Assembly (NCBI GenBank): GCA_964520225.1
Contig: CAZFNV010000001.1
Location: 72,210-136,209, forward strand
Origin: an uncultured Candidatus Saccharibacteria bacterium
GTDB taxonomy: Bacteria > Patescibacteriota > Minisyncoccia > Phycocordibacterales > UBA9973
Direction of reading: 5' to 3'
DNA length: 64,000 nucleotides
The notes beneath the pieces were generated by a model, which did not search any database, was not told the DNA's origin, and worked only from the letters and a program-made list of their open reading frames with translations. The translations under genes were made by a program, and so were the position numbers. This document shows positions 1 through 64,000 of the stretch, one piece after another. Position 1 is the stretch's first letter. The number at the start of each line of letters is the position of its first letter.

Positions 1-1159
1 CAACTGTTTGTGCAGTGTTAGGTGAGATTGCTCCATTGGCACCTGCTGATGGGGTGACGGTGTATTGGTTGGTAGCACAAGTAGAACCATTCCAGGTGGT
101 GTTAGGCGCACAAGATGCAGCTACTTGCGATTGCGCGAGCTCAATACTATTGTTGTATAAAAAAAAGTAACGCCCACCATAGGGCACATTAACCAACTGA
201 TTACCAGACTGCGGAGTGGCAAGAGTATTAGTTACAGTTATATCCGTCATGCCACTAGCAGTAATTTTAGTAGGAGTTGCCTTAGTATTGGTTATACCCC
301 AAGCTAAAGTCACATTACAGGTGCTTGCTCCGGATGCGATTTGACAAGAAGTGGTAGCCGGAGTAAGAGTTCCCGTCATTAAAAGAAAGTTTGCCGTACA
401 AGACTTATTAGCATTCATCGTCACCGAGCCGTCAGTACAGTCAGCATCTCCACTCCAGCTCGAGAAAACAGAGTTTGAGGCTGGAGTTTGAGTTAGAGTG
501 ACTGAAGTGCCTCCATTATATGTGCCCGCAGGTCCTGCCGTACCAGAACCTGAACCGGCAGTTCCTACAGAAAGGGTGTAAGTTTTAGTTTCTGAACAAG
601 AAGCGTCACTTCCTCCGTTTGAGCCCGCGCATGTCCATGTCCAAGAAGAAGTACCGCTGGCGTTATTTGTACTAGTACCTGCGTTACAGTTGTAGTGTGT
701 AGCTGAACATGAGCCGTTCACTGGCCTTGCTTCTGAACAAGGGGCGTCACTTCCACCACCCTGTCCGTAACAAGTCCAGTACCACCAGTTTGGAGTTTGC
801 GAAGTATTGCCCGAAGTACCCGCATCACAGTTGTAGTGTGTAGCTGAACATGAACCGTTAGTTATTGTAGGTGGGGTAGTATCTTCGTCTTCGGGTATAC
901 AAACACACATTTCTGGATAAATTATTGAGTACCCCTCTTCCTGCTCAGCTCCTCCCCAAACACATGAAGCTATCTCGGTTCCACAATCACAAGTATACGT
1001 TGCAGGATTGTTGGGATAAAAATTTTCCCCATCATCATAGCCACCATTGGAACACTGTATGCTGTCTGCAGAGACCAAACTTGGAGCAAGGAGAAAACCG
1101 AAGACCGCAAAAAGTCCCATTAAAAACAAAAGCAAACTCCCGTGATATTTGATGGTCAT
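1..1159 (-). CDS. Secreted repeat protein, partial (C-terminal part runs off the window start). It has an N-terminal signal/TM segment, two tandem ~50-aa NGSCSATHYNC[DN]AGTS repeats, and a module resembling the divergent InlB B-repeat.
   Basis: The minus-strand reading frame is open from the ATG at 1159 to position 1 (hand translation MTIKYHGSLLLFLMGLFAVFGFLLAPSLVSADS...). The start overlaps the upstream stop by 4 nt (ATGA). The track omits it because there is no in-window stop. Confidence 0.6.
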   Translation of the reverse strand, partial: MTIKYHGSLLLFLMGLFAVFGFLLAPSLVSADSIQCSNGGYDDGENFYPNNPATYTCDCGTEIASCVWGGAEQEEGYSIIYPEMCVCIPEDEDTTPPTITNGSCSATHYNCDAGTSGNTSQTPNWWYWTCYGQGGGSDAPCSEARPVNGSCSATHYNCNAGTSTNNASGTSSWTWTCAGSNGGSDASCSETKTYTLSVGTAGSGSGTAGPAGTYNGGTSVTLTQTPASNSVFSSWSGDADCTDGSVTMNANKSCTANFLLMTGTLTPATTSCQIASGASTCNVTLAWGITNTKATPTKITASGMTDITVTNTLATPQSGNQLVNVPYGGRYFFLYNNSIELAQSQVAASCAPNTTWNGSTCATNQYTVTPSAGANGAISPNTAQTV

Positions 1160-1686
1160 TTTGTGTATATTTCTATTAAAATGCTAGTTTGACCTTCTGA
1201 CAATTGCGTAGCGTTGAAACGATATAAATAATCTGAACTTTCTGCTTCTATGAATCCAAAGTTATTGGCGCGACTCGCTTTTTTAATGTCAAACTGAGCA
1301 TTCGAGAGTTGCACCAGTAGCTTCTGGTGAAATTCCGACAACGGTTTTTGAACTTTGAGATCTACCGTAAACGCGTTTCTGTCTTTAGACTGTTTTATCT
1401 CAACATCATAAGCCTCAGGATCTAAGAACTTATTTATTTCATCAGGCAAACTATTTGAGTCTATGGCTCCGAAAGTCTCTTTGGGTAAATCAGGCAAAAT
1501 AGAGTCTTTAAGGAGGACAGCCTTTACTTGTTCAACCGTAGGGCTTTCTTGCTCTTGCTCCGGATCGTTTGTATAAGTATCTTTCTTCGTAAATACAAAA
1601 AGTATTACTCCAAGCGTAATTAATAAAACTACAATAAGCCCAAAATGAGAATTTTTTGACTCAGTGGTCAAGTTATCACCTTCCAT
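1156..1686 (-). CDS. Hypothetical membrane-anchored protein (single N-terminal TM)
   Basis: 176-aa ORF with a hydrophobic segment HFGLIVVLLITLGVILFVF; it is translationally coupled to the downstream gene. Confidence 0.5.
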   Translation of the reverse strand: MEGDNLTTESKNSHFGLIVVLLITLGVILFVFTKKDTYTNDPEQEQESPTVEQVKAVLLKDSILPDLPKETFGAIDSNSLPDEINKFLDPEAYDVEIKQSKDRNAFTVDLKVQKPLSEFHQKLLVQLSNAQFDIKKASRANNFGFIEAESSDYLYRFNATQLSEGQTSILIEIYTK

Positions 1687-1833
1687 ATTAGAAAATTATA
1701 CCACTTATATAAAAATATACACAAATAAAAAAGGTGTGGAAAAGTTTTTTGGCAACAAAAAAGGAGCCGAACGCTACTTTTTTACAAGTGGAACGTCCAG
1801 CTCCAGATGGAACTAAACAAGAACAAGGAGTGC

Positions 1834-1863
1834 GGGCGGAGGGGTTCTGTACCCCCTCCGCCC
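1834..1863 (-). terminator. Perfect 11-bp GC hairpin (GGGCGGAGGGG/CCCCTCCGCCC) 12 nt after the metallopeptidase stop codon, followed by a U-rich tract on the minus strand
   Basis: The inverted repeat was read directly from the sequence. Confidence 0.5.
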
Positions 1864-1874
1864 CCTGGGCCCGA

Positions 1875-2696
1875 CTACTGATGGTCGAAGGTCAGGGTAT
1901 ACGATCCCGCCCTCGACTGGAAGGACGTCATCCCGGGCGGGAGCGTGCCTTCCGCGAGACGGAACATCATCTCACGGTTATCGGCTTCAGCCTTGGAGAG
2001 GAGCTGATCCTGGGTCTTTCCCCAGACCCCAGACATCAACCCTCCAGGGTCGTTGCTGTGGCACAAGCCGATCACAGCGTGACCAAGTTCGTGCCGGAAG
2101 GACGAAACGTAAACCCCGTTGGGACCGAAACGAACCCTCCCACTGGTGATTAGGTTGTTGTCCACCTGAACCCAGGCAGACCCCCAGCCAGTGTAGGAAG
2201 GATCGCGGATCACGTTCACGACCCCTTGACCCTCAAGCTGACCGTAAACGAGCTCAAGGGGAACGTTAAGCTGAGCCCGAAACTCTGGACTCAAAGCGCG
2301 CTCCATGACTTCACGTTCTCCCGCCGAGAAATCCGGCGAGATAGCGATGGTCATCGGCCCCATTGGCTTCCGAAGAGGACGGACGCCCCCGTTCTCGCCA
2401 GCGCTGAGCACTCCCTTGCCACAGAACGAAAGCAGCATGGCAGTCTCGACGGAATTGGCGCCACGGATGCCCCAGAGGGGGAGCTCGCTCGGCGGGACGG
2501 AAAACAGCTCCGGCCCCACCGACACGAACTGGAACGACGAGGGCAGAGCCGCAGGCGTCGGGGTAACGGTCGACTGGGCGCCGACGACCTTGCCGGTCGT
2601 GGTGGTAGTCGTCGCCGACGGCGCGACGGGAGAGTCCCCGCCGCACGCCACGCTGATGGCCGCGAGAGCCACCAGTACGAACATCTTCTTCAACAT
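1875..2696 (-). CDS. Secreted zinc metallopeptidase lipoprotein (HELGHAVIGLCH, a metzincin-like HExxHxxxGxxH motif with an LMSG Met-turn-like segment). High-GC coding sequence that looks foreign.
   Basis: The internal start MLKKMFVLVALAAISVAC at 2696 has a lipobox and a strong SD (AAAGGAGGG) 8 nt upstream. GC3 is strongly G/C, unlike the neighbouring genes. Confidence 0.6.
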   Translation of the reverse strand: MLKKMFVLVALAAISVACGGDSPVAPSATTTTTTGKVVGAQSTVTPTPAALPSSFQFVSVGPELFSVPPSELPLWGIRGANSVETAMLLSFCGKGVLSAGENGGVRPLRKPMGPMTIAISPDFSAGEREVMERALSPEFRAQLNVPLELVYGQLEGQGVVNVIRDPSYTGWGSAWVQVDNNLITSGRVRFGPNGVYVSSFRHELGHAVIGLCHSNDPGGLMSGVWGKTQDQLLSKAEADNREMMFRLAEGTLPPGMTSFQSRAGSYTLTFDHQ

Positions 2697-2778
2697 AATG
2701 GCCCTCCTTTCAGGCCATGCTCGCGGTTGAGCCACGAGCGAACACAGAAAAATTGTGAGGTACGATGATTTCGAGATG

Positions 2779-2787
2779 ATTATACCA
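2779..2787 (-). promoter_or_regulatory. Extended -10 promoter (TGgTATAAT) ~75 nt upstream of the metallopeptidase start
   Basis: Reverse complement of ATTATACCA at 2779-2787. Confidence 0.4.
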
Positions 2788-2974
2788 CAAAACACCCCTT
2801 TTTTGCAAATTTTGTGCATAACTTTGTGGATAAGTCTGCTGGTTTGCAATTATATGTATGCTGTGATAGTATTCTAGGCGTAAGAGTCCTGCAGCAACGG
2901 GGCTTTTATTTTTTAGAAAATAAGGAGTGCAAACGACCATATTTTCTAAAACCCCGTTAAATGATTTCAAATTT

Positions 2975-3238
2975 ATGGGAAAATTTTATTACATATATGT
3001 GCTTAAATCCCAAAAAGATGGCGCACTGTATGTGGGTTACACCGACAATTTGAAATCGCGATTTGAGCAACATTCGAAAGGACGTGTTACTTCGACAAAA
3101 AATCGCAGGCCGCTCGAACTAGTGTACTCTGAAGCTTGTTTAAGTAAACCCGATGCAACACATCGTGAGAGATATTTAAAAACAGCTTGGGGTAAAAAGT
3201 TTTTGAAGAATCGGCTCAAATCTTATTTAATGGGGTAA
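2975..3238 (+). CDS. Small stand-alone GIY-YIG nuclease domain protein (YhbQ-like)
   Basis: FYYIYVLKS..DGALYVGYTDNLKSRFEQH...ERYLK (GIY-YIG motifs). The start is taken at the internal ATG at 2975. Confidence 0.65.
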   Translation: MGKFYYIYVLKSQKDGALYVGYTDNLKSRFEQHSKGRVTSTKNRRPLELVYSEACLSKPDATHRERYLKTAWGKKFLKNRLKSYLMG

Positions 3239-3325
3239 TATTAAAAAATTTAATAGCGAGCAAGAGGTTAGTAAAATACCCCAATGAAATGCTCAAGCCT
3301 TGCTTGAGCCAAAAATTTCACGGGG

Positions 3326-3365
3326 TGACGATTTTAATAATCGCTTCGCTCATTTAAAATCGTCA
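3326..3365. promoter_or_regulatory. 12-bp perfect inverted repeat (TGACGATTTTAA/TTAAAATCGTCA) whose right arm ends in the A of the nusA ATG
   Basis: Seen directly in the sequence; 16-nt spacer. Confidence 0.4.
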
Positions 3366-4510
3366 TGTTAGATCTAAAAACATTCAAATCCGCGCTAGAA
3401 CAACTAGAAGAAGAGCGCAAAATTCCAAAAGAAAAAATTCTCGACGCCATTGAGCAGGCTATGGCTGCCGCGTATAAGAAAGATTACGGCAAGAAGGGTC
3501 AGATAATTCGCGCCAAGTTCGACCTCGAAACTGGTAAAACTGATTTTTATCAAATCAAGATAGTGGTAGATGAAAGCATCGCCATACTCGACGACAGCGA
3601 GGAGCCAGCAGATAGCGATGAGCGTGTGTACTTCAACAGCGAGCACCACATCCTGCTCGCAGATGCGAAGAAGATAAAGAGCGATGCCGAGCTTAATGAT
3701 GAGATAGTTTTCCCTCTCGAGGCGAAAGATGACTACGGTCGCATAGCTGCCCAAACAGCCAAGCAAGTTATAATCCAGAAAATCCGCGAAGCAGAACGCA
3801 CCTCTATTATGGACGAATACGGCGGTCGCGAAGGCGAGGTTATCTCTGGCGTAGTTCAGAAGATAGAGAGAGGCAATGTGTACGTAGACTTCAGCCGTGC
3901 TACTGGTATCTTGCCCGCAGAAGAGCAGATCCCAGGGGAGTATCTAGAGCAAGGTCAGCGCCTACGTGCATATCTCTACTCAGTAGAGGACGGTCCACGT
4001 GGTATCAACCTTCGCCTATCCCGCACCCATCCTAAATTTATTGAAAAACTCTTTGCAGCTGAAGCGCCCGAGATAGAAGACGGCACTGTAGAGATAAAAT
4101 CTGTAGCTCGCGAAGCTGGCGCACGATCCAAGATAGCCGTACATTCTAGCGATGAACATATCGACGCAGTCGGATCTTGTGTGGGACAAAAAGGAACTCG
4201 GGTAAATACTATCACCAGCGAGCTTCACGGCGAGAAAATCGACATAATCCCTTGGTCCGAAGATCCGAAAGTTTTCGTCGGCAACGCTCTTTCTCCTGCA
4301 AAAATAATTTCTATTGAAATAGATGAGGCAGAACACCGAGCTATCGTAGAAGTAGCCGAGGATCAACTGTCACTCGCCATCGGTAAAGGCGGGCAAAACG
4401 TGCGCCTAGCGGCCAAGCTCACTGGCTGGAAAATAGACATCAAGAGCAATAAATCTGGAGAGGAAACAGAAGAACAGGAAAGCGCAGAAGAAACAACTGA
4501 AGAGAAATAA
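3365..4510 (+). CDS. nusA: Transcription termination/antitermination factor NusA
   Basis: N-terminal domain, S1 and tandem KH regions (GKGGQNVRLAAKLTGWKIDIKS) are recognisable across the full length. Confidence 0.9.
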   Translation: MLDLKTFKSALEQLEEERKIPKEKILDAIEQAMAAAYKKDYGKKGQIIRAKFDLETGKTDFYQIKIVVDESIAILDDSEEPADSDERVYFNSEHHILLADAKKIKSDAELNDEIVFPLEAKDDYGRIAAQTAKQVIIQKIREAERTSIMDEYGGREGEVISGVVQKIERGNVYVDFSRATGILPAEEQIPGEYLEQGQRLRAYLYSVEDGPRGINLRLSRTHPKFIEKLFAAEAPEIEDGTVEIKSVAREAGARSKIAVHSSDEHIDAVGSCVGQKGTRVNTITSELHGEKIDIIPWSEDPKVFVGNALSPAKIISIEIDEAEHRAIVEVAEDQLSLAIGKGGQNVRLAAKLTGWKIDIKSNKSGEETEEQESAEETTEEK

Positions 4511-4572
4511 ACCTTCAATACTCGATTTAAATCCTGGCTTGAAAAAGCCAGGAAAAAGAATATACTTGTGAT

Positions 4573-5160
4573 ATGGCAAACATAAATCACAAACCATCCA
4601 AGTACATGCTGAATTTACTGCATGTTTTACCTCCATTCGTGGATGAAAAGAAAGGTGTAATAAATACAATCGTTGAGATAAACGCTGGTAGTATTAATAA
4701 GTACGAAACCATCACAGAATCTGGCCAGCTCAAGCTAGACCGAGTCGGATATTCTTCACTGGCATATCCGTTCGCATATGGTGCCATCCCGCAGACATGG
4801 GACTACGATGGCGATCCGCTAGATGTGGAGATAGTAAACGTCATCGAACCCCTCGTTCCGGGATGTCTGGTCGAGGCAAGAATAATCGGAGTCATGAAAT
4901 TCGAAGACAGTGGTGAAGTTGATGATAAAATAATTGCCGTACTCTCCGACGACAAGAGGAGTGACCATATTCAGTCTATTGAAGACTTAAGCGAACAGTT
5001 TAAAAAAGAAACAACCTACTTCTGGGAACATATCAAGTTTCTAAAGAAGCCAGGCACCGGTGTAACAAAAGGATTCTTTGATAAAAACGAAGCCCTAAGG
5101 GTTGTCAAAGAATGCGAGGAACGATACAAAGAACTCTATTCGCCCAAATTGAGTGAGTAG
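4573..5160 (+). CDS. ppa: Inorganic pyrophosphatase (family I)
   Basis: EINAGSINKYE...YPFAYGAIPQTWDYDGDPLDV motifs. The promoter is leaderless (TTGAAA-16-TATACT, then 6 nt to the ATG). Confidence 0.85.
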   Translation: MANINHKPSKYMLNLLHVLPPFVDEKKGVINTIVEINAGSINKYETITESGQLKLDRVGYSSLAYPFAYGAIPQTWDYDGDPLDVEIVNVIEPLVPGCLVEARIIGVMKFEDSGEVDDKIIAVLSDDKRSDHIQSIEDLSEQFKKETTYFWEHIKFLKKPGTGVTKGFFDKNEALRVVKECEERYKELYSPKLSE

Positions 5161-5202
5161 ATTTGAATTTTATTAGCTTATTAGTATTAATAAATAAAAA
5201 TT

Positions 5203-5901
5203 ATGAAAAAATATTTTGGTTTACTAATGGTTCTGGGTTTACTACTAGGCGGAAGCGTGGTAAAAGCCGAAGAAGATTTTGTGGCTTGCACCATGGACGC
5301 AAAACAGTGCCCTGACGGCTCTTTCGTAGGACGCCAAGGCCCTAGGTGTGAATTCGCTCCATGCCCTGGAGTTGCCGAAAAACGCGAAGCAGTGAGAGAA
5401 GGGTTTGCGAAAAAAAGAGAGGTAATGAAAACCGAAATGGAAAAAAGGCGTGAAGAGTTTATGAAAGAAGTGCAGGCCAAGAAAGAGGCTTTCCGCAACG
5501 CTGACAGCAAAGCAAAAACTGGCTTTTGCCAAGCCGCACGAGCAATGACCGAACAAAGATTCGAGTCTGCTACCACTAACCTGGACAAACTATACACTAG
5601 GATTACAAACGTAGTCGCAAAGTTTGAGGCTGATGGTAAAGATACCTCTACAGCAGAAGCATCTCTCGACAGCGCATCTGTGAAAATCAATGAGGCTAAA
5701 GACAAGACTGAAGAAATTAAAACCTTCATACCAGAATCCTGTGAAGAAGTAACTCCGGAGATTTTCGAACAGGTGAAAATTCTAGCCCGTGAAGCAAAAG
5801 ATCTATTGCAAGAAGCAAGGAGCTATTTGCGAGAAGCTGTGTCAGCACTCAAAGTATTGCGTGAAGATAGCGATAGCGCGACCGAAACAGATCAAAATTA
5901 A
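5203..5901 (+). CDS. Secreted Lys/Glu-rich coiled-coil protein, hypothetical
   Basis: Signal peptide MKKYFGLLMVLGLLLGGSVVKA; no recognisable motif. Confidence 0.5.
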   Translation: MKKYFGLLMVLGLLLGGSVVKAEEDFVACTMDAKQCPDGSFVGRQGPRCEFAPCPGVAEKREAVREGFAKKREVMKTEMEKRREEFMKEVQAKKEAFRNADSKAKTGFCQAARAMTEQRFESATTNLDKLYTRITNVVAKFEADGKDTSTAEASLDSASVKINEAKDKTEEIKTFIPESCEEVTPEIFEQVKILAREAKDLLQEARSYLREAVSALKVLREDSDSATETDQN

Positions 5902-5961
5902 TTAAGCCTTTGTTTTTAATTTAGATAAAGGTTACGACATTGAGTAATTAACTAAAAAACT

Positions 5962-6183
5962 ATGGAATCAGATCAAAAATCAAATGGTGCTTTCGTGAGT
6001 TCAATAATTATCATCATCATACTCATCGTCGGAGGTATATATCTTTTCAAGAAAACGCCAGCAAACGCTCCTACTCCTCAAAATGGCACTGAGGCTCTAC
6101 TCGAGTCAGACCTAAACTCTACCGCCGACCTAGAAGCTGAACTAGAAGGCATAGATTTAGAGAACTTGGATTCAGAAATATAA
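5962..6183 (+). CDS. Small membrane protein, hypothetical
   Basis: 73 aa with a single TM (IIIIIILIVGGIYLF); a terminator follows. Confidence 0.4.
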   Translation: MESDQKSNGAFVSSIIIIIILIVGGIYLFKKTPANAPTPQNGTEALLESDLNSTADLEAELEGIDLENLDSEI

Positions 6184-6207
6184 ACAAGATTCAATCTCAA
6201 AAATAAA

Positions 6208-6239
6208 ATCCCCGCCCATAGTAGCGGGGATTTTATTTT
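6208..6239 (+). terminator. Rho-independent terminator (ATCCCCGC / GCGGGGAT stem followed by TTTTATTTT)
   Basis: Seen in sequence. Confidence 0.7.
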
Positions 6240-6272
6240 GACAAAATCAACTTACGAATATAAGATAATGAA
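6238..6272 (+). promoter_or_regulatory. Leaderless promoter for tig: TTGACA-17-TAAGAT, then 6 nt to the ATG
   Basis: Seen in sequence. Confidence 0.45.
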
Positions 6273-7328
6273 ATGTCAAAAACTAAAGTCACAAAGTTAC
6301 CAAAAAGCGAAGTGGAGATAGAGGGCGAGCTTGCCGAAAACATATTTGAAGCGTATTTCCCTTTGGCGCTCAAGAGAATATTTGAGGACTTAGAGATAGA
6401 TGGCTTCCGCAAAGGCAAAGCACCGGAACATGTAGTACTTTCTAGGGTTCCTGAAAAAGTTATCTTGGAAGAAATGGCAGAAATGGCTCTACGGGAACAC
6501 TATCCAAAAATTCTCGAAGATGAAAAGATCGACGCTATAAGTCAGCCGGAAATTGCGATAACCAAGCTCGCCCGCAAGAACCCGCTCGGTTTTAAAATCA
6601 AGACTGCAGTTTTACCTGAAGTGAAATTGCCTGACTACAAAGCTCTAGCTAAAAAAATTCTTTCTTCCTTATCGGATAAGGACAAGGACACTTCCGTTAG
6701 TGATGAGGAAGTCGAAAACACAATACTCGACATCCGAAAATCTCGCGCACCGAAGAAGCATGTAACCGAAGGCGCAGAAGAAAAAGAGCTAGAAGGCAAA
6801 GAAGAACTGCCAGAGTGGAATGATGAGTTCGTAAAAGGGCTTGGACCTTTCGACAGTGTGGAAGATTTCAAAACCAAGCTCAAAGAAAATCTAAAAATAG
6901 AAAAAGCCAATCTCCAGAAAGAAAAAACTCGCATCAAAATAATAGAGGGTGTCATTGAGGACTCTGAGCTTGAAGTACCCGACATTCTGGTCGAGCTTGA
7001 ACTCAATAAAATTCTGGCTCGAATGGAGTCGGACATTACCCAAATGGGACTCAAGTTTGAAGACTATCTAAAACATTTGAACAAAACTGCGGAAGACTTG
7101 CGTAAAGAATTTCGCAAAGATGGCGAGAAGAAAGCCAAACTCGCCCTCATACTAAATGCAATAGCTAAAGCTGAGAAAATTGTTGCCGACCAGGCTAAAG
7201 TTGAACAAGAAGTGGAACAAATACTCGCTCACTACAAAGACGCTGACCCTGACCGCGCTCGTGCCCATGTGGAAGAAGTGCTCACTAACGAGCTCATATT
7301 TGCGTTACTCGAGAAAGACTCTGCTTAA
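6273..7328 (+). CDS. tig: Trigger factor, short form (the PPIase region appears reduced)
   Basis: Trigger-factor N-terminal signature GFRKGKAP; it lies next to clpP as in the tig-clpP arrangement. Confidence 0.8.
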   Translation: MSKTKVTKLPKSEVEIEGELAENIFEAYFPLALKRIFEDLEIDGFRKGKAPEHVVLSRVPEKVILEEMAEMALREHYPKILEDEKIDAISQPEIAITKLARKNPLGFKIKTAVLPEVKLPDYKALAKKILSSLSDKDKDTSVSDEEVENTILDIRKSRAPKKHVTEGAEEKELEGKEELPEWNDEFVKGLGPFDSVEDFKTKLKENLKIEKANLQKEKTRIKIIEGVIEDSELEVPDILVELELNKILARMESDITQMGLKFEDYLKHLNKTAEDLRKEFRKDGEKKAKLALILNAIAKAEKIVADQAKVEQEVEQILAHYKDADPDRARAHVEEVLTNELIFALLEKDSA

Positions 7329-7369
7329 GAACGACTTGAAAAATCGTTCAATATAAATATAATACTCGT

Positions 7370-7975
7370 ATGCTTATACCTACAGTGATAGAGAAAAGTC
7401 AGTTTGGTGAACGGGCGTATGATATATATTCTCGCCTTTTGCGCGAGCGGATAATATTTCTCGGTGGGCCGATAGACGACCACACTGCGAACATCGTCAT
7501 TGCCCAGTTGCTTTTCCTGGAATCTGAAGATCCTAAGAAAGATATATTTTTGTATGTGAACTCCCCTGGCGGTTCAGTGACCTCGACCATGGCTATTGTG
7601 GACACCATGAACCACGTACGCCCAGATGTAGCGACTTTCTGTGTTGGGCTCGCAGCTTCCGGCGGAGCGATAATCCTCTCTTCTGGTAAAAAGGGCAAGC
7701 GCTACATCCTACCAAACGCAGAAGTTATGATTCACCAACCACTCGGCGGTGTAGAGGGCCAAGCTACCGACATTGCAATATCGGCAAAGCATATTTTGAA
7801 AACTCGAGATAATTTAAATAAATTGCTAGCAAAAAATACAGGCAAATCCTTAACCCAAATCGAAAAAGACGTAGAACGCGACTTCTTTATGGACGCTGAA
7901 GAGGCTAAAAAGTACGGCCTGGTGGACGAAATAGTCACCAAATCTAAGAATAAACTCGAGAAATCCGCTGAGTAG
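7370..7975 (+). CDS. clpP: ATP-dependent Clp protease proteolytic subunit
   Basis: [10 protein letters not shown]...[10 protein letters not shown]...MIHQPLGG catalytic Ser and His contexts. Leaderless TTGAAA-16-TATAAT promoter. Confidence 0.9.
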
Positions 7976-8164
7976 ACAAAATCAAAATCATTTGTTATAC
8001 TAAAATTGTTGAAACAATTATTTGATTTAATCGTGCCAGTCTTAAGAGAACATACCTTATATTTATGAATTCTATCAGGGAAAATATGAAGAGGAGTATT
8101 GCAAATTTCGCTAGGGTCTTCGTCTTTCTGAAAACAAAGTCACAAATATAGTTGTGTGTGCTCT

Positions 8165-8187
8165 CATAAGCTGGAAGTAAGCTTATG
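8165..8187. promoter_or_regulatory. 8-bp inverted repeat CATAAGCT/AGCTTATG whose right arm contains the rny ATG
   Basis: Seen in sequence. Confidence 0.35.
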
Positions 8188-9717
8188 AACATAACCTTAA
8201 CAATAGTTTTACTAGGCACCGGGGTGTTACTCTTTGGTGTTTTAGTCGGTTATTACCTACGCTTCATTATCGCGCTCGGCAAACGCCGATCTATTGAGAT
8301 AGACATCAAGCAAATGATGGTCAGCGCCAAAGAAGAAGCGCAGAGAATATTAGACGAGGCCAAGAAAAAGTCTGAGGAACAGTTGGCCAGCTTGCGAGAA
8401 GAAGAACGCAAGAAGGTACAGGAGTTTAAAGAAACAGAAAAAAGGCTGGTGAAGAAGGACGAATTTCTGGATGCACGTCAACTGGAAATAGACAAAGAGG
8501 TAGAGAATATAAAGCTCAAAGTAGAAGAGATAAAGAAAATCCAAGAAAAAGTCACACGAATTGAGGAAGATAAAATAAAAGAACTAGAGAGGGTGGCTGG
8601 ATTATCAGAGAGTAACGCAAAAGAAGAACTGCTAAAAGATATTCAGAGGAAATACGGAGAGGATCTGGTAACGCAGATGCAGAAGCTAGAAAGTAGCAAT
8701 GGCGAGAAGTTAGAAGCCCGAGCTAAAGAAATATTGGCGACATCTGTCCAGCGTCTAGCGGCAAGTACCGCTTCTGAGCTGATGACGACCTCGGTCGCAA
8801 TAGCCAACAACGAAATAAAGGGTAAAATAATTGGTAAAGAAGGTCGCAACATTCGAGCCTTCGAACGAGCTGCTGGTGTAGAACTCATAGTGGACGACAC
8901 CCCGGGCTCTATCGTCATATCATCCTTCGATCCAATACGCCGACAAGTTGCCCGTCTTGCTCTTGAGAACTTAATTCTAGATGGACGCATACAACCAGCC
9001 AAGATTGAGGAGCTAGTAGAAAAAGCAAAAGAAGATATAAATAAAATAATAAAAGAAAAAGGCGAACAGGCAGTCTATGAATGCGGAATATTCAACTTTG
9101 ACCCGCGCATAGTTGCCATCATTGGTCGGCTTTATTTTCGCTCGAGTTATGGACAAAACGTGCTCCAGCATTCCATTGAAGCAGCCCATATTGCTGGCAT
9201 GATAGCGGAAGAGATTGGTGCCGATGTAGCGATAGCTAAAGCTGGGGCCCTAGTACACGATATAGGTAAGGCTCTCGACCACGAAGTGCAGGGTACGCAC
9301 GTGGAAATAGGTATGCGCATACTGCAAAAGTTCGGTGCAGATGAACGCATTGTGACAGCCATGAAGAGCCACCACGAGGACTACCCATATGAAACCATCG
9401 AGGCTAGAATAGTCCAAACAGCAGATGCTATATCAGGCGGTCGCCCAGGCGCAAGACGCGACTCAGTAGAGAATTATCTAAAGAGATTGCAAGAACTCGA
9501 GGCCCTAGTGAACGCCTTCCCTGCTGTTGAGAAATCTTATGCCCTCCAAGCTGGGCGCGAGATCCGCATATTTGTCACTCCAGAGAAAATTTCTGACGCT
9601 GAAGCCAAGATGATGGCTCGTGACATAGCAGTAAAAATAGAGCAAGAGCTCAAATACCCTGGTGAAATCAAGGTTACCATGATTCGTGAGACCAGAATCG
9701 TGGAATATGCTAGGTAA
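8185..9717 (+). CDS. rny: Ribonuclease Y
   Basis: N-terminal TM, coiled coil, a KH domain (GKIIGKEGRNIRAFE) and an HD domain (HSIEAAHIAGMIAEE...VHDIGKA). Confidence 0.9.
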   Translation: MNITLTIVLLGTGVLLFGVLVGYYLRFIIALGKRRSIEIDIKQMMVSAKEEAQRILDEAKKKSEEQLASLREEERKKVQEFKETEKRLVKKDEFLDARQLEIDKEVENIKLKVEEIKKIQEKVTRIEEDKIKELERVAGLSESNAKEELLKDIQRKYGEDLVTQMQKLESSNGEKLEARAKEILATSVQRLAASTASELMTTSVAIANNEIKGKIIGKEGRNIRAFERAAGVELIVDDTPGSIVISSFDPIRRQVARLALENLILDGRIQPAKIEELVEKAKEDINKIIKEKGEQAVYECGIFNFDPRIVAIIGRLYFRSSYGQNVLQHSIEAAHIAGMIAEEIGADVAIAKAGALVHDIGKALDHEVQGTHVEIGMRILQKFGADERIVTAMKSHHEDYPYETIEARIVQTADAISGGRPGARRDSVENYLKRLQELEALVNAFPAVEKSYALQAGREIRIFVTPEKISDAEAKMMARDIAVKIEQELKYPGEIKVTMIRETRIVEYAR

Positions 9718-9807
9718 TTGACCAAAATTCTCTACGAGGTATAATGAAAAGGTATTAAATAAGAGGGTACTTGGTCGAACTAATTACAAAACTAACCAAC
9801 ACACTCT

Positions 9808-10080
9808 ATGAACAAACAAGCATTAGCGGAACTGGTGCACGGCAAGCTAGGTGGCACTAAGGTCCAAGCTGAAGAGGTAGTGGACAGCATCTTCGATGCT
9901 ATTATCTCTACCTTGAAAAAAGGAGACGAAGTGTCCATAGCTGGTTTCGGTATATTCTCAGTTAAACAGAGAGCAGCTCGTACGGCTCGCAATCCAAAAA
10001 CTGGGGAACAAGTTAAAGTAGAAGCTAAGAGAGTGCCTAAATTCCGACCTGCAAAAGGTTTAAAGGATTCTGTTTCATAA
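9808..10080 (+). CDS. hup: DNA-binding protein HU/IHF family
   Basis: GFGIFSVKQRAARTARNPKTGE arm motif. Confidence 0.9.
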   Translation: MNKQALAELVHGKLGGTKVQAEEVVDSIFDAIISTLKKGDEVSIAGFGIFSVKQRAARTARNPKTGEQVKVEAKRVPKFRPAKGLKDSVS

Positions 10081-10110
10081 AAATTCTTTTCGCGCGAGAA
10101 GAATTAATCA

Positions 10111-10140
10111 AAAACCCGCCACTGGCGGGTTTTTGATTTT
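10111..10140 (+). terminator. Rho-independent terminator (ACCCGCC / GGCGGGT followed by TTTTGATTTT)
   Basis: Seen in sequence. Confidence 0.7.
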
Positions 10141-10145
10141 AGTAT

Positions 10146-10370
10146 TTATTTTTTATACAAAACAAAGAATGGGATTTTGTCTATGCCAATATAATTAAAC
10201 ATTTTGTAGTTCGCGCGACGAGCAGTCGGTGAGAGTTGATGCATCTTTAAATTGATTTTGGGCACGAAAGGATAGAATCTTACTTCTTGATGATGCGCAC
10301 CCCTATCATTCCATTTAAAGTTAGTGATTAATGGTGGAACCATATAGCCCGATTCCTTACTTTTAGACAT
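10146..10370 (-). CDS. Small hypothetical ORF (74 aa)
   Basis: ORF only; no SD and no recognisable motif. Confidence 0.2.
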   Translation of the reverse strand: MSKSKESGYMVPPLITNFKWNDRGAHHQEVRFYPFVPKINLKMHQLSPTARRANYKMFNYIGIDKIPFFVLYKK

Positions 10371-10462
10371 GCGGACATTAGATCATTTTTAGATCATGAG
10401 CGCAAGAAATGGTCATTGTTGTGACAAGTTGCAAGAATATATTAATGTTATATAATAGAAAA

Positions 10463-10551
10463 AGGCATTTGTGAGGAGTTCGCTTCTCTCGCGGTTAAAA
10501 TCAAACTGCAGCCAAATGCCATCAAAACATCTGCCGAAAGGCGGATTTTTT
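10463..10551 (+). ncRNA. Candidate small RNA (~90 nt). It has a TATAAT box at 10451-10456, an internal GGCATTTG/CAAATGCC helix, and a 3-prime hairpin CTGCC-GAAA-GGCGG followed by a U-run. The hairpin could equally be a bidirectional terminator of the minus-strand lexA operon.
   Basis: Promoter-like box, paired segments and terminator were read directly; there is no downstream plus-strand gene for ~3.6 kb. Confidence 0.25.
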
Positions 10552-10555
10552 GATT

Positions 10556-11044
10556 TCAGTCGTATTCTGGACTACCGCTATGCATGATTCTTTCCCCCTG
10601 TTTACTGAGACCCCAGAAAGGAATAATGCTTAGAAAAAATTTTTCTCCTCCATGAACCTGTTTCACAATTACTTTCACTCTAACTTTCGAATTATGAGAT
10701 TCCATTATCGCGATGAATTCATAGTAAGTGGTTACCTTCATAACACTCTGCCATTCCCCGTCTTTTTTCTTTATACGTTCGAACTTTTCTTTAGTTAAAA
10801 TACCTTGAAGTGTTCTTGATTGCTTAATAACTTCTGGCGCTAATTTTATATGCCTTAATCTATTATACTGATCCTTTATAGGCCTAGCACTATTCCAAGT
10901 TTTAAAAATTAAATGATCCCAGCCCTTAGTGTTAAAATGAATTTTTTCGTTCTTAAAATAAGAAGAGGAGACCTTCCCGATGTTTTGATAAAACTCCTCA
11001 GCATCTCTTTTAACTTTATTGAATTGTTCAACACTGAACTCCAT
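10556..11044 (-). CDS. Hypothetical protein, the distal gene of the lexA operon (candidate SOS-controlled cargo)
   Basis: 162-aa ORF lying 12 nt downstream of lexA on the same strand; no recognisable family. Confidence 0.5.
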   Translation of the reverse strand: MEFSVEQFNKVKRDAEEFYQNIGKVSSSYFKNEKIHFNTKGWDHLIFKTWNSARPIKDQYNRLRHIKLAPEVIKQSRTLQGILTKEKFERIKKKDGEWQSVMKVTTYYEFIAIMESHNSKVRVKVIVKQVHGGEKFFLSIIPFWGLSKQGERIMHSGSPEYD

Positions 11045-11055
11045 CTTTGATGATT

Positions 11056-11622
11056 TTAGTATTTCCTTATCACAGCTTTAAGCGTGGCAACAACCTTTAG
11101 GCTATATTCTGGGTAAATAGGCTTGTAGTTTTTGTTCGCGGGTTCGAGCCAACGCTTACCTGCCCGCTCGCGCAAATACTTCATCGTATATTCTCCATCC
11201 ACCTCGGCGATAACTATTTCACCATCACGAGCTGTGTTCGCCCGCTCTACCAGCACCATGTCCCCTTTCTCAATATGTGCATCTATCATAGAGTCGCCAT
11301 CAACTTCGAGCATATAAGTCAGTGATTTATTTTTTACTAGCAAGCTATCGAGCGATACCGTGTCGGTCATCTCTTCATCCACCGTCGCTGGTAGCCCAGC
11401 AGTCACCAGACCAAGCATTGGAACTTCACCGAAAGAGTTGGCAGGAATCAACCTACCTAGGTGATCCTTGGCCACGAGCCCTGCCTCAATTAATTTGTTC
11501 ACAACTTTGAAAACCGCATTCTTGGATTTGAAGCCGAAGAGCTTGGCCATCTCCGCATATGTGGGCATACGGTTGTGTTTACCGTAAAAGGATTCTAGCT
11601 CGGATTGATATTGATTACGCAT
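11056..11622 (-). CDS. lexA: LexA repressor (wHTH plus S24 peptidase)
   Basis: N-terminal HTH, VPMLGLVTAG cleavage region, GDSMIDAHIEKGD...K catalytic Ser/Lys. Confidence 0.85.
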   Translation of the reverse strand: MRNQYQSELESFYGKHNRMPTYAEMAKLFGFKSKNAVFKVVNKLIEAGLVAKDHLGRLIPANSFGEVPMLGLVTAGLPATVDEEMTDTVSLDSLLVKNKSLTYMLEVDGDSMIDAHIEKGDMVLVERANTARDGEIVIAEVDGEYTMKYLRERAGKRWLEPANKNYKPIYPEYSLKVVATLKAVIRKY

Positions 11623-11830
11623 GAGTGTTTAGAATGTCTCTGCGGAAAAATAAATCTACAAAACGATTAGTGAAACTCTTGTGAGTGTGGAAGCGAACTT
11701 TCTGCAGAAGCAACCTATGATCTCTCGCCTCTTTCCTGTAATCCAAGCCTCGTAGAATTTTCAAATCTATTTTTTTATTTATCTTCTGGATTTCTCTATC
11801 TAGCATTTTTAAATATTGTGATTGTGACAT
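11615..11830 (-). CDS. Small basic hypothetical ORF (71 aa) overlapping the lexA start by 8 nt; the first gene downstream of the LexA box
   Basis: ORF and operon position only. Confidence 0.35.
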   Translation of the reverse strand: MSQSQYLKMLDREIQKINKKIDLKILRGLDYRKEARDHRLLLQKVRFHTHKSFTNRFVDLFFRRDILNTHA

Positions 11831-11887
11831 TTTTTTAAGCTAGCTAGCTGGTTACCTAATAGCTGAGCAGCTGTGTGTAGTATAAGT

Positions 11888-11899
11888 GAACGAGCGTTC
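11888..11899. promoter_or_regulatory. LexA operator of the Cheo-box type, GAAC-N4-GTTC (GAACGAGCGTTC), 58 nt upstream of the lexA operon
   Basis: Exact match to the Gram-positive-type LexA box core; position relative to lexA. Confidence 0.55.
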
Positions 11900-11929
11900 A
11901 CCTGTCAACGTATCACCTGTGGAAAACTA

Positions 11930-13480
11930 TCAATTCACTTTCGGCCTATATTGGATGGCCTCTAAAATATGTCCGGATTTTATTTCGGGCGATCTTTCGA
12001 GGTCAGCAATCGTGCGTGCTATTTTAATAACCCGATGATATGCCCGCGCAGAGAGTCCTAGACGCTCAGCACTGCTATCTAAAATTTCTCGCACTTCTTT
12101 ATCTAACTTGATAATACTCGATAAATCTTTCACATTCATTTCACTATTCGTACTGATGGGCCTGCTGAGTTTCGTAAATCTTTTTTTCTGAATTTCCCGC
12201 GCCTGAGCTACTCGTTCTTTTATTTTCTCACTGCCCTCCCCGCTCGCTTCTCCGCCCAACTTTTTGAAATCCACATTGCCAACAGAAACCCACAAATCAA
12301 TACGGTCCATTATAGGGCCCGACAGCTTCCTTTTATATCTATCAAGGTCGGAAGGTTTACAGATACAATCTTTGGTTTTTGAGCCAGCATTTCCGCATGG
12401 ACAAGGATTCATCGCCGCGACTAGTATAAAATTGGATGGAAAAACAGCAGTTCCTTTCGCCCGAGAGATTGATACAATATTGTCCTCAAGTGGTTGACGT
12501 AAAGACTCGATTACTCTCTTTTCAAATTCCGGAAATTCATCAAGGAAAAGCACCCCGCGATGCGCGAGCGTCACCTCACCAGGCTTCGGATATGTTCCCC
12601 CGCCAATCATCGACACGTATGACGACGTATGATGTGGGGCACGAAATGGAGACACGGCTACGAGCTCGCCTGACGTAGCACCCGCCACAGAATGTATCCC
12701 GGTAATTTCCAAAACTTCATCAGTAGATAAGTCTGGCAGGAGCCCAGAGAAAACTCGCGCCAGCATCGTTTTACCTGTGCCGGGTGGTCCATACATAGCA
12801 ATGTTATGCCCACCTGCTGCTGCTATCTCGAGCCCGCGCTTGGCCCCTTCCTGCCCGCGAATATCTGAAAAGTCGCCGATTTTTGAATTTTTTTTGAAGT
12901 TTATTTTGGTTTTTGGTTGAGAAGTAATTTTTTTATAAGAAGGTTTGGCAGTTTTTGGATTTAGTGATAACAAATGCTCTATCACTTCCTTCAAACTCCC
13001 CGCGCCGAAGACTTGGAGCCCCTCCACAAGCGCGGCCTCTTCGGCATTTTCACTCGGCAGATATATTTCCTCGAAACCTCGCCTCTTGGCCTCCTGCGCG
13101 AGTGGTAGGGCGCCCCTAATTCGACGCAGAGTGCCATCGAGCCCGAGCTCACCAAGAAAAATTTTCTTATCTGGGTTAAATTTTATATCTCCTGCCGATA
13201 GCATGTAGCACAGCGCGATGCCTAAATCAAAAAACGGCCCCTCTTTTTTGAGGTCGGCCGGTGAAAGTGAAACGACAATCTTCTGGTTCTGGGCTTTTGG
13301 AGACTTATAGCCAGAATTCTTTATAGCACTACTCACTCTATCGCGCGATTCATCTACCGCCTTGTCGGGTAACCCTACAATACTGAAAGCATGCAACCCG
13401 CGCGAAAGATCAACCTCAATGGCAACAATTGCGCCCGAGAGTAGATTCACTTGAGCTGAATAAACTTTGGCGAAAGACAT
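11930..13480 (-). CDS. comM: Mg-chelatase-like AAA+ ATPase ComM/YifB family
   Basis: N-terminal Lon-protease-like domain, Walker A GPPGTGKT, and the ChlI-like C-terminal region. Confidence 0.85.
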   Translation of the reverse strand: MSFAKVYSAQVNLLSGAIVAIEVDLSRGLHAFSIVGLPDKAVDESRDRVSSAIKNSGYKSPKAQNQKIVVSLSPADLKKEGPFFDLGIALCYMLSAGDIKFNPDKKIFLGELGLDGTLRRIRGALPLAQEAKRRGFEEIYLPSENAEEAALVEGLQVFGAGSLKEVIEHLLSLNPKTAKPSYKKITSQPKTKINFKKNSKIGDFSDIRGQEGAKRGLEIAAAGGHNIAMYGPPGTGKTMLARVFSGLLPDLSTDEVLEITGIHSVAGATSGELVAVSPFRAPHHTSSYVSMIGGGTYPKPGEVTLAHRGVLFLDEFPEFEKRVIESLRQPLEDNIVSISRAKGTAVFPSNFILVAAMNPCPCGNAGSKTKDCICKPSDLDRYKRKLSGPIMDRIDLWVSVGNVDFKKLGGEASGEGSEKIKERVAQAREIQKKRFTKLSRPISTNSEMNVKDLSSIIKLDKEVREILDSSAERLGLSARAYHRVIKIARTIADLERSPEIKSGHILEAIQYRPKVN

Positions 13481-13492
13481 TTCCGCTTAATT

Positions 13493-13843
13493 CTATAAAT
13501 GTTCCTTGCAAGTCCGCGCAGCTGGGTTAGCTTCCAAGCGCGCAGGTTCTATTTCCCCCTTACAAACCTCGCATTTACCGAAAGATTCTTTACTTATTCT
13601 TTTCAGAGCGCCAAGTATATCCTTTAAACGTGGAGACAGCGCCTTCAACATAGAGCTTCGAGACTCAAAATCCTCAAAACGATCCGCCACGTCATTCTGG
13701 TCGGCCTCTGGCGCCTGCTGTTCCTCTGGAGTAGCCTCCCATTCCCCTGTTTCCGGATCAAGCTTACCCATTCCACTCAGCTCTTCTACCAGCATATCCC
13801 GCTCCTTCTCCAGTTTTTCTTTAATTTTCTTTTTATCTATCAT
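13493..13843 (-). CDS. DksA/TraR family C4 zinc-finger protein
   Basis: CEVCKGEIEPARLEANPAARTCKEHL C4 finger after a coiled coil. The start is taken at the internal ATG at 13843 (MIDKKKIKEK). Confidence 0.65.
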   Translation of the reverse strand: MIDKKKIKEKLEKERDMLVEELSGMGKLDPETGEWEATPEEQQAPEADQNDVADRFEDFESRSSMLKALSPRLKDILGALKRISKESFGKCEVCKGEIEPARLEANPAARTCKEHL

Positions 13844-14186
13844 AATGTTACCCAAATAATAGCACAAAAAAAATTTATAGCTAGTTTTTAGTAAAAAGAT
13901 AGGTGGATTGACTTTTGACCCTTTTTGGGCTAAACTACGGTTACGGTTAGATGGAAGCAAAAAGTCCAATTTTTCAGAAAAAACAGCCCCGACAGTAACC
14001 ATCGTGAGAATTCTTTCTACCCTGCCCTATGGCGGGGATGAATGCAGAATAATTTGGTCGCCAATAATTCTGCCCTTATAAAATAAGGCTAAAATAGAAT
14101 CCTTGCGGTAGCAATCTTGTTTTATAAAACCTCTATTTAAAATATCCCGTGATTTTTTCTGCCTAATCCTCGCCTCTGGGGCGATT

Positions 14187-15182
14187 TTGTTGCCTCTACC
14201 CGCTGAGGCTATTTCCCTGCCATCCATATCTTCAGTATTTGGTGGCCAAGCCCTAGCCCAAGAAGAAAACCCCCGCCCTGTGGACAATTTACAGACTATG
14301 GCCTTACTCCAGCCCACCCCAGCATCTATACGCACCGCGAGCGATGAAGAGATAAACAGCAGTATGGTAGCAGACAATAACGCTCTAGTGCCTTCCTCGA
14401 ATGCAGTGGAGGCCATCACCGGATCTCCGGCACAGAACATATTTTCAGGAGAAACAAGCATATATGTGGTTAGAGGTGGAGATACCTTGGATCAAATCGC
14501 CAAAATGTTCGGTGTTACTGTAGATACAATACTTTCTGCCAACGATCTCAAGAAGGGCGCCAAGCTAAAGGAGGGTGATATTTTGCTTATTTTGCCTTAT
14601 TCCGGCGTAGAATACACTGTAGTAAAGGGAGACACCCTAGAAAGCATAGCTAAAAAGCATAAAGTGGCCCTAAACGACATACTTTCTGCTAACGATATTG
14701 ATTCAGGCACTAAGATTTTACCTGGGGAAAAGCTCATGATCCCGGGTGCAAGTATGCTAGTGGAGGCTCCTAAATCTACTGGTTCTACTTCTTCAAAATC
14801 CTCTACGGGATCATCGGGGGCTACCGTAGACACAACTGGATACTTCTCTCACCCACTACCAGGCGCACGCAGAACCAGAGGTATAATTCCTCGTGTTCAC
14901 AAGGGTGTCGACCTAGCTGCTCGCGCTGGCACACCAATACTCGCTGCCGCAGATGGAACAGTAGAAATAGCTCGTTACGGTTGGAATGGAGGCTTCGGTA
15001 ACTATGTGGTTATAAAACATTCTAACGGCACTCGCACCCTATATGCACATATGTCCAAACTAGGAACATCTTATGGCACAAAAGTAGAAAAAGGTGAAGT
15101 TATAGGATACGTTGGTAACACCGGCAGATCTCGTGGAGACCACCTGCACTTCGAAGTCCTCGGTGGAAAAAATCCTTTCTAA
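14187..15182 (+). CDS. Secreted peptidoglycan hydrolase: two LysM domains plus an M23 peptidase
   Basis: YVVRGGDTLDQIAK and YTVVKGDTLESIAK LysM motifs; HKGVDLAA...GNTGRSRGDHLHFEV (M23 HxxxD...HxH). Confidence 0.85.
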   Translation: MLPLPAEAISLPSISSVFGGQALAQEENPRPVDNLQTMALLQPTPASIRTASDEEINSSMVADNNALVPSSNAVEAITGSPAQNIFSGETSIYVVRGGDTLDQIAKMFGVTVDTILSANDLKKGAKLKEGDILLILPYSGVEYTVVKGDTLESIAKKHKVALNDILSANDIDSGTKILPGEKLMIPGASMLVEAPKSTGSTSSKSSTGSSGATVDTTGYFSHPLPGARRTRGIIPRVHKGVDLAARAGTPILAAADGTVEIARYGWNGGFGNYVVIKHSNGTRTLYAHMSKLGTSYGTKVEKGEVIGYVGNTGRSRGDHLHFEVLGGKNPF

Positions 15183-15204
15183 ATAAGGAAAATCTCCTTC
15201 CATA

Positions 15205-15522
15205 AATAGCTTGACTTACTGATGGGCAAGGAGTAGTGTGTAATGAAGTCGAGTTCTTCGAAGAAATTATTCCCGCGAACCTAGCATGTGGATTAGACAC
15301 CCTCGTGTTAGTCGCCAGGCTTTTCATGTCACACGTAGTGAAAGTCTGACTCAGCCTCAAGCGTGGTTCACGCAAGAGCAAGTACAGGGAGAAGCTGACG
15401 TATAATGGGCTTGTAACCACTGCGGCGTCGCAACGGCGCCGGCCCATGGCTAAAGCGAAGAGCTTGACTTTTTTCACTCATCATAAATTCGGCACCCCTC
15501 GGGGTGCCTTTCGTTTTTTAAG
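15205..15522 (+). ncRNA. Candidate structured RNA of unknown class: a GC-enriched (~52%) non-coding island ending in a strong terminator (15491-15519, GGCACCC-CUCG-GGGUGCC plus a U-run)
   Basis: No ORF of 60 aa or more on either strand, local GC well above the flanks, and several helices. I could not match the conserved cores of RNase P RNA, tmRNA or SRP RNA. Confidence 0.3.
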
Positions 15523-15896
15523 TAAATAAATTCACAGTAAATGCTTCCGGCGAAACGCATATCCTGAACTTGACTTCAAGTATTTTTCAAACATTAGCGC
15601 TGTTTCTTTTGACGCAAATGCGCAATACCAAACTAATTTATATTTACCATTTTTCGTAGTTTCTACTTGGCCTTGATTATGGTAAATAAGTCTATCTTTC
15701 AGATTGTTGGACTAACCAACATAATATTCTTGCTTATCTGCATTAAATAAAATATAAGTGTAGTACATATTTTTTGCCCCACTCCATCAAGATTGCGCGA
15801 GGCCACTTCGCTTTCGTGTTTTTTATTATATCAATTTCAATATAGAGTTTTGTGGTGCTTGCACCGCGAAGCTCCTGATTCGTCAGGAGCGCAGTG

Positions 15897-15915
15897 GTGC
15901 GGGATAGGAGAATCG
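15897..15915 (-). repeat. 19-nt direct repeat of the 3-prime end (T-loop/acceptor) of tRNA-Gly(UCC), followed by an encoded CCA. The other copy is the genuine tRNA 3-prime end at 16018-16036.
   Basis: GTGCGGGATAGGAGAATCG occurs twice, 121 nt apart. The upstream copy reads ...ATCCCGC-A-CCA on the tRNA strand. Confidence 0.6.
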
Positions 15916-16018
15916 GCTACTACATAGCCAGGTGCTTTTCCGTCTCACCATACTCACAAGGAAAAGCCTTTCGATTCCCTACGCAAGCAAAGCAGTTTGC
16001 TTACTATCCCTTACTCTG

Positions 16019-16089
16019 TGCGGGATAGGAGAATCGAACTCCTAACCTCAGTTTGGAAAACTGATATTTTACCATTAAACTAATCCCGC
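16019..16089 (-). tRNA. tRNA-Gly (anticodon UCC), 71 nt, CCA not encoded
   Basis: Hand-folded cloverleaf: acceptor GCGGGAT/ATCCCGC, D-stem GTTT/AAAT, anticodon stem TCAGT/ACTGA with loop TTTCCAA, T-arm AGGAG-TTCGATT-CTCCT. Confidence 0.8.
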
Positions 16090-16171
16090 CTTCTTTCGCA
16101 ATTACTGAACGCCGCTCGAACCTTTTTTGAACGAAATCCCGAATGATGCCGCGCGGCGCATTATCAATCAA

Positions 16172-17425
16172 TTATAAACTATCCTCGGGAAAACCAATAG
16201 TGTCTTTCCCCATGTACGATCTCAACACCTCAGGAATAAGAATTGTCCCGTCCTCTTGTTGGTAATTTTCCAATATAGCGATAAGTGTTCTCGAGACAGC
16301 TATTGCTGTACCATTTAGCATATGCAGAAATTCTACCTTACCGTCTTTTCTGCGAACTTTAATATTTAGATTTCTTGCCTGATAATCGGTACAGTTTGAT
16401 GTTGAAGTTACTTCACCATAATCGTTTCGACCTGGCATCCATGCCTCAATATCATATTTTCTTGCTGCAATTGCCCCAAGATCTCCTGTGCACATCTCTA
16501 AAACTCGATACGGAATATTCAATTTTTGATAAATCCTCTCCTCAAGCTCCAATAGATACTTGTGCATTGAGTCAGATTGTTCTGGAAGACAATAAATGAA
16601 CATCTCTGCTTTCGTAAACTGATGCACACGATAGAGGCCGTGAGAATATTTTCCATACGCACCAGCTTCTTGCCTGAACGCATGAGAGTAACCAATATAT
16701 TTCAATGGTAATTTATCCTCTGGAATAATCTCGTCAGCATGCAACCCAGCAATAGTGACTTCAGCGGTTGCGATTAAACCAAGATCGTGACCGTCAATAG
16801 CATAAATTTGTGCCTCGTTTCCTTTTGGTAAATATCCAGTACCTAAATAAAATCTTGATTTTGCCAGATCGGGAGTTATCACTGGCACATACCCCTCTTG
16901 AATAAGCAATTTAAATGCGTACTGCACTAAAACTAATTCGAGTAATGCCAGATCACCAAGAAGAAAGTAAAATTGTGAGCCGGCCACTTTTGCACCGCCC
17001 TCAAAGTTAAGCATGCCAAGTCCTGTTCCCAACTCAAAATGTGTTTTCGGTTTAAATTTAAAGTTGGGTTTATCGCCCCATATTCTGATTACTTTATTAT
17101 CTGTTTCTGTTTTACCAATTGGCACATTATCAAAGGGTAGGTTCGGTATACCATTAAGTAATTTAGAAACATTTTCCTTAATTTCTAAAAGATTTTTTTC
17201 AACTTTTTGAAGGGTAATCTTAATTTGTTTCGCCTCTTCTCGTTTAGTATTATCTTTTGAAAGCTGATTACGTTGACTCCGTAAATTTTCGGATTCGGCC
17301 AGCATTTTTCGATATTCTTTATCTAATGACAAAAGTTGGTCAACAATCGACGGATCGTATCCCTTTGTGGTAATTCTGCTTCTAACTAATTCTGGATTTT
17401 CTCTTACAATTTTAATGTCTATCAT
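16172..17425 (-). CDS. serS: Seryl-tRNA synthetase
   Basis: N-terminal coiled-coil arm and the class II motifs (FRQEAGAYGKYSHGLYRVHQFTKAEMF). Confidence 0.9.
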   Translation of the reverse strand: MIDIKIVRENPELVRSRITTKGYDPSIVDQLLSLDKEYRKMLAESENLRSQRNQLSKDNTKREEAKQIKITLQKVEKNLLEIKENVSKLLNGIPNLPFDNVPIGKTETDNKVIRIWGDKPNFKFKPKTHFELGTGLGMLNFEGGAKVAGSQFYFLLGDLALLELVLVQYAFKLLIQEGYVPVITPDLAKSRFYLGTGYLPKGNEAQIYAIDGHDLGLIATAEVTIAGLHADEIIPEDKLPLKYIGYSHAFRQEAGAYGKYSHGLYRVHQFTKAEMFIYCLPEQSDSMHKYLLELEERIYQKLNIPYRVLEMCTGDLGAIAARKYDIEAWMPGRNDYGEVTSTSNCTDYQARNLNIKVRRKDGKVEFLHMLNGTAIAVSRTLIAILENYQQEDGTILIPEVLRSYMGKDTIGFPEDSL

Positions 17426-17427
17426 AG

Positions 17428-18723
17428 TTATTTTATTGTAGCGAGTAATATCGCTAAACTATTATTAAATCTATCAGCTGAATCCTCTAACACTCTTTTA
17501 ATATTGACCTCCTTGACTTCCACATTACCAATCACATTTATTTTTTCGAATAGAGGGTCGAAAAATAAATGAACCTCCTCAGGATATAACTCTTTCGTGA
17601 GGTGTAAAACATTAACAAATATTGGCTTAATTTCATCATTCCAAAAATCACGAGATTCTTGCGATAACATGTTTAATTTATCTGTTATTTCAGGCACCTC
17701 ATGGAATTTATAGGGGAGACTGGAAAGGGTTTTCCATATTTTATCGTCGCTTAAAATACCTTCTAAAAGAAGAATAATGCCTGGCACCAATAGAACTGAA
17801 GGGTTGTCGAGGTATCTCATTTCGATATAATCTTTTATGCGTATGTCGGTAAAAATAGTGGAATTATGGAATATATATGAATCGAGATTGGCATTATTTA
17901 AAAAACTCCGAAAAGGTAGCTCGCCGTGCAAAACCTTATATTCCCTATTTAATACATCAAAAATCGTCGGCGCGTCTAAAACTTTCTCAATGTAATCTTC
18001 GATTGCCCAGCGACCTTTTGCCCAAAAATCATTTCCGGGATCCCCGCATCTTTTCGGATCGGTATCGCGCCATACCATCTCTCGAAAAGAACGATACTTC
18101 TGAGTCTTGTCATTATAGACATGCGAATGAGACGAAAGAGCAAGCAACAATGGCTTCAAAAAAAGCAGACGGTTAACTTTTTCTTCTAAATCATTTTTTG
18201 AATTAAAATTAAAAGTGAGTTGCAGAGAAGTGGTGTCCCTCATCATGATTCTGCCAAGGGCGCCGGTGCCTTGAAAGTAGGTATCCATTATCTGGTAACG
18301 ATCCACAGGAAGAAGCGGCACGGAATTTACATCACCAATAGGAAATAAAGAAACATCACTAAAATTTATACCAAACTTTTCGGATAAAACTCTATAGGTT
18401 TGAAGTAGGTTCAAAAACTGTTTAACTAAAGACTGGGCATTTCCACTTCGGCAAGCGCTATACTCGAGCTGAGAACCTGGCTCCAGTGTAAATCTGACTC
18501 CATCTTTTTCAAAACCTACGGTTTTTCCAAATGGTGATGTTTTAAAACCCTTTTCGTAAACCAAATAATCAAAGATTTTTCTTAATCCTGAAATTTCTTT
18601 TCCGTTGTAAAAAAATAATCTCTGCTTATTTTTATCTAGGCAGAAAACTTCATATTCAAAGCCACAAGTTTTTTCATCTTGACCGGCGGTATGGTATTTT
18701 AGAATTTGCTGATAGGTAAGCAT
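17428..18723 (-). CDS. Glutamate-cysteine ligase family 2 / carboxylate-amine ligase (GshA/YbdK-like)
   Basis: FTLEPGSQLEYS resembles the GCS2 ITLEPGGQ.ELS signature. Gene order places it downstream of an ATP-grasp ligase and a DegT aminotransferase. Confidence 0.55.
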   Translation of the reverse strand: MLTYQQILKYHTAGQDEKTCGFEYEVFCLDKNKQRLFFYNGKEISGLRKIFDYLVYEKGFKTSPFGKTVGFEKDGVRFTLEPGSQLEYSACRSGNAQSLVKQFLNLLQTYRVLSEKFGINFSDVSLFPIGDVNSVPLLPVDRYQIMDTYFQGTGALGRIMMRDTTSLQLTFNFNSKNDLEEKVNRLLFLKPLLLALSSHSHVYNDKTQKYRSFREMVWRDTDPKRCGDPGNDFWAKGRWAIEDYIEKVLDAPTIFDVLNREYKVLHGELPFRSFLNNANLDSYIFHNSTIFTDIRIKDYIEMRYLDNPSVLLVPGIILLLEGILSDDKIWKTLSSLPYKFHEVPEITDKLNMLSQESRDFWNDEIKPIFVNVLHLTKELYPEEVHLFFDPLFEKINVIGNVEVKEVNIKRVLEDSADRFNNSLAILLATIK

Positions 18724-18725
18724 GG

Positions 18726-19715
18726 CTATTTAGATTTAATCTTTTCAATTTCGGCGAGGATTAATTTATAAAATTCTTCAGCAGGGTCGCGCCCCGCTTC
18801 TTTAAAAATTTCTTCATAATAACCGGGGAACGTATTTTCATCAACAATAACCGGTTTTCCATTATGAAATATCATATCAAAACCTATAACTTCGACACCG
18901 ATTGCCTTATAAGCTCTTAACGCCTCTTCTCGACATACTTGAGGCACTTCGCAACTATCAACTTCTCCGCCTATTTCGTTTGCGTCGTATACTTTCGTGG
19001 TTCCGTTTCCCATATCAGCCAACTTATTTTCTCTTTTCCTGTAACCATACATTATCTCACCATTGATAAGAGTTACACTGACCCATTCTTCGAGTTTATT
19101 TTCATAATATCTTTCCAATAGATATGCTTTGTCTGGCGTGGTTCTTGTAGTGCTGTCAATATAATCTGTAATATCACGTAGTGCAGCAAAGCTGTTTATT
19201 AAAGTGACCCCCTTGCCGAATCCGCCACGCCGCGGCTTCAAAACCGCCGCGCCCCATTCTTTCATAACGCGTTCGATATAGTGAAGATTTTTATAATCAA
19301 ATAAAACTGTTTCAGCTACCGAACCTCCGGCTTTTTTAATTGCCAAATGAGAAGCGTATTTATCCAATCCAATTTCAAAACCCATCGGATTGATTACCAC
19401 CTTAGTATCTTTGGATAATGTCTTCAACACATCAAGATCGTAACTACCTACACTTCTATCAACCTCGCAATACCAAAAGAAAATATCTAGATCATTTAAA
19501 CAAAAATTATCTACATATATCTTACCATCCTGAATAAAAGATTTTCTGAAATTTAAATCCCAATAAATATCCGCATCCTTAATGTCATTGATCATTTTTT
19601 CTAATTTTTGCTGTGTAGCCTTAGGTAAGCGTCCAATCCCGCCAAAATGGATTGAGGCACTTTGACCTTTCGATACTGGCGCCGGTATACAAAATCCTAC
19701 TTTAATTTTTTTCAT
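18726..19715 (-). CDS. ATP-grasp ligase (RimK / glutathione-synthetase-like)
   Basis: KPRRGGFGKGV ATP-grasp glycine-rich loop, with the C-terminal Mg/ATP-binding region. Confidence 0.6.
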   Translation of the reverse strand: MKKIKVGFCIPAPVSKGQSASIHFGGIGRLPKATQQKLEKMINDIKDADIYWDLNFRKSFIQDGKIYVDNFCLNDLDIFFWYCEVDRSVGSYDLDVLKTLSKDTKVVINPMGFEIGLDKYASHLAIKKAGGSVAETVLFDYKNLHYIERVMKEWGAAVLKPRRGGFGKGVTLINSFAALRDITDYIDSTTRTTPDKAYLLERYYENKLEEWVSVTLINGEIMYGYRKRENKLADMGNGTTKVYDANEIGGEVDSCEVPQVCREEALRAYKAIGVEVIGFDMIFHNGKPVIVDENTFPGYYEEIFKEAGRDPAEEFYKLILAEIEKIKSK

Positions 19716-20908
19716 ACTTTAATATCTATTAAGGTCGAAATAATAGTTTCTGCGATATAATCAAGATGATTCTTACGAAAGAAAACAGGCAACCTCATAT
19801 CGCACGCGAATTCAAGCATTACTTTTGTTTTCTCCAATGAAGGAATTTTTCCGATATATTTCCAATTCCAAAAAACTCTCGCATTGTCTGGATGAACACC
19901 AAAAACATATAGTGAGATACCGCATCTTCGTACTCTATCCATGAATGTTTTTGTTTGACTTAGTGTTAGTCCCTCAAGATTAAATTGGATAGAATCCGGA
20001 GCCATTCTTTCTCTTGAGTCAGGTTTTGGTATTTTTATATTTTGAGACATGGAAAGCTTGCTTACTAAATAACGATAGTTTTCGTTATAGATAGCAACTT
20101 TTTTCTCTATTTCTTTAATTTGACATCTAATGATTGCCGCAGAAACATTATTCATTCTTAGGTTAAAAGCTGGAAGAATATTTTTATATCGTTCAAAAAG
20201 CTTACTGTTCATAAAATGTTTTTCGTACATCTTTTCGTATGCACCGGACAGATAAATTGCTTTTACTATAATTTCTTCATCATCAGTGACCAACAGACCT
20301 CCCTCGCCTGCATTGATAATTTTATATGATTGAAAACTATAACAGCCAACTCTTCCAAAAGTTCCCACTGGTTTGTTATTCCACAAAACGCCTAAACTAT
20401 GCGCGGAATCCTCAATAAGAATAATCCCGTTATCTTTACACAATTTAACGATACGATCCATATCCGAAGTGTGACCCCTCATATGAGACAGAAGTAAAAC
20501 TTTTGTTTCTGCGGATATTTTTTTCTTTAAATCTTCTATATCTACGACGTATCTTTTATCGCACTCAACAAGTATAGGTATTGCGCCAACATGTAGTATG
20601 GCACTAGGAACAGCGGTAAAGGTAAAGGCAGGCACTAAAACTCTATCGCCAGGCTTAACACCACAACTAATAAGCGCGAGAAACATTGCGCTGCTGCAAG
20701 AGTTAAGAGCAAGGGCATATTTAACTCCAAGATATTTCGTAAAATCTTTTTCCAGTAAGGCCGCCTCTGAGTCTTGTGGCTTATCGCCAATATATCGGAA
20801 TAAATTTCCACTTTTTAAAATTTGGCTGACCCGCACAAGAGCCTCTTTTGGTATAGGATCAGCTCGATGAAAATCACTGATAGAAAGTCTGAATTTTTTA
20901 CTTTTCAT
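19712..20908 (-). CDS. DegT/DnrJ/EryC1/StrS-family PLP-dependent aminotransferase
   Basis: IEDSAHSLG..., FSFQSYKII (PLP lysine) and the overall fold-type I pattern. Confidence 0.75.
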   Translation of the reverse strand: MKSKKFRLSISDFHRADPIPKEALVRVSQILKSGNLFRYIGDKPQDSEAALLEKDFTKYLGVKYALALNSCSSAMFLALISCGVKPGDRVLVPAFTFTAVPSAILHVGAIPILVECDKRYVVDIEDLKKKISAETKVLLLSHMRGHTSDMDRIVKLCKDNGIILIEDSAHSLGVLWNNKPVGTFGRVGCYSFQSYKIINAGEGGLLVTDDEEIIVKAIYLSGAYEKMYEKHFMNSKLFERYKNILPAFNLRMNNVSAAIIRCQIKEIEKKVAIYNENYRYLVSKLSMSQNIKIPKPDSRERMAPDSIQFNLEGLTLSQTKTFMDRVRRCGISLYVFGVHPDNARVFWNWKYIGKIPSLEKTKVMLEFACDMRLPVFFRKNHLDYIAETIISTLIDIKV

Positions 20909-21038
20909 ATTATTTCAGCAAATCTTACATGGAAACGCTCAACGCTCTGGTGATTTTCGCCCAAGTTCGAGCGCCTAGCTTATTCACTGCACTACTTTCA
21001 TCCTTCATGGATGTAGTGTATTTAATATCCGCCTTCTT

Positions 21039-21109
21039 TCGGGCCGCCGCGAATCGAACGCGGTCTAAACGGTCCCAAACCGCTTGTACTACCGGTATAC
21101 TACGGCCCG
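21039..21109 (-). tRNA. tRNA-Pro (anticodon UGG), 71 nt
   Basis: Hand-folded: acceptor CGGGCCG/CGGCCCG, anticodon stem AGCGG/CCGTT with loop TTTGGGA (G37), T-arm CCGCG-TTCGATT-CGCGG. The track ORF 20925..21116 overlaps it and is spurious. Confidence 0.8.
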
Positions 21110-21134
21110 CTCTCACGTTAACTTGCGCAGTATA

Positions 21135-21545
21135 TCATAAAATTATATCGCTTACCACTTTTACACGGGCAGTTTTATTTTTCATATCCATATACACCAC
21201 CAGCAGGTCTACTTGCCACTCCGTGTCATCAGGAATATTCTTAGACAGCAAGTAGGTTTGGACTGTTCTTGATAGGCGTTTCATTTTCCACGGATGCATA
21301 TTATCTTCTGGCTTATACCCAGACGTTTCACGAATAACTTCCCCCTTAAAAATATCAGTCGAAACACTCTTTACCTCCACAAAGTGTATTTTGCCTAACT
21401 TCTGAGCCACTACATCTATTTCTCCCCACTTTTTTGTGTAATTTCTCTCTATTATAGAAAAATCATGTTTCATAAGAAACTTTACGGCAATATTTTCGCC
21501 AGTTTCGCCTATTTTTTGTTTCTCTGAAGTAAAAACTTTAGGCAT
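21135..21545 (-). CDS. yraN: YraN family (UPF0102) endonuclease
   Basis: GEIDVVAQKLGKIHFVEVKS core. Confidence 0.6.
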   Translation of the reverse strand: MPKVFTSEKQKIGETGENIAVKFLMKHDFSIIERNYTKKWGEIDVVAQKLGKIHFVEVKSVSTDIFKGEVIRETSGYKPEDNMHPWKMKRLSRTVQTYLLSKNIPDDTEWQVDLLVVYMDMKNKTARVKVVSDIIL

Positions 21546-21773
21546 AATAGCCAGGTTTCATGAAAAACATATCTTTTATATGTTTCACATGAAACAAAGT
21601 AGTGATTTTTTGTGTCTTTTACTATTATAACCTTATTTTATAAGGATATTTTTAATAAAAAGCACTTTAAAGACAGATTTGCAAACTGTCCTTTATAAAC
21701 ATTACAAACATAGTTATCCCCAGAAACTGGGTAAAACCTTGCTTTATAAGGAATAATTTAAAAGGACATTGTT

Positions 21774-21848
21774 TGGTGCACCCGGAGGGATTCGAACCCC
21801 CAATGACAGTTCCGAAGACTGTAGTGATATCCATTTCACCACGGGTGC
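21774..21848 (-). tRNA. tRNA-Arg (anticodon UCG), 75 nt with encoded CCA
   Basis: Hand-folded: acceptor GCACCCG/CGGGTGC perfect, D-stem GTGA/TCAC, anticodon stem ACAGT/ACTGT with loop CTTCGGA, T-loop TTCGAAT. Confidence 0.75.
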
Positions 21849-21986
21849 ATTATATAGAAAATACAACAATAATTATATATCATAATACTAAATTAGTAAA
21901 ATATCCTTGTATTATAAAGCTAAGTTTGAAATTGCAAAATCTTTATAAAAATATTATAATCTCTGTAGTCATTATAAATAATGCTG

Positions 21987-22057
21987 GCGGTCATGGTTTA
22001 GTGGTAGAACACGTCCTTGCCAAGGATGAGACGGGAGTTCGATTCTCCCTGGCCGCA
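21987..22057 (+). tRNA. tRNA-Gly (anticodon GCC), 71 nt
   Basis: Hand-folded: acceptor GCGGTCA/TGGCCGC, anticodon stem CGTCC/GGATG with loop TTGCCAA, T-arm GGGAG-TTCGATT-CTCCC. The track ORF starting at 22017 begins inside it. Confidence 0.8.
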
Positions 22058-22061
22058 CAAA

Positions 22062-23609
22062 ACAAAATTGGACAAAAGGACAGATTTAATATCCAGGGTT
22101 CCAGAAAAAGTTTCATATGTAACCAGCACTCTGGAAAAAGCTGGTTTTGAAGCCTATCTAGTGGGTGGGTGTGTGCGAGATCTAGTTTTGGGCAGGGAAC
22201 CGAAAGATTGGGATGTGACAACAAATGCCAAGCCAGAACAGATAATAGAGCTATTCGAAAAAACAGTGTATGAAAACACATTTGGCACAGTGGGGGTGTG
22301 TGTTATTCGTGAAACAGCTAAAAATAGCGTTATTCATGAAACACCGGAGTATGAGATCATTGAGGTTACTCCTTACAGAATAGAAGGTAAATATAGCGAT
22401 TTTAGACACCCAGAGGAGGTGAAATTCGCAGATAAGATAGAAGAAGACCTAAAAAGACGTGATTTCACGGTAAACGCCCTAGCTCTAGACTCTAAAGGAC
22501 ACTTAGTAGACTTGTTTGAGGGTATAAAGGACATAAAAGATTCTTCGTTACGGACAGTGGGGGAGCCGGTGGACAGGTTTACCGAAGATCCTCTGCGCAT
22601 GCTCCGCGCTGTGCGCTTTGCCTGCCAACTAAACTTTTCGATATCCAACGAAACTTCTGAATGTATTGCAAAAAACTCGGAGTTGATAGGAAAAATATCT
22701 TCGGAAAGAATACGCGACGAGTTCACAAAAATATTAATGACGGAAAATGCTAGTATGGGTATAGTTCTACTTCAAAAGCTTGGCTTATTGAAGCATTTTA
22801 TTCCTGAGTTTGAGGAAGGAATAGGTTGCATGCAAGAAGGGGAACACATCTATGATGTATGGGGGCACCTGCTCACTTCACTCCAACACTCTGCTAATAA
22901 AAACTGGCCACTTGAGACAAGACTCTCCGCACTTTTTCATGACATAGGCAAGCCCCGCACTAGACGAATCTCTGGTAGCGCCACCAAGAAGAAATACACC
23001 TTCTACGGCCATGAAGTAGTGGGCGCCCGCATGACAGAAAAGATACTTGAAAGATTAAAATTTCCCAGAAAAGAAATAGAGCTAGTAACTAAAATGGTTC
23101 GCCATCACATGTTCTTTTCTGATACGGAACAAATCACCCTGTCAGCAGTGAGGCGCATAATAACCAAAGTAGGCAGAGACAACATTTGGCTTCTAATGAA
23201 TGTGCGTGAGTGCGACAGAGTAGGCACAAATAAGAAAGAAACTTCTTATCGCCTTCGCAAATATTTCGCCATGATCGAAGAAGCTCTGCGTGACCCTATA
23301 TCAGTGGCTCAACTCAAAATAAATGGGGAATACATGATAAAGGAACTCGGCATCACGCCAGGTCCCAGAATGGGGTACATATTAAACGCCCTACTCGAAG
23401 AGGTGCTGGACGCGCCAGAAAAAAATACAGTAGAACACCTTTCAGAACTAGTGAGATCACTCGACATGCTCGGCGACAAAGAGTTGAAGGCCCTCGGCGA
23501 CCGCGGAAAAGAAAAGAAAGAAGAACTCGAAGAGCAAGAGGTGGAGAAATTACATCAAAAACACGGAGTGAGCTCGGGCAAGGGAACCGAACGCAAGGCC
23601 GGAGCCTGA
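22062..23609 (+). CDS. cca: CCA-adding tRNA nucleotidyltransferase with HD domain and a Lys/Glu-rich C-terminal tail
   Basis: GGCVRDLVLGREPKDWDV head-domain motif and LFHDIGKP HD motif. The track start (TTG 22017) lies inside tRNA-Gly; the likely start is the in-frame TTG at 22062 just after the tRNA (start uncertain). Confidence 0.7.
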   Translation, partial: TKLDKRTDLISRVPEKVSYVTSTLEKAGFEAYLVGGCVRDLVLGREPKDWDVTTNAKPEQIIELFEKTVYENTFGTVGVCVIRETAKNSVIHETPEYEIIEVTPYRIEGKYSDFRHPEEVKFADKIEEDLKRRDFTVNALALDSKGHLVDLFEGIKDIKDSSLRTVGEPVDRFTEDPLRMLRAVRFACQLNFSISNETSECIAKNSELIGKISSERIRDEFTKILMTENASMGIVLLQKLGLLKHFIPEFEEGIGCMQEGEHIYDVWGHLLTSLQHSANKNWPLETRLSALFHDIGKPRTRRISGSATKKKYTFYGHEVVGARMTEKILERLKFPRKEIELVTKMVRHHMFFSDTEQITLSAVRRIITKVGRDNIWLLMNVRECDRVGTNKKETSYRLRKYFAMIEEALRDPISVAQLKINGEYMIKELGITPGPRMGYILNALLEEVLDAPEKNTVEHLSELVRSLDMLGDKELKALGDRGKEKKEELEEQEVEKLHQKHGVSSGKGTERKAGA

Positions 23610-23670
23610 CGAGGCGAGGAGGGTTCGCAAGATTTTTCAGCAGAAAAATACTTGTGAAAGGAAATAAAAC

Positions 23671-25350
23671 TTACGAAACTTCTTGCTGATAACAAGGCTC
23701 GCAGTAGATTATTTCTTTACGGTCGGGGGAGTAAGCTGTTTCGAATTCTGTTCTACATTTTTCAGCGCCGTGAATATGATTTTTTAGATCACACATGCAA
23801 GCGCGAGCCCAGAGTTTACGTGGGTTGCGTTTTTTCATACGGTCTTGATGCCGGCACTCGAAGTCTTTGCGTGGCAGGGGAATGTTCATCCGCCTGTAAA
23901 AGGCGAGCTCACCGCGAGTAATGCGAAAATTCTTTTTACAATCTTGACACACTAGTACTTGGCTTAAAATATCATCACTAACTTCGCCTATAGTTCCCGG
24001 CATCGCATCTTCAGTAACAGTTTCTTGGCCATAGGTGCCGGTAGTTTTTTCTTGCCAATTGAACCCTCGCGCCCTGGCTTCTGCCTCGGTGATTTTGTAG
24101 TGATCGAAGCCAAGAGTCTCGTTAAAACCAAAAGGAGAGAAGGTGGAAGGGAAAAATTGGCCGTAAGTTCCATCTTTTTTCATGGTTTCGTAAATATCAT
24201 TTCTGATTTGCTCATATTCTTCTTTCGAATATTCTTTATTCAAAACCATATATTGACCCTTGCGAATAGCATTGCACCCGATAGCACTGGATAGGTTGTG
24301 ACAATTTTCAGAATACTCAACTTCATTGCAGTAAAAAATATATGCGCAATTTTTTGACTTACTGCACTGTAGCGCACCCATAATGTTGTAGCAAAGTTCG
24401 TTTTTGTAATAAAAGTTATTACAATCCATGCTGTCCATAGACTCTTCGGTGTCTGCAACATATGAACAATTTTTAGACCCAGTAGTGTCAAAAATTCTGA
24501 CGCCATCGTGGCAATTATGCATATAGTCTCCAGTGACATTATTACATTTTGTTTGTGAGGAGAACTTGAAAATACTTTTTTTCTTCAGCTCTTCAAATTG
24601 CTGTTTGGCTTTTTGTATATTTTCATAACTTGAAAAGATTTCCTGCTTTTTCTTTTCGAATTCTTCTTTGGAATATTTGACGTTTAAAATAGCGTTTGAT
24701 AAGTTGCGCCCATTTACACAAAAGATACAGTTGTTGGAGTTACGGACGTTATAACAGAAAACAAGATCAGAGGAGGATTGGCATTGCTCAGAGTACATAC
24801 ACTTGAAACATTCACGCGTATCTACACACTCATAGCATAATTCAGACTGATGTATGAAGGCGCAGTCAACACAAGATTTGCATTTCTGGATCAAGCGACT
24901 GTACATACAGTCTTCATTGTACTCAGCGGCGAAAATTAAGTAGCAGTCTTTGTTGTCAGAAGCGCCATTCGTATATTCACTACGAACAGAGTTAAGGGCC
25001 ACCAATGCAAGACGAGGAACTTTGAGCTGAAGCTCTCTGTACTGTTCAAAAAAAGGTGCGCCTTTCTTATATTCTTGCCCGAAATCTTTCGGATCCCACT
25101 TATCACTCCACCAGCACTCATGACAGTACACAGGGAATTGTGAATCCTTCGCATAGAGAGAAACAATATCCTTGGAACACATATCGCACGATCGCTTGTA
25201 AAAAGTTCTTTCGTTTCTGAAAGCCAAGCGCTTCATGGCCCTACAATCAGGACAGTCGACTGGTGGAGGAACTTTAACTTGCTCGTAAAAAATCGTATCG
25301 GCTTTTCTTATCTCAAACCCATTCCCGCAAGTTTTACAATTTTTTTGCAT
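23671..25350 (-). CDS. Large cysteine-rich protein (~60 Cys) with homologous zinc-ribbon modules at both termini and a central array of degenerate Cys-containing repeats; unknown function
   Basis: N-terminal CKTCGNGFEI...PVDCPDCRAMKRLAFRNERTFYKRSC..C and C-terminal CQDCKKNFRI...FECRHQDRMKKRNPRKLWARACMC align with each other. The centre has repeated ~14-aa NC..-type units. No signal peptide. Confidence 0.55.
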   Translation of the reverse strand: MQKNCKTCGNGFEIRKADTIFYEQVKVPPPVDCPDCRAMKRLAFRNERTFYKRSCDMCSKDIVSLYAKDSQFPVYCHECWWSDKWDPKDFGQEYKKGAPFFEQYRELQLKVPRLALVALNSVRSEYTNGASDNKDCYLIFAAEYNEDCMYSRLIQKCKSCVDCAFIHQSELCYECVDTRECFKCMYSEQCQSSSDLVFCYNVRNSNNCIFCVNGRNLSNAILNVKYSKEEFEKKKQEIFSSYENIQKAKQQFEELKKKSIFKFSSQTKCNNVTGDYMHNCHDGVRIFDTTGSKNCSYVADTEESMDSMDCNNFYYKNELCYNIMGALQCSKSKNCAYIFYCNEVEYSENCHNLSSAIGCNAIRKGQYMVLNKEYSKEEYEQIRNDIYETMKKDGTYGQFFPSTFSPFGFNETLGFDHYKITEAEARARGFNWQEKTTGTYGQETVTEDAMPGTIGEVSDDILSQVLVCQDCKKNFRITRGELAFYRRMNIPLPRKDFECRHQDRMKKRNPRKLWARACMCDLKNHIHGAEKCRTEFETAYSPDRKEIIYCEPCYQQEVS

Positions 25351-25360
25351 AAAATTAAAT

Positions 25361-27052
25361 CTATCTCGAGTGTTGCTGACGTTCTTCTAGGTACTTTAAA
25401 TGTTTTTGTTTTTCCTCCTCAAAAGCTTCGGCTCGAACACCGTGGTTCTGAACCATACCTGAAGCATACTGAGCACCCAGGTATTGAGGCATAACCACAA
25501 AAGACGCACCGTGTTCGTAGAGCTCTTTCGTGTTTTGGATATCATGCGAAACCACAATTATAATCCCATTAGGGTTGTGATTGTGGTAGTAGGTCACTAA
25601 TCCAAGATTCGTTTTAAAATCCGGTATAGTGGAAATTACTATTTCTGCATCTCGCATTTTTATTTCTTCTAAAAAGTTCACATCATCTGCATCACCATAG
25701 CGATGGGGGATACCACTAGCTCGCATCTTTTCTATCGAACCCGGGTCGAAATCAACGACCAGATGTTTGCTGTGCATCCGCTCAGCCACGTTCACGAAGT
25801 CATATCCCACTCGATCATAACCAAAAATAATCATATTATAAACCTCCGAAACATCGGTATCCTCGCCTTCGGCAAAATTTTTACGAAATTCTAAAAGTTT
25901 TAATATAGGCCTAACTCGAGAATATATTTTGTCAGCATACAAAATCAAATATGTTGAACCACCGATAGTTACGATACCTACGAGAGTGACTAATGAGACT
26001 ACCTCCTGACTAATGTGTCCGAAGGAGAAACCGAGCGCCATTAAGATAAGAGAGAACTCACTAATCTGGGCTACTGTAAGTCCAGCTAAAAAACCTGTCC
26101 GACTCTTATAGCCGAGCAGATTCATAAGGACAATCACGATAATAGGATTACCTATCAAAATAAATAAGGAAAGGATAAGGGCTGGAACTATTAGGGTAGC
26201 TACATTTGAAATAACGATCTGCGAACCAAGCACCACAAAGAATAGTAGGACGAAAAAATCCCGCAGAGGTTTCAGGCGCGAACCTATTTCCTGTGAAAAT
26301 GGAGAAACTGAAAGCAAAACACCTGCCACTAAAGCGCCGATCTCCAAAGAAAAACCGAGGTGATAAAAAACCCCAGCCATACCCAAACCCCAAGTTATCG
26401 AGAAAAGAAAAAGCGCTTCTTGTGATTTAGCTAAAAAGGTGGAGAGTTTAGGCAAAACATATCTACTAATTAAGTATAAAAACAGGAAGAACAATAGCCC
26501 TCGCAAAAACATCAGAGTAATATTCTGATCTGCACCCTTGGCCGAAGAACCATATAGCGAAACAAGGAGGAGAATAGCTGTAGCTATTATGTCTTGTACC
26601 AGAAGAAAACCAACCGATATCTTGCCGTAAAGCTTCTGCAAATCTCCTTTATCTGACAGAAGCTTCAAGATGATTATGGTGCTACTGAAAGTCAGCGCTA
26701 TGCCGGCATATAGAGAAGCCGTAACTCCGAATCCTAACACTCGCATAAGCATGAAACCAAAAATAGAAGTAACAACAACTTGCCCAAGTCCAGTAATGAG
26801 TGACACTTTACCGACCTCCCTTATTATGTCCGGCCTTAAGCTTAGCCCCACCACAAACAACAGTATGGCAATGCCAAGCTTCGAAAAGAGTTCAATATAT
26901 TCAATACTGGTAATTATGTTGAGCGCATATGGTCCAACCAGTATTCCGCTTAAGATGTACCCCACGATCAGAGGCTGTCGCAGAAATCTCATCAACACAG
27001 AAACCACCGTAGCAACACCTAAGATAAGAACAATTTCTGTAAATACATACAT
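25361..27052 (-). CDS. Kef-type monovalent cation:proton antiporter (CPA2) with C-terminal RCK/TrkA-N domain
   Basis: A 12-13 TM Na/H-exchanger domain followed by IIFGYDRVGYDF (Rossmann GxGxxG-like RCK). Confidence 0.8.
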   Translation of the reverse strand: MYVFTEIVLILGVATVVSVLMRFLRQPLIVGYILSGILVGPYALNIITSIEYIELFSKLGIAILLFVVGLSLRPDIIREVGKVSLITGLGQVVVTSIFGFMLMRVLGFGVTASLYAGIALTFSSTIIILKLLSDKGDLQKLYGKISVGFLLVQDIIATAILLLVSLYGSSAKGADQNITLMFLRGLLFFLFLYLISRYVLPKLSTFLAKSQEALFLFSITWGLGMAGVFYHLGFSLEIGALVAGVLLSVSPFSQEIGSRLKPLRDFFVLLFFVVLGSQIVISNVATLIVPALILSLFILIGNPIIVIVLMNLLGYKSRTGFLAGLTVAQISEFSLILMALGFSFGHISQEVVSLVTLVGIVTIGGSTYLILYADKIYSRVRPILKLLEFRKNFAEGEDTDVSEVYNMIIFGYDRVGYDFVNVAERMHSKHLVVDFDPGSIEKMRASGIPHRYGDADDVNFLEEIKMRDAEIVISTIPDFKTNLGLVTYYHNHNPNGIIIVVSHDIQNTKELYEHGASFVVMPQYLGAQYASGMVQNHGVRAEAFEEEKQKHLKYLEERQQHSR

Positions 27053-27082
27053 GCCTTTAAATATAGCACGTGAACAAGAAAA

Positions 27083-27871
27083 TTATAACTCAATCATCAC
27101 TGGGCAATGGTCGGAGCCCATGACTTCGGGCAGAATTTTGGCAGATTTTATTTTGTTAGCCAGCTTATTACTCACGAATATATAGTCTATGCGCCAGCCT
27201 ATGTTGCGCGTGCGAGCGTTCGCAAAGTGGCTCCACCAGGTATAGTGGCCATTGCCTTTAGTTTTCGTACGGAAGGTGTCTATGAAACCGGCATCGACTA
27301 TGTTTTGCGCGCCCGCGCGCTCCTCCGTGGTGAAACCTTTTTTACCAATGTTTTCTTTCGGCCGAGCCAAATCGTCTTCAGTGTGTGCCACATTCAAATC
27401 GCCACAGAAAATAACTGGCTTCTTCTTTTCTAAACTCTTAACATATTCTAAAAATGCAGGGTCCCAACCTTTGTGTCGCAAGGGTAGGCGAGTAAGGTCG
27501 TCTTTCGCATTCGGAGTATAAACACATACAACAAAAAAATTTTTAAACTCGGCGGTGATTACTCGCCCCTCGGCGTTCGTGTCACCATACTTATCACTTA
27601 GTTTATATTTTTCGGCTATTGTATCCGGTAAATTATTTTGCACTGAAATAGGATCTTCCTTGGAAAAAATAGCCGTGCCGCTGTAACCCTTCTTCTCCGC
27701 TGAGTTCCAGAATTCTTTGTAATCAGGCAAATCTACTTCACTTTGACTCCTCTCGGCCTTGGTTTCTTGTAAACATAGAATATACGGCTCTGATTTTTTA
27801 ATAAAAGGCAGAAACAACCCCTTCCTGTGTACCGCCCTTATGCCATTTACGTTCCAAGAAATTATTCGCAT
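27083..27871 (-). CDS. xth: Exodeoxyribonuclease III (EEP family AP endonuclease)
   Basis: MRIISWNVNGIRA...LQETK...GSDHCPV motifs. Confidence 0.9.
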   Translation of the reverse strand: MRIISWNVNGIRAVHRKGLFLPFIKKSEPYILCLQETKAERSQSEVDLPDYKEFWNSAEKKGYSGTAIFSKEDPISVQNNLPDTIAEKYKLSDKYGDTNAEGRVITAEFKNFFVVCVYTPNAKDDLTRLPLRHKGWDPAFLEYVKSLEKKKPVIFCGDLNVAHTEDDLARPKENIGKKGFTTEERAGAQNIVDAGFIDTFRTKTKGNGHYTWWSHFANARTRNIGWRIDYIFVSNKLANKIKSAKILPEVMGSDHCPVMIEL

Positions 27872-27872
27872 G

Positions 27873-28838
27873 TTATTTTTTGTTATGAAACTTTTTATGT
27901 ACTTCTTTTAAATGTTTGTCAGTAACGTGGGTGTAAATCTGGGTAGTCACGATGCTGGCATGGCCGAGGAGGGCTTGCACTGATCGTATGTCTGCGCCGT
28001 TTGAGAGGAGGTCGGTAGCGAAGGAGTGGCGGATAGTGTGCGGAGTAACCTTCTTCGACATACCAGACTTCGTAGCATACTCACGCACTATCCGCTCTAT
28101 CGAGTGGCGATTAAGCGCGCCGCTCGCAGTTATTCTGTCTCTGCTTTTTTTGTTTTTATCGTTTTCACGATCAACCCGCACAAACATTGCCTCGTCCATA
28201 TCTTTTCGTTCTGCTAAATATTTTTTCACAGCGTTTCGCGCTTTTTCGGAAATGAAAACTACGCGAATCTTACTACCCTTACCTCGCACTGAAAGTTCAT
28301 CAGCATCGATGTTGATATCACGGGCGAGGGAACACAGCTCTGTCACGCGGAGCCCGGTAGAAAAAAGTAGCTCGAGTATGGCTTTGTCGCGCAGGGATTT
28401 GAGGTCATTACCATTCGGGGCCTTGAGTAGTGCTTCGAGCTCTTCGCTAGTTATAAGGTCTAGGTGTCGCTCAGGAACTTTGGCCAGCTCAATACGTTCC
28501 GCAGGAAGAGTTTTCACTTCACGGCGGGCTAGATATTTGAGAAACGCGCGAAGGGCTATCAAATAATAGTTCTGTGTTTTTTTAGAAAGGGTTTGTTCGT
28601 AGCCTACGTTGCGAGCATTAAAGCCGCGCGATTTCCAAGGCAGGTTAGATTGGCGGTTCAGCCACAGCCTAAACTCGCGCACAGTGTCATCAGTAATGCG
28701 CGCAGGTTCATCGTTCTTGATAAAGCTTAAAAAGCGCGAAAGGTAGCGGTCGTAATTCTCAACTGTTTTGAGCGACCGCCCTTTTTCTATTTCAATATAT
28801 TCCAAAAATTGAGTTTTGAGAGCTTTTAGAGATGCCAT
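27873..28838 (-). CDS. xerC: Tyrosine recombinase XerC/XerD family
   Basis: C-terminal R..HxxR...Y catalytic context (TPHTIRHSFATDLL...LLGHASIVTTQIYTH). The start is taken at the internal ATG at 28838 (MASLKAL), which is leaderless after a TATACT box. Confidence 0.8.
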   Translation of the reverse strand: MASLKALKTQFLEYIEIEKGRSLKTVENYDRYLSRFLSFIKNDEPARITDDTVREFRLWLNRQSNLPWKSRGFNARNVGYEQTLSKKTQNYYLIALRAFLKYLARREVKTLPAERIELAKVPERHLDLITSEELEALLKAPNGNDLKSLRDKAILELLFSTGLRVTELCSLARDINIDADELSVRGKGSKIRVVFISEKARNAVKKYLAERKDMDEAMFVRVDRENDKNKKSRDRITASGALNRHSIERIVREYATKSGMSKKVTPHTIRHSFATDLLSNGADIRSVQALLGHASIVTTQIYTHVTDKHLKEVHKKFHNKK

Positions 28839-28980
28839 GTAAAAAGTATAGCAGGTTGAATGTATCAAAATCTCTATTTACAAAAATAAAATTTTATTGT
28901 AAAAATTAGTGCAGATTAGCCCTTAAATAGGGTATGGTTTTTTGACAACCCTTCTAAAGGAGGACAAAAATGATCATCCT

Positions 28981-29619
28981 TTACTTTAGATTGAATCTTT
29001 TTTTGAAATAGTTGTATTTATATTTTTTATATTCAAAAACTTCGTTGGCTTGTTTATTCAACTTCACGACATATGCAAAGAACTCATTTTTGTTAAAAAT
29101 CTTTAACCCTAAATCACGGCATACTTTCTCTACCTCCTCAGTTATTTTATTTAGATTTTTGTTTCCTACCGCCATTTTTTCGGCTTCGTAGTAGTAGCTG
29201 TGACCTGGAACCTCTACCAGGGCAAACTCAATACCTTTATAATCAAATACTTTACTTTTACGGACACACAACATCCCCTTGGTAAGTCCAATTTCCCCGA
29301 ATATTTCAACCAAGGTATCAAAGGTTCCTCGCTCAGTGAAAATTCCTATTTCTTTTCTTTGTTCTTTTTCGCCCCATTTACCGACCTTAATAATGATTTC
29401 TGGAATATTGTTTGTAACTCGCAGGCGTATATCTTTTTGCCTATTCCTAACTCCACCTTTCAAAAAGGTAGAATAATCTATCAAAACCCGATCCTTTTCA
29501 GCTTTTTTCACGCCATGTTTAGAGAAAAATCTAACAAGAGCTTGAAATTCTTTTTTAGACAAGGGGCCGCGGGTTTCTACTTCTATATTTTTTTTCATAA
29601 TATTATTTAGTTTAATCAT
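28981..29619 (-). CDS. CYTH-like domain protein (triphosphate tunnel metalloenzyme family)
   Basis: N-terminal NIEVETRG (ExExK-like) and the overall size; tentative. Confidence 0.4.
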   Translation of the reverse strand: MIKLNNIMKKNIEVETRGPLSKKEFQALVRFFSKHGVKKAEKDRVLIDYSTFLKGGVRNRQKDIRLRVTNNIPEIIIKVGKWGEKEQRKEIGIFTERGTFDTLVEIFGEIGLTKGMLCVRKSKVFDYKGIEFALVEVPGHSYYYEAEKMAVGNKNLNKITEEVEKVCRDLGLKIFNKNEFFAYVVKLNKQANEVFEYKKYKYNYFKKRFNLK

Positions 29620-29731
29620 AAGAAAATTTACTTTACTAGCATTGTAACACGGCCAAGGGTCTTGCCACCACGCCTATATATATGTGTGCGGGGGCTTGCA
29701 ATTTTTATTATTTTATGCTAGTATATTAAGT

Positions 29732-29995
29732 ATGTTAGCTAAGAAGAAAAAGCAGTTAGTTATAAAGAAAAATCAAATACACGATAAAGATACTGGATCT
29801 CCAGAGGTACAGGTGGCTGTTTTGTCTACAAAAATAGACGAACTGGCTAAACATTTGAAGAAACACAAGAAGGATAATCACTCACGTCGTGGCCTCATCA
29901 AGATGGTAGCTGACCGACGCAAACATTTGAAATATTTAGAGCGCAAAGACAAATCTCGACACGGTGTTTTGGTAAAGAAAATGGAGCTTGCCTAA
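29732..29995 (+). CDS. rpsO: 30S ribosomal protein S15
   Basis: GSPEVQVAVLS...HLKKHKKDNHSRRGLIKMV. The start is taken at the internal ATG at 29732; leaderless after TTGCAA-17-TAGTAT. Confidence 0.9.
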   Translation: MLAKKKKQLVIKKNQIHDKDTGSPEVQVAVLSTKIDELAKHLKKHKKDNHSRRGLIKMVADRRKHLKYLERKDKSRHGVLVKKMELA

Positions 29996-30105
29996 ATTCT
30001 AATGGAATCAAACACCCCGAAGGAAAGCATAGCTTCCTACGGGGCGAGAAGTGGTATAATATCTCTGGGTAAAATTTTTAATATTTTGTAATTATTTTTT
30101 TATTT

Positions 30106-30615
30106 ATGACTGTTATCAAGCATGAAGAACAGCGGGTGGGTGTTTTTATTGATACTCAAAACCTCTACCACTCGGCTAGGCATTTATACAAAGCGCGGGT
30201 CAACTTCGGCGCAGTCCTCAAGGAAGTTGTAGCTGGACGCAAACTCGTACGCGCAGTGGCTTATGTCATTACCACCGAAGCAGGGGACGAGAAGAATTTC
30301 TTTGAAGCTCTGCAGAAGCAAGGTATCGAAACCAAAACTAAAGATTTACAAATATTTCAGGGTGGCGCCAAGAAAGCTGACTGGGATGTGGGCCTCGCAG
30401 TAGACGCTATTAAAATGGCGCCTAGGCTTGACTCTGTAATCATAGTGTCTGGGGATGGCGACTTCATTCCGCTAGTAGAATATCTGCAGACCATCGGCAT
30501 ACAGGTAGAAGTGGCATCTTTTGGTCAATCAACTTCTTCGAAACTACGCGAAGTAGTGGACGAGTTCGTAGATCTTTCAGCTAGCCCTAGGAAGTTTTTG
30601 ATAGGGGTAAGGTAA
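30106..30615 (+). CDS. NYN-domain (LabA-like) protein inserted between rpsO and pnp
   Basis: VGVFIDTQNLYHSAR...IVSGDGDFIPLVEYLQ (NYN catalytic Asp pattern). Confidence 0.7.
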   Translation: MTVIKHEEQRVGVFIDTQNLYHSARHLYKARVNFGAVLKEVVAGRKLVRAVAYVITTEAGDEKNFFEALQKQGIETKTKDLQIFQGGAKKADWDVGLAVDAIKMAPRLDSVIIVSGDGDFIPLVEYLQTIGIQVEVASFGQSTSSKLREVVDEFVDLSASPRKFLIGVR

Positions 30616-30764
30616 ATATTGCCTTTGTGAGAAAAAATGCTATTCTGTTTAAAGTTTATCAGTTAACTTGGTTCGTCTTTAGATAGAGCTAATGTTTCAC
30701 TTCAAAGTGGCACACTACTTTATTCTGAAGATGAACTCGGTCTCGTTACAGGCGAGACATATAT

Positions 30765-32900
30765 ATGCAACAAAAAGAATATAGTTTAGAGATCGGAGGC
30801 AAGACGCTAACGGCGACTTTCTCTGATTTAGCTGACCAAGCTCACGGCTCGGTCTTGGTGCGTTATGGTGAGACTGTGGTGCTCGCCACCGCGTGCATGT
30901 CGCCAGACAAGAAGGAGGGTCTAGGATTTTTTAACCTTACAGTAGATTACATAGAGAGGTACTACGCCTCCGGTAAAATTTCTGGTAGTCGCTTCGTAAA
31001 ACGTGAAGGCAAGCCATCCGATGACGCCATCTTAGCGAGCCGAATCATCGACCGCACCCTGCGCCCGCTCTTCGACCAATCTATCAGGAACGCAGTACAG
31101 GTGATAGTCACAGTGCTTTCGCTTGATGAAAATGATTCGGTAATCCTCGCGGTTAATGCGGCGTCGCTCGCGCTTATGGTTTCTGACATTCCTTGGTCTG
31201 GACCTGTCGGCGCAGTACGTATCGGAAAGTATGATGATAATAACTTTAAAATAAATCCGCCCGCTTCACTCCGAAGCGAAGAAGCACAGTATAAATACGA
31301 TCTAGCGGTTTGCGGTAAAAATGGAAACATAAATATGATCGAAGCCTCTGCTCGGGAAGTAAAAGAGGAGGAGCTTGAGCTCGCTCTCACAGAAGCAAGC
31401 AAAGAAATAACTCGCCTGGAAGAATTTCAGAAGAAGATAGCCGAGGAGATAGGTAAGAAGAAGAGGGTAGTGGAGAAAGAAGAAATTTCCGCGGAATCAA
31501 AGAAGCTTTTTGAGGAAAATATTCTACCTAAAATGGAAAGCGCGCTTATGTCAGGCCGAGCCGGCAAAGATGAGATAGATGCTCTACACACAGAGTGGAA
31601 TGACATGGTCCGAGAAAAATTTCCAGACCAAAAAGACTTTTCCGCTGAAGATGCTATTTTCGACGACACAGAGAATGACATATTGCACGAAAAAGCAATC
31701 AAGGAAAACAGGCGCGCAGATGGCAGGCGAATGGATGAAGTACGCGCCATCTTTGCCCAAGCGGGTGGTGTATCGAAAGTATTGCATGGTTCTGGAATAT
31801 TTTATCGCGGGGGAACCCATGTATTCTCAGCACTAACTCTCGGTGGACCAGAAGACAAACACATGGTAGACGGCATGCAAGGTGAGAAGGAGCTACGCTT
31901 CATGCACCATTACAACTTCCCACCATATTCGAGCGGAGAGACTGGTCGCGCAGGATTTACAAACCGCAGGGAAGTAGGACACGGCGCACTCGCAGAAAAA
32001 GCGCTAGCTATGGTACTACCCCCTGTTACAGAATTTCCTTACACCATTCGTGTAGTTTCTGAATCGATGGCATCGAACGGTTCTACTTCACAAGCCTCTA
32101 TCTGTGCATCAACACTAGCGCTAATGGACGGCGGTGTACCTATCAAAGCACCAGTCGCTGGTATTGCGATGGGCTTAATGTATAAAAATGACAACGAGTA
32201 TAAAGTTCTCACCGACATCCAGGGGCCGGAAGACCACCATGGTGATATGGATTTCAAAGTAGCTGGCACGGCAGAGGGGGTAACTGCGATACAGCTCGAT
32301 GTAAAAGTAGAGGGCGTACCGATAAAAATTCTCGGAGAAGCAATGCGTCAGGCAAAAACTGCCCGCACCCAGATACTCGAAGTAATGAAGAGCGCCATCA
32401 GCGCTCCACGCGCAAATATTTCAGCTAGCGCGCCGAAAATATTAATGATGAAAATTAATCCAGATAAGATCGGTCTTGTGATCGGCGGCGGCGGAAAAAC
32501 AATCAAAGAGATAATGGAGAGAACTGGCGCTGAAATAAACATAGAAGATGATGGTTCTGTATTCCTCACAGGTAAAGCTGACGGTCCAGAAAAAGCTCGC
32601 GCCATAATTGAGGAAATGACTCATGAATATACGGTAGGCGACATGCTAAAGGGTGAAGTGGTAAAGATAGCAGACTTCGGCGCATTCGTCCGACTCAATT
32701 CATCGACTGACGGTATGGTACATATTTCCGAGCTTGCCCCATTCCGTGTAGAGCGAGTTAGCGATATAATAAAAGAGGGTATGATCGTACCAGTGAAAGT
32801 TATCAAAGTGGATACAGAGCGAGGAAAAATAAGCTTGTCCATCCGCGAAGCTGATAAAAATTTCTTCGCGCCGAAAACTTCTGCTGGTAGTCCTGCCTAA
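30765..32900 (+). CDS. pnp: Polyribonucleotide nucleotidyltransferase (PNPase)
   Basis: Two RNase PH domains with KH and S1 domains at the C-terminus (GKVVKIADFGAFVRL). Confidence 0.9.
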   Translation: MQQKEYSLEIGGKTLTATFSDLADQAHGSVLVRYGETVVLATACMSPDKKEGLGFFNLTVDYIERYYASGKISGSRFVKREGKPSDDAILASRIIDRTLRPLFDQSIRNAVQVIVTVLSLDENDSVILAVNAASLALMVSDIPWSGPVGAVRIGKYDDNNFKINPPASLRSEEAQYKYDLAVCGKNGNINMIEASAREVKEEELELALTEASKEITRLEEFQKKIAEEIGKKKRVVEKEEISAESKKLFEENILPKMESALMSGRAGKDEIDALHTEWNDMVREKFPDQKDFSAEDAIFDDTENDILHEKAIKENRRADGRRMDEVRAIFAQAGGVSKVLHGSGIFYRGGTHVFSALTLGGPEDKHMVDGMQGEKELRFMHHYNFPPYSSGETGRAGFTNRREVGHGALAEKALAMVLPPVTEFPYTIRVVSESMASNGSTSQASICASTLALMDGGVPIKAPVAGIAMGLMYKNDNEYKVLTDIQGPEDHHGDMDFKVAGTAEGVTAIQLDVKVEGVPIKILGEAMRQAKTARTQILEVMKSAISAPRANISASAPKILMMKINPDKIGLVIGGGGKTIKEIMERTGAEINIEDDGSVFLTGKADGPEKARAIIEEMTHEYTVGDMLKGEVVKIADFGAFVRLNSSTDGMVHISELAPFRVERVSDIIKEGMIVPVKVIKVDTERGKISLSIREADKNFFAPKTSAGSPA

Positions 32901-32905
32901 TAAAA

Positions 32906-33808
32906 ATGACAGGGGAAGAAAATCAAAAAAATAATTTTGATTCCACAAATACTGAAACAAAAGTTATTAAAACCTTCGCGGATGACATGGCGGAGGTTAT
33001 TGAAGGTGACAAAGAAGGTCTGGTCAAGAAAATCATAGATCAAGAAGAAGCGCGCGAAGCTGAGAGATTAGCGATGTCACCGGAGTCAGGCCAGAATAAA
33101 TTATTTATAGTGCTAGGCTTTTTACTGATACTCGCCACCTTTGTGATACTTACACTATCCTTCATGAGAAAAGAGCCTAGTGTTGTGAATGTAGAGAACA
33201 GTTTTACCCCCATGATATTTAGCGATGAGAGCGCTTTTGTAGAAATATCTGACCTGAATAGAGATGAAATCATAGAATCCATTAACAATAGAATCGACGC
33301 CACTGAGCTCAGGGAAGAAGAGCTCCTTGGCCTGTATCTGACAGATAGTAATACGATAGTCGGGTTAGAAGAATTCTTGCGATTAATAAAAGGGGGCTTG
33401 GTAATACCTAAACTCGAGGGGCTGGGTGGGTTAATAAGCGACAATTTCCTAATAGGCGCTGCGGTTAAAAATAGAGAAAAAAACTTTTTTATTTTACTTA
33501 AAGTCCGCTCGACCACAGATGTCTTCGGTAGCTTGCGCGAGTGGGAGGGTAAAATATTTGCCGACTTGCATAAATTTTTTGGTTTTGAATTATCGTCCGA
33601 GACAGAATCTTTACTTCGAAAGAGTTTTACCGACCAGATCATTGCCAACAAAAATGCACGAGTGCTCTACACGAAAGACGATGAAACTTATGAAAACATC
33701 GCCATTATGTATGTATTTGCGAATGACAACCACGTGATAATAGCGCGAGACCCGCTAGTTGTGAATGAGGTGCTCGCCCGCCTGGCTTCAGGGAGAGTGA
33801 AGAAATAG
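32906..33808 (+). CDS. Hypothetical single-TM protein
   Basis: ORF with a TM segment LFIVLGFLLILATFVILTLSF; no recognisable motif. Confidence 0.45.
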   Translation: MTGEENQKNNFDSTNTETKVIKTFADDMAEVIEGDKEGLVKKIIDQEEAREAERLAMSPESGQNKLFIVLGFLLILATFVILTLSFMRKEPSVVNVENSFTPMIFSDESAFVEISDLNRDEIIESINNRIDATELREEELLGLYLTDSNTIVGLEEFLRLIKGGLVIPKLEGLGGLISDNFLIGAAVKNREKNFFILLKVRSTTDVFGSLREWEGKIFADLHKFFGFELSSETESLLRKSFTDQIIANKNARVLYTKDDETYENIAIMYVFANDNHVIIARDPLVVNEVLARLASGRVKK

Positions 33809-33810
33809 GA

Positions 33811-35454
33811 TTACGCCTCCGGCAACTCTACATAGAAAGTTGAACCTTTGCCTGCGCCTTCAGACTCGGCCCAGACCCGGGACTTGTGCGCATCGAGTAT
33901 AAGCTTGACCGAGTATAGGCCATAGCCCGTGGAGTCTACATTTATTTTTACTGAATCTTTACCACGGCCACCTTCGGTAAATAGCTTCTGCTTGTCTTCC
34001 TCTGTTAGACCGACACCAGTGTCTTTGACACTAAGTAATATTTTATTATTTTGTTTTTGAAGTCGCACAGTAATGAGACCTTCTTTAGTATAAACAACAG
34101 AATTACCCACCAGATTATTCACCACCTCTTTGAGCCAGATAGGGTCACCGGTAGTTGCGAAGTCTCCTTCACCTATCTCTTTTTCTATCTTGAGCCCTTT
34201 AGCTTCCGCGGGGCCAGCCTTTTCTTCTATAACTTTTTCAACTAATTCTTTAAAATTGACCGACCTCATATCATACTGTATTTTACCTTCGCCCATATTG
34301 AATGCATTTAGAACTAGATCAACTGTCATGATACCTGCATTATCAGATTCGAGCCCAGCCTTGGCCATCCTGGTGAGATCAGGAGTAATATTGCCGAAGC
34401 TACCGTCAAGCATCCCAGAGAAAATATATTTCGAACGGGTGAAAGAACCCTTAACCTTGTGGTTGATAAGATGCATGAGCGACTCACGCTGCTTGAGTAG
34501 GTCTTGAAGCTTGAAGTTAAGCTTAGCTAACTGTTCACGCTGTTCAATCTCGCGTTTTACAGACCTAATAAGATATCTGCCTAAAATAACCGCTGTTGCA
34601 AAACCTAAACCGTTTAGAACGAAATTGGTCCGCTCTTTAATAAAAAAGAATTGGGAACCGATCAGAAAAACCAAACCCCACACCATAGCCTGGGCAGCGA
34701 AGAGTTTTATATGAAAAGTTTGATAACGAACAGATAAAATACTTATGTATATCATGAACACCACCATGCCAACTAAACCATAGAGCTCGATCTGAGAATC
34801 CGGCAATAATCCAAGTTTTGTAAAATACGTGGCCACGAACTCCATACCAAAAAAAGAGAAAAGAAATAGTTCGATTCCAACCCCCATGAGCAGTATCTGC
34901 CTCCTAAGATCGTAATCAGCGCTTTTATATCGGACAATAAAGAGGATTAATATCCAAACCATTGCCAGGAATCCTAATGCTGACCCGTAAGACTTGAAGG
35001 AGAGAGACTCAAATTCAAAAGCATCGCAGTTCGTAATATTAAAACCCGCTAAATTAGAATGACCTGCTGCAAAAATCACAATGGGTAGCAACAGCGCCAG
35101 AAGCAACACCTTGAGAGGCAAAGATATGTCCTTCTTGTTTAAGAAAACATGCGCAAAATAAATACAGAAAACTGCAATCAGTCCAAGAATAAAGGTAAAG
35201 AAAGACCACACAAAAGCTATAAATTCTCCATTCACATTTGTCCACGCGATTAATGTCCCTAGCACCCATACGGCAAAAGTAACAGAGATAAATAAGAGTA
35301 GCTTGTTAAGTAAATATTTTCTGTCCCTTGAAAATATGTAGAACCCCAACCACAAGGCAACCATGGTGGCCGGAATCTGCGCATAGTAAAGCAAAGATGG
35401 GACATCAGGGGAAAAAATAAAATATGATGGTTCTGTAAAAAGATAGCAGATCAT
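33811..35454 (-). CDS. Orphan sensor histidine kinase with an N-terminal multi-TM sensor domain
   Basis: About 8 TM helices, a dimerisation region, and an HATPase_c domain (N-box NLVGNSVVYT, DTGVGL, GYGLYSVKLILDAH). There is no adjacent response regulator. Confidence 0.7.
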   Translation of the reverse strand: MICYLFTEPSYFIFSPDVPSLLYYAQIPATMVALWLGFYIFSRDRKYLLNKLLLFISVTFAVWVLGTLIAWTNVNGEFIAFVWSFFTFILGLIAVFCIYFAHVFLNKKDISLPLKVLLLALLLPIVIFAAGHSNLAGFNITNCDAFEFESLSFKSYGSALGFLAMVWILILFIVRYKSADYDLRRQILLMGVGIELFLFSFFGMEFVATYFTKLGLLPDSQIELYGLVGMVVFMIYISILSVRYQTFHIKLFAAQAMVWGLVFLIGSQFFFIKERTNFVLNGLGFATAVILGRYLIRSVKREIEQREQLAKLNFKLQDLLKQRESLMHLINHKVKGSFTRSKYIFSGMLDGSFGNITPDLTRMAKAGLESDNAGIMTVDLVLNAFNMGEGKIQYDMRSVNFKELVEKVIEEKAGPAEAKGLKIEKEIGEGDFATTGDPIWLKEVVNNLVGNSVVYTKEGLITVRLQKQNNKILLSVKDTGVGLTEEDKQKLFTEGGRGKDSVKINVDSTGYGLYSVKLILDAHKSRVWAESEGAGKGSTFYVELPEA

Positions 35455-35891
35455 ATTGGTATTTCTTCTTGGTTTAATTCTAAGTCTTGAATCTCAACAG
35501 GGTTTTCTTCTTGGTTTTGCAGGTGCTCACAAGACCCCTGCGCAGAATCGGGGGTACAATATTCTATGTAACACTCAGTCTCACCAGGTAAACACACGCT
35601 TGCGTTTTCGCAATCAGTCACATCATTGCCACAGAATTCATATAAATTCTTTGCGTGTTTTTTCACAAGAGAATAGTAATACTCCTCGGAACATTCTTCA
35701 TCCAGACAACCCACAAAACAGCTCTCTGAAAATGGGTCGCATACCCCTTCGTAGCCCACCAGATAATCCTGCTCTATAAAAAACCGATCATAAGACAAAA
35801 CCATTATCCAAAGAGTAAAAATAAATATTATGTAAAAAAAGAAATTGTCGCGAAGGTGAGTAAGCATGATATGTTCTGCGTAAAATCGCAC
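35451..35891 (-). CDS. Small membrane-anchored 12-Cys protein, hypothetical, overlapping the histidine kinase start by 4 nt
   Basis: A TM segment (FFFYIIFIFTLWIMVL) followed by a Cys-rich acidic ectodomain. Confidence 0.45.
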   Translation of the reverse strand: MRFYAEHIMLTHLRDNFFFYIIFIFTLWIMVLSYDRFFIEQDYLVGYEGVCDPFSESCFVGCLDEECSEEYYYSLVKKHAKNLYEFCGNDVTDCENASVCLPGETECYIEYCTPDSAQGSCEHLQNQEENPVEIQDLELNQEEIPI

Positions 35892-35939
35892 AAATGAATT
35901 ATAACACAGGCAAGCTGCAATGGCCCACTCTGTAATAAA

Positions 35940-36857
35940 CTAAAGGGCGAGAAGCATGTATGTGCCCACACCAGTGATGCTAATAGCAATGAGTTTTTGA
36001 TACAAATACCTAGCTTGTATTTTTTCAACGCTAATCTTTGGGAAAAATAAGGTTAAGAATATGCCGATAGCTAACACAAAGATCGGCTGGAAGGACTCAG
36101 TGACCAACACCAGAGCCACGGGCACAAGCATATAAGCATAAGAAAAGGCGAAGTTGCCGAGCATAAACAGCACCTCGTTTAAAATATTTAATGATAAGAT
36201 TGATGTCGAATTTTCTTTTATCGCAAGCAAAAAATGCTCACGATAGGAGCGCACACCAACAAAAAGAATTATTCCTATAACAACCAGAGTAAGATGTTCC
36301 CAAAAAAGGGACCGCCAAAGATTTTCCTCTAGCGCCACCATCTTAAAGACCACTGAGCCGGCTGCCCAGAAAAAGGAGGCCGCCACCATATAGGGAACTG
36401 TTTTGCGACGAAGTTTTAATTTATTCTCCGAGTCTATTTCGAAGGAAATTATAGTAGTACCTAGAATAATTATTGCCATAGACAATATTTGCATCTGGGT
36501 AAGCGTTTCGTTTAGTATAAAATAACCCAAAACATATCCAAACACCGGTACCAGCTGATAAAAAACAATTGTAACAGAAGCCTCCTCGTCTTGGAGGGCG
36601 ACAAGGTAACACCACAGAACAAGAAAATTTAAGATACCGACGACAGCCATCACTGCTATGTTCTGCGGGTCTATATCCAATATTGTTGTGTCTGCTAAAA
36701 AAAATAGTGGTAACGGTAATGCTGAGACTAGCGCTGAAAACAAAAGTAGAGTTCCGACCCCGCTTTGTTTGAAATATTTTTCAAGTAAAATTTTATCAAT
36801 ATGGTTCGTCAGAGCGTAAAGGAACGGTCCAGACAATGCAATCAAAAACCAAATCAT
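35940..36857 (-). CDS. EamA/DMT superfamily transporter
   Basis: 10-TM architecture with duplicated EamA-like halves. Confidence 0.65.
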   Translation of the reverse strand: MIWFLIALSGPFLYALTNHIDKILLEKYFKQSGVGTLLLFSALVSALPLPLFFLADTTILDIDPQNIAVMAVVGILNFLVLWCYLVALQDEEASVTIVFYQLVPVFGYVLGYFILNETLTQMQILSMAIIILGTTIISFEIDSENKLKLRRKTVPYMVAASFFWAAGSVVFKMVALEENLWRSLFWEHLTLVVIGIILFVGVRSYREHFLLAIKENSTSILSLNILNEVLFMLGNFAFSYAYMLVPVALVLVTESFQPIFVLAIGIFLTLFFPKISVEKIQARYLYQKLIAISITGVGTYMLLAL

Positions 36858-36884
36858 TCTAGAATTATACTGTATAATAAGGGT

Positions 36885-37802
36885 TTAATCAACGGTTATA
36901 CGCAAGCCCAACTTGTATTTCTTTAAAAATTGGATGGGGCGGTAACTCATTTTGGATCTTTTGATTTCTTGTATACCCAAATCCTGCTGCCAATTCCATT
37001 CCTCAACTCCTCGTTCATAGAGATAAGTAGCTATATTTCTGTTTAGGAATTCCGCACCTCCTCTGTACTGTTTATCTACCTTGAAAAAGTGTGAGACCGC
37101 ATAGCCAAATGACAATATTTCTTCCACGGCAAATCCTACTATTCTATCGCCGACCATAATACAAGGGAACAGTATGTTTCTATGCTTGTCTGGCTCGCTC
37201 AATAGGGCATGGAAGGCCTTCTCCTCATGTAGGGCATCGTTGTCTTTGTTTTTCTTCCAATCATTAAAAACGCTTTTTATCTGATCATGCATTACACTGT
37301 CACCTAGGTGATGTAGGACAAATTTGGCGTCTGGATATTTATCTAAAAAATTTTCTGCTAAATGTCTTTTGGTTTTAAAAGCTACACCTCTTAGATCTTT
37401 GAGTAGAGAAACTGAAAATACATAATCAAAGTTATCTCTATCTTCCTCTATTATAAAATCAGACTTGTCTAGATCTTTTACAACCTCCTCTGTTACCAAT
37501 TTCAGAACGGGAGAAATACTCGCCTGTTCGGCAAATTTTATAAGCTCACGAGCAGTATCCTCGGGTTTAATGTTGCCAAAAAAAGAAAAGAAGTGGTCTC
37601 CGGACAAGTAATCGGTAAATCTAACAACAAGATTTCCGTTCAGCTTAGAAATCAGCCTTTCTTTCTTGGTATCCCAAGCCCACATACTAGTAAAGTTAAA
37701 ATCAGAGTAGGGGAGAAGATTTGAAGTAAACTCTTCTATTTCAGGCTTGTCCTCTAGGTCTATGCTCTTAAATTCTGGAAATGTAGGAATCATGAGAGAC
37801 AA
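36885..37802 (-). CDS. Hypothetical protein, possibly a DUF2156/MprF-C-like acyltransferase fold (tentative)
   Basis: Weak resemblance only; it is not membrane-bound. Confidence 0.3.
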   Translation of the reverse strand: MSLMIPTFPEFKSIDLEDKPEIEEFTSNLLPYSDFNFTSMWAWDTKKERLISKLNGNLVVRFTDYLSGDHFFSFFGNIKPEDTARELIKFAEQASISPVLKLVTEEVVKDLDKSDFIIEEDRDNFDYVFSVSLLKDLRGVAFKTKRHLAENFLDKYPDAKFVLHHLGDSVMHDQIKSVFNDWKKNKDNDALHEEKAFHALLSEPDKHRNILFPCIMVGDRIVGFAVEEILSFGYAVSHFFKVDKQYRGGAEFLNRNIATYLYERGVEEWNWQQDLGIQEIKRSKMSYRPIQFLKKYKLGLRITVD

Positions 37803-37910
37803 AGCAAAACAAAATACATAATCAATATACCAAAAAATATGCTTTTAAACAAACATTGTATTTGGAATAAAAAACATACGCTTTACCTTAAAAAGGGGGA
37901 GGCCTCGCCA

Positions 37911-37939
37911 TTGACAAAATGCAAAAAATATGCTAATCA
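37911..37939 (+). promoter_or_regulatory. Sigma70-like promoter TTGACA-17-TAATCA with a TGc extended -10, driving the first high-GC gene; SD AAAGGTAG
   Basis: It shares TTGACA-N8-AAAATATGCTAAT with the promoter at 39571. Confidence 0.45.
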
Positions 37940-37974
37940 GATGAGGAAAGTTCATTAAAAAGAAAGGTAGAAAA

Positions 37975-39420
37975 ATGAAGAGCAAGCTGACCTTCGTGGC
38001 CGCGTTCGTGCTGGTGCTGGTGGCGATCCTCGCCATCGGGTTCTGGACCTCCGAGGTCCAGGCTCAAGAGGTTGCCCCCATGGAGTGGGGGACGATCGAA
38101 GGTGCCAAGGGGACGGCCAACTTGGCCGAGCTCCAAAAGGAGATCAAACGGCTCTCTACGGAGCTTGAAGCAGTTCGTAGAGAAGTGGCCAAGCTCCCTC
38201 AGCTACAACGGGAGCTAAACGAGCTCAAAGCGAGAGGGCAAGCGCCACCATCTGCAACCGCCATCGATGCTTCGCCGCGCATGAGCGCGGCGGCTGAGAC
38301 TGTCCCGAAGGATGAGGCGCGACCTCAGGTCCTCGGCCTCACCTGGGGCCAAGCTGCTCTAGTGGCGCTGTTTCTCGGGTCGGCTTGGGCTTACTACTGG
38401 TGGAGACAACACAAGCCAGAAGAAGTAACTCCAGCAAGACCGAGCGGGATGCCTGGCCTCGCCAGCATCTTTCCGCCAGATCACACAGAAGATCCGTCGG
38501 AGACAGTCGCCTACAATCATGAAAAGAGGCGGCCGCAGTTTCCGCCCGAAAAGAAAGGATGGCGGGAAAAAATGCCTGAGGTGGTACAAAATTGGCTGAG
38601 AGCCAACTTCCCGGGTGCGGGATGGGTCATCCTCCTCGCGCTCATGGGCTCCGCCCAGGCGCAGGAGGCCGGCATCCCGCCGTGCAAGATCGGTCCGATC
38701 TTGGCTGGCGGACTCGTCACCGCTGGGCAGGAGAAGCAAATCCAGATCTCCGTCCGCGGATGCGGAGAGGTGAAGGGGATCAAAACCACAGGAAGCGCTG
38801 TCAGGTTCGGTACGGTGTCTCGTGACGGCAGCATCATCACCACTTCGGCCGTAGTGGAAGAAGATGCGTCTGCATCCACTAGGCCGATCCGTCTCGTTCT
38901 GGAGAACGGAAGCGAGGTGGAGGCTCCGAGAGGGGTCTTCATCATCGTTCGCTCGAAGAGCGAGGAAGACATCCGCCGTGAAGCTGCAGCGGCTACGGCC
39001 AAAGTCAACACGAGAGTGTCCTCCCTGCGGGAGGAGATGATCGCCGGGTTCGCCGAGCTCCGTAAGGAATCTGGCCAGCCTCGCACGGTGGTGCCCCTCG
39101 AGGCATCACCCTCACCCAACCACAAATTGGTCGAGGCAGCCCTCCCGAGCTTGCTCGAGCGGATCGACCGTCTCGAGAAGGCTCCTGTGACGACGTCCAC
39201 ACCAGTCAGCTCGGCCGAGCTGGAGGAGTTGCGAAAGGACATTCGCAAGCTCTTCCATCTCGTCGACGAATTGGCAGAGAATGACCGCCGAATCGCCCGG
39301 ATTCAGGTCGTAGACAAGAAATACTTCGGCCTGAAAAGAACACAGCGGATGTTCAGTCAGCCGACGTTTGACTCGGCCACGGCAATACAGTTGTCGGTCA
39401 GAAAGGAGACGAAGAAGTAA
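37975..39420 (+). CDS. High-GC (foreign-like) secreted membrane protein: signal peptide, coiled coil, TM, second hydrophobic segment, ~100-aa Cys-pair beta domain and a C-terminal coiled coil. Paralog of 39784..40959.
   Basis: Full-length ORF with GC-rich third codon positions and an N-terminal signal peptide MKSKLTFVAAFVLVLVAILAIG. The beta-domain motif IQISVRGCGEVKG...RLVLENGSEV...VFIIVRS aligns with the downstream gene. Confidence 0.6.
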   Translation: MKSKLTFVAAFVLVLVAILAIGFWTSEVQAQEVAPMEWGTIEGAKGTANLAELQKEIKRLSTELEAVRREVAKLPQLQRELNELKARGQAPPSATAIDASPRMSAAAETVPKDEARPQVLGLTWGQAALVALFLGSAWAYYWWRQHKPEEVTPARPSGMPGLASIFPPDHTEDPSETVAYNHEKRRPQFPPEKKGWREKMPEVVQNWLRANFPGAGWVILLALMGSAQAQEAGIPPCKIGPILAGGLVTAGQEKQIQISVRGCGEVKGIKTTGSAVRFGTVSRDGSIITTSAVVEEDASASTRPIRLVLENGSEVEAPRGVFIIVRSKSEEDIRREAAAATAKVNTRVSSLREEMIAGFAELRKESGQPRTVVPLEASPSPNHKLVEAALPSLLERIDRLEKAPVTTSTPVSSAELEELRKDIRKLFHLVDELAENDRRIARIQVVDKKYFGLKRTQRMFSQPTFDSATAIQLSVRKETKK

Positions 39421-39487
39421 TGAAGCTTGGGTAGCCCGGTGACACCCTAAGATCACCGGCAGGTGAAGGCCCTGATCGCCTTCGATA

Positions 39488-39526
39488 GGCCCGGCGCGTT
39501 TTACGCGCTGGGCCTTTAACTTTTCT
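39488..39526 (+). terminator. Rho-independent terminator (GGCCCGGCGCG-UUUUA-CGCGCUGGGCC followed by a U-rich tract)
   Basis: Seen in sequence. Confidence 0.6.
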
Positions 39527-39570
39527 ATAAAAAACCAAAACACACATATTTTAAATAAGCAATAATATTC

Positions 39571-39599
39571 TTGACATTTTAGGTAAAATATGCTAATAT
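39571..39599 (+). promoter_or_regulatory. Sigma70-like promoter TTGACA-17-TAATAT (TGcTAATAT extended -10) in the AT-rich spacer between the two high-GC genes
   Basis: Seen in sequence. Confidence 0.5.
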
Positions 39600-39783
39600 A
39601 TTAAGATATAGTTCTTTGACTTTTTACTTCTAAAATCCCGTAGTAGATCCTAATAGCTTTAGGATTCACTACAGGATATATTCTACCTACATATATTTGG
39701 ACGAGGCAGATAGCGCCCCTAAGGGGCATTACCTGCTTCGCCCAAATTTTTTGGGTGATAGAAACTTCCTGAGGAGGAAGACC

Positions 39784-40959
39784 ATGACGAAGATCATGTC
39801 GTTCGTTCTCGCGCTCGTGCTGTCGTCGTTCGTCGCCGGCGCCCAGGAGGTCCCCGTCCGGGACTTTCCGCCCGAGACGACGCCGACGGCGTCGCCCACG
39901 GCCACGCCCCGCCCCACCCCGGCCGCCAACGCGGTGGCCCCGACTCCCGAGAAGGAGGAGGAGTCCTGGCCGTGGTGGATGCTCCCAATCGGAGTTTTGA
40001 GCGGGATCGTAGCGATCGGAGGCGGGATCTGGTTCTTCTTCTGGCGCAAGCCGAAGGAGAAACCGGCGCCTCGTCGCCCCATCGGGCACGAGGATGCGGA
40101 TGAGCCGCCGCACCACCACGGTGGTGGGCACGGCACGGCCATCGCCCTCTTGCTCAGCCTGACCCTCGTGGGTCAGGTCTGGGCACAGACGCCCGCGCCC
40201 TCGCCGACCGCTACGCCGGCTTCGCCGGCGTGCGAGATCGTGAAGGTCATCAGTGAGCACACCGTGGTTCGGAGCGTTCCGAACCCGGTGACCAAACCGG
40301 CGGACGTCGAGTTCCGTCTCGCCGTCCGGGGTTGCGAAACCCCGGCGGTGAAGGGGGTCGAGGCCGCCGCACGCGGCGTCTCGTTCACCGACGTCACCCG
40401 CGAGGGTGACGTGGTCAAGGCGAAGGTGGTCGTCACCACCGACGCCGAGACGGGCCCTGCCCGCCTTCGCCTCGTCCTCGCGGACGGGTCGAAGGTAAAG
40501 AGCCTGGAGAACGTTTTCATCGACGTTCGTTCGGCCGAGGTCGCCGCGGCCCACAAGGTCGCGATGGCCGAAATCTCCCGTGCGTCCTCCGTCGCTCACA
40601 AGGCGGCGAAGGACGTCGCGACGATCCGAACCGAGCTCGCTCGGGTCGAGGCGGACCTCGGGCGGCAGCTCGCTTCCGTGGAGGCTTCGGCCTTGACGGA
40701 GGCGCAGGTGCGCGCGATCGTCGTCGAGGCCCTGTCTCCTTTGTACAAGGAGATCCAGGTTCTCGCGCGGGTGGACGATGCCATCGCTGGCAATCTCCAC
40801 GAGCTCGCCTCCGCCACCGAGTTGGTGGCCAAGGAGAAGGTGAAGAAAAGCACCTTCGGGGGTAAGAAGCCCCACAACCTCGAGGCCGCCAAGATGGCGG
40901 AGGAGATCAGGAAGAACCTCTCGCTGGAAGGTGAGGGAGGAAAGGAGGACGAATCGTAG
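39784..40959 (+). CDS. High-GC (foreign-like) secreted membrane protein, paralog of 37975..39420: signal peptide, Pro/Thr linker, TM, His/Gly-rich loop, second hydrophobic segment, Cys-pair beta domain, coiled coil
   Basis: The start is taken at the ATG at 39784 (MTKIMSFVLALVLSSFVAGAQE) with SD GAGGAGGA. Beta domain FRLAVRGCETPAVKG...RLVLADGSKV...VFIDVRS. The long antisense ORF 39601..40986 is a GC artefact. Confidence 0.6.
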   Translation: MTKIMSFVLALVLSSFVAGAQEVPVRDFPPETTPTASPTATPRPTPAANAVAPTPEKEEESWPWWMLPIGVLSGIVAIGGGIWFFFWRKPKEKPAPRRPIGHEDADEPPHHHGGGHGTAIALLLSLTLVGQVWAQTPAPSPTATPASPACEIVKVISEHTVVRSVPNPVTKPADVEFRLAVRGCETPAVKGVEAAARGVSFTDVTREGDVVKAKVVVTTDAETGPARLRLVLADGSKVKSLENVFIDVRSAEVAAAHKVAMAEISRASSVAHKAAKDVATIRTELARVEADLGRQLASVEASALTEAQVRAIVVEALSPLYKEIQVLARVDDAIAGNLHELASATELVAKEKVKKSTFGGKKPHNLEAAKMAEEIRKNLSLEGEGGKEDES

Positions 40960-41129
40960 AAGTAGTAAGGGGTGAGGTCGCGACACCCAAAGTTCGCGAC
41001 AACGGTAGTGGATCCCGATGATCTACAATATCAAGAGCCAGCACGTACCCCAAGAAAGGAGGAACGCTGGCTCTTTAACATTTATGGGCAACACTAGCGA
41101 GAAAATTTTTTAAATAATATAATTAATAA

Positions 41130-43577
41130 ATGCCAAAACTATCTTTAGATTTAAGTAGTCAACCAATCGCAAAAAGTAAAGACGTTCCGCCGCAAAAAGG
41201 GCTGGAAGAAAAATTGAAAAAATTTAAGGCAGAAACTTTAGAAATACTTCAGGCAAATGTGAATGATGTAGGTTTTCTAGTTGAAAAAAAGAAGAGTGAA
41301 TGGTTCGCGAAGCAGTTCGCAGAACTTTCCACCAAAGCACCAAAAGGAACATTGGGGAGATTTCTAAAAGGGCTCGAAAAGTCATTTAAGTCAGATGCGG
41401 AAGTTGCTAAAAAGAAGCTGGATGCGGAAAACAAAGGAGTGCTAACAAAGGTCTCGAGCGTGGCACATTTGGCAAAAAATGTTTTACGTCCGATTCGCCT
41501 TATAATGGATGTCACAGGAATGTCGCCAGCTGGAGCACAAAGGCTAGTAATGGCCGGAGGGATGCTAACTTCACGAGTACTCGGCGCAAGTAAGGAGGCT
41601 CGTTTTGCGAATGAAAAACTCATAGAACAAACTCGCGGTGGTACCACAGAAGCGGATATCCAAAAAGCTGAAGAAGAAGCCTGGAGAATATACAATCGGG
41701 CTAGGTTAGATTCTGGTGTTCAAATTCCACCTGAAGATGTTGAATATTATAAAAGCGGAGAAGCGGGGGTAAAACACAATGTTACAGTTGATGCGCTCAA
41801 GAAAGCGTATTTAAAAGGTATTCCAAAAGATTTACAAGAAAGACTCAAAAAAGACACAGGAGCAGTTTATGATCTCACTCAAAGAATTTTAAGAAGGTCT
41901 TTAGAGCTGAGTGTTGCCAAGTTGAATAATAATATAAGAAAAATAAAGGAGAATAAAAAACTTTCGGCTGAAAAAAAGAAGGCGAAGACGGAAGAGCTTT
42001 TGCGTTGGTGGGAAAGGGGGCTTATGGATTATGATCGCGCCTTAACACAGGCAGGTACAGTAGACAAATTTGCAGTTCTCGCGCGCTACGGAGAAACAGC
42101 CGCAAAAACATTAGTCCGTGCAGCGACATTGCAAACAGCCTACCTAACCCTAGAGAAAGTTTGGGAAGGGCTGGCAAAGATAGGAGCAAGTCTGGCATCA
42201 CAAGACGATTTTAGCGCGTATGATCTAAAGGCAAATCTGAAAGTAAAAGAACTGGCCACGGCAAGGTTAACAAAAATTGCAGAGAAAGCCGAGCTCGCAC
42301 AAAAAAATTTAGAAGCAAATAAGGCAGCAGAAGCAAGGTGGCGAGCTGATACAATGTGGGGACAACCGACAAAGGTACCCATGGCACCTGCGACAACAGA
42401 AGTCGAAACACCACAAACAACAACTCCGACAGGACCTACTCCTACTCTAGAGTCTACTCCAGAGGGAGCACAAGTAAAAACAGAAATCTCAGAGGAAAAA
42501 CCTGAGGTTAATGTTACACCAACAGAAGCAACACATGGGGTAGAAGAAACTCCAGAAAAGCCTCGAGAATTTGCGGACGAAGAAGATACAGAAGTTGCCC
42601 CTACTGAAACAAAGGCAGAAGAAGTGGTAACACCAACTGCGCCAGCAGAAACACCAGCAACGCCAGAAGAAATGACCGAAGAGCCTAGAGATTTTTCTGA
42701 GGAGGAGGAAGTAATGAAAATTCCTATGGGTGGCAATGAAAACCCACTAAGAACTGAAAGCTTAGAAGAGTTAGAAGCATCAGACGAAGACACAACCAAA
42801 GAGGAGCTAGGTGATAAACATAAGAAGTTTGGTTTTGAGGTTAATAAACGAGAGGAAGTAAAATTACATCCAGAACAAACAGAGTACTTGAGAGGTATCG
42901 GTGTACCTGAGGAAAAAATGGGCGACCCTGAAGCTATACGCCAATACTTAGAAGGAGATGTGCCAGAATCTGATGAGGCGCCAATACACATGACGGCTGA
43001 ATATAATCCAGGAAACATATCTGCGGATGTAGACACTACTGAAGAAATTGCTGGAGAAGAAACCACACCAAAAAATAGTATAGAAAAAGTAATAAAAAAG
43101 TTGGAGCACGCATATGGAGAGCCTGGGAAAATAGAAACTGAGTACTTAGAAGACAAGGAGATAGTCCCAGAGCAAGCCGAGATGGTAGAAGAGGCTCCAG
43201 TCCAAGAAAACATTACAGAAGAGATTGCAGGGAATAGGTACGACCTGTCGCCCGAGGCTCTACAAGAAGTAGATACGGCATACAACGATGCCCTACACAA
43301 GCTTGCTTATGGTGAAGAAACGAAACTTGCAGGAACAAAGATATCTACATTCCTACCAAAAAATCCAAAAATAATTGCCGAGGGTTTTGATATGGAAGGG
43401 GTTAAAACTCCAGTGCATTCCTATCTCGAAAAAGTTCGCGCCATAACTGGAGTAAAGCCCAAGCTTGGTGGATGGTTTAGTAGGGAAGAAAATGTAGAAA
43501 AATATCTTGCGCGCGCGCTACAATACGCTGCAGCAAGGAATGACGGCACCCTGGAAAAACTCAAGATAGTCGGCTAG
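41130..43577 (+). CDS. Large (815 aa) acidic hypothetical protein with a Thr/Pro/Glu-rich low-complexity centre; no TM
   Basis: ORF spanning the whole interval and tightly spaced to uvrD. Confidence 0.5.
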   Translation: MPKLSLDLSSQPIAKSKDVPPQKGLEEKLKKFKAETLEILQANVNDVGFLVEKKKSEWFAKQFAELSTKAPKGTLGRFLKGLEKSFKSDAEVAKKKLDAENKGVLTKVSSVAHLAKNVLRPIRLIMDVTGMSPAGAQRLVMAGGMLTSRVLGASKEARFANEKLIEQTRGGTTEADIQKAEEEAWRIYNRARLDSGVQIPPEDVEYYKSGEAGVKHNVTVDALKKAYLKGIPKDLQERLKKDTGAVYDLTQRILRRSLELSVAKLNNNIRKIKENKKLSAEKKKAKTEELLRWWERGLMDYDRALTQAGTVDKFAVLARYGETAAKTLVRAATLQTAYLTLEKVWEGLAKIGASLASQDDFSAYDLKANLKVKELATARLTKIAEKAELAQKNLEANKAAEARWRADTMWGQPTKVPMAPATTEVETPQTTTPTGPTPTLESTPEGAQVKTEISEEKPEVNVTPTEATHGVEETPEKPREFADEEDTEVAPTETKAEEVVTPTAPAETPATPEEMTEEPRDFSEEEEVMKIPMGGNENPLRTESLEELEASDEDTTKEELGDKHKKFGFEVNKREEVKLHPEQTEYLRGIGVPEEKMGDPEAIRQYLEGDVPESDEAPIHMTAEYNPGNISADVDTTEEIAGEETTPKNSIEKVIKKLEHAYGEPGKIETEYLEDKEIVPEQAEMVEEAPVQENITEEIAGNRYDLSPEALQEVDTAYNDALHKLAYGEETKLAGTKISTFLPKNPKIIAEGFDMEGVKTPVHSYLEKVRAITGVKPKLGGWFSREENVEKYLARALQYAAARNDGTLEKLKIVG

Positions 43578-43595
43578 CTGTGTTATATTATCTAG

Positions 43596-45770
43596 GTGCA
43601 GGGGAAAAATCATCTAGACGAACTAAATCCTAAACAAAGAGAAGCGGCCATCCACAAAGACGGGCCGCTTTTGGTCGTGGCCGGCGCAGGTGCGGGTAAA
43701 ACTAAAACCATAACTCACCGCATAGTGAACTTGATAAATGAGGGTGTCGCGCCAGATAGCATACTCGCAGTAACTTTTACCAATAAAGCAGCAAAGGAAA
43801 TGCGGGAAAGAATATTGAAAGCTTTAGAAGAACGAAGAGCGGAACATCCTCCTCGCTTTCCTCGCCAGCCCAGCGTGCCGGCTCAGGGTTTCGCCCTCAC
43901 TACCGAGCCGAGCTCGGACCATGCTATTGAGGGCTCAAAACCCGCTGCGGAGGGTGTTCCGCCCTTCGTCTCTACCTTTCATTCGCTCGGTGTACATATA
44001 TTGAAAGAGAATGCGCGCAGGCTAGGGCTCAGCCGATATTTCAGCATACTAGATGAGGGTGATGTGGTGAGTATGATCCGCGAAATACAGAAGGAGCTAG
44101 GTATTGATCCAAAACAATATGAACCAAGGAAAATACGCGGAGCAATCTCGCGCGAGAAAGGTAAGTTTGCACATATTGATGAATACGCAGGCGCCAATAT
44201 GAACCCGTTCGGCCGAATAGTCACAGAAGTCTGGCGCAAATATGAAGACAGAAAAGCGGGGGAGAATGCGCTCGACTTCGACGACCTGCTACTTAAAACA
44301 GTAAAGCTCTTGAAGGAGCACGAGGATGTTCGAGAACATTATCAAAGCCGCTGGCAATACATACACGTAGATGAATATCAGGATACGAATGAAGTGCAGT
44401 ACCTCCTGACCAAACTCCTCGCAGAGAAACATCAGAATATTTGTGTGGTAGGGGATGGCGATCAAAACATATACAGCTGGCGCGGAGCAAATTTGAAAAA
44501 TATTTTGAACTTTGAGAAGGATTATAAAAATGCGAAGGTAGTGCTCTTGGAAGAGAATTATAGATCGACGCAAAATATTCTAGAAGCAGCGAATGAAGTG
44601 ATAAAGAAAAATCAATTTCGCGTAGAGAAAAATCTTTTCACTCGCAATGACACGGGGGAGAAGATCGGGTTATATGAAGCGCTCTCTGAAGCAGAAGAAG
44701 CCGACTTCGTAGCGACGAAAATTTTGGAAATTATAGACAGCGGAGCCACTGATGCTTTCGAGGGACTTGGGAGCGCGACGGCGCGAGCACGAGGAATTTT
44801 TCAGCAGAAAAATATCCGTACCCTAGAAAGTATTAGTGGCGACGCAGATTCTTCGGATATAAAAATTCTATCATCTGCTCCGCCTGATTTTTCTGACATT
44901 GCAGTTCTTTACCGCACTAATTTCCAGTCACGAGTGCTTGAAGAAGCGATGCTCCGCTACAATATTCCATATCAAGTGCTCGGAGTAAAATTCTTTGAAC
45001 GTAAAGAGGTGAAGGACACGCTAGCCTACCTCCGCGCAGCATTAAACCCTGAAAGTTTGTCAGACATAAAAAGAATAATAAACTTTCCAAAGCGAGGCAT
45101 AGGTAAGGCAACACTAGATAAAGTGTTTGCAAAAAATCTAGAGAGTTTGCCTGCCAGCACGAGAGTTAAAATAAATTCTTTCTACCAACTACTCACGGAG
45201 ATAAAAGAAAAGATAGAGACAGTAAGTGCAGAAGAGGCGATAAAATTCACAGTGAAAAAGTCAGGAATTGAACGAGAGTTGTTAGAAGGTGGTGAAGATG
45301 ATGCAGAAAGACTAGCCAACATTAAAGAGCTGGCTACGCTCGCGCTTAAATATGAAGAGCTCGAGCCACCACGTGGAATTGAAAAATTATTAGAGGAGGC
45401 ATCGCTTGCTACTGATCAAGATTCGCTAACAGAAAAAAGTGCAAAAAAAGATAAGTTTGGAGTGAAGCTCATGACTGTACACGCATCGAAGGGGCTAGAA
45501 TTTAAATATGTATTCGTGGTTGGGCTTGAAGATGGACTTTTCCCAGCTTCGGCAAGAGGTGGTGAGAAAAGAGATGATGAAGAAGAACGCCGACTTTTCT
45601 ATGTAGCTCTCACTCGCGCACGACATAAAATATTTTTGTCTTTCGCAAATTTTCGCACCATATTCGGCTCTCGCCAGATAAACGCACCATCAGAATTCTT
45701 AAGCGACATACCTGCCGACCTACTCGAACGCGAAAGGGACAAAAGCGGAGTAAAAACGATTTATATATAG
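43596..45770 (+). CDS. uvrD: UvrD/PcrA-type ATP-dependent DNA helicase (GTG start) carrying a ~47-aa GC-rich Pro/Ala-rich insertion after motif Ia
   Basis: VVAGAGAGKTKT (motif I), TFTNKAAKEM (Ia), DEYQDTN (II), and later helicase motifs. Confidence 0.85.
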   Translation: MQGKNHLDELNPKQREAAIHKDGPLLVVAGAGAGKTKTITHRIVNLINEGVAPDSILAVTFTNKAAKEMRERILKALEERRAEHPPRFPRQPSVPAQGFALTTEPSSDHAIEGSKPAAEGVPPFVSTFHSLGVHILKENARRLGLSRYFSILDEGDVVSMIREIQKELGIDPKQYEPRKIRGAISREKGKFAHIDEYAGANMNPFGRIVTEVWRKYEDRKAGENALDFDDLLLKTVKLLKEHEDVREHYQSRWQYIHVDEYQDTNEVQYLLTKLLAEKHQNICVVGDGDQNIYSWRGANLKNILNFEKDYKNAKVVLLEENYRSTQNILEAANEVIKKNQFRVEKNLFTRNDTGEKIGLYEALSEAEEADFVATKILEIIDSGATDAFEGLGSATARARGIFQQKNIRTLESISGDADSSDIKILSSAPPDFSDIAVLYRTNFQSRVLEEAMLRYNIPYQVLGVKFFERKEVKDTLAYLRAALNPESLSDIKRIINFPKRGIGKATLDKVFAKNLESLPASTRVKINSFYQLLTEIKEKIETVSAEEAIKFTVKKSGIERELLEGGEDDAERLANIKELATLALKYEELEPPRGIEKLLEEASLATDQDSLTEKSAKKDKFGVKLMTVHASKGLEFKYVFVVGLEDGLFPASARGGEKRDDEEERRLFYVALTRARHKIFLSFANFRTIFGSRQINAPSEFLSDIPADLLERERDKSGVKTIYI

Positions 45771-45782
45771 ATATTAGGATGC

Positions 45783-46628
45783 TTAACTTTCTTTCTTGAA
45801 TATATACTCAAGGACAGATTTTACCTTGGCACTACCGTCGATTTTATCTAAGTTGGAATAAACTTCGTCGAGCTTATCCTTTAGCATGCTCTTTACTTGC
45901 TCCTCTCCAAACCGGTAGACGCTTGTATTCTTGTCTTTATCTACCCCCGTCGGCTTACCGGTTAAAGTAGAGTTTTTCAAGTCTCTCAAATCATCAAACA
46001 GCTGATAAGCAAGTGCAAGATCATTACCAATCTTTTCGAATACATTTAAAAGGTTCTGTTTTTTTAATAGATGAACGGGTAGAAGCACGGCTAAAAACAG
46101 CATACTATTCTTGAGTTGCATAGAAGATATGAGATCGTTGTCATTTTTCTTAATATCAAGATCCAGCTCCTGGCCCAGGAGGACATTTTTTATCGCCTGA
46201 TTTATTAAAACATCAGCCTGCATAACTTCCTGGACATCACCCAGGTGATCCTGTATAGCCTCGTTCAATAATTTTCTACCTTCTTCTTGTAAGAAGAGCC
46301 CCGCAAAGATAGCGTTTGATTCTCCGTACTCCAAATGAACTGATGGCTTACCTTTTCGGAGAGGCGCATTGTCAATAGAGGGCAAATCATCAAAAATCAG
46401 AGACGACTGATGCAGAAACTCCAGCGCTACAATAGCTTTATCGTACCGACCGTCAGCACCACCCAACAATCTGTAAATCTCCATCGCAATAATGGCTCTA
46501 TATCTCTTGCCTTCAGGTAATATGGAATACCTAGCAGCCAGTAGGTGCTGATAGCGTCGGTTAACATCTAAATAGGCACTGATCTTAGAATCAACATAGC
46601 TCTTTTGGATCCTAAAAAAGTCGTCCAT
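45783..46628 (-). CDS. Polyprenyl diphosphate synthase (trans-IPPS)
   Basis: First DDxxD region LIFDDLPSIDNAPLRKGKPS and second YQLFDDLRD. Confidence 0.75.
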   Translation of the reverse strand: MDDFFRIQKSYVDSKISAYLDVNRRYQHLLAARYSILPEGKRYRAIIAMEIYRLLGGADGRYDKAIVALEFLHQSSLIFDDLPSIDNAPLRKGKPSVHLEYGESNAIFAGLFLQEEGRKLLNEAIQDHLGDVQEVMQADVLINQAIKNVLLGQELDLDIKKNDNDLISSMQLKNSMLFLAVLLPVHLLKKQNLLNVFEKIGNDLALAYQLFDDLRDLKNSTLTGKPTGVDKDKNTSVYRFGEEQVKSMLKDKLDEVYSNLDKIDGSAKVKSVLEYIFKKES

Positions 46629-46714
46629 CAGTTAATCGTAGCACTTAGAGGCTGAGTTTCATAGACAAAACAGTAAACTAGCAACCCCCAATCGCCCTGT
46701 GTTATAGTTTTCTT

Positions 46715-48310
46715 GTGGAAATATTCAGAAAAATACGCCTATATATACAGTCTACGCCAATCACATTGGAATCCTGGTTAGTGTCTTTTGTCGGAATTGT
46801 GCTAGTAAGGATTTCTTTTGAGCAATTTTCGAGCTATCTACCCCGACATTTTGTGCTTTTAGACTTGCCGACAATTATGCACTACGCGTACGCCTTCCTC
46901 GCGATCAGTGCTCTATTTATGGTGATCATGAGAATTTTCACCAATCTAAGCCTCCACGAGATAATCGTAAGCTCGACTTTTGCACTGCTAATAATATGGA
47001 TCCCCCCGGTATTCGACTTAGCGTCGAGCGGAATAGGTGGACACACTATTGGTTATATTTTTGTGTCGGGACCAGAGCTGTTAGCCAGGTTCACAATGTT
47101 CTTCGGCGCCAACACCACCACTGGAGCCACTTTGGGTGTTCAGCTAGAAATAATTTTGGCCCTGATTATATGTTTCACGTACATTTTTCTTATCACTAAA
47201 AATATCTGGCGTAGCTTGGGAGCAACGATTTCTTTCTACTGCGCTATTTTTTTCTTATTTAATTTACCTTCATTCATAGCCCTGGCGTTACCAGCAGGCG
47301 CCACGCCATTTGATACCATAGCCAGAGCGCTCGCCGATTCTAATATAATCCAAAACAATATTCACCCTGAGTGGAGCACAACGCGCCTAGCGCTAGTGCA
47401 TCTTGGATTCAATAAAGCAATGGCTGGCGTACACATTATAATTGTGATGCTTTCGGTGGTTCTACTGGCTTATCTAGACATGCGTACCAAGTTTATTGCT
47501 GTAGCTAAAAATAGCCGAGTACTCCGACTAGCTTGCTACTGTCTGATGTTTGTTTTCGGAAGCCTACTGGCTGGTGAGAATCTTGGAGGCTGGGTAGATA
47601 TTCAGGGTTATATTTTGGCGCTCATATCTATAGTTTGCGCTTGTATATTCAGCATATGCCAGAACGACCTTCACGACGAAGAGATCGACAGGATTTCTAA
47701 TGCTTCTCGCCCACTCGTATCTGGGAAATTATCACGAGAGGATATGTCCTTGGTTTCAAAAATATTTTTATTGTTCAGCCTTATGACCGCCTATGTGGCT
47801 GGTCATTATGTGTTGGTGTTCATTTCCATTTTTATACTTCTCTACTATATTTATTCCAACCCGCCCCTGCGCCTCAAAAGAATTCCGATACTTAGCTCTT
47901 TATTGATAGGCCTAGCATGTATGTCGCTAATAATGGCAGGGTTTTTTTTGATGAGTGAAGACAAAAACATTGTCGCTTTTCCGGTAGAATTAATTTTACC
48001 CACAATACTATTATTTACATTGGCATCCAGCATACGAGATATAAAGGACGTAGAAGGAGATAGTGCTTCTGGCATATACACCCTGCCCGTACTGCTTGGC
48101 GTAGAAAAAACAAAAAAATTACTCGGGGGACTAATGTTCATACCAATACTTATTTCACCTGTGTTTTTTGACTCGGCAACTTTATGGTTACCAGCCATCG
48201 TGACCAGTATACTTTCTTGGTATTTTATAAATGCCAAGAATTATGCGGAGTGGAAAATTTTTGTTTTATATATTATATATTTCACAATAATTATTGTGAG
48301 TGTATTTTAA
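46715..48310 (+). CDS. UbiA-family prenyltransferase fused to an additional N-terminal multi-TM domain (GTG start)
   Basis: NDLHDEEIDRISNASRPLVSG (UbiA NDxxDxxxD) in the C-terminal half; about 14 TM segments in total. Confidence 0.6.
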   Translation: MEIFRKIRLYIQSTPITLESWLVSFVGIVLVRISFEQFSSYLPRHFVLLDLPTIMHYAYAFLAISALFMVIMRIFTNLSLHEIIVSSTFALLIIWIPPVFDLASSGIGGHTIGYIFVSGPELLARFTMFFGANTTTGATLGVQLEIILALIICFTYIFLITKNIWRSLGATISFYCAIFFLFNLPSFIALALPAGATPFDTIARALADSNIIQNNIHPEWSTTRLALVHLGFNKAMAGVHIIIVMLSVVLLAYLDMRTKFIAVAKNSRVLRLACYCLMFVFGSLLAGENLGGWVDIQGYILALISIVCACIFSICQNDLHDEEIDRISNASRPLVSGKLSREDMSLVSKIFLLFSLMTAYVAGHYVLVFISIFILLYYIYSNPPLRLKRIPILSSLLIGLACMSLIMAGFFLMSEDKNIVAFPVELILPTILLFTLASSIRDIKDVEGDSASGIYTLPVLLGVEKTKKLLGGLMFIPILISPVFFDSATLWLPAIVTSILSWYFINAKNYAEWKIFVLYIIYFTIIIVSVF

Positions 48311-48312
48311 AT

Positions 48313-49086
48313 ATGAAAAATCATCGGGCGAAAAAATCTCTAGGGCAAAATTTCTTGAAATCCACTAGCGCCTTGCGGGCGATAGTAGAAGCAGGAGAGA
48401 TAAAGAGTGGAGAAACTGTGCTTGAAATTGGCCCCGGCAAAGGAGCGCTTACAGAACAGCTTCTAGCTAGTAGCACTCAGGTGATAGCTGTCGAGAAAGA
48501 CAGACAACTTGTAGAACTATTAAAAAATAAATTCGCAAAAGAAATCGAAGCCGGGAAATTAGTGCTAATTAATGATGATATTTTAGAATTTCTTCCTAGC
48601 GCCTACAGCCTAAAGCCTAGTGCCTACAAAGTTATCGCCAACATTCCGTACAACATCACCGGCGCCATAATAAAAAAATTCCTAACTGGAAACGAACAAC
48701 CTGAGAGGATGGTACTCATGGTGCAAAACGAAGTTGCGAAAAGGATCGTAGCTTCTGATAAAAAGGAGAGCCTTCTTTCTGTTTCAGTGAAAGCATACGG
48801 AAACCCTGAAATAATTCTGAAGGTGCCAGCGCGGTACTTCTCTCCAGCGCCTCAAGTAGATTCGGCGGTAATAGTGATCAAAAACATTTCCCGTGAATTT
48901 TTCACAGAAAATAAAATTTCTGAAGCACGATTCTGGGAGGTGGCACATGCCGGATTTGCCCATAAACGCAAAAAGCTTTCTGGCAACCTAAAGGGGATAG
49001 TAAGTGAAGACTCACAAAGATCTATAGGTGATAAGCGGGCAGAAGACCTGTCTCTTTCAGACTGGGTTAAAATATGTCGAGCATAA
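48313..49086 (+). CDS. rsmA: 16S rRNA (adenine1518/1519-N6)-dimethyltransferase
   Basis: LGQNFL, VLEIGPGKGALTE (SAM binding) and NIPYNIT motifs. The start is taken at the ATG at 48313. Confidence 0.85.
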   Translation: MKNHRAKKSLGQNFLKSTSALRAIVEAGEIKSGETVLEIGPGKGALTEQLLASSTQVIAVEKDRQLVELLKNKFAKEIEAGKLVLINDDILEFLPSAYSLKPSAYKVIANIPYNITGAIIKKFLTGNEQPERMVLMVQNEVAKRIVASDKKESLLSVSVKAYGNPEIILKVPARYFSPAPQVDSAVIVIKNISREFFTENKISEARFWEVAHAGFAHKRKKLSGNLKGIVSEDSQRSIGDKRAEDLSLSDWVKICRA

Positions 49087-49087
49087 T

Positions 49088-50047
49088 TTGCTACTGTGCA
49101 CTAAAACAGTGTATAATTTCTGTATTAATAAATTATTTTGGGCGAAAAACAAGATAGCTATCTTGGTTGCCTTAGCGGTAATCTTTTTGGCTGGTTTGTT
49201 TTGGAGCAAAAATCAAACTGAGTTTAGTAACCCTGATAATATGAGGGGTCTAGTGTATAGCAACACCCCCCTTGAGGATCTTGTGACTAAAGACACAGAC
49301 GGAGACGGGGTGCTCGATTGGGAAGAAGCACTCTGGGGCACAGACCCAACCAAAACGGATACTGATGGTGACGGGATAACAGACAAAGAAGAAATAGAGG
49401 GGCTCAAGGCAGAGGCGGGCGTGGATCCAGATTCTATAATATTCTCAGCTAACGCAGAAAACCTAACTGAAACTGACAAATTTGCACGCGAACTTTTTAC
49501 CACAGCAGCGGCCCTTAGCCAGGGAGGCGCATTAGATGAAGAGACTATCGACGCAATTGGTAATTCTTTAGCAGAAAACTTTTATACATCGAAACAAAGG
49601 AAAATTTTTACTATAACCGACATAAAGACGATTGATAATGAGAGTAAAGAGACAACCCTAGAATACGGAAAACAGTTGGGCACAATACAAGAAAAATACC
49701 CCCTCGGCAAGGCTGAAGATGTGGCCTTTACATTATTAAACTCCATAACCCCTGAGGGCGAAACTGATGTTGCGGCACTAAACAAACTCGACCCAACAAT
49801 AAACCAGTTGAATAATATAGTGAGAGAACTCGCAATTACAGATACGCCTAGATATATAGCGCCCATGCATCTATTGATTATAAATGAATTTCAGCATCTT
49901 TCTGAAAACATCTCCGATATGAAGAAAATAGAAGATGACCCGGTGGTGGCGTTGGGAGCGATAAATACATATGAAGAGAATTTAAGCGAGATATCTATAT
50001 ACTTAAGACAGCTTTTTATGTTGATAAATATGAAATTGAATAGTTGA
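49088..50047 (+). CDS. Membrane-anchored protein with thrombospondin-type-3-like Ca-binding DxDGDG repeats; first gene of the T4SS-like locus (start uncertain: TTG 49088 or GTG 49109)
   Basis: TM segment IAILVALAVIFLAGLFW followed by DTDGDGVLDWEE and DTDGDGITDKEE. Confidence 0.45.
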   Translation: MLLCTKTVYNFCINKLFWAKNKIAILVALAVIFLAGLFWSKNQTEFSNPDNMRGLVYSNTPLEDLVTKDTDGDGVLDWEEALWGTDPTKTDTDGDGITDKEEIEGLKAEAGVDPDSIIFSANAENLTETDKFARELFTTAAALSQGGALDEETIDAIGNSLAENFYTSKQRKIFTITDIKTIDNESKETTLEYGKQLGTIQEKYPLGKAEDVAFTLLNSITPEGETDVAALNKLDPTINQLNNIVRELAITDTPRYIAPMHLLIINEFQHLSENISDMKKIEDDPVVALGAINTYEENLSEISIYLRQLFMLINMKLNS

Positions 50048-50076
50048 CAATAGCGTTCTATAATTAGAGTAACATT

Positions 50077-51837
50077 ATGCTAAAGAAGCTGATAAAAAAA
50101 TGGAGGGTTGAAAAGTTTATAGCTGGGCTAATGATATGCGCTATCCTCACGCCTGTGTTCGCAACCTTTATGGCACCGCGACAGGTGGAAGCCCAGTATG
50201 TTGACCCCTTTAATGCTGGCGCCTGGATTAAAGATTTGATAAACCAGACATTTAAACAAATAAAAATGCACGTGGGGAGAATACTACTCAACAGGCTCAA
50301 CCAAAGCGTTACGAAATGGATAGCTTCAGGATTCCACGGCAACCCCTTCTACCTAGAGAATTCGAAGTCGTTTTTCAAAGATATAGTTAAATATGAGGTG
50401 AAGAATATAGTAGATACTTATGCATACAATAGGGACAAGTTCCCGTTCGGGCGTAGTTTTGCTTTAAACACAATCTCTGCTTATCAACGCAACCTAGAAG
50501 ACAACACAGCCTACACTCTCAGCCGAGTTATTAATGACCCGGTTTTCCTGGAAAACTATAGAAATGATTTCAATGTGGGTGGATGGGATGGATTCTTCAT
50601 CAACACCCAGTATCCGCAGAACAACTATATAGGCTTTCAGATGCTCGCAACAGAAGAGTTGGCGCGCAAGCTAGACGGAACCGCTCAAACTGCAGCCCAG
50701 AAAGTAAACACTATACTTGAGCAAAGTGGAGGATTTTTAGCTCCGCAGGTATGTGCAGACCCTGGCACAAAATACAACAATGGTAAAAACGAATTCTTGC
50801 AACCAAGATTTGATATGGCAAAATTTGAAAGAGACAATCCTTATAACTGTGATTCCTCTGATTCTCTGGGTTTCGCAATTTGTAATGACCAATGGAACGC
50901 AAAGCTTGAAAAAGAAAAAGCCGACTGGGCGAAAGATAACACTTGTAAAAACTTAGTGACCACGACCCCTGGGAGTGTGGTAGCTAACCAGATAGAAACA
51001 ACCCTGCAATCCAAGATAAGACAAACAGAGCTAGCTGCTGCTATGGGTAACGCTCTGGCAACAGGATTCGGACTTTTGTTAGACAGCCTTCTTCAGAAAG
51101 GCCTGACCAAGTTAGGAGGTGTGCTAGATTCCACGGCAGGCACAGATACGGTTAACCTTAGACCTAATGCTGTAGGGGGAAGTGGGGTAAATGTAGAAAC
51201 GTGCCAGAGCGTGGGCTCAAGCATCGCAACAGGTAACGCATCCGGCTACACCCAAGAAGGCGAGTACCTGAACCTAGACATCGAACTAAACAACTCCGGA
51301 GCAAGCGAATCTTGCACTAGCGTAAGCGTGCCAGGAGGAACACCGCCAGATTTGTCGGAATTTAATCGATACCCCATTCCTGGCGGTGGCAGTGTAGATA
51401 ACCCTCCTCCGGCTGGTGGCTGTGGTGGAGGCGACAACGAACATTGCACCTGTAAAGCCAATAACGATCTAGATGGTTTGGGGCTGGGTATATTCTCGAA
51501 ATACAGAGCGGCTGTGGTGGCAGCGAGAGATGCAGTACATGCTAACCCAAGCCCAGCAGTCGGACTTGATGCCAACGGCAACTTCCTAGGCTATTCATAT
51601 GGTGACACTTATGCTAAAGCCATAGTCTGCGAGCTTCGCAAAGCAGGCTACCTAGCCGACGGAGTGAACGATGAGATAGGTGTGGCGCGAACAGGTGACA
51701 CCTTCCAAGAAAACTTCGATGTATATTCTAGCATCGGGCTCGTCAATGTCCGCTTCATGGCGTTCTGCACCAGCTTAAATGGCGATGGAGCCTACCCAGA
51801 ATTCAGCACTAGCGGCCGAGGATTCACTTGCCAGTAA
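50077..51837 (+). CDS. Secreted hypothetical protein (586 aa) with Cys pairs and Gly/Pro-rich segments
   Basis: Signal peptide IAGLMICAILTPVFATFMAPRQVEAQ. Confidence 0.5.
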   Translation: MLKKLIKKWRVEKFIAGLMICAILTPVFATFMAPRQVEAQYVDPFNAGAWIKDLINQTFKQIKMHVGRILLNRLNQSVTKWIASGFHGNPFYLENSKSFFKDIVKYEVKNIVDTYAYNRDKFPFGRSFALNTISAYQRNLEDNTAYTLSRVINDPVFLENYRNDFNVGGWDGFFINTQYPQNNYIGFQMLATEELARKLDGTAQTAAQKVNTILEQSGGFLAPQVCADPGTKYNNGKNEFLQPRFDMAKFERDNPYNCDSSDSLGFAICNDQWNAKLEKEKADWAKDNTCKNLVTTTPGSVVANQIETTLQSKIRQTELAAAMGNALATGFGLLLDSLLQKGLTKLGGVLDSTAGTDTVNLRPNAVGGSGVNVETCQSVGSSIATGNASGYTQEGEYLNLDIELNNSGASESCTSVSVPGGTPPDLSEFNRYPIPGGGSVDNPPPAGGCGGGDNEHCTCKANNDLDGLGLGIFSKYRAAVVAARDAVHANPSPAVGLDANGNFLGYSYGDTYAKAIVCELRKAGYLADGVNDEIGVARTGDTFQENFDVYSSIGLVNVRFMAFCTSLNGDGAYPEFSTSGRGFTCQ

Positions 51838-51910
51838 GATATTGCTGACAAAGCAATGGGTTATAAAGTGTAAAGTTGAAAATTGTAAGGTTTGTGATAT
51901 AATACAGCAC

Positions 51911-52129
51911 ATGAAATCGCGAAATTTTACAGCCCTATTTAAGAAAGTTGGCAAGTTCTATGCCGCTTGGGTAGAGGAAGTGCCTGGAGTAAACACCCAA
52001 GGCAAAACTCTGAATGAAGCTCGCGAGAATCTAAAAGAAGCTTTGATGTTAGTCCTAGAAACTCAGCGGCACATAGTCCAAAAAGAAGCAGGCGCTGGCT
52101 ATATAAAAAGAGAAGTGCTCTTTGCATAA
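51911..52129 (+). CDS. hicB: HicB-family antitoxin (UPF0150)
   Basis: FTALFKKVGKFYAAWVEEVPGVNTQGKTLNEARENLKEAL. The start is taken at the internal ATG at 51911. Confidence 0.65.
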   Translation: MKSRNFTALFKKVGKFYAAWVEEVPGVNTQGKTLNEARENLKEALMLVLETQRHIVQKEAGAGYIKREVLFA

Positions 52130-52138
52130 AAACCCCTT

Positions 52139-52333
52139 ATGAAACGCACCGACTTAATAACACACCTGAGAAAAAACGGTGTGATCTTTTTGAGAGAGGG
52201 AAATTCTCATAGTGTTTACTATAATCCAGAAAATGGCCGGGCTTCTACCATACCGAGACACTCCGAGATAAACACTTTCACTGGCCGAAAAATCTGTCGA
52301 GACCTTGGTGTACCTTTGATCCAAATGAGGTAA
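52139..52333 (+). CDS. hicA: HicA-family mRNA interferase toxin
   Basis: KRTDLITHLRKNGVIFLREGNSHSVYYNPENGRASTIPRHSEIN...LGV pattern; 9 nt after hicB. Confidence 0.65.
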   Translation: MKRTDLITHLRKNGVIFLREGNSHSVYYNPENGRASTIPRHSEINTFTGRKICRDLGVPLIQMR

Positions 52334-52434
52334 CTTCTATTCAGAAGACACCGAAAAGCAAAAGGCTGTACACTTAAAATAAAAATAGTGTTAAAATAAA
52401 GAGGTGGGTCCCGTAGTAGATTTTTATTACGATT

Positions 52435-52704
52435 ATGTTCTATGTATACATAATTGAAAGTGTAGTCGGGAAAAACTTATATATCGGCTTCACTAAAGAT
52501 CTCAAGAAAAGACTACTGGAACATAATCAAGGGTTAAATTTTTCTACTAAAAGATATGGTAAATGGAACATTATATACTACGAAGCCTGCGCAGAAGAAA
52601 GCGATGCTAGGCGCAGAGAAAAATACCTAAAAACAACACAAGGAGGGAGGTTGAGAAAAAGAAGAATAAAGGATTATTTATATAAATTGAAAAATTTAAC
52701 ATAA
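52435..52704 (+). CDS. Small stand-alone GIY-YIG nuclease domain protein (second copy)
   Basis: FYVYIIESVVGKNLYIGFTKDLKKRLLEHN...EKYLK. Confidence 0.65.
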   Translation: MFYVYIIESVVGKNLYIGFTKDLKKRLLEHNQGLNFSTKRYGKWNIIYYEACAEESDARRREKYLKTTQGGRLRKRRIKDYLYKLKNLT

Positions 52705-52721
52705 TAAAAATTCACTACAGG

Positions 52722-52811
52722 ATGAAAAGGGTCTGGTTAACAATTCCAATATTCGCACTCGTGCTCTTTTTTGCTTTCTTTGGTGGAGTAAGCGATGCGG
52801 GGGCGGAGGAG
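52722..52811 (+). pseudogene. Duplicated 5-prime end (signal-peptide coding, 30 codons and then a stop) of the TrbL/VirB6-like gene. It is about 90% identical to 53446-53530 and forms an ~89-bp direct repeat flanking the NYN gene.
   Basis: MKRVWLTIPIFALVLFFAFFGGVSDAGAEE* compared with MKRYLLTIPIFALVLFFAFFGGVSDAGAQ... in the downstream gene. Confidence 0.6.
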
Positions 52812-52822
52812 TAAAATAAAAA

Positions 52823-53362
52823 ATGGATAAAGAGCAAGCAAAAAACATAGCTTTCATAGATGGCCAAAATTTATATATGGCAACAAAAGAAAGCGTGGAG
52901 CCTTGGTCTGTCGATTTTACTCGTTTTCGTATTTACTTATTACAAAAGTATGGCGTTGAACGTGCGTATTACCATCTGGGATATTTAGATGAAGAAAATC
53001 AAGATTTATACGAACAAATTCAAAATGCAGGATTTATTTTAGTATTTAAAAAACATAATCCTGCTATGATGGGTAAGAAGAAGGGAAACGTCGATTCTGA
53101 CATAATTTTTTCTGCCATGAGACGCGTCTATAAAAAAGAGAATTTCGATAAAGTTATATTTGTTTCAGGAGATGGTGATTATAAGGCTTTGGTAGATTTC
53201 TTGATTGAAGAGAACAGGTTTGCAAAAATACTCTTCCCAAGCAGGAGAAACTATTCGTCTCTATATAAAGCACTATCAAATAATTTTTTCGCTTTCCTAG
53301 ATAATCCAGACACAAAAGATAAAATAGAGCATAAAAAAGAAAAGGGTGCCTTAGGTAATTAA
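52823..53362 (+). CDS. NYN-domain (LabA-like) protein (second copy), lying between the two copies of the TrbL 5-prime repeat
   Basis: IAFIDGQNLY...VIFVSGDGDYKALVDFL. Its SD (GAGGAG) is supplied by the end of the upstream repeat copy. Confidence 0.7.
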   Translation: MDKEQAKNIAFIDGQNLYMATKESVEPWSVDFTRFRIYLLQKYGVERAYYHLGYLDEENQDLYEQIQNAGFILVFKKHNPAMMGKKKGNVDSDIIFSAMRRVYKKENFDKVIFVSGDGDYKALVDFLIEENRFAKILFPSRRNYSSLYKALSNNFFAFLDNPDTKDKIEHKKEKGALGN

Positions 53363-53445
53363 CCTTTCGGACCCCTTTTCGTCGTAATATATACATGTTA
53401 GCAGATAGATAAAAAAAGTCAACAGTGTTAAAATATAATCACCGG

Positions 53446-55914
53446 ATGAAAAGATACTTGTTAACAATTCCAATATTCGCGCTCGTGCTCTTTTTTGCTT
53501 TCTTTGGCGGAGTAAGCGATGCGGGGGCGCAGACGACAACATCCGCACCGAATGAAGTTGTGGGAACTTGCACGGTAACTTACTATGTAATCGTGGCTGG
53601 TGGTGGAATCTCAAAAATTGGCACACAAACACTACCTAATATGACAGTAAGTGAGTGCGACCTCTTTAAAGAACCGAGCAATGGCAGCATCCCGTCTGTG
53701 GTTGGTGCTAAATATACCACAGCGGTAAATGACCGCATACGCACTAAGCCTGGGGACGTAACACCTACTGGCATAGTGCCAACCAGCAACTCCGAAGATC
53801 CTAACGCCTTTCAAAACAGCATCAACGAGGGATGCCCTAGTATAATAAGAGGCACTCTAACTGGCTGTCTTTTAAAATTTATTTACTATTTTTACTTCCA
53901 ACTACCAACATTCATTTTGTATGTTGCGGCGTATGTTTTTAATATATTAATGTCGCTGGTGATACAAGACTCAATGTATCAGCATGATTTTATTAACAAC
54001 GCATGGAGCGTGGTACGAGATCTTTCAAATGTATTCTTTATATTGATACTACTTTATATCGGAATAAAAACTGTGCTTGGTATGGGCGGACATGAAACAA
54101 AAAAGGTTATTACATCAGTTGTGCTCATGGCGCTACTAATAAACTTTTCGATGTTCTTCACGCGTATTGTGATCGACTCGTCCAACATGCTGGCATTAAT
54201 ATTTTATCGTGAGTTAGACACTAAATATGAAACAGAAACTGGAGAAAAGGTGGAAAGGCCGTTCACATCTGTTACGCCAGGTAAAGAAAAGGACGCAGCG
54301 GGTGCATTATATTCAAAATTTGATGCCACGCGCTTAATGAGACAAGAGGTTGTAAGTCAGATTGGTGCAACTACCGTTAATAGCATACCTGTGCTGGGAA
54401 ATCTAGAAAGCTTTGGAATAAAGTTCGGGATCATTGTTGTTTCAGGAACCATCATGATAGTCGCGGCGTATGTGTTTTTTGTTTCGGGGATTTTCTTCCT
54501 AGGAAGGATTATTGACCTGTGGATACTGATGATCACTGCACCGTTTGCATTTATGTCTTACGCATTACCGAGCCTTGCGCACACAGAATACGGCTGGAGT
54601 AAGTGGACCGAGAAGCTAATTTCAGTAGCATTTATGGCCCCGGCGTTTATGTTTTTCTTGTATTTAATATTTTTAATACTTGGAACGAAAAATTTCTTTA
54701 GTGGCTTCATAGACCCTAGCAACACATCGTGGATTGGAATACTTATGGGGATATTCCTTCCCGCGGCAATAATTCTTGGCTTACTACTAAAAGCAAAAGA
54801 CTTAGCCAAAAAGGCTGGAGGACAATTTGGAGAGACCGTTATGTCGGGAGCTAAATTGGCGGGAGGTCTTGCGCTTGGCGCTACTGGCGCCGGAGTGGCA
54901 GCTTTGGGAACTAGATATGTTGGAGGCGCTGCAATGAAAACTCTCGCCGACAAAGGGTTACGAGAAAGGGCGCTGAGTGGAGACACTGCTGCTCAAAAAG
55001 AGATAGAGCGAGCGGGAAGAAATGTGAATAGAAGTTTCGACTTCCGCGACACCAAGCTAGGTAAATTTGTGGCCGATAAATCTGGTGTCAAATTTACTGA
55101 AGGAAGAATATCTTCCATGCTGGGTCTTGATACTCATGCATTTGAAGGCGGAATAGCCGGACAAATCAAGCATGCCAAAGAGCATGAGGAGAAAAATATA
55201 AAAGCATATATGCTGAGCGCGGGCGAAGCTAATGAGCAAGACACAAAGGCTGAGATTGCAAATAAGGAAATAGAAGAGAGGCAGAAACAATACAACAAGG
55301 AACTCAAGAAGGCAAGAGAGACAGACCCACTATTGGATGAAGATAAATTCAAAGAAGAATTTGTTAAAAACAACGGTAGCCTAGAGAAAGTGGCGACAGC
55401 GAAAGATATTAATGACGATATAAAGAGAAGATACTTTGCTCAGAAAGAAAGCCACCACGACGCAGAGGGATTAAAGGCGGCAATGAAAGATTTAGTAAAG
55501 GCATTAAAAACAACAGGTAAGGCGTCTGGGGCAGGTATGGCAGGATCAGCGGCAATGGGGGCTTATACCGGAGGCGCCGCTGGGGCTCTTGGTGCAGTAA
55601 CAGTAACTGGGGCTGTGCTTGGAACCGGTATACCGATAGCAGGTGGAATGTTCTTGAAAAAATTGAAAAATGTCTTGAAGAACGAAGGCGCTATACATGC
55701 CTACGGATTAGCAGAAGCAAAGAGACCGAAAAGCAATAAAGAGAAATTAGCGGAAGCAGTTAAAGAACTAGGACTTGATAATAAGAAAGAGAGTCATGGA
55801 GGCGGTGGTGGGCACGCACCGTCACATTCCGCACCGCCACACAAAGAAGAATCTCATGGTCCAACTGGAGGCGACCACGGCAGTGGAGGAGATCATGGTA
55901 ATGGCCATAACTAA
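53446..55914 (+). CDS. TrbL/VirB6-like polytopic membrane protein of the T4SS-like system, with a secreted N-terminal domain and a Gly/Ala/His-rich C-terminal tail
   Basis: Signal peptide followed by ~6-7 TM helices in the TrbL-like arrangement (FILYVAAYVFNIL..., LILLYIGIKTVLG, VVLMALLINFSMFF, IVVSGTIMIVAAYVFFVSGIFFLG, WILMITAPFAFMSYAL, FMAPAFMFFLYLIFLILG). The start is taken at the ATG at 53446; leaderless after TATAAT. Confidence 0.6.
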   Translation: MKRYLLTIPIFALVLFFAFFGGVSDAGAQTTTSAPNEVVGTCTVTYYVIVAGGGISKIGTQTLPNMTVSECDLFKEPSNGSIPSVVGAKYTTAVNDRIRTKPGDVTPTGIVPTSNSEDPNAFQNSINEGCPSIIRGTLTGCLLKFIYYFYFQLPTFILYVAAYVFNILMSLVIQDSMYQHDFINNAWSVVRDLSNVFFILILLYIGIKTVLGMGGHETKKVITSVVLMALLINFSMFFTRIVIDSSNMLALIFYRELDTKYETETGEKVERPFTSVTPGKEKDAAGALYSKFDATRLMRQEVVSQIGATTVNSIPVLGNLESFGIKFGIIVVSGTIMIVAAYVFFVSGIFFLGRIIDLWILMITAPFAFMSYALPSLAHTEYGWSKWTEKLISVAFMAPAFMFFLYLIFLILGTKNFFSGFIDPSNTSWIGILMGIFLPAAIILGLLLKAKDLAKKAGGQFGETVMSGAKLAGGLALGATGAGVAALGTRYVGGAAMKTLADKGLRERALSGDTAAQKEIERAGRNVNRSFDFRDTKLGKFVADKSGVKFTEGRISSMLGLDTHAFEGGIAGQIKHAKEHEEKNIKAYMLSAGEANEQDTKAEIANKEIEERQKQYNKELKKARETDPLLDEDKFKEEFVKNNGSLEKVATAKDINDDIKRRYFAQKESHHDAEGLKAAMKDLVKALKTTGKASGAGMAGSAAMGAYTGGAAGALGAVTVTGAVLGTGIPIAGGMFLKKLKNVLKNEGAIHAYGLAEAKRPKSNKEKLAEAVKELGLDNKKESHGGGGGHAPSHSAPPHKEESHGPTGGDHGSGGDHGNGHN

Positions 55915-55919
55915 AATAT

Positions 55920-56858
55920 ATGGATGAAAACAAAGAAAAAATTATAAAGGAAGGATTTAATAAACTCCCAGAGCGGATTCGGGAATTTATTCTGTCTGAA
56001 TTTTTCGAAACGTCTCTATTAGAGATAGAGCAGAAATATCAACTAAACCCAGAACAATCGAGCCTTTTAGAACAAGATACAACTTTTGTAGTTATGGGCT
56101 TACTTGGACCAGGAGATTATAGAACAGAATTGTCGCGCAACCTGAATTTTGACCAAGTCAAAATAGACCTAGTCGCAAAAGATGTGGAGCAGAAAATATT
56201 TTCTGCTCTAAATAAAGAGGCACTGGAAGTATCGAGCGAACCAACGCCCGATATGTCCGGCGCGCTGGATCCGCGGATACAAAAACTTCCCGAGGGAATA
56301 AAAAAGATTATTGAAGATTCGAAATATCAGTCTGCACTCTACGATGTGGCTCGCGCCCACAAGCTCAGCATCAGCCAGATGGGCACGCTTGAGCGCCTAA
56401 CCACCGACCTAATAACCGGCACCACCCGGCCTGAAGACTTCCAGAAAACCTTGGCGCGAAGTTTTGCTCTACCTCCAGAAGAAATAGCCAAGCTAGCTGA
56501 TGAAGTAAATAATAAAGTCTTCCGTAAAATTCGCGAGGGGCTAATGATAATGTCGGGTAGAAATCCATCAGAGATAGTAGAACAGCCAGTGGAGCTACCA
56601 GCTGAAGACAAGTCACTACTCAAAACTCACGGCATAGAGGTAGTAGATGAGGTGGCGCCAGAAGAGCCCGAGGTGCACCCGCTCATCGCCCAAAAACTTT
56701 CCGCCCCACTCCAAGTGCCGATAATCAAGACAGACCACAGCCCAACTCCGGCGCCAATAGCTACAACAGAGGCTAAATCTGCCCCAGCACCAGCCGCAAA
56801 ACCAGAATCTAAACCTTACGCCAAAGGCTCAGACCCATACAGGGAAATACCGGAATAA
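55920..56858 (+). CDS. Hypothetical cytoplasmic acidic protein with a Pro/Ala-rich C-terminus
   Basis: ORF only. Confidence 0.45.
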   Translation: MDENKEKIIKEGFNKLPERIREFILSEFFETSLLEIEQKYQLNPEQSSLLEQDTTFVVMGLLGPGDYRTELSRNLNFDQVKIDLVAKDVEQKIFSALNKEALEVSSEPTPDMSGALDPRIQKLPEGIKKIIEDSKYQSALYDVARAHKLSISQMGTLERLTTDLITGTTRPEDFQKTLARSFALPPEEIAKLADEVNNKVFRKIREGLMIMSGRNPSEIVEQPVELPAEDKSLLKTHGIEVVDEVAPEEPEVHPLIAQKLSAPLQVPIIKTDHSPTPAPIATTEAKSAPAPAAKPESKPYAKGSDPYREIPE

Positions 56859-56860
56859 TA

Positions 56861-56890
56861 GGCTCTAGGCATTAGGCCCTAGGCACTAGC
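56861..56890. repeat. Left arm of an imperfect ~30-bp inverted repeat built of GCCTA/TAGGC units (GGCTCTAGGCATTAGGCCCTAGGCACTAGC). The right arm is at 57241-57273.
   Basis: The right arm is ~75% identical to the reverse complement of the left arm. A related unit array lies inside rsmA at 48589-48625. Confidence 0.55.
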
Positions 56891-56899
56891 TATAAATAC

Positions 56900-57259
56900 A
56901 TGAAGACTTACCAAGACTTGATAGTTTGGAAGAAATCTATAGAGCTAGTAATCGCTATATATAGCCTTACGGATAAATTCCCAAGAGAAGAAATATTTGG
57001 CATAACTTCACAAATCCGCCGAGCAGCAGTATCAATACCTTCAAATATCGCTGAAGGTAAAATGCGTGGCGGAAATATAGAATTAAAAAGGTTTCTGCTG
57101 ATCGCTTTTGCTTCGGGCGCGGAACTCGAAACTCAGCTTATAATAGCTAGAAAATTACCTAAAATGGTAAATTTAGATTATAATAAAGTGGATCCTCTTT
57201 TAAATGAGGTTATGAGGATGTTAAATAAAATGATTACTCAGCTAGAGCCTAAAGCCTAG
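56900..57259 (+). CDS. Four-helix-bundle protein of the 23S rRNA intervening-sequence protein family
   Basis: YQDLIVWKKSIELVIAIYSLTDKFPREEIFGITSQIRRAAVSIPSNIAEG...ASGAELETQLIIARKL closely matches the family consensus as I remember it. Confidence 0.8.
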   Translation: MKTYQDLIVWKKSIELVIAIYSLTDKFPREEIFGITSQIRRAAVSIPSNIAEGKMRGGNIELKRFLLIAFASGAELETQLIIARKLPKMVNLDYNKVDPLLNEVMRMLNKMITQLEPKA

Positions 57260-57273
57260 TTGCCTAGCGCCTA
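57241..57273. repeat. Right arm of the inverted repeat flanking the four-helix-bundle ORF (GCTAGAGCCTAAAGCCTAGTTGCCTAGCGCCTA)
   Basis: Seen in sequence. Confidence 0.55.
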
Positions 57274-57276
57274 CTC

Positions 57277-57696
57277 ATGCAATTTAAAGTTCCACAATTT
57301 TTGGATATAGAAGATAAAATTTTCGGACCATTTACTTTCCGAGAATTTGTATACCTCGCTGGTGGGGCAGGGCTGTGTTTCGTACTTTACCGCTTGCTCG
57401 GGCTATATGGTGGAGCAATACCAATAATAATCATAGCCGGATTTTCTTTAGCCTTAGCATTTTACAAACCCAACAATAAGCCATTTATAGAAATGCTACA
57501 AGCAGGGAGTAAATATATGCTACAGAGCAAGTTGTACATATGGCAGAGGAGACAAGAAGAGAGGAAAAGGCCACGCATAGAGAACACCGCCAACACCAGC
57601 ACGGAAGGTCGTAACCCCAGACTAACTGGAAGCAAGCTCCGCGACCTAGCCTGGAGCCTAGATGTATTAGATATGGAACAACATAAACACAGCTAA
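57277..57696 (+). CDS. PrgI-like (VirB3-like) small membrane protein of the T4SS-like system
   Basis: N-terminal VPQFLDIEDKIFGPFTFREFVYL followed by two TM segments; it lies immediately upstream of VirB4. Confidence 0.5.
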   Translation: MQFKVPQFLDIEDKIFGPFTFREFVYLAGGAGLCFVLYRLLGLYGGAIPIIIIAGFSLALAFYKPNNKPFIEMLQAGSKYMLQSKLYIWQRRQEERKRPRIENTANTSTEGRNPRLTGSKLRDLAWSLDVLDMEQHKHS

Positions 57697-57701
57697 TAAA
57701 C

Positions 57702-58340
57702 ATGGCCTTAAGCGCAAAGAGAACTCAAGAGTTTGTGCCTATCCGCGAAATCCGTGACGGTATCGTGGTCTTGAAAGATGACAGCCTGCGTGCACTAGTA
57801 CTCGCGAACTCAGTCAATCTATCTTTAAAATCTGCTGATGAGCAAAAAGCCACGATCCTCCAATTCCAAAACTTTCTAAACACTCTGGACTTTCCGGTTC
57901 AGATATCTGTGCAATCCAGGCGCCTCGACATAGGTCCATACTTGATGCTACTCGAAAACCGACTCAAGGTGCAGACCGAGCCTCTACTCAAACTTCAGAC
58001 CAAAGAATACATCGAATTTATAAAGAATTTCACCGAGTCGGTAAGCATAATGACAAAGAGCTTTTTTATAGTGGTACCCTATACTCATGTAAACATACCA
58101 AAACCAAGCGGTGGAATGTTCAGCTTCTTCTCACGACCTAGTGCTGACGAAAAACGCATGAACGAGAAAGCTGAGTTTGAAGAGAAACGTTCCCAGCTTG
58201 AGCAAAGAGTGGGCGTAATACAAAGCGGGCTCGGTAGATGTGGAATAAAGTCTGTCCAGCTAGGCACTGAAGAGGTGATAGAAGTGTTTTACAAAGTTTT
58301 CAACCCGGGACAGACAGAAGGGCATATTAAGTTGGAGTAG
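57702..58340 (+). CDS. VirB4/PrgJ-like ATPase, N-terminal domain fragment (the gene is split; continues at 58376)
   Basis: EFVPIREIRDGIVVLKDDSLRALVLANSVNLSLKSADEQKATILQFQNFLNTLDFPVQI matches the VirB4 N-domain pattern. Confidence 0.6.
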   Translation: MALSAKRTQEFVPIREIRDGIVVLKDDSLRALVLANSVNLSLKSADEQKATILQFQNFLNTLDFPVQISVQSRRLDIGPYLMLLENRLKVQTEPLLKLQTKEYIEFIKNFTESVSIMTKSFFIVVPYTHVNIPKPSGGMFSFFSRPSADEKRMNEKAEFEEKRSQLEQRVGVIQSGLGRCGIKSVQLGTEEVIEVFYKVFNPGQTEGHIKLE

Positions 58341-58375
58341 TAGATAGCGTGCTAGTATATATCTAAACAAAAACG

Positions 58376-60214
58376 ATGGGGATACTTGATAAAATTTTAG
58401 GAAGAAAGCCAATAGACGACACATTAAATGCGTCCACTTTAGCCGTTCTGCCGGAAGAAATATATGAATCGGCGAATCTCGAGCTTCAAGACGTCATAGC
58501 TCCCTCTGCGCTGAAAATTGATTCGAAATCCATCAACCTGGGGGACAAAATAGCCCGCACATTTTTCATAATTTCTTATCCTAGATTCCTAACCGACAAC
58601 TGGTTCTCGCCAGTTATTAACTTGGATAAGGTTTTTGATATCTCCATATTCATCCACCCTATAGACACCTCACTGGTATTGCGACAATTCCAGAAAAAAG
58701 TGGCCGAGGTGCAAAGTCAGATCAATGTTCGAGAGGCGAAAGGAATGGTACGCGACCCAATGCTCGACACGGCATATCAGGATCTCGAAAGTCTGCGCGA
58801 CAACTTAATTCAGGCCCAAGAAAAAATGTTCGATGTGGGTGTGTATATCACCATATACGCAGACAGCGAGCTAGAATTATTCAAAATCGAGACAGAGATC
58901 AAGTCTATGCTCGAAGCTAAACTTATCTATATAAAACCAGCCCTTTTCCAGCAAGAAGACGGCTTCAAGAGTGTGATGCCTACCAACACTGACATTTTAA
59001 ACATCAACCAGAAACTTAATTCTGAACCTTTGTCTAGTATATTTCCATTTGTATCTTTCGACCTCACTTCTGACAAAGGAATACTCTACGGGGTAAATAG
59101 ACACAACTCTAGTTTGGTCATATTCGACCGTTTTTCATTAGAAAATTACAACTCTATTATTTTTGCCAAGTCCGGCTCTGGTAAATCATATACTACAAAG
59201 TTAGAAATACTGCGCAGTCTAATGTTCGATATTGATGTCATGGTGATAGACCCAGAACGCGAATACGAATTCCTGTCCGAAGCTGTGGGTGGGAGGTATT
59301 TCAACATCTCTATTTCATCAGATCACCATATGAATCCTTTCGACCTGCCGATACCTCGCGAAGACGAAACAGCAGAGGACGTGCTCCGCTCTAATATCAT
59401 TAGCCTAGTCGGTCTCTTTCGCATAATGCTCGGAGGGCTAACACCAGAGGAAGACTCTATGATAGACCGCGCCATCTCAGAAACATACGCGATGAAGGAC
59501 ATCACTCCTGATTCAGATTTCCGCAACATAGAACCGCCCCTGCTTTCCGACTTTGAAATGGTGCTCGGGGGTATGGAGGGAAGTGAATCTTTGCTCTCGC
59601 GTCTGACTAAATACACGCGTGGTTCTTGGGCAACATTCCTCAACCGACCGTCCAATGTGGATATTGATAAAAAATTCGTAGTGTTCTCAATCCGCGACAT
59701 GGAAGACGAGCTCAAACCGGTAGCTATGTATATCATCATGCACTACATCTGGAACGCTGTCCGTAAAAACCTGAAGAAGCGCCTCTTGGTGGTGGATGAG
59801 GCTTGGTGGATGATGAAGTCGGAGGACACGGCATCTTTCCTATACTCCATAGCTAAACGCGGAAGAAAATATTATCTAGGCCTGGCCACTATTACTCAAG
59901 ATGCGGCTGACTTTATGAACTCTCCATACGGGGTACCGATAATTACCAACTCTTCCATCCAAATATTACTGAAGCAGTCAGCAACGACCATTGATGTACT
60001 CCAGAGAACCTTCAACCTTACAGATGAAGAAAAATATCTATTATTGGAATCAAACGTAGGAGAGGGTATATTCTTCGCCGGCACTAAACACGTAGCAATA
60101 AAGATGATCGCTTCCTACACCGAAGACCAGATAATAACCTCCGACCCATCCCAAATACTATCTACTCGTAAAGCAAAAGAAGAACACGAGGAAGTAGAAA
60201 TGAACTCCAGGTAG
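58376..60214 (+). CDS. VirB4/TrbE-like T4SS ATPase, C-terminal ATPase part
   Basis: Walker A AKSGSGKS, Walker B LLVVDEAWWMM and the TITQDAADF region. Confidence 0.75.
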   Translation: MGILDKILGRKPIDDTLNASTLAVLPEEIYESANLELQDVIAPSALKIDSKSINLGDKIARTFFIISYPRFLTDNWFSPVINLDKVFDISIFIHPIDTSLVLRQFQKKVAEVQSQINVREAKGMVRDPMLDTAYQDLESLRDNLIQAQEKMFDVGVYITIYADSELELFKIETEIKSMLEAKLIYIKPALFQQEDGFKSVMPTNTDILNINQKLNSEPLSSIFPFVSFDLTSDKGILYGVNRHNSSLVIFDRFSLENYNSIIFAKSGSGKSYTTKLEILRSLMFDIDVMVIDPEREYEFLSEAVGGRYFNISISSDHHMNPFDLPIPREDETAEDVLRSNIISLVGLFRIMLGGLTPEEDSMIDRAISETYAMKDITPDSDFRNIEPPLLSDFEMVLGGMEGSESLLSRLTKYTRGSWATFLNRPSNVDIDKKFVVFSIRDMEDELKPVAMYIIMHYIWNAVRKNLKKRLLVVDEAWWMMKSEDTASFLYSIAKRGRKYYLGLATITQDAADFMNSPYGVPIITNSSIQILLKQSATTIDVLQRTFNLTDEEKYLLLESNVGEGIFFAGTKHVAIKMIASYTEDQIITSDPSQILSTRKAKEEHEEVEMNSR

Positions 60215-60250
60215 CTATATGCTATACTTAAATGGTGTATCTGGGTAGTT

Positions 60251-61255
60251 ATGAATATAGATTATTCTAAATCTTTCGTGCTAAAAATTTTCTTTATGCT
60301 CGTGGCCTTCGGAGGCTCGTATATGTTGAGCGGTTTTTATACGCACGCACAAATCGTAAGTGATGTTTATATAGCTACGATACCAGAAAATCCAGAGCCA
60401 GGAGAAGATGTAACGGTACAAGTAAGTAGTTACACTATCAATGTGGACGGCACACTGATAACCTGGTATGAAAATGGTAAACGAGTTTCCTCGGGGATTG
60501 GACTTAAGTCTCACTCAATGAAGGCTCCAGACTCAGGCAAAGAAACAACCGTTGTAGCAAGACTAGAGACGCTGGAAGATAGTGTTGATGTGTCAGTGGT
60601 AATTCGTCCTTCAGTGATGGTAATACTATGGGAAACTAGTGATTCATATGTGCCCCCTTTCTATAAAGGCAAGGCATTGCTGACTGCAGACAGCGCCGTG
60701 AAGATAGTGGCGATGCCAGAGATAGGCCAAGGAAGCACGCGAGTTAACCCGAAAAATATGGTTTACTCTTGGCGCAAGGATTATAGTAACGACCAGGAAG
60801 CCTCTGGCTATGGTAAAAATTATTTTATTTACACTAGCGACTATCTAGACCCATCGAGCTTCATAGAGGTATCAGCAACCACGGTGGCTGGAGATAAAAC
60901 ATCTTCTGGGGGGACAAATATAGGTACCTACCAACCAAAAGTTCTGTTTTATAAAGTTGATGAAGCACTAGGCACACTCTTTGAAAATGCACTAAAAAGT
61001 GGACACAGAATTGTAAATAAGGAAGTTGTGTTTGTGGCCCCGTATTTTATTTCACCGAGAGACTTGAGAATTCCGAGACTCGACTGGTCTTGGTATATTA
61101 ATGATTCCAGGATAATAAACGAGAACATCCAGCCAAACATCATCCCTCTACAAGTAGAGAGTGGTGTGTCCGGGATGTCTAAACTTAGAATTTTAATAGA
61201 GCACAGAGATAAATTAACCCAAACAGCAAATGGTGAAATACAGTTTGAATTCTAA
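60251..61255 (+). CDS. Secreted or membrane-anchored hypothetical protein
   Basis: N-terminal hydrophobic segment FVLKIFFMLVAFGGSYMLSGF. Confidence 0.45.
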   Translation: MNIDYSKSFVLKIFFMLVAFGGSYMLSGFYTHAQIVSDVYIATIPENPEPGEDVTVQVSSYTINVDGTLITWYENGKRVSSGIGLKSHSMKAPDSGKETTVVARLETLEDSVDVSVVIRPSVMVILWETSDSYVPPFYKGKALLTADSAVKIVAMPEIGQGSTRVNPKNMVYSWRKDYSNDQEASGYGKNYFIYTSDYLDPSSFIEVSATTVAGDKTSSGGTNIGTYQPKVLFYKVDEALGTLFENALKSGHRIVNKEVVFVAPYFISPRDLRIPRLDWSWYINDSRIINENIQPNIIPLQVESGVSGMSKLRILIEHRDKLTQTANGEIQFEF

Positions 61256-61256
61256 A

Positions 61257-62138
61257 ATGCGAAAATATATTTTATACATACTAATACTAGCAACATTTGT
61301 TGGGATATTCGGCCCAGTGGCGCGCATAGAAGCGCAAGGGGGGACAAGTGAGCCTTATAAACTACTTGCACCACTACCTTGTTCTAAGGACACACCGGGA
61401 TGCGAAAGCGGAAAACTGACAACATTTAACCCCACAAATGAAAATGGTTCTGCTTTAGGTAGCTATCTAAACCTTATAGTTCAGCTAGTTATAGGGATAT
61501 CCGCAATACTAGCTGTGGTTATGATAGTAATGGGAGGTATAGAATATATGGGTAGCGAGCTTATATCCAGTAAGGAGGCGGGAAAAGACAGGATTAAGGA
61601 CGCACTACTCGGGCTCTTGATAGCCCTCGGTGCATACGCACTATTGAACACAATCAACCCGAGTTTATTGAAAAGTAATATAAATATTCCTGATGCAAAG
61701 GTTACAGTAGTGGTAGACGATAGCGTGCCCCAGACACCAGTGGGCGGAAAATATAAAAACGGCATAGCGGAAAATACCCCCCTGACAGGCACTCCGACAC
61801 CATTACCACCAGGGGTTACTCTTAACGCAGCACAATGTACTTTCGTTGGACAGCGAGGATGCACGTCTACTATTGGCCTCAATATGAGTCAGGTGCAAGC
61901 AATACAGCGAGGATGTAATTGTAATATTGTTATAACTGGTGGTACAGAGTGGTGGCTACACGGAGGACAATCTGGCAGCACAACACACCAAAATGGTAGT
62001 TCAACTGTAGACTTAAGACCAAACCCTCAATTAAACGCATATCTCAGTGGGGGAAAACCTTTAGTACTAAACTCTCGATATCCTCCACCAAATGGACCTT
62101 ATTATTGGGAAGGAGATCATTGGCACATTGGCAGGTAA
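61257..62138 (+). CDS. Pilin-like (VirB2/TrbC-like) protein: a signal peptide, two hydrophobic helices and a Cys-containing C-terminal extension
   Basis: MRKYILYILILATFVGIFGPVARIEAQ signal, followed by LNLIVQLVIGISAILAVVMIVMGGIEY and ALLGLLIALGAYALL. The start is taken at the ATG at 61257. Confidence 0.45.
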   Translation: MRKYILYILILATFVGIFGPVARIEAQGGTSEPYKLLAPLPCSKDTPGCESGKLTTFNPTNENGSALGSYLNLIVQLVIGISAILAVVMIVMGGIEYMGSELISSKEAGKDRIKDALLGLLIALGAYALLNTINPSLLKSNINIPDAKVTVVVDDSVPQTPVGGKYKNGIAENTPLTGTPTPLPPGVTLNAAQCTFVGQRGCTSTIGLNMSQVQAIQRGCNCNIVITGGTEWWLHGGQSGSTTHQNGSSTVDLRPNPQLNAYLSGGKPLVLNSRYPPPNGPYYWEGDHWHIGR

Positions 62139-62148
62139 TTAAATTTTT

Positions 62149-63468
62149 ATGTCGCAAAGAAACTTTACACTTTTCATAATAACTCTCATCTTGGTAGTAG
62201 CCGGTATTTTTGGATTTTTATATTTTTATCAAGGTCAGAACCAGCAGCCAGGGGAGGGTGGTGGTACAAATTTCTTGTCTAGATTCAACCCTTTCGGTCA
62301 AAGTAACCCCGTAACCCCGACCCCAGAAGAGCCTATAGACATATCCGAACCAGAAACTCCGACTCTGGAAGTGCCACAACTACCAAGCAAGCTCACCCAG
62401 ATATCATCTGTGCCGGTGGCAGGTTATGAGATACTGATGCGAGAACGCCTGAAAGAGATGGTAGAAGTAGCGCCGAGTGAAGCCACACCCGCAACGTCCT
62501 CAACCTCAAAACCAGTAGCGCCTGCTACTGAATTAGTAACCAGCACACGTTATGTAGACCGAGCATCTGGCAATATTTATCAAACTTTCCTAGATCAAGT
62601 AGCTGAGAGACGATTCTCCACTACCACCATACCGAAGGTGTATGAGGCATATTTTGGCAATAAAAACTCTTCCGTAATACTGCGCTATTTAAAGACTGAC
62701 AACAAGACAATCCAGACATTCCAGGGCGCTGTGCCTAAGGAAATACTGGGCGCGGATGCAATGGAAAACGAGCTCACAGGCACCTTCCTACCAGAGGGAA
62801 TTACTGAAATGAGTATTTCGCCAGATGGAAGCAAGATGTTTTATTTGGTTAACGTTGGCGATGTAAGCGTCGGAACAACTTTAAACTTTGCGGACAATAA
62901 AAAAACGCAGATATTTGATTCGCCATTTACTGAATGGTTAGTACAATGGCCAAGCACTAATTTAATCACCCTCAATACTAAACCTTCAGCGTTTATAGAG
63001 GGCCATATGTATTCCTTAAATCCAACAAGTAAAAGCTTTAGTAGAACCCTGGGGGGCGTACTAGGGCTCACGACCCTCACTAGCCCGAGTGGTAAATCGG
63101 TGCTTTATGGCGACAGTAGCTTGTCTTTGAATATTTTAAGTATAGACAAAAACACCAGAACCCCAGCGGGCGTCCGAACACTACCAGAGAAGTGTGTGTG
63201 GGGTAGCGACAGCATAACCCTATACTGCGCTGTGCCAGTATTTCTAGAAGTAGGGCAGTACCCTGACAGCTGGTATCAAGGTGAAGTTTCATTCGCAGAT
63301 CAAATATGGAAAATAGACACAGTAAATGGGACCACTGATCTTATAATAGATACAACTCTGGACGGGAAAAACATAGATGCTATTAAGCTCGCACTAGATA
63401 AAGACAATAAATATATATTGTTTGTAAACAAAAAAGACTCTATGCTCTGGAAGCTGGATTTGGAATAG
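62149..63468 (+). CDS. Membrane-anchored hypothetical protein (439 aa) with a beta-rich ectodomain
   Basis: TM segment FTLFIITLILVVAGIFGFLYFY. Confidence 0.45.
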   Translation: MSQRNFTLFIITLILVVAGIFGFLYFYQGQNQQPGEGGGTNFLSRFNPFGQSNPVTPTPEEPIDISEPETPTLEVPQLPSKLTQISSVPVAGYEILMRERLKEMVEVAPSEATPATSSTSKPVAPATELVTSTRYVDRASGNIYQTFLDQVAERRFSTTTIPKVYEAYFGNKNSSVILRYLKTDNKTIQTFQGAVPKEILGADAMENELTGTFLPEGITEMSISPDGSKMFYLVNVGDVSVGTTLNFADNKKTQIFDSPFTEWLVQWPSTNLITLNTKPSAFIEGHMYSLNPTSKSFSRTLGGVLGLTTLTSPSGKSVLYGDSSLSLNILSIDKNTRTPAGVRTLPEKCVWGSDSITLYCAVPVFLEVGQYPDSWYQGEVSFADQIWKIDTVNGTTDLIIDTTLDGKNIDAIKLALDKDNKYILFVNKKDSMLWKLDLE

Positions 63469-63490
63469 CTCGAGAGTTTAGCTAGTTGGT

Positions 63491-63982
63491 TTATAGCTTT
63501 AAGCTATCGCCAATGTATTTAATAACCACCCGCCTAGTATTTCCTGCGCCTATGGACTCAGTTTCTAGATCTGGGGCGTCAGCTATAAATTCATGTATGA
63601 TCCTGCGCTCAAAAGCGGACATAGGGTCTACCTCAATATTTGATTTGAAATAGCGAGCTCGCTCAGACATCATATGAGCCACTGCACGGACACTATCGAT
63701 GCGCCTTTTTTGAAAATCATTTACGTCCACCAAAACACTTGCGCCAGGAAGCTCGCCCGGGGCAGGGGTTTCTGATTCTTTGGATTCAATAATCCTGCGA
63801 ACCAAGTGATTCAAGGCGTGGAGAGCCTCACCCTCGCGGGCAGTAAAGTGGTGTGGCTCGCTCACTTCAAGAGAAAATATAACACCGGAGTTTTTCTCCT
63901 CTATGGCCTCGATTTTATTCACTAAAATAGTGGTCTTTTCTACTAATTCTTTTATTAGATTTTCTATATCTTGTTTTTTCAT
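63491..63982 (-). CDS. jag: Jag/KhpB-like RNA-binding protein (KH plus R3H)
   Basis: ERRIIHEFIADAPDLETESIGAGNTRRVVIKY R3H motif. Confidence 0.7.
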   Translation of the reverse strand: MKKQDIENLIKELVEKTTILVNKIEAIEEKNSGVIFSLEVSEPHHFTAREGEALHALNHLVRRIIESKESETPAPGELPGASVLVDVNDFQKRRIDSVRAVAHMMSERARYFKSNIEVDPMSAFERRIIHEFIADAPDLETESIGAGNTRRVVIKYIGDSLKL

Positions 63983-64000
63983 AAAATTATATTTCTTCAG

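What the first reader, a model, noticed from the sequence alone, without database searches (positions are those of the whole stretch)
51911..53530. HicBA + GIY-YIG + NYN cassette inserted into the T4SS locus with an 89-bp target duplication of the TrbL-like 5-prime end
The first 30 codons (signal peptide) of the TrbL-like gene occur twice (52722-52811 and 53446-53535, ~90% identical). The upstream copy is terminated by a stop, and its last bases (GAGGAG) provide the SD for the NYN gene that lies between the copies. A hicB-hicA pair and a GIY-YIG nuclease gene sit immediately upstream. This looks like insertion of a small mobile or selfish cassette with duplication of the target, and it leaves a possible 30-aa signal-peptide mini-ORF.
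Basis: seen in the sequence. Interest (0 to 1): 0.55.

Follow-up and report, generated by a model that had tools for sequence, protein, structure and literature searches.

The report
NYN nuclease gene flanked by duplicated target
A small, self-contained nuclease gene with its own antisense-RNA promoter has been inserted at the start of a type IV secretion gene in an ultra-small (CPR) bacterium, and a roughly 105-base copy of the target's start was duplicated so the secretion gene stays intact; the same module and the same kind of duplication recur in other CPR lineages.

Summary
Window 52705-52808 and 53429-53532 form a 104-nt direct repeat (88% identical, no other copy in the window). It covers the RBS region plus codons 1-28 of the VirB6/TrbL-like gene.

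The repeat brackets only the NYN gene. It does not bracket a HicBA+GIY-YIG+NYN cassette.

All nine related T4SS loci without NYN have the upstream secreted-protein gene running almost straight into the VirB6-like gene. So HicBA, GIY-YIG, NYN and a 23S-IVP gene are lineage-specific additions.

The NYN unit (~620 bp, 52809-53428) has no promoter of its own. In 9 of 9 lineages examined it carries a conserved 3' hairpin and a minus-strand TTGAC(A/T/C)-16 nt-TAnnAT promoter. This predicts a ~55-nt cis-antisense RNA.

NYN homologues sit at the same VirB6 5' site in two other lineages, one of them with its own ~106-120-nt signal-peptide duplication. They also sit after pilB (one with a 35-nt flanking repeat) and at other sites.

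Best reading: a selfish, possibly type-I-TA-like NYN module inserted by recombination or repair, with an unusually long target duplication.

How the repeat arose is unresolved.

The parts
51876..51903 (+). Strong sigma-70-like promoter (TTGAAA-16-TATAAT with extended TG) upstream of hicB
   Evidence: Consensus scan, 11 of 12 matches. Function not shown.
51911..52129 (+). HicB-like / UPF0150 antitoxin candidate (72 aa). A separate module, outside the repeat.
   Evidence: Pfam PF21748 27.4 bits (cut-off 27.3); HicB_lk_antitox 19.2 bits, below its cut-off. GC 0.425.
52139..52333 (+). HicA toxin (64 aa)
   Evidence: Pfam PF07927 38.3 bits, E 1.5e-9.
52435..52704 (+). Stand-alone GIY-YIG catalytic-domain protein (89 aa). 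A separate module; two further paralogues lie elsewhere in the window.
   Evidence: Pfam PF01541 68.3 bits. GC 0.315. Paralogues at 2984-3229 and 15538-15768. No flanking direct repeat.
52705..52808 (+). Direct-repeat copy A: relic duplicate of the VirB6-like gene's RBS region and signal-peptide codons 1-28 (weakly extendable to 52682).
52722..52814 (+). 30-aa mini-ORF (MKRVWLTIPIFALVLFFAFFGGVSDAGAEE*) inside copy A. Its stop codon lies 8 nt before the NYN ATG. Likely the translation entry for NYN (inferred).
   Evidence: ORF list; codon comparison; called as a gene in L001.
52809..53428 (+). NYN module as bounded by the repeats (~620 bp): short leader, NYN ORF, hairpin and antisense promoter.
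   Evidence: Conservation across lineages begins about 10-25 nt before the ATG and ends at GTCAA, about 60 nt after the stop codon. GC 0.33 against 0.43 in the flanks.
52823..53362 (+). NYN / LabA-like PIN-fold nuclease gene (179 aa), catalytic acidic residues intact.
   Evidence: Pfam PF01936 59.4 bits. Invariant D13, D31, D91, D93, D117, D119 in 9 homologues. More than 4000 homologues, the best 60-74% identical, named in CPR phyla where a source gives a name.
53339..53380 (.). Conserved hairpin spanning the NYN stop codon. Likely a bidirectional terminator, with the better U-tract on the minus strand.
   Evidence: Minus strand -19.2 kcal/mol, z -3.5; plus strand -17.4 kcal/mol, z -2.7. Consensus fold -17.4 (minus) vs -10.6 (plus) kcal/mol, with G-U-compatible changes only on the minus strand.
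53395..53422 (-). Conserved antisense promoter: -35 TTGACT (53422-53417), 16-nt spacer, -10 TAACAT (53400-53395).
   Evidence: Consensus scan. Same hexamers and spacing in 9 of 9 NYN lineages with variable spacer sequence, including a 36%-identical paralogue.
53333..53388 (-). Predicted ~55-nt cis-antisense sRNA overlapping the NYN 3' end. Ends inferred, not measured.
   Evidence: Promoter and terminator geometry. Covariance model R1 finds it only beside NYN genes. No Rfam family matches.
53429..53532 (+). Direct-repeat copy B: the functional RBS region and signal-peptide codons of the VirB6/TrbL-like gene.
53446..55914 (+). VirB6/TrbL-like polytopic membrane protein of the chromosomal T4SS (822 aa). 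The target gene, left intact.
   Evidence: Position upstream of PrgI/VirB3, a TrsD-like gene and VirB4. Weak NCBIfam MMCAP2_0566 hit, E 0.0016. Best PDB fold match is TrwI/VirB6 8rt9_F, prob 0.99, E 0.16, TMt 0.54, on a model of pLDDT 58.5. No Pfam TrbL hit.

Best explanation
What was inserted. A compact selfish gene module of about 620 bp sits at the very 5' end of the VirB6/TrbL-like gene of the chromosomal Patescibacteria type IV secretion operon. It consists of a promoter-less NYN (LabA-like, PIN-fold) nuclease gene, a hairpin over its stop codon, and a convergent promoter that should make a ~55-nt antisense RNA.

What the repeat is. The insertion is bracketed by a 104-127-bp direct repeat. 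The repeat duplicates the target's own RBS region and signal-peptide codons and ends at the predicted signal-peptidase site.

What each copy does.
- The downstream copy keeps the secretion gene complete.
- The upstream copy is a relic. It now provides NYN with incoming transcription and a translated 30-codon leader that stops 8 nt before the NYN start (inferred).

How NYN is controlled (inferred). The antisense RNA probably holds NYN expression down, as in a type I toxin-antitoxin pair.

The neighbours. HicBA, GIY-YIG and the 23S-IVP gene further downstream are independent small selfish genes that have piled up at junctions of the same operon. They are not part of one cassette.

How the repeat arose (inferred, not shown). 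It was most likely produced by host recombination or repair. Candidates are one-sided homologous plus illegitimate joining during DNA uptake, or loop-out and re-integration through the conserved signal-peptide block. A transposase is unlikely.
For: Shown.
- The repeat is real and exactly flanks the unit that is conserved across lineages.
- Nine NYN-less T4SS loci carry no HicBA, GIY-YIG or NYN match. The five read in detail have a 10-66-nt junction with no room for a duplication.
- NYN homologues (67-72% identical) occupy the same site in the L015 and L024 lineages.
- L015 has its own 106-120-nt duplication of its own signal-peptide region, again ending at ADA|QT.
- The pilB-site copy in L034 has a 35-nt flanking repeat that starts right after the element's GTCAA end.
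- NYN occurs in other contexts as well.
- NYNs at the T4SS site are not monophyletic. L024 groups with the pilB-site L034 copy at 82% identity, bootstrap 173 of 200.
- NYN GC is 4-12 points below its flanks in every host examined.
- The antisense promoter hexamers and their spacing are conserved in 9 of 9 lineages while the spacer sequence varies.
- Fold energy and G-U-compatible substitutions favour the minus strand.
- The covariance model hits only NYN-adjacent sites.
- There is no transposase or integrase, and no terminal inverted repeat.
- The signal-peptide/mature junction is a natural recombination breakpoint. L024 and L026 are about 100% identical until right after the signal peptide, then 32-53% identical.
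- Identity along the window repeat is uneven: 10 of 32 mismatches in the 5' part against 3 of 72 in the 3' part. This fits a crossover or conversion tract.
Against: - No transcript data exist, so the antisense RNA and any NYN toxicity are predictions.
- There is no compensatory covariation in the hairpin.
- Three of the six other lineages show no flanking repeat (L024, L036, L038), nor do L040 and L043. The duplication is therefore not an obligatory signature of the module.
- The L034 repeat is only marginally above shuffles (score 40 against a maximum of 33).
- In L015, copy A is as far from copy B (72%) as from the orthologous region of L002 (72%). That duplication is old or came from another allele, so independent origin of the two duplications is not proven.
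- VirB6-like proteins are hypervariable. 'Closest relative' calls based on them are weak, though the 586-aa neighbour gives the same ranking.
- Only nine NYN contexts were sampled out of more than 4000 homologues.
- The uneven-identity test used a cut point chosen after seeing the data.
Confidence: 0.6

Rival explanations
1. One ancient event. NYN was inserted with the signal-peptide duplication once in a common ancestor of these Paceibacteria and inherited vertically. Copies A and B stay similar within each genome through gene conversion. NYN-less relatives lost it by recombination between the direct repeats, which restores the uninterrupted junction exactly.
For: - The right-hand end of the duplication falls at the same protein position, the signal-peptidase site, in both the window and L015.
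- In L015, copies A and B and the L002 orthologue are all about 72% identical to one another, which suggests an old split.
- NYN divergence (67-72%) is similar to that of conserved T4SS proteins such as the TrsD-like 212-aa protein (70-79%).
- The 97% identity of the 3' part of the window repeat could be a conversion tract.
Against: - NYNs at the T4SS site are not monophyletic. L024 pairs with a pilB-site NYN, bootstrap 173 of 200.
- The two relatives closest to the window by both VirB6-like and 586-aa markers (L011, L012), and L013, all lack NYN.
- The left ends of the duplication differ: -17 to -41 in the window, -3 in L015.
- The two lineages' signal-peptide sequences cannot be aligned with each other, while each matches its own partner copy.
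- Long-term retention of 100-bp repeats 700 bp apart requires selection against deletion.
Confidence: 0.2
2. NYN is itself a site-specific (homing-type) nuclease. It cuts the conserved DNA at the signal-peptide/mature junction of VirB6-like genes, and another site at the pilB 3' end. The module, carrying a replacement 5' end for the target, is then copied in by break repair.
For: - The same site is occupied in three lineages, and the pilB 3' end in two.
- The breakpoint falls on a motif that is conserved between lineages: GATGCG...CA(G/A)ACG, i.e. (D)A|QT.
- Catalytic residues are intact in all copies.
- The downstream repeat copy would act as the replacement 5' exon.
Against: - No NYN or LabA protein is known to cut DNA site-specifically. 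The family is predicted to be RNases and none has been tested for nuclease function (PMC5499597).
- The protein is a bare 179-aa catalytic domain with no obvious DNA-recognition domain.
- The VirB6 and pilB junctions share no target motif.
- Identical NYN alleles were each found in only one genomic context: 22 contigs read for each of two alleles, with the 10 places shown for each all in the same context.
Confidence: 0.1
3. The upstream copy is not a relic. It is a selected regulatory leader: a translated signal-peptide uORF that couples NYN expression to expression of the T4SS gene or to membrane-insertion capacity.
For: - The mini-ORF is intact in the window and in L015.
- Its stop codon is 8 nt from the NYN ATG in the window.
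- Three of the five changed codons within codons 1-28 are synonymous.
- At pilB sites NYN likewise starts 9-16 nt after the upstream stop codon.
Against: - At 30-36 aa the peptide is too short to leave the ribosome tunnel before termination, so a SecM/MifM-type sensor is unlikely (own knowledge).
- L024 has NYN at the same site with no such ORF.
- In L015 the mini-ORF stop is 32 nt from the NYN ATG.
- Strain L020 differs from L015 over 1631 nt at only three positions, all inside copy A, and two of them are non-synonymous. This suggests relaxed constraint.
Confidence: 0.08
4. The repeat is an assembly artefact or a chance similarity.
For: The window comes from a metagenome-assembled genome.
Against: - The copies differ at 12% of positions, so they are not a collapsed or duplicated identical repeat.
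- A separate Logan assembly gives the identical arrangement.
- The SW score is 148 against a shuffle maximum of 31, and the pattern is expected 0.00 times by chance.
- The same architecture is found in about ten contigs of another lineage.
Confidence: 0.02

Closest known systems
Type I toxin-antitoxin loci with a convergent, 3'-overlapping antisense RNA and a shared bidirectional terminator (par/fst-RNAII of pAD1; txpA/RatA and bsrG/SR4 of Bacillus subtilis). Recalled from my own knowledge, not tested here.
   Same: A convergent promoter placed just past the 3' end of the protein gene. The antisense RNA overlaps the stop-codon region. One hairpin can terminate transcription from both directions. 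The unit is compact and sits among other TA modules.
   Different: The protein is a 179-aa PIN-fold NYN nuclease, not a small hydrophobic peptide. Neither toxicity nor the RNA has been demonstrated. The gene has no promoter of its own.
Free-standing homing endonuclease genes inserted between or into conserved genes (T4 seg/mob genes, 'intronless homing'). A phage SegB case that promotes segmental amplification appears in the abstract of PMC13096335.
   Same: A small nuclease gene with patchy distribution, recurrent at the same junctions of conserved operons, lower in GC than the host, with the target gene kept functional.
   Different: NYN is not a known homing-endonuclease fold. There is no DNA-binding domain and no evidence of DNA cleavage. 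The flanking duplications are long and variable.
Integrative elements that insert into the end of a gene and carry a replacement copy of that end (for example tRNA-gene 3' ends duplicated as attL/attR). Own knowledge.
   Same: Direct repeats made of the target gene's terminal segment flank the insert, and the target gene stays intact.
   Different: There is no integrase or recombinase. The insert is only about 620 bp. The duplicated end is a 5' end that includes promoter-proximal sequence and a signal peptide.
Homology-facilitated illegitimate recombination, and transformation-generated merodiploids in naturally competent bacteria (PMC3784515 and PMC3240628, abstracts seen).
   Same: Foreign DNA is trapped using one homologous anchor. 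Junctions fall where homology ends, duplications of recipient sequence are possible, and no element-encoded enzyme is needed.
   Different: Not demonstrated in CPR bacteria. This model alone would not explain recurrence at the same two operon junctions.
Insertion sequences and transposons with target-site duplications
   Same: An insert flanked by a direct duplication of target sequence.
   Different: Classical TSDs are about 2-14 bp and of fixed length (own knowledge). Here the lengths are 35, 104-127 and 106-120 nt. There is no transposase and there are no terminal inverted repeats.

Membership tests
NYN / LabA-like (PF01936, NYN.COG1432 group of PIN-like nucleases) | Match to the NYN domain profile above the gathering score | tested here: met
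   59.4 bits against a cut-off of 24.2, E 7e-16, residues 11-132.
NYN / LabA-like (PF01936, NYN.COG1432 group of PIN-like nucleases) | Conserved acidic active-site residues | tested here: met
   D13, D31, D91, D93, D117 and D119 are invariant in 9 homologues, including a 36%-identical paralogue. Catalysis itself was not tested.
Type I toxin-antitoxin system (3'-overlapping antisense class) | Convergent promoter giving an antisense RNA that overlaps the toxin mRNA | tested here: inconclusive
   -35/16 nt/-10 conserved in 9 of 9 lineages with a variable spacer, followed by a hairpin and U-tract. No expression data.
Type I toxin-antitoxin system (3'-overlapping antisense class) | Toxin is a small hydrophobic membrane peptide | tested here: not met
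   The protein is a 179-aa soluble-type nuclease domain. At most the module 'works like' a type I system.
Type I toxin-antitoxin system (3'-overlapping antisense class) | The protein is toxic and the RNA neutralises it | not testable with these tools
   Needs expression experiments.
HicAB type II toxin-antitoxin | HicA toxin domain | tested here: met
   PF07927, 38.3 bits against a cut-off of 27.
HicAB type II toxin-antitoxin | HicB antitoxin domain in the adjacent gene | tested here: inconclusive
   UPF0150-like 27.4 bits against 27.3. HicB_lk_antitox 19.2 bits, below its cut-off of 27. The genes are 9 nt apart on the same strand, with the antitoxin-like gene first.
GIY-YIG homing endonuclease | GIY-YIG catalytic domain | tested here: met
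   PF01541, 68.3 bits.
GIY-YIG homing endonuclease | C-terminal DNA-binding domain and full-length match to intron-endonuclease models | tested here: not met
   Only 89 aa. TIGR01453 gives 23 bits against a cut-off of 56, covering profile positions 4-76 of 215.
Transposable element with target-site duplication | Element-encoded transposase or integrase | tested here: not met
   The only ORF between the repeats with a domain hit is NYN.
Transposable element with target-site duplication | Terminal inverted repeats and a short TSD of fixed length | tested here: not met
   No inverted repeat at 52809/53428. Flanking repeats measure 104-127, 106-120 and 35 nt, or are absent.
VirB6/TrbL family (the target gene) | Sequence-profile match (Pfam TrbL/VirB6) | tested here: not met
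   No Pfam hit for the protein or for 22 homologues. Only a weak NCBIfam MMCAP2_0566 conjugal-transfer hit, E 0.0016, 17.8 bits against 90.
VirB6/TrbL family (the target gene) | Fold similarity to a solved VirB6 | tested here: inconclusive
   The best PDB match is TrwI/VirB6 (8rt9_F: prob 0.99, E 0.16, TMt 0.54), and four more R388 T4SS complex chains appear in the list. The model has a mean pLDDT of only 58.5.
VirB6/TrbL family (the target gene) | Polytopic membrane protein encoded in a T4SS cluster with VirB3 and VirB4 | tested here: met
   PrgI PF12666 38.9 bits. VirB4-like CD1110 family 365.9 bits against a cut-off of 325. Synteny is conserved in 9 loci. This gene set matches the Patescibacteria T4SS description in PMC12102498.

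The most novel reading that the evidence does not exclude
The NYN gene plus its conserved convergent antisense RNA is a previously undescribed, CPR-wide selfish module: a type-I-like toxin-antitoxin pair whose toxin is a PIN-fold nuclease. It has no promoter, transposase or integrase. It spreads among junctions of DNA-uptake and secretion operons (VirB6 5' end, pilB 3' end) using host recombination. It leaves unusually long (35-125 bp) duplications of the target gene's end, which keep essential genes intact.
Probability: 0.3. Interest if true: 0.75.

Novelty: new variant of a known kind. Interest (0 to 1): 0.6.

Why it matters
- CPR/Patescibacteria have tiny genomes, yet the operon junctions examined here carry several small nuclease, TA and IVP genes whose biology is unknown.
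- This locus shows how such a gene can settle inside an operon reported as essential for epibiotic growth in Ca. Southlakia epibionticum (PMC12102498) without breaking it. The target's 5' end is duplicated, so the relic copy feeds the newcomer and the intact copy serves the host.
- It gives a concrete, testable handle on an uncharacterised NYN/LabA subfamily: a conserved antisense promoter and terminator that predicts a ~55-nt regulator RNA.
- It points to the signal-peptide/mature junction of the VirB6-like protein as a recombination hotspot, next to hypervariable and presumably surface-exposed domains. That bears on how these epibionts vary their contact machinery.
- If the module proves mobile without any recombinase of its own, it would be a minimal form of gene mobility that depends only on host repair.

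Tried and rejected
Searches that found nothing useful.
- Closer relatives of this organism. The genome contigs and metagenome-contig scans with the VirB6-like protein returned only loci of 34-50% identity. The 5.8-billion-protein search gave the protein itself and then nothing above 54%. No empty-site allele of the same species could be examined.
- An exact-protein look-up of the VirB6-like protein found no contig.
- Rfam, permissive scan of 51800-53700: no family for the 3' element.
- The 3' motif in IMG/VR viral contigs: 0 hits. It occurs once in the window.
- NYN protein against the phage and plasmid collections: no match.
- PADLOC: only a weak NYN hit, 18.6 bits, so the gene is not filed as a known defence gene.
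- Pfam on the VirB6-like protein and 21 homologues, and a profile search of the PDB: nothing meaningful.

Tests that came back negative.
- Flanking direct repeats around HicBA, each GIY-YIG copy, IVP, the distant NYN paralogue, and the combined HicBA-to-NYN block: none above shuffles.
- Further decayed copies of the VirB6 5' region in the intergenic gaps: only a 15-nt AGTGTTAAAATA match upstream of GIY-YIG, borderline at score 25 against a maximum of 24 and probably just promoter consensus.
- A relic duplication in L024: a 28-nt match, not significant at score 21 against a maximum of 30.
- Terminal inverted repeats at the NYN module ends: none.

Ideas dropped.
- A plus-strand outward promoter in the 3' element (TAGATA-17-TAAAAT). 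It is present in the window but its geometry is not conserved in L015 (read by eye). The minus-strand promoter is conserved everywhere.
- The mini-ORF as a secretion-monitoring arrest peptide. Rejected on length (own knowledge).

Full report
**1. Observation.**
The region reads, left to right:
- hicB-like (51911-52129);
- hicA (52139-52333);
- a GIY-YIG gene (52435-52704);
- a 30-codon ORF (52722-52814);
- an NYN gene (52823-53362);
- an 822-aa membrane-protein gene (53446-55914).

The repeat finder reports a single long direct repeat, 52705-52808 against 53429-53532: 104 nt, 88% identical, 724 nt apart. MAFFT and Smith-Waterman alignments agree. They extend it weakly to 52682/53405, with a score of 148 against a shuffle maximum of 31. 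A 47-nt core occurs exactly twice in the 64 kb, against 0.00 expected.

The repeat starts about 17 nt before the ATG and runs through codon 28. After GCG (Ala28) the copies part: GAG GAG TAA in the upstream copy, CAG ACG in the gene. By the -3/-1 rule the break lies at the signal-peptidase site (SDAGA|QTT). This was read by eye, because no predictor was available.

A Logan assembly contig is 100% identical over 9 kb and carries both copies.

**2. The setting is a chromosomal Patescibacteria T4SS operon.**
Downstream lie three T4SS genes:
- PrgI/VirB3 (PF12666);
- a TrsD/TraC-like 212-aa gene;
- a VirB4-like ATPase of the CD1110 family (365.9 bits).

The nearest public loci are Candidatus Nomurabacteria/Paceibacterota. 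The gene set matches the published description of the Patescibacteria T4SS. That paper reports VirB6, PrgI and the T4SS cluster as essential for epibiotic growth in Ca. Southlakia epibionticum (PMC12102498).

The 822-aa protein has no Pfam TrbL/VirB6 hit, so 'TrbL/VirB6-like' is reasonable but not proven. It rests on:
- a weak NCBIfam conjugal-transfer hit (E 0.0016);
- its position in the operon;
- a best PDB fold match to TrwI/VirB6 of R388 (8rt9_F, prob 0.99, E 0.16, TMt 0.54), obtained from a mediocre model of pLDDT 58.5.

**3. It is an insertion relative to related genomes.**
In the nine NYN-less T4SS loci, no HicBA, GIY-YIG or NYN match lies anywhere in the locus. These loci include L011, L012 and L013, the closest by both VirB6-like identity (54, 48, 47%) and the 586-aa neighbour (51, 52, 46%).

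In the five read in detail (L002, L005, L011-L013), the homologue of the 586-aa gene is followed after only 10-66 nt by the VirB6-like gene. That leaves no room for a second signal-peptide segment.

In L002 and L012 the 312-aa gene homologue likewise runs into PrgI after 16 and 40 nt. The window has a 23S-rRNA-IVP family gene at that junction (56900-57259). So 1.6 kb between 51837 and 53446 is lineage-specific.

**4. The repeat belongs to NYN, not to a three-gene cassette.**
- The repeat brackets 52809-53428 only.
- No direct repeat above shuffles surrounds HicBA, GIY-YIG, IVP or the whole HicBA-to-NYN block.
- GC is 0.42 for HicBA, 0.315 for GIY-YIG and 0.328 for NYN, against 0.43 for the window.
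- In other genomes NYN at this same site has different neighbours. L014 has a HEPN/nucleotidyltransferase pair and a BrnT/BrnA pair, and L024 has none.
- In the L024 lineage a GIY-YIG gene sits at the other junction, before PrgI. That is the junction where the window, L003 and L013 carry an IVP gene.

These are independent small selfish genes that accumulate at operon junctions.

**5. The NYN module.**
The NYN protein has more than 4000 homologues. The best are 60-74% identical, and those a source names are in CPR phyla. Many lie on short contigs. None is found in the phage or plasmid collections.

Flank alignments across lineages show almost no conservation upstream of the ATG. About 60 nt downstream of the stop codon is strongly conserved. 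That segment contains two features.
- A hairpin spans the stop codon.
- On the minus strand lies TTGAC(A/T/C), a 16-nt spacer, then TAnnAT.

The hexamers and their spacing are invariant in 9 of 9 lineages. The spacer sequence is free and is completely different in L040 and L043. A 36%-identical paralogue (L036a) keeps the same geometry with a different hairpin sequence.

The consensus fold is more stable on the minus strand (-17.4 against -10.6 kcal/mol). The substitutions are G-U-compatible only on that strand. In the window the minus-strand hairpin folds at -19.2 kcal/mol (z -3.5) and is followed by UUUUCUUUUUU.

A covariance model of the segment hits every NYN 3' end (94-112 bits) and nothing in NYN-less T4SS loci. 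Rfam has no such family.

I read this as a ~55-nt cis-antisense RNA gene convergent with NYN. The arrangement is that of 3'-overlapping type I TA loci (comparison from my own knowledge). Expression and toxicity are not shown.

NYN has no promoter of its own and often starts close after an upstream stop codon:
- 9-16 nt at the pilB sites;
- 8 nt after the mini-ORF stop in the window.

**6. Recurrence of the site and of the duplication.**
The nine NYN contexts examined fall into three groups.
- Three lie immediately upstream of the VirB6-like gene: the window, the L015 lineage and the L024 lineage.
- Two lie immediately after pilB/T2SSE: L034 and L040.
- Four are elsewhere: two copies in L036, L038, and L043 in a restriction-modification/Fic island.

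Flanking repeats:
- L015: NYN is flanked by a 106-nt repeat (74%; ~120 nt with gaps; score 75 against a shuffle maximum of 31). It duplicates that genome's own, quite different signal-peptide region as a 36-codon ORF and again ends at the cleavage site, RADA|QTE.
- L034: a 35-nt repeat of the pilB 3' end flanks the module. Its downstream copy starts right after the module's GTCAA end. The score is 40 against a shuffle maximum of 33, which is marginal.
- L024, L036, L038, L040 and L043: none detectable.

Evidence for mobility or foreign origin:
- The NYN tree does not group by site. L024 (T4SS site) pairs with L034 (pilB site) at 82% identity, bootstrap 173 of 200.
- NYN GC is 4-12 points below its flanks in every host.

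Together these argue for movement between sites rather than pure vertical descent. The sample is small.

**7. How the repeat may have arisen (inference).**
Transposition is unlikely. There is no transposase or integrase, there are no terminal inverted repeats, and the repeat length varies.

Three observations point to host recombination.
- The signal-peptide/mature junction is a natural recombination breakpoint. Strains L024 and L026 are about 100% identical across 8.5 kb except for mosaic blocks inside the VirB6-like gene. The first block starts right after the signal peptide, at 32-53% identity. The right end of the duplication thus coincides with the end of a conserved homology block.
- Identity along the window repeat is uneven. 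There are 10 of 32 mismatches from -17 to +15 but only 3 of 72 from +16 to +87 (Fisher p 3e-4, cut point chosen post hoc). A crossover or conversion tract would produce this pattern.
- The left border of the module (GAGGAGTAAAATAAAAA) resembles pilB tails upstream of other copies: GAAGAATAAAAAAT in L034, TCGGAATAAAAC in L040, and GGCGGAATAAAAAT in L024 at the T4SS site. This hints that a few pilB bases travelled with the module. The evidence is weak because the sequences are short and AT-rich.

Candidate routes:
- one homologous anchor plus an illegitimate joint during DNA uptake;
- loop-out of the module with one repeat copy, followed by re-integration into a naive signal-peptide block.

Survivorship explains why the duplicated part includes the whole start region: only insertions that leave a complete essential gene persist.

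**8. Rival readings.**
- An ancient single event with concerted evolution and repeat-mediated loss remains possible at about 0.2. The shared breakpoint position fits it, and so does the equal 72% distances among L015 copy A, L015 copy B and the L002 orthologue.
- A homing-type NYN nuclease is the most exciting alternative, at about 0.1. It has no support beyond site recurrence and a conserved junction motif. NYN/LabA proteins are predicted RNases of unknown function (PMC5499597).
- A selected regulatory uORF is unlikely. The peptide is short, L024 lacks it, and strain L020 differs from L015 over 1631 nt at only three positions, all inside copy A.
- An artefact is excluded.

**9. Verdict.**

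The unit is the NYN module alone. HicBA and GIY-YIG are neighbours, not cargo.

The added value of this second look is threefold:
- the module is a conserved NYN plus antisense-RNA unit spread across CPR lineages;
- it recurs at two operon junctions;
- in three lineages it is flanked by unusually long duplications.

I found no description of this in the searched literature. I rate it a new variant of known kinds (selfish nuclease gene or TA-like module), interest 0.6.

Noticed in passing
window 56900-57259: A 23S-rRNA-intervening-sequence-protein family gene (PF05635, 118 bits) sits between the 312-aa T4SS gene and PrgI. L003 and L013 carry an IVP gene at the same junction (65% identical in L013). 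The L024 lineage carries a GIY-YIG gene there, while L002 and L012 have nothing. This is a second junction of the operon that repeatedly collects small selfish genes.
   Followed up: partly
L024 vs L026, about 4800-7300 (VirB6-like gene): Two strains that are about 100% identical across 8.5 kb, including identical NYN proteins, have VirB6-like proteins only 57% identical. The divergence is confined to mosaic blocks, and the first block starts right after the signal peptide. The domains involved appear to be hypervariable and exchanged by recombination.
   Followed up: partly
window 2927-3238 (+) and 15538-15768 (-): Two more stand-alone GIY-YIG paralogues (40% and 37% identical to the one at 52435). 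The second has an in-frame stop and no ORF of 50 aa or more, so it may be a pseudogene.
   Followed up: partly
window 30106-30615 (+): A distant NYN paralogue (27% identity over 125 aa). It lacks the conserved 3' hairpin and antisense promoter and has no flanking repeat.
   Followed up: partly
L020 269-374 (= L015 3913, 3920, 3926): Strain L020 differs from L015 over 1631 nt at only three positions, all clustered within 14 nt inside repeat copy A. Only one of the three matches copy B. Possible causes are relaxed constraint, a small conversion tract from a third allele, or strain mixing in the assembly.
   Followed up: no
L036 3998-4531 and 5001-5534: A Falkowbacteria contig carries two NYN paralogues (38% identical) in tandem, separated by a 93-aa ORF. 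Both have the TTGAC-16-TAnnAT antisense promoter geometry, but their hairpin sequences differ.
   Followed up: partly
L038 5663-5709 (-): An orphan second copy of the NYN 3' hairpin only (34 bits, model positions 45-92) lies about 130 nt downstream of the NYN module, next to a convergent RNase HII gene. It may be a remnant of a second module.
   Followed up: no
window 52809-52822; L034 4975-5000; L040 2079-2093; L024 3956-3970: The bases just upstream of NYN resemble the last codons, stop codon and A-rich tail of pilB (GA(A/G)TAAAA), even at the T4SS site. This suggests the module once moved from a pilB-adjacent position carrying a few pilB bases. The sequences are short and AT-rich, and no statistical test was done.
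   Followed up: partly
window 52384-52398 and 53421-53435: A 15-nt match, AA(T/C)AGTGTTAAAATA (an extended -10-like TGTTAAAAT), lies upstream of both GIY-YIG and the VirB6-like gene. It is borderline against shuffles at score 25 against a maximum of 24. It could be shared promoter consensus or a trace of an older duplication.
   Followed up: partly
L014-L018, about 2370-3850: In the Hainich groundwater lineage the space upstream of the mini-ORF and NYN holds a HEPN/nucleotidyltransferase pair and a BrnT/BrnA pair. This is the place where the window has HicBA and GIY-YIG. The gap between the big secreted-protein gene and the VirB6-like gene acts as a landing pad for TA modules.
   Followed up: no

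What the first reader, a model, noticed from the sequence alone, without database searches (positions are those of the whole stretch)
56861..57273. IVS-like element: four-helix-bundle (23S rRNA intervening-sequence family) ORF flanked by GCCTA-unit inverted repeats inside a protein-coding operon; a related repeat array lies inside rsmA
The 119-aa ORF closely matches the 23S rRNA IVS protein family. It is bracketed by ~30-bp imperfect inverted repeats made of GCCTA/TAGGC units that would form a long stem, as in rRNA intervening sequences. Here it sits between T4SS genes rather than in rRNA. A closely related unit array (CCTAGCGCCTACAGCCTAAAGCCTAGTGCCTAC, sharing 14-mer and 12-mer runs with the right arm) occurs in-frame inside rsmA at 48589-48625, encoding PSAYSLKPSAYK.
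Basis: partly seen in the sequence, partly recalled or inferred. Interest (0 to 1): 0.55.

Follow-up and report, generated by a model that had tools for sequence, protein, structure and literature searches.

The report
IVS-type gene cassette in operon

Summary
ORF 56900-57259 (119 aa) is a PF05635/TIGR02436 four-helix-bundle protein. It is bracketed by a left arm of TAGGCNN units (56859-56891) and a right arm of GCCTANN units (57240-57273). The predicted fold pairs them into a 29-bp stem. The cassette fills the whole gap between the stop codon of an upstream gene and the start codon of a PrgI-like gene in a T4SS-like operon.

It is an old resident, not a recent insertion. Thirteen distinct related Patescibacteria genomes carry it at the same junction, with dN/dS about 0.08 and near-saturated synonymous sites.

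The architecture is family-wide. In 60 of 70 homologues, from several phyla, the flanks are complementary period-7 arrays. The unit sequence differs between elements. Relatives carry ORF-less hairpins of the same TAGGC units at neighbouring junctions that are compact in this window. Similar cassettes carry GxxExxY or DUF559 nuclease-family ORFs.

The published Coxiella 23S IVS (heptamer repeats, 28-bp stem cut by RNase III) is the closest known case. The most likely mechanism is co-transcription with the operon followed by stem formation and RNase III-type processing. That step is inferred. Tests for selection at the RNA level were negative or uninformative, so a DNA-level role for the arms remains open. 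The rsmA array is real, in frame, and shared with one relative.

The parts
56859..56891 (+). Left (5') arm: four TAGGCNN heptamer units plus CTAGC. It begins one base after the TAA stop (56856-56858) of the upstream gene and carries TAG in all three frames.
   Evidence: Sequence; direct repeat D4 and inverted repeats I1-I3, I6, I7; motif count against shuffles; TRF period 7, 4.4 copies; paired in the minimum-energy fold; TAGGC cores invariant in 12 orthologues.
56900..57259 (+). 119-aa four-helix-bundle protein gene (PF05635 23S_rRNA_IVP / TIGR02436). No Shine-Dalgarno-like sequence upstream. The last six codons and the TAG stop are encoded by the right arm.
   Evidence: Purifying selection: dN/dS 0.04-0.10 against orthologues, pS 0.60-0.83.
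57240..57273 (+). Right (3') arm: GCCTANN units, complementary to the left arm. It ends 3 nt before the ATG (57277) of the PrgI-like gene.
48594..48626 (+). Solitary in-frame array of GCCTANN units inside rsmA, encoding PSAYSLKPSAY in a length-variable loop between the DIL.F motif and the IANIPYNIT motif. It has no inverted partner in the window.
   Evidence: About 30 nt of the array are identical bar one base in the rsmA of relative L012. Arrays with other units lie at the same loop in L016 and L023.
55920..56858 (+). Upstream operon gene (312 aa, no family match). Its stop codon abuts the left arm. Poorly conserved (22-40% identity in relatives).
57277..57696 (+). PrgI-family gene, first of the conserved block PrgI / TraC-like (57702-58340) / VirB4-TraG P-loop (58376-60214). 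Its start codon lies 3 nt after the right arm.

Best explanation
The element is an IVS-type palindromic cassette. A conserved four-helix-bundle (23S_rRNA_IVP) gene is enclosed by two inverted arrays of heptamer units, wedged base-for-base between two genes of a T4SS-like operon.

Shown:
- The gene is intact and under strong purifying selection.
- The cassette has stayed at this junction across deeply diverged Nomurabacteria-like genomes.
- It has no room for its own promoter and lies in the sense orientation of the operon.
- The arms can form a stem of about 29 bp, and their TAGGC cores are invariant while synonymous sites are saturated.
- The same build (period-7 inverted arrays, with a unit sequence specific to each element) surrounds most homologues in several phyla.
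- ORF-less hairpins of the same units occupy neighbouring junctions in relatives.

Inferred: the cassette is transcribed as part of the polycistronic mRNA. The arms pair into a long double-stranded RNA stem. As in the Coxiella and Leptospira 23S IVSs, the stem is probably cut by RNase III or otherwise acts as an intercistronic RNA structure. This would separate the upstream and downstream halves of the operon transcript and release the four-helix-bundle message.

TAG-bearing units give stop codons in all three frames for ribosomes arriving from outside, so the element can sit against, or even supply, the host gene's stop codon. Ribosomes translating the ORF run into the right arm and would open the stem just upstream of the PrgI start codon.

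The biochemical role of the protein is unknown. Its origin is most likely a selfish, formerly mobile hairpin element of which the ORF-less hairpins are the miniature form.
For: - Family and fold.
- Arms and stem.
- Exact abutment to the TAA stop (56856-56858) and the ATG (57277).
- Same junction in L002-L018 and L034, with 4HB 73-88%, PrgI 60-73%, VirB4 83-91% and the upstream protein 22-40% identical.
- dN/dS median 0.08 with pS 0.6-0.8.
- 26 consensus pairs, nearly all invariant.
- Family-wide complementary flanks: 60 of 70 beat all 100 shuffles, median z 7.4. Lag-7 self-similarity is 0.45 and 0.42 in the flanks against 0.27 inside the ORF.
- Unit sequences differ between elements (TAGGC, TAGCT, TAGGT, TAGTA, CGTAGTA, CGGTTAT, GCAGC, AAGGC and others).
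- Sense orientation within co-directional gene arrays: 52 of 66 have both neighbours on the same strand, and 62 of 68 have the downstream neighbour on the same strand. Gaps are about the size of the arms.
- TAGGC-type cassettes sit between partner genes of other operons: split transketolase, PilB|PilC, rubrerythrin|desulfoferrodoxin.
- ORF-less TAGGC hairpins of 56-87 nt, predicted -23 to -40 kcal/mol, lie at PrgI|TraC and TraC|VirB4 in L010, L012, L013, L015 and L034. The same junctions are 2-5 nt in L002, L008 and L009; in this window they are 5 and 35 nt and hold no hairpin.
- Stops in all three frames facing outward: 44 of 60 left arms and 50 of 60 right arms, against 27 and 29 of 60 facing inward and 0.44 for random heptamer arrays.
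- Precedent: the Coxiella IVS has a 28-bp stem, RNase III cleavage mapped inside it, and GACAGAT heptamers (PMC4990558).
- 23S_rRNA_IVP ORFs occur in CPR 16S and 23S insertions (10.1101/2024.02.27.582315) and wedged inside cas operons (PMC3936711).
Against: - No direct evidence for RNA-level function. With unbiased scoring, G.U-type mismatches on the sense strand are no more frequent than A.C mismatches (53 v 46, p = 0.55).
- Among the 17 TAGGC-type elements tested, cognate arms pair no better than swapped arms (p = 0.83).
- The RNAalifold covariation term is about zero.
- The arms could therefore be conserved as protein-binding or recombination sequences, or kept alike by gene conversion among many TAGGC arrays.
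- No RNase III gene is present in the window or the loci. This is uninformative, because the rest of the genome was not available.
- The window itself holds only one cassette and one solitary array, so mobility is inferred from relatives only.
- No target-site duplication was recognised.
Confidence: 0.6

Rival explanations
1. DNA-level element. The heptamer arrays are terminal inverted repeats or iterated protein-binding sites used for transposition, recombination or homing. They would be bound by the four-helix-bundle protein itself or by a factor acting in trans. Under this reading the RNA stem is incidental.
For: - Cores are invariant without covariation.
- There is no G.U over A.C asymmetry.
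- Near-identical ORF-less hairpins sit at two junctions of one genome (L010 1140-1220 and 1856-1942), and the hairpins are present or absent between relatives. Both imply copying at the DNA level.
- Similar cassettes carry PD-(D/E)XK (GxxExxY) and DUF559 nuclease-family ORFs, which could act like homing endonucleases.
Against: - No transposase or recombinase lies in or next to the cassettes.
- There is a strong sense-strand bias within operons, which a purely DNA-level element would not need.
- The arms overlap the coding end of the ORF.
- The unit sequence differs even between copies in one genome (L025, L037, L069), so no single host factor can recognise them all.
- The only experimental precedent is RNA processing.
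Confidence: 0.22
2. A dedicated accessory subunit or regulator of the T4SS-like machine, with flanking repeats that merely tune its translation.
For: It is fixed at the same junction in all 13 distinct orthologous genomes retrieved and is as conserved as the core T4SS genes. Other T4SS operons carry family members at this or the next junction (L035, L052, L023).
Against: - TAGGC-type proteins of 61-71% identity, with the same arms, sit in unrelated operons: transketolase, type IV pilus, rubrerythrin.
- In L023 the same junction holds a GxxExxY nuclease-family cassette instead.
- The family is found in rRNA genes, cas operons and cyanobacterial plasmids.
Confidence: 0.1
3. The Avd accessory protein of a diversity-generating retroelement.
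For: Weak similarity to bAvd (22.7 bits) and to the PHROG 'Avd protein of DGR' (E 2.9e-5). PF05635 is the family commonly seen next to DGR reverse transcriptases (PMC10053308).
Against: - The bAvd score is below the Pfam cut-off of 40.
- None of the 36 window ORFs scanned against Pfam is a reverse transcriptase. These include every neighbour from 41 to 64 kb.
- The immediate neighbours are T4SS genes in every orthologous locus.
- No template/variable repeat pair was found; the only repeats are the heptamer arrays.
Confidence: 0.03

Closest known systems
ORF-containing 23S rRNA intervening sequences (Coxiella burnetii IVS with S23p; Leptospira IVS)
   Same: Same protein family (PF05635). The ORF is enclosed by terminal inverted repeats that form a stem of about 28-29 bp. 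There are tandem heptamers in the 5' arm (GACAGAT in Coxiella, with copy number varying between strains). The ORF is in the sense orientation of the host transcript and has no good ribosome-binding site (PMC4990558).
   Different: The host transcript here is a protein-coding operon, not rRNA. Here the ORF is under strong purifying selection, whereas the Coxiella ORF is reported to be decaying and probably untranslated. RNase III cleavage was shown there and is only inferred here.
Heptamer simple-sequence arrays: Xanthomonas GGGAATC (70 convergent inverted pairs in X. campestris), cyanobacterial heptamer arrays, Beggiatoaceae TAACTGA
   Same: Period-7 tandem units, mostly intergenic and directly abutting start or stop codons, often in convergent inverted pairs (PMC4692102; PMC4679880). 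A GGGAATC array overlaps the start of XCC0516, the four-helix-bundle protein of PDB 2gsc (supplement). Four-helix-bundle genes on Nostoc punctiforme and Geminocystis plasmids are flanked by inverted CAGGAGT and GGGAAAA arrays.
   Different: Those papers treat the arrays as G-quadruplex-forming or translational elements. The passages and supplement I searched do not connect them with the four-helix-bundle gene family or with IVSs.
Intergenic palindromic repeat elements co-transcribed with operons (Neisseria Correia elements, enterobacterial REP/BIME and ERIC) - compared from my own knowledge, not tested here
   Same: Short hairpin-forming repeats sit between genes of one transcription unit. They are present or absent between relatives. 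Correia elements are reported to be RNase III substrates.
   Different: Those elements are not built of tandem heptamers, keep one family-wide sequence within a genome, and carry no ORF.
DGR accessory protein Avd
   Same: Homologous four-helix-bundle fold; small basic protein.
   Different: No reverse transcriptase and no template/variable repeats here. The score is below the bAvd cut-off.

Membership tests
PF05635 / TIGR02436 four-helix-bundle (23S rRNA IVS) protein | Profile score above the curated cut-off over the full length | tested here: met
   PF05635: 118 bits against 33.8, profile positions 1-106 of 106. TIGR02436: 112.4 bits against 24.
PF05635 / TIGR02436 four-helix-bundle (23S rRNA IVS) protein | Conserved motif GxxRxxxSxxxNxxE (as given in PMC3936711) | tested here: met
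   Read directly from the translation: G-ITSQI-R-RAAV-S-IPS-N-IA-E-G at residues 34-53. The R, S, N and E are in register; the spacing from the G is longer than the consensus.
PF05635 / TIGR02436 four-helix-bundle (23S rRNA IVS) protein | Homopentameric toroid of four-helix bundles (as in PDB 2gsc) | not tested
   Sequence similarity to 2gsc only, E 1.1e-20. No structure was predicted.
rRNA intervening sequence (IVS) | Located inside a 23S (or 16S) rRNA gene helix | tested here: not met
   No rRNA family in the window at Rfam gathering scores. The flanks are protein genes. No 16S or 23S similarity in 78 related loci or in 120 loci with TAGGC arrays.
rRNA intervening sequence (IVS) | Bounded by inverted repeats that form a long terminal stem enclosing the ORF | tested here: met
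   29-bp stem in the minimum-energy and centroid folds. The same stem is predicted in all 14 elements at this junction (window plus 13 orthologous loci).
rRNA intervening sequence (IVS) | Excised from the transcript by RNase III without religation | not testable with these tools
   No transcript data. No rnc gene in the 64 kb, and the rest of the genome was not available.
rRNA intervening sequence (IVS) | Tandem heptamers in the arm upstream of the ORF (described for Coxiella only) | tested here: met
   Four TAGGCNN units. Coxiella description in PMC4990558.
Diversity-generating retroelement (Avd) | Adjacent reverse transcriptase and template/variable repeat pair; bAvd profile above the cut-off | tested here: not met
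   bAvd 22.7 bits against a cut-off of 40. No reverse transcriptase among the 36 window ORFs scanned against Pfam. No long direct repeat pair nearby.
Miniature palindromic intergenic repeat (MITE / REP / Correia-like) | Several near-identical copies per genome, intergenic, present or absent between relatives | tested here: inconclusive
   Met in relatives: L010 has two near-identical hairpins, and junctions are filled or empty between genomes. In this window there is only one cassette and one solitary array in 64 kb. No target-site duplication was recognised.
In-frame palindromic insertions in proteins (Rickettsia RPE-like), for the rsmA array | A repeat element inserted in frame in a permissive loop, with a palindromic structure | tested here: inconclusive
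   It is in frame and lies in a length-variable loop. The window copy is a single array with no inverted partner. L023 has an inverted pair around the same loop.

The most novel reading that the evidence does not exclude
Heptamer-array hairpins may be one previously unrecognised, phylum-spanning class of mobile element. The ORF-bearing forms would carry a four-helix-bundle protein, or a GxxExxY or DUF559 nuclease, and would be the autonomous members. The ORF-less hairpins would be their miniature dependants. The class would colonise operon junctions, rRNA helices (the classical IVSs) and permissive protein loops such as the one in rsmA. The four-helix-bundle protein would be the factor that recognises or propagates its own heptamer arrays. 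This reading would unite rRNA IVSs, cyanobacterial heptamer repeats and the Xanthomonas heptamer pairs under one mechanism, and would give the large 'four helix bundle protein' family a function.
Probability: 0.2. Interest if true: 0.85.

Novelty: new variant of a known kind. Interest (0 to 1): 0.62.

Why it matters
The four-helix-bundle "IVS protein" family is very large; 7902 of the 8000 scored candidates passed E <= 1e-10 for this one query. It has solved structures and no known function outside DGRs. rRNA intervening sequences have also lacked an explanation since 1990.

This locus, with its relatives, shows that the IVS build (ORF in a stem made of inverted heptamer arrays) is not specific to rRNA. 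It is the normal packaging of the family inside ordinary operons. It has ORF-less and nuclease-bearing siblings.

That gives testable predictions:
- RNase III cleavage of operon mRNAs at these stems.
- Specificity of each protein for its own heptamer unit.
- Gain and loss of the hairpins at gene junctions.

It also links several unexplained heptamer-repeat phenomena in Xanthomonas and cyanobacteria. For genome annotation, it explains why these small genes appear wedged between partner genes such as split transketolase, PilB|PilC, cmr3|cmr2 and T4SS genes.

Tried and rejected
1. Wobble-asymmetry test for selection on the sense RNA. A first version gave 80 G.U against 31 A.C, but that was an artefact of a scoring scheme that favoured G.U. 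With symmetric scoring the counts are 53 against 46, so there is no signal.

2. Covariation among the orthologues. Swapped arms pair as well as cognate arms (p = 0.83). RNAalifold gives a covariation term of +0.13, with 2 of 26 pairs showing double changes. The cores simply do not vary.

3. Pooled duplex energies against pooled shuffles. These were uninformative because GC-rich elements dominate the tails. I replaced them with per-element shuffles.

4. Metagenome scan for TAGGCNN x4. Only four had a four-helix-bundle ORF and none had rRNA. The motif alone is not specific to this element.

5. Search for rRNA or RNase III genes in the window and all loci: none found.

6. Promoter and terminator consensus scans of 52.5-60.5 kb. 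Counts equalled those of the shuffles, so nothing could be concluded.

7. DGR reading: rejected, because there is no reverse transcriptase.

8. Anti-phage defence reading: no PADLOC match for the protein.

9. Literature searches. I found no paper stating the family-wide heptamer-array architecture. The library is limited to open-access papers and preprints, so prior description elsewhere cannot be excluded.
Full report
**What is there**

The window comes from a Patescibacteria genome close to Candidatus Nomurabacteria. The nearest homologues of the ORF are named Nomurabacteria or Minisyncoccia.

At 56900-57259 on the + strand there is a 119-aa ORF. It matches PF05635 (23S_rRNA_IVP) end to end at E 2.7e-34 and TIGR02436 "four helix bundle protein" at 112 bits. 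Its closest solved structure is XCC0516 of Xanthomonas campestris, PDB 2gsc, E 1.1e-20.

Immediately upstream, at 56859-56891, lie four TAGGCNN units followed by CTAGC. Overlapping and following the 3' end of the ORF, at 57240-57273, lies the complementary run of GCCTANN units.

The 12-mer GCCTANNGCCTA occurs eight times in 64 kb, all in three arrays, against 0.12 expected. Tandem Repeats Finder calls period-7 arrays at the same three places.

The minimum-energy fold of 56850-57285 pairs the two arms into 29 bp (z = -4.7).

The cassette is packed with no slack. The upstream gene's TAA stop is at 56856-56858 and the first TAGGC starts at 56859. The last GCCTA ends at 57273 and the PrgI-family gene starts at 57277.

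Downstream follow a TraC-like gene, a VirB4/TraG P-loop ATPase and a T4SS-pilin-like gene.

**It is an old resident, not a recent insertion**

Exact-protein look-ups and a scan of species-representative genomes recovered 13 distinct loci where the orthologue sits at the same junction, directly before PrgI and with TAGGC/GCCTA arms. These are L002, L008-L018 and L034.

Identity to the window protein is 73-88%. That is comparable to PrgI (60-73%), TraC-like (70-79%) and VirB4 (83-91%). It is far above the upstream protein (22-40%).

Nei-Gojobori estimates give dN/dS of 0.04-0.10 against the window gene (median 0.08 over all pairs). The proportion of synonymous differences is 0.60-0.83, which is near saturation. 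The gene is therefore functional and the arrangement is ancient.

In an alignment of 12 orthologous arm pairs the TAGGC cores are essentially invariant, even though the left arm is non-coding. The arm sequence is therefore constrained, or continually homogenised.

**The architecture is a hallmark of the gene family**

Across 70 non-redundant homologues (30-100% identity), the sequences just outside the ORF are period-7 tandem arrays in inverted orientation. The organisms include Patescibacteria of many classes and bins labelled Nitrospirae, Clostridia, Planctomycetota and Omnitrophota.

The unit sequence differs from element to element. Examples are TAGGCNN, TAGCTNN, TAGGTNN, TAGTANN, CGTAGTA, CGGTTAT, GCAGCNN, AAGGCNN and GGGGAAA.

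Self-similarity at lag 7 is 0.45 and 0.42 in the two flanks, against 0.27 inside the ORF. Lag 7 is the best lag in 37 and 35 of 70 flanks, against 6 of 70 ORF controls.

In 60 of 70 elements the complementarity between the flanks exceeds all 100 shuffles (median z 7.4).

The same holds in cultured organisms. The four-helix-bundle genes on Nostoc punctiforme pNPUN01 and on a Geminocystis plasmid are flanked by inverted CAGGAGT and GGGAAAA arrays. The supplement of a paper on Xanthomonas heptamer repeats lists a GGGAATC array overlapping the start of XCC0516, the protein of PDB 2gsc. None of my search terms for the family (23S, S23, four-helix) occurs in its main text.

**Siblings of the cassette**

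In relatives, the next two junctions of the same operon (PrgI|TraC-like and TraC-like|VirB4) carry ORF-less hairpins of 56-87 nt. They are built from the same TAGGC/GCCTA units around a short A-rich loop, with predicted energies of -23 to -40 kcal/mol. They occur in L010, L012, L013, L015 and L034. L014 has hairpins of a TAGCT type.

In L002, L008 and L009 both junctions are 2-5 nt long. In this window they are 5 and 35 nt. L016 and L017 have 1-43 nt. None of these holds a hairpin. This is a clean presence/absence polymorphism. L010 has two nearly identical copies, loop included.

Over 1.1 Mb of loci I found 36 such ORF-less hairpins. Of these, 34 are intergenic, usually touching both neighbouring genes, and 27 of the 34 lie between co-directional genes.

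Cassettes of the same kind carry other small ORFs:
- A GxxExxY / PDDEXK_3 protein between inverted TCACTAA/TTAGTGA arrays, at the very junction before PrgI in a Harrisonbacteria genome (L023 8185-8583).
- A DUF559 protein (L030 11319-11675).

L035 has three four-helix-bundle cassettes, two of them inside its T4SS operon.

**Position and orientation**

Of 66 four-helix-bundle cassettes with close neighbours on both sides, 52 have both neighbours on the same strand as the ORF (p about 4e-13 against a generous 0.35). In 62 of 68 the downstream gene is co-oriented. The gaps are about the size of the arms.

TAGGC-type cassettes (61-71% identical proteins) are wedged between partner genes of other operons. 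These are the two halves of a split transketolase, PilB and PilC, rubrerythrin and desulfoferrodoxin, and rpe and tkt.

The element therefore depends on read-through transcription, has reached several sites, and is tolerated exactly at cistron boundaries.

**Stop codons in the arms**

Because 7 is not a multiple of 3, a unit that contains a stop triplet blocks all three frames within three units.

Left arms have stops in all three sense frames in 44 of 60 elements. Right arms have them in all three antisense frames in 50 of 60. For the two inside-out directions the counts are 27 and 29 of 60. The expectation is 0.44 for random heptamer arrays of the same composition and 0.017 for random 28-nt windows. 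TAG is by far the commonest stop.

In L010, L011 and L014 the upstream gene actually ends on the first TAG of the array. I read this as an adaptation for sitting at gene ends, or a by-product of a preferred YTAG motif. It is an observation, not a demonstrated function.

**How it most likely works**

The only experimental anchor is the classical IVS. In Coxiella burnetii an S23p (PF05635) ORF lies in a loop closed by a 28-bp terminal stem. The 5' arm contains tandem GACAGAT heptamers whose number varies among strains. RNase III cuts within the stem, at the start of the first repeat (PMC4990558). The window element has the same parts in the same order.

I therefore think the operon transcript folds the arms into a 29-bp duplex that is a substrate for RNase III or a similar double-strand-specific activity. 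That would uncouple the poorly conserved upstream part of the operon from the PrgI-TraC-VirB4 block and liberate the four-helix-bundle message.

Translation of the ORF would unwind the right arm a few bases before the PrgI start codon. That could couple PrgI translation to it. These steps are inferred.

**Evidence against the RNA-level mechanism**

The computational tests that could have supported selection at the RNA level did not:
- There is no excess of G.U over A.C mismatches once scoring is symmetric. An earlier positive result was an artefact.
- Among the 17 TAGGC-type elements tested, swapped arms pair as well as cognate arms.
- The covariation term is nil.

A DNA-level role for the arrays therefore remains a serious rival. 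They could be binding sites or recombination ends, perhaps for the encoded protein or the nuclease cargos.

**The rsmA array**

At 48594-48626 an array of the same units lies in frame in rsmA (PF00398). It encodes PSAYSLKPSAY in the loop between the DIL.F and IANIPYNIT motifs. It has no inverted partner in the window.

It shares a 14-mer and a 12-mer with the right arm, in permuted order.

The rsmA of L012, which is 59% identical as a protein, carries the same array. About 30 nt are identical bar one base. L016 has AGCTA-type heptamers in the same loop. L023 has an inverted pair of a third unit type flanking it. L013 and L034 have longer unrelated insertions there.

The loop is thus a recurrent, permissive landing or expansion site for heptamer arrays. 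Three units equal 21 nt, or seven codons, which keeps the frame. Whether it is a relic arm, a product of gene conversion or an independent expansion cannot be told.

**What it is not**

- It is not an rRNA IVS in the strict sense. There is no rRNA in the window or in any locus.
- It is not a DGR Avd. The bAvd score is below the cut-off and there is no reverse transcriptase among the 36 window ORFs scanned.
- It is not a known defence gene.
- Consensus promoter and terminator scans were uninformative.

**Novelty**

Already known:
- the protein family;
- its presence in IVSs, in CPR rRNA insertions and inside cas operons;
- inverted repeats and RNase III processing of IVSs;
- heptamers in the Coxiella IVS;
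- heptamer arrays as abundant bacterial repeats.

Not found in the searchable literature:
- the statement that inverted period-7 arrays with element-specific units are the general packaging of this gene family;
- that ORF-less hairpins of the same units and nuclease-bearing cassettes are its siblings;
- that they sit in the sense orientation at cistron junctions.

I rate the window element a new variant of a known kind. It is an IVS-type cassette living in a protein-coding operon. Most of the interest lies in the general pattern it exposes.

Noticed in passing
L023 8150-8625 (Harrisonbacteria genome, junction before PrgI): A GxxExxY / PDDEXK_3 nuclease-family ORF (TIGR04256, 98 bits) is bracketed by inverted TCACTAA/TTAGTGA heptamer arrays. 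It occupies the junction that holds the four-helix-bundle cassette in the window. A DUF559 ORF sits in a similar cassette at L030 11010-11807.
   Followed up: partly
L010 1140-1220 and 1856-1942; L012 10831-10896 and 11542-11615; L013, L015, L034 equivalents: ORF-less TAGGC/GCCTA heptamer hairpins of 56-87 nt fill the PrgI|TraC-like and TraC-like|VirB4 junctions in relatives. In the window the same junctions are 5 nt and 35 nt. The two L010 copies are nearly identical, loop included.
   Followed up: yes
window 58341-58375: The TraC-like|VirB4 spacer is 35 nt here, against 4-5 nt or a 72-83-nt hairpin in relatives. It contains a small palindrome, TAGATA...TATCTA. It may be a decayed remnant of a hairpin.
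   Followed up: no
L012 and L016 rsmA, about 100 codons downstream of the heptamer loop: In-frame insertions encoding peptides such as PPLLDKERAGVRFLSSPPPNLPLVKGEG interrupt an otherwise conserved stretch of rsmA. They look like a different repeat element translated in frame. They are absent from the window's rsmA.
   Followed up: no
window 48184-48313: The mechanical rsmA ORF starts at 48184 and overlaps the UbiA-family gene (46715-48310). Alignment with homologues puts the real start at the ATG at 48313 (MKNHRAKKSLGQNF...).
   Followed up: partly
window 38000-42000: A stretch of 53-58% GC lies in a genome that is otherwise 37-46% GC. The large ORFs here (37975-39420; 39601-40986 on the - strand or 39697-40959 on the + strand; 41130-43577) have no Pfam match.
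   Followed up: no
window 21039-21109: ARAGORN calls a tRNA-Pro(TGG) on the - strand. Rfam's tRNA model did not report it at the gathering score, although it found the other three tRNAs.
   Followed up: no
window 51779-53362: A UPF0150-like small ORF and an NYN-domain (predicted RNase) gene lie just upstream of the T4SS-like operon. RNase Y (8185-9717), PNPase (30765-32900) and a tyrosine recombinase (27873-28868) are also in the window.
   Followed up: no
L112 2447-3029 (metagenome contig, 62% GC): Inverted CACTAGG/CCTAGTG heptamer arrays flank an ordinary-looking gene on the opposite strand; by eye it resembles a MaoC-type dehydratase (not checked against any family library). Heptamer array pairs are therefore not restricted to small cargo ORFs or to low-GC genomes.
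   Followed up: no
Supplementary table of PMC4692102 (Xanthomonas campestris 622956-622983): A GGGAATC x4 array lies 6 nt from bccP (XCC0517) and overlaps the start of XCC0516. XCC0516 is the four-helix-bundle protein whose crystal structure (2gsc) is the best PDB match of the window ORF. In the passages I searched, the paper does not link the two.
   Followed up: partly

What the first reader, a model, noticed from the sequence alone, without database searches (positions are those of the whole stretch)
57702..60214. VirB4 ATPase split into a separate N-domain ORF and an ATPase ORF
The VirB4 N-terminal domain (57702-58340, 212 aa) ends at a stop codon. The Walker-A/B ATPase part restarts 35 nt later at an ATG (58376), and stops occur in all frames between them. 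This is either a genuine two-subunit arrangement, a recent inactivation, or a sequencing or assembly error in a key component.
Basis: seen in the sequence. Interest (0 to 1): 0.5.

Follow-up and report, generated by a model that had tools for sequence, protein, structure and literature searches.

The report
Conserved two-gene VirB4 (TrsD-like plus ATPase)
The split of the type IV secretion ATPase VirB4 into a small N-terminal gene and a large ATPase gene is real, but it is the normal, conserved and already published arrangement in Patescibacteria (a TrsD-like gene next to virB4), not damage or a sequencing error.

Summary
ORF1 (57702-58340, 212 aa) ends in TAG TAG. ORF2 (58376-60214, 612 aa) starts 35 nt later in another frame, and stops lie in all three frames between them. 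ORF1 is a VirB4 N-terminal subdomain: its AlphaFold model (pLDDT 91) hits only R388 TrwK/VirB4 chains in the PDB. ORF2 matches the CD1110-type VirB4 profile from position 181 of 752 onward. A rare single-chain relative (797 aa) is colinear with ORF1 followed by ORF2.

The split is not an error or a recent inactivation:
- All 120 closest ORF1 homologues are 211-222 aa.
- 149 of the 150 best 50%-cluster representatives are stand-alone proteins.
- In 80 species-representative Patescibacteria genomes, 78 carry the two genes separately on one strand and none is fused. Relative frames, stop codons and spacers all vary.
- In one genome another gene sits between the two.
- Both genes are under purifying selection.

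Staphylococcal plasmid pSK41 has the same order (TrsC-like, TrsD, TrsE) and the same split point. Quinonero-Coronel et al. 2025 already reported TrsD homologues next to virB4 across Patescibacteria, and one is essential in S. epibionticum. Verdict: genuine and functional, already known, low interest.

The parts
57277..57696 (+). PrgI-family (VirB3-like) small membrane protein, 139 aa, directly upstream of the split VirB4
   Evidence: Pfam PF12666 PrgI, E 1.3e-9, 38.9 bits against a cutoff of 27. A homologue was found in 78 of 80 related loci. pSK41 has a small ORF (135 aa) in the same position upstream of trsD; it had no NCBIfam match, and calling it TrsC-like rests on the pGO1/pSK41 naming, not on a test here.
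57702..58340 (+). TrsD-like protein, a free-standing N-terminal subdomain of VirB4 (212 aa; precomputed Pfam PF26593 'TraC-like')
   Evidence: NCBIfam hits fall on the N-terminal parts of VirB4 profiles and weakly on TrsD. All 120 closest homologues are 211-222 aa. The AF2 model has pLDDT 91, and the top 14 Foldseek PDB hits are all TrwK/VirB4. It aligns to residues 1-213 of the fused relative P0362. hhalign against pSK41 TrsD is full-length colinear, E 1.4e-4.
58341..58375 (.). 35-nt intercistronic spacer with stop codons in all three frames
   Evidence: In relatives the spacer runs from overlapping to ~120 nt, median 6 nt.
58376..60214 (+). VirB4-type ATPase body (612 aa) lacking the first ~180 residues of full-length VirB4
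   Evidence: NF045971 at 365.9 bits (cutoff 325), profile 181-734 of 752, plus Pfam P-loop_TraG, AAA_10 and DUF87. Walker A and B are present. The N-terminus is in register with pSK41 TrsE, residue 39 against 36. An ATG aligned to residue 1 occurs in 56 of 56 relatives whose alignment reaches residue 1.
53425..55914 (+). Conserved 829-aa neighbour of the cluster (multiple hydrophobic segments, Gly/His-rich tail). A VirB6-like channel subunit is a candidate only; this was not tested.
   Evidence: No Pfam hit. A homologue is present in 58 of 80 related loci, and an 834-aa protein sits in the same place in Nomurabacteria loci.
61230..62138 (+). Protein with a T4SS-pilin-like (VirB2-like) N-terminal segment, 302 aa
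   Evidence: Pfam T4SS_pilin E 2.1e-5, 25.0 bits, just below the 26.6 cutoff; TrbC/VirB2 is weak. A homologue is present in 58 of 80 loci.

Best explanation
This is a chromosomal Patescibacteria (Paceibacteria/Nomurabacteria-like) type IV secretion gene cluster of the monoderm MPF-FATA kind. In it the VirB4 motor is encoded by two adjacent cistrons. The first is a ~212-aa TrsD-like protein that corresponds to the first N-terminal subdomain of single-chain VirB4. The second is a 612-aa protein that carries the rest of the N-terminal half plus the Walker A/B ATPase domain.

Shown here:
- The two products are colinear with single-chain VirB4.
- The split is conserved and under purifying selection.
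- The split sits at the same place as the TrsD|TrsE boundary of pSK41.

Inferred, not shown: the two proteins are co-translated from one operon and reassemble non-covalently into a VirB4-like unit. The TrsD-like piece would then dock the ATPase hexamer to the PrgI/VirB3-like membrane protein encoded just upstream.
For: - Complementary profile coverage. ORF1 covers CD1110 2-102 and VirB4_plasma 102-233. ORF2 covers CD1110 181-734 and VirB4_plasma 285-893.
- Fused relative P0362 (797 aa). Its residues 1-213 align to ORF1 (37% identity) and 230-796 to ORF2 residues 37-602 (54% identity). P0362 matches TIGR00929 VirB4 as one stretch, 17-750 against 18-725.
- Fold. pLDDT 91. The 14 best PDB matches are all TrwK/VirB4 at probability 0.99-1.00 and TM-score (query-normalised) 0.38-0.57; the next hit drops to probability 0.21.
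- Conservation. At least 7840 homologues, and the top 120 are all 211-222 aa. There are 2113 cluster representatives at E<=1e-3, and 149 of the best 150 are stand-alone. At least 590 GTDB species genomes encode a relative. In the best 80, 78 are split on one strand (74 adjacent), 0 are fused, relative frames 0/1/2 number 18/39/21, and the stop codons are TAA/TAG/TGA.
- A four-helix-bundle gene lies between the two cistrons in L053.
- dN/dS is about 0.14 for ORF1 and 0.07 for ORF2 in the few unsaturated pairs.
- Same gene order and same split register in pSK41, TrsC-like/TrsD/TrsE.
- Literature. TrsD homologues are the most abundant T4SS component in Patescibacteria, with 1664 of 2272 next to virB4, and one is essential in S. 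epibionticum ML1 (PMC12102498). The T4SS is essential there (PMC10633639).
Against: - No experiment or complex model shows that the two products bind each other or PrgI.
- Sequence similarity to staphylococcal TrsD is weak. NF041427 scores 16 bits against a cutoff of 200, and hhalign probability is 53%.
- Sequence similarity to TrwK's N-terminus is not significant. The Foldseek output gives no residue ranges, so the N-terminal placement on TrwK rests on profile coordinates and on the fused relative.
- No Shine-Dalgarno-like motif is obvious upstream of either ORF in this window.
Confidence: 0.92

Rival explanations
1. Recent inactivation: a formerly single virB4 gene was broken by a nonsense or frameshift mutation in this genome and is decaying.
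For: Only the bare fact of a stop codon and a frame change between two parts of one protein family.
Against: The same two-gene layout occurs in 78 of 80 species-level relatives at 54-77% (ORF1) and 63-90% (ORF2) identity, with intact ORFs of constant length (203-222 aa) and varied frames. dN/dS is well below 1. An ATG aligned to ORF2 residue 1 occurs in 56 of 56 relatives whose alignment reaches residue 1. A TrsD homologue is essential in S. epibionticum.
Confidence: 0.01
2. Sequencing or assembly error created an artificial stop or frameshift in a single gene.
For: The source is a metagenome-assembled genome. Read-level data could not be inspected here.
Against: An identical sequence was recovered in a separate Logan assembly of SRR15237813, although that may rest on the same reads. 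There are five stops across all three frames within 29 nt. Hundreds of independent assemblies from different samples and assemblers show the same split.
Confidence: 0.01
3. ORF1 is an independent accessory protein that only shares an ancient fold with the VirB4 N-terminus. It would be a paralogue with its own role, for example as a regulator or substrate adaptor, and would not be a structural piece of the VirB4 unit.
For: [quoted passage not shown] Some homologues carry C-terminal extensions up to ~440 aa. In Gracilibacteria, TrsD homologues are mostly not next to virB4. In L065 and L082 the ATPase is not directly downstream.
Against: ORF2 lacks exactly the segment that ORF1 supplies: its profile coverage starts at 181 of 752. 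A single-chain relative joins the two with a ~16-residue linker. The adjacency is tight, with a median spacer of 6 nt.
Confidence: 0.06

Closest known systems
TrsD-like / VirB4 gene pair of Patescibacteria T4SS clusters (Quinonero-Coronel et al. 2025, Microb Genom, PMC12102498; the S. epibionticum ML1 T4SS of Wang et al. 2023)
   Same: Same phylum-level group and a chromosomal, origin-proximal cluster. The layout is a PrgI/VirB3-like gene, then a TrsD-like gene, then virB4, with a pilin-like gene nearby. There is no relaxase in the immediate cluster. The homologues found here are the same proteins: Nomurabacteria, Paceibacteria and 'Saccharibacteria'-labelled MAGs.
   Different: Nothing essential. 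This report adds three points: the ATPase gene lacks the segment TrsD supplies, the split is in register with pSK41 TrsD|TrsE, and rare fused forms exist.
TrsD/TraD + TrsE/TraE of staphylococcal conjugative plasmids pSK41/pGO1 (MPF-FATA, pGO1 subclass)
   Same: Gene order: a small upstream ORF, then a ~220-aa protein, then a ~650-aa DUF87/VirB4 ATPase. Both ATPases begin at CD1110 profile position ~181-183. ORF2 residue 39 aligns to TrsE residue 36. The ORF1 profile aligns along the whole length of TrsD.
   Different: Sequence identity is very low (17% for TrsD, 24% for TrsE). ORF1 does not reach the NF041427 cutoff. pSK41 is a conjugative plasmid with a relaxase and a coupling protein, whereas this is a chromosomal cluster beside housekeeping genes.
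Single-chain VirB4 (R388 TrwK; CD1110-family and PrgJ-type Gram-positive VirB4)
   Same: Same fold for the N-terminal piece, the same ATPase core and motifs, and colinear domain order.
   Different: Here the first ~200 residues are a separate polypeptide.
VirB3-VirB4 fusions in some conjugative systems
   Same: They are another example of variable covalent linkage among the VirB3 / VirB4-N-terminus / VirB4 ATPase modules that contact each other at the membrane.
   Different: That is the opposite event, fusion rather than fission. No VirB3-VirB4 fusions were found in Patescibacteria.

Membership tests
VirB4 family ATPase, CD1110 subfamily NF045971 (ORF2) | Whole-protein HMM score above the curated cutoff | tested here: met
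   365.9 bits against a cutoff of 325, E 4e-109
VirB4 family ATPase (ORF2) | Walker A and Walker B nucleotide-binding motifs intact | tested here: met
   AKSGSGKS at ~264-271 and LLVVDE at 470-475 in the translation. The Pfam P-loop_TraG match has E 4.6e-27.
VirB4 family ATPase (ORF2) | Full-length architecture, including the first ~180 N-terminal residues | tested here: not met
   Profile coverage begins at 181 of 752 (CD1110), 285 of 894 (VirB4_plasma), 243 of 800 (TraC) and 269 of 792 (TIGR00929). The missing part is encoded by ORF1.
VirB4 N-terminal subdomain fold (ORF1) | Structural similarity to the N-terminal part of a solved VirB4 | tested here: met
   The AF2 model has pLDDT 91. The 14 best PDB hits are all TrwK/VirB4 at probability 0.99-1.0 and TM-score (query-normalised) 0.38-0.57. 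Residue ranges are not reported. The N-terminal placement is supported, and non-significantly.
TrsD/TraD family, NCBIfam NF041427 (ORF1) | HMM score above the curated cutoff | tested here: not met
   16.1 bits against a cutoff of 200, E 0.0074. pSK41 TrsD itself scores 227.6 bits. ORF1 is therefore TrsD-like and not a member of this narrow subfamily.
TrsD-like proteins in the broad sense used in PMC12102498 (ORF1) | Remote homology to TrsD over its full length | tested here: inconclusive
   hhalign of the A1 profile against pSK41 TrsD gives E 1.4e-4 and probability 53%, with 167 columns aligned, 14-201 against 40-217. The fused relative P0362 hits NF041427 at E 8.5e-8.
TrsD-like proteins in the broad sense (ORF1) | A ~200-230-aa protein encoded between a VirB3-like gene and a VirB4 gene | tested here: met
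   Window; pSK41; 74 of 80 relatives are adjacent.
Pfam PF26593 TraC-like (ORF1) | Match to the Pfam model | tested here: inconclusive
   Precomputed annotations list PF26593 for ORF1 itself and for all 120 top homologues. The local Pfam scan returned no family at E<=0.01, possibly because the model is absent from that copy.
Conjugative (DNA-transfer) T4SS | Relaxase and coupling protein associated with the cluster | not tested
   None was seen among the ORFs scanned between 41130 and 63982, but the whole window was not searched. The literature reports that most Patescibacteria clusters lack them.

The most novel reading that the evidence does not exclude
The identical split register in Patescibacteria and in pGO1/pSK41-type Gram-positive plasmids could be a shared derived character. 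If so, it would mark the specific MPF-FATA sublineage from which the Patescibacteria T4SS descends. The free N-terminal subdomain might also be exploited as a separately regulated assembly adaptor between PrgI/VirB3 and the ATPase. That would fit the variants with C-terminal extensions and the unlinked copies in Gracilibacteria. The alternative is that the split is a neutral fission at a domain boundary that arose more than once.
Probability: 0.3. Interest if true: 0.3.

Novelty: already known. Interest (0 to 1): 0.12.

Why it matters
It matters mainly for annotation. The 212-aa gene should be labelled a TrsD-like VirB4 N-terminal subunit and not 'hypothetical'. The 612-aa gene should not be flagged as a truncated or pseudogenised virB4. 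The Patescibacteria T4SS is of real biological interest because it is essential for epibiotic growth in S. epibionticum. The split itself is a documented, phylum-wide feature and does not open a new question.

Tried and rejected
- The local Pfam scan of ORF1 gave no family at E<=0.01, although precomputed annotations list PF26593.
- A sequence search of the PDB with the ORF1 profile found nothing meaningful; the only hit was a ketoacyl-ACP reductase at E 0.7.
- hhalign of the ORF1 profile against R388 TrwK was not significant (E 0.044, probability 1%). It did place ORF1 on TrwK residues 13-139.
- The first search for related loci attempt, with the diverse alignment A1, failed for lack of a conserved stretch. 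The closer alignment A2 worked.
- The main text of Guglielmini et al. 2014 does not mention TrsD. The statement that TrsD resembles the VirB4 N-terminus is therefore cited only from PMC12102498.
- Programmed frameshift or readthrough producing a fused protein in this window was considered and rejected. ORF2's frame has a TAA at 58364, downstream of ORF1's stop; ORF1's frame has three stops; and the relative frame varies among relatives.
- An alternative genetic code (UGA or UAG reassignment) was considered and rejected. ORF1 homologues end in TAA in 59 of 80 relatives.
- dN/dS was only weakly informative because most pairs are saturated at synonymous sites.

Full report
**Observation.**
The window has ORF1 at 57702-58340 (+, 212 aa, ATG start, ending TAG TAG). 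ORF2 is at 58376-60214 (+, 612 aa, ATG start), 35 nt downstream and in a different frame. Stops lie in all three frames between them: 58338, 58341 and 58353 in the ORF1 frame, 58345 in the third frame, and 58364 in the ORF2 frame. No single indel or single ribosomal frameshift could join the two ORFs.

**What the two products are.**
- ORF2 passes the curated cutoff of the CD1110 VirB4 family (365.9 bits against 325). The match covers only profile positions 181-734 of 752.
- The same N-terminal deficit shows against VirB4_plasma (from 285 of 894), F-type TraC (from 243 of 800) and TIGR00929 (from 269 of 792).
- ORF2 carries Pfam P-loop_TraG, AAA_10 and DUF87 domains. Walker A (AKSGSGKS) and Walker B (LLVVDE) are intact.
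- ORF1 matches the N-terminal parts of VirB4 profiles: VirB4_plasma 102-233 at E 2.7e-8, and CD1110 2-102 weakly. It also matches the TrsD/TraD family weakly.
- An AlphaFold2 model of ORF1, built from 54 diverse homologues, is confident (pLDDT 91, pTM 0.80).
- Its 14 best Foldseek matches in the PDB are all TrwK/VirB4 chains of the R388 T4SS, at probability 0.99-1.00 and TM-score (query-normalised) 0.38-0.57. The next hit falls to probability 0.21.
- A rare single-chain relative, P0362 (797 aa), comes from a Patescibacteria MAG. It has PrgI upstream and jag-yidC-rnpA-dnaA downstream.
- P0362 aligns to ORF1 over residues 1-213 (37% identity) and to ORF2 residues 37-602 over residues 230-796 (54% identity).
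- P0362 matches the TIGR00929 VirB4 profile as one stretch, 17-750 against 18-725.
- ORF1 plus ORF2 is therefore colinear with a whole VirB4.
- The cut lies at about residue 180-230 of a full-length protein. That is inside the region usually called the N-terminal domain, not at its boundary with the ATPase domain. ORF2 residues ~37-250 still precede the P-loop.

**Is the split real and maintained?**
- All 120 closest ORF1 homologues (73-82% identity, from NCBI, JGI, ENA and Logan assemblies) are 211-222 aa. At least 7840 homologues were scored.
- All 120 closest ORF2 homologues are 593-636 aa.
- An exhaustive search of 1.84 billion 50%-identity cluster representatives found 2113 hits at E<=1e-3. 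Of the best 150, 149 are stand-alone proteins of 114-443 aa and one is the fused P0362.
- Independent assemblies of Nomurabacteria genomes show the same order: PrgI, a 212-aa gene, a ~600-aa ATPase, then conserved downstream genes and jag/yidC on the other strand.
- A scan of GTDB species-representative genomes found at least 590 genomes encoding a relative.
- In the best 80 loci, 78 carry the ATPase gene downstream on the same strand as a separate ORF. Of these, 74 are adjacent and 4 have 430-500 nt in between. None is fused.
- The relative frame of the two ORFs is 0, 1 or 2 in 18, 39 and 21 loci. ORF1 stops are TAA, TAG or TGA in 59, 17 and 4 loci. The spacer runs from a 14-nt overlap to ~120 nt, with a median of 6 nt.
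- An ATG aligns with ORF2 residue 1 in 56 of 56 loci whose alignment reaches residue 1.
- In L053 a four-helix-bundle gene lies between the two cistrons, so they are separable genes.
- In the few gene pairs not saturated at synonymous sites, dN/dS is about 0.14 for ORF1 and 0.07 for ORF2.
- Together these results exclude a recent inactivation and an assembly artefact.

**Comparison with what is known.**
- Staphylococcal plasmid pSK41 encodes a 135-aa ORF, trsD (227 aa) and a 672-aa DUF87 ATPase (TrsE) in the same order.
- TrsE begins at CD1110 profile position 183, against 181 for ORF2. ORF2 residue 39 aligns with TrsE residue 36.
- The ORF1 family profile aligns along the whole length of TrsD (E 1.4e-4, probability 53%). 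The split point is therefore the same.
- ORF1 does not reach the cutoff of the narrow NCBIfam TrsD subfamily, so I call it TrsD-like.
- Quinonero-Coronel et al. 2025 (PMC12102498) reported that TrsD was the most abundant T4SS component recovered from Patescibacteria. [quoted passage not shown]
- They found 2272 homologues, 1664 of them next to virB4. The homologue in S. epibionticum ML1 is listed as essential.
- Wang et al. 2023 (PMC10633639) showed that this T4SS is essential for epibiotic growth and lacks a recognisable relaxase and coupling protein.
- The finding is therefore already described.

**Mechanism.**
- Shown: two colinear, conserved, selected cistrons. Their tight adjacency in most relatives is consistent with co-transcription, which was not tested.
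- Inferred: the products reassemble into a VirB4-like unit. The TrsD-like piece, encoded right after the PrgI/VirB3-like membrane protein, would link the ATPase to that membrane subunit.
- The model for this is the covalently attached N-terminal domain of TrwK, which contacts VirB3 and VirB8 tails in the R388 inner-membrane complex.
- The main residual rival (about 6%) is that ORF1 is an accessory paralogue with a role of its own. No interaction data exist.

**Context.**
The cluster (about 53425-63468) lies in a chromosome beside housekeeping genes: a UvrD-type helicase, a polyprenyl synthase, a UbiA-family prenyltransferase and a KsgA-type rRNA dimethylase. It is next to jag and yidC. This agrees with the origin-proximal location reported for Patescibacteria T4SS.

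**Verdict.**
The 'genuine two-subunit arrangement' reading is supported, and the error and pseudogene readings are refuted. Novelty: already known. Interest: low.

Noticed in passing
window 56900-57259 (+); L053 1569-1904; L072 3665-3970: A 119-aa four-helix-bundle gene of the '23S rRNA intervening sequence protein' family (TIGR02436, distantly Avd-like) sits inside the T4SS operon between the 312-aa gene and PrgI. Homologues occur in 12 of 80 related loci at different positions. In L053 it lies between the trsD-like gene and virB4, and in L072 between PrgI and the trsD-like gene. This suggests a small gene that inserts repeatedly into intergenic sites of this operon.
   Followed up: partly
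L007 544-2937 (GCA_964615945.1, contig CAZTUR010000004.1): A rare single-chain version (P0362, 797 aa) joins the TrsD-like part to the ATPase by a ~16-residue linker and lacks the ~36-residue N-terminal leader of ORF2. It is the only fused form among the 150 best cluster representatives. Whether it is a true secondary fusion or an assembly error in that MAG was not checked.
   Followed up: partly
related loci, e.g. L070, L020, L024, L046, L064, L015 (around 4636-4665): In 18 of 78 relatives the two ORFs are in the same frame. In several of these, only one stop codon plus one or two codons separates them, so stop-codon readthrough could in principle yield some fused protein. This is not so in the window.
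   Followed up: no
window 63491-63982 (-) and beyond the window end; L001 7271-8120; L007 3432-6665: The T4SS cluster abuts jag (R3H) and yidC on the opposite strand. In L007 the series continues rnpA, rpmH, dnaA, dnaN, so the cluster is probably origin-proximal here too, as the literature reports for Patescibacteria.
   Followed up: partly
window 53425-55914 (+): This 829-aa protein has many hydrophobic segments and a Gly/His-rich C-terminal tail (...HGGGGGHAPSHSAPPHKEESHGPTGGDHGSGGDHGNGHN). It has no Pfam hit but is conserved next to the cluster in 58 of 80 loci. It is a possible VirB6-like channel subunit.
   Followed up: no
window 61230-62138 (+), overlapping the end of 60251-61255 by 26 nt: This 302-aa protein has residues ~76-142 resembling T4SS/VirB2 pilins (just under the Pfam cutoff). 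They are followed by a ~160-residue Cys-containing C-terminal extension, which is unusually long for a pilin.
   Followed up: no
homologues P0275, P0282, P0290, P0293, P0326, P0366, P0388: Some stand-alone TrsD-like proteins are 330-443 aa, with the TrsD-like domain at the N-terminus and an uncharacterised C-terminal extension.
   Followed up: no
window 57702-58340: Annotation discrepancy: the precomputed Pfam annotation lists PF26593 (TraC-like) for this protein and all its close homologues, but the local Pfam-A scan returned nothing at E<=0.01.
   Followed up: no
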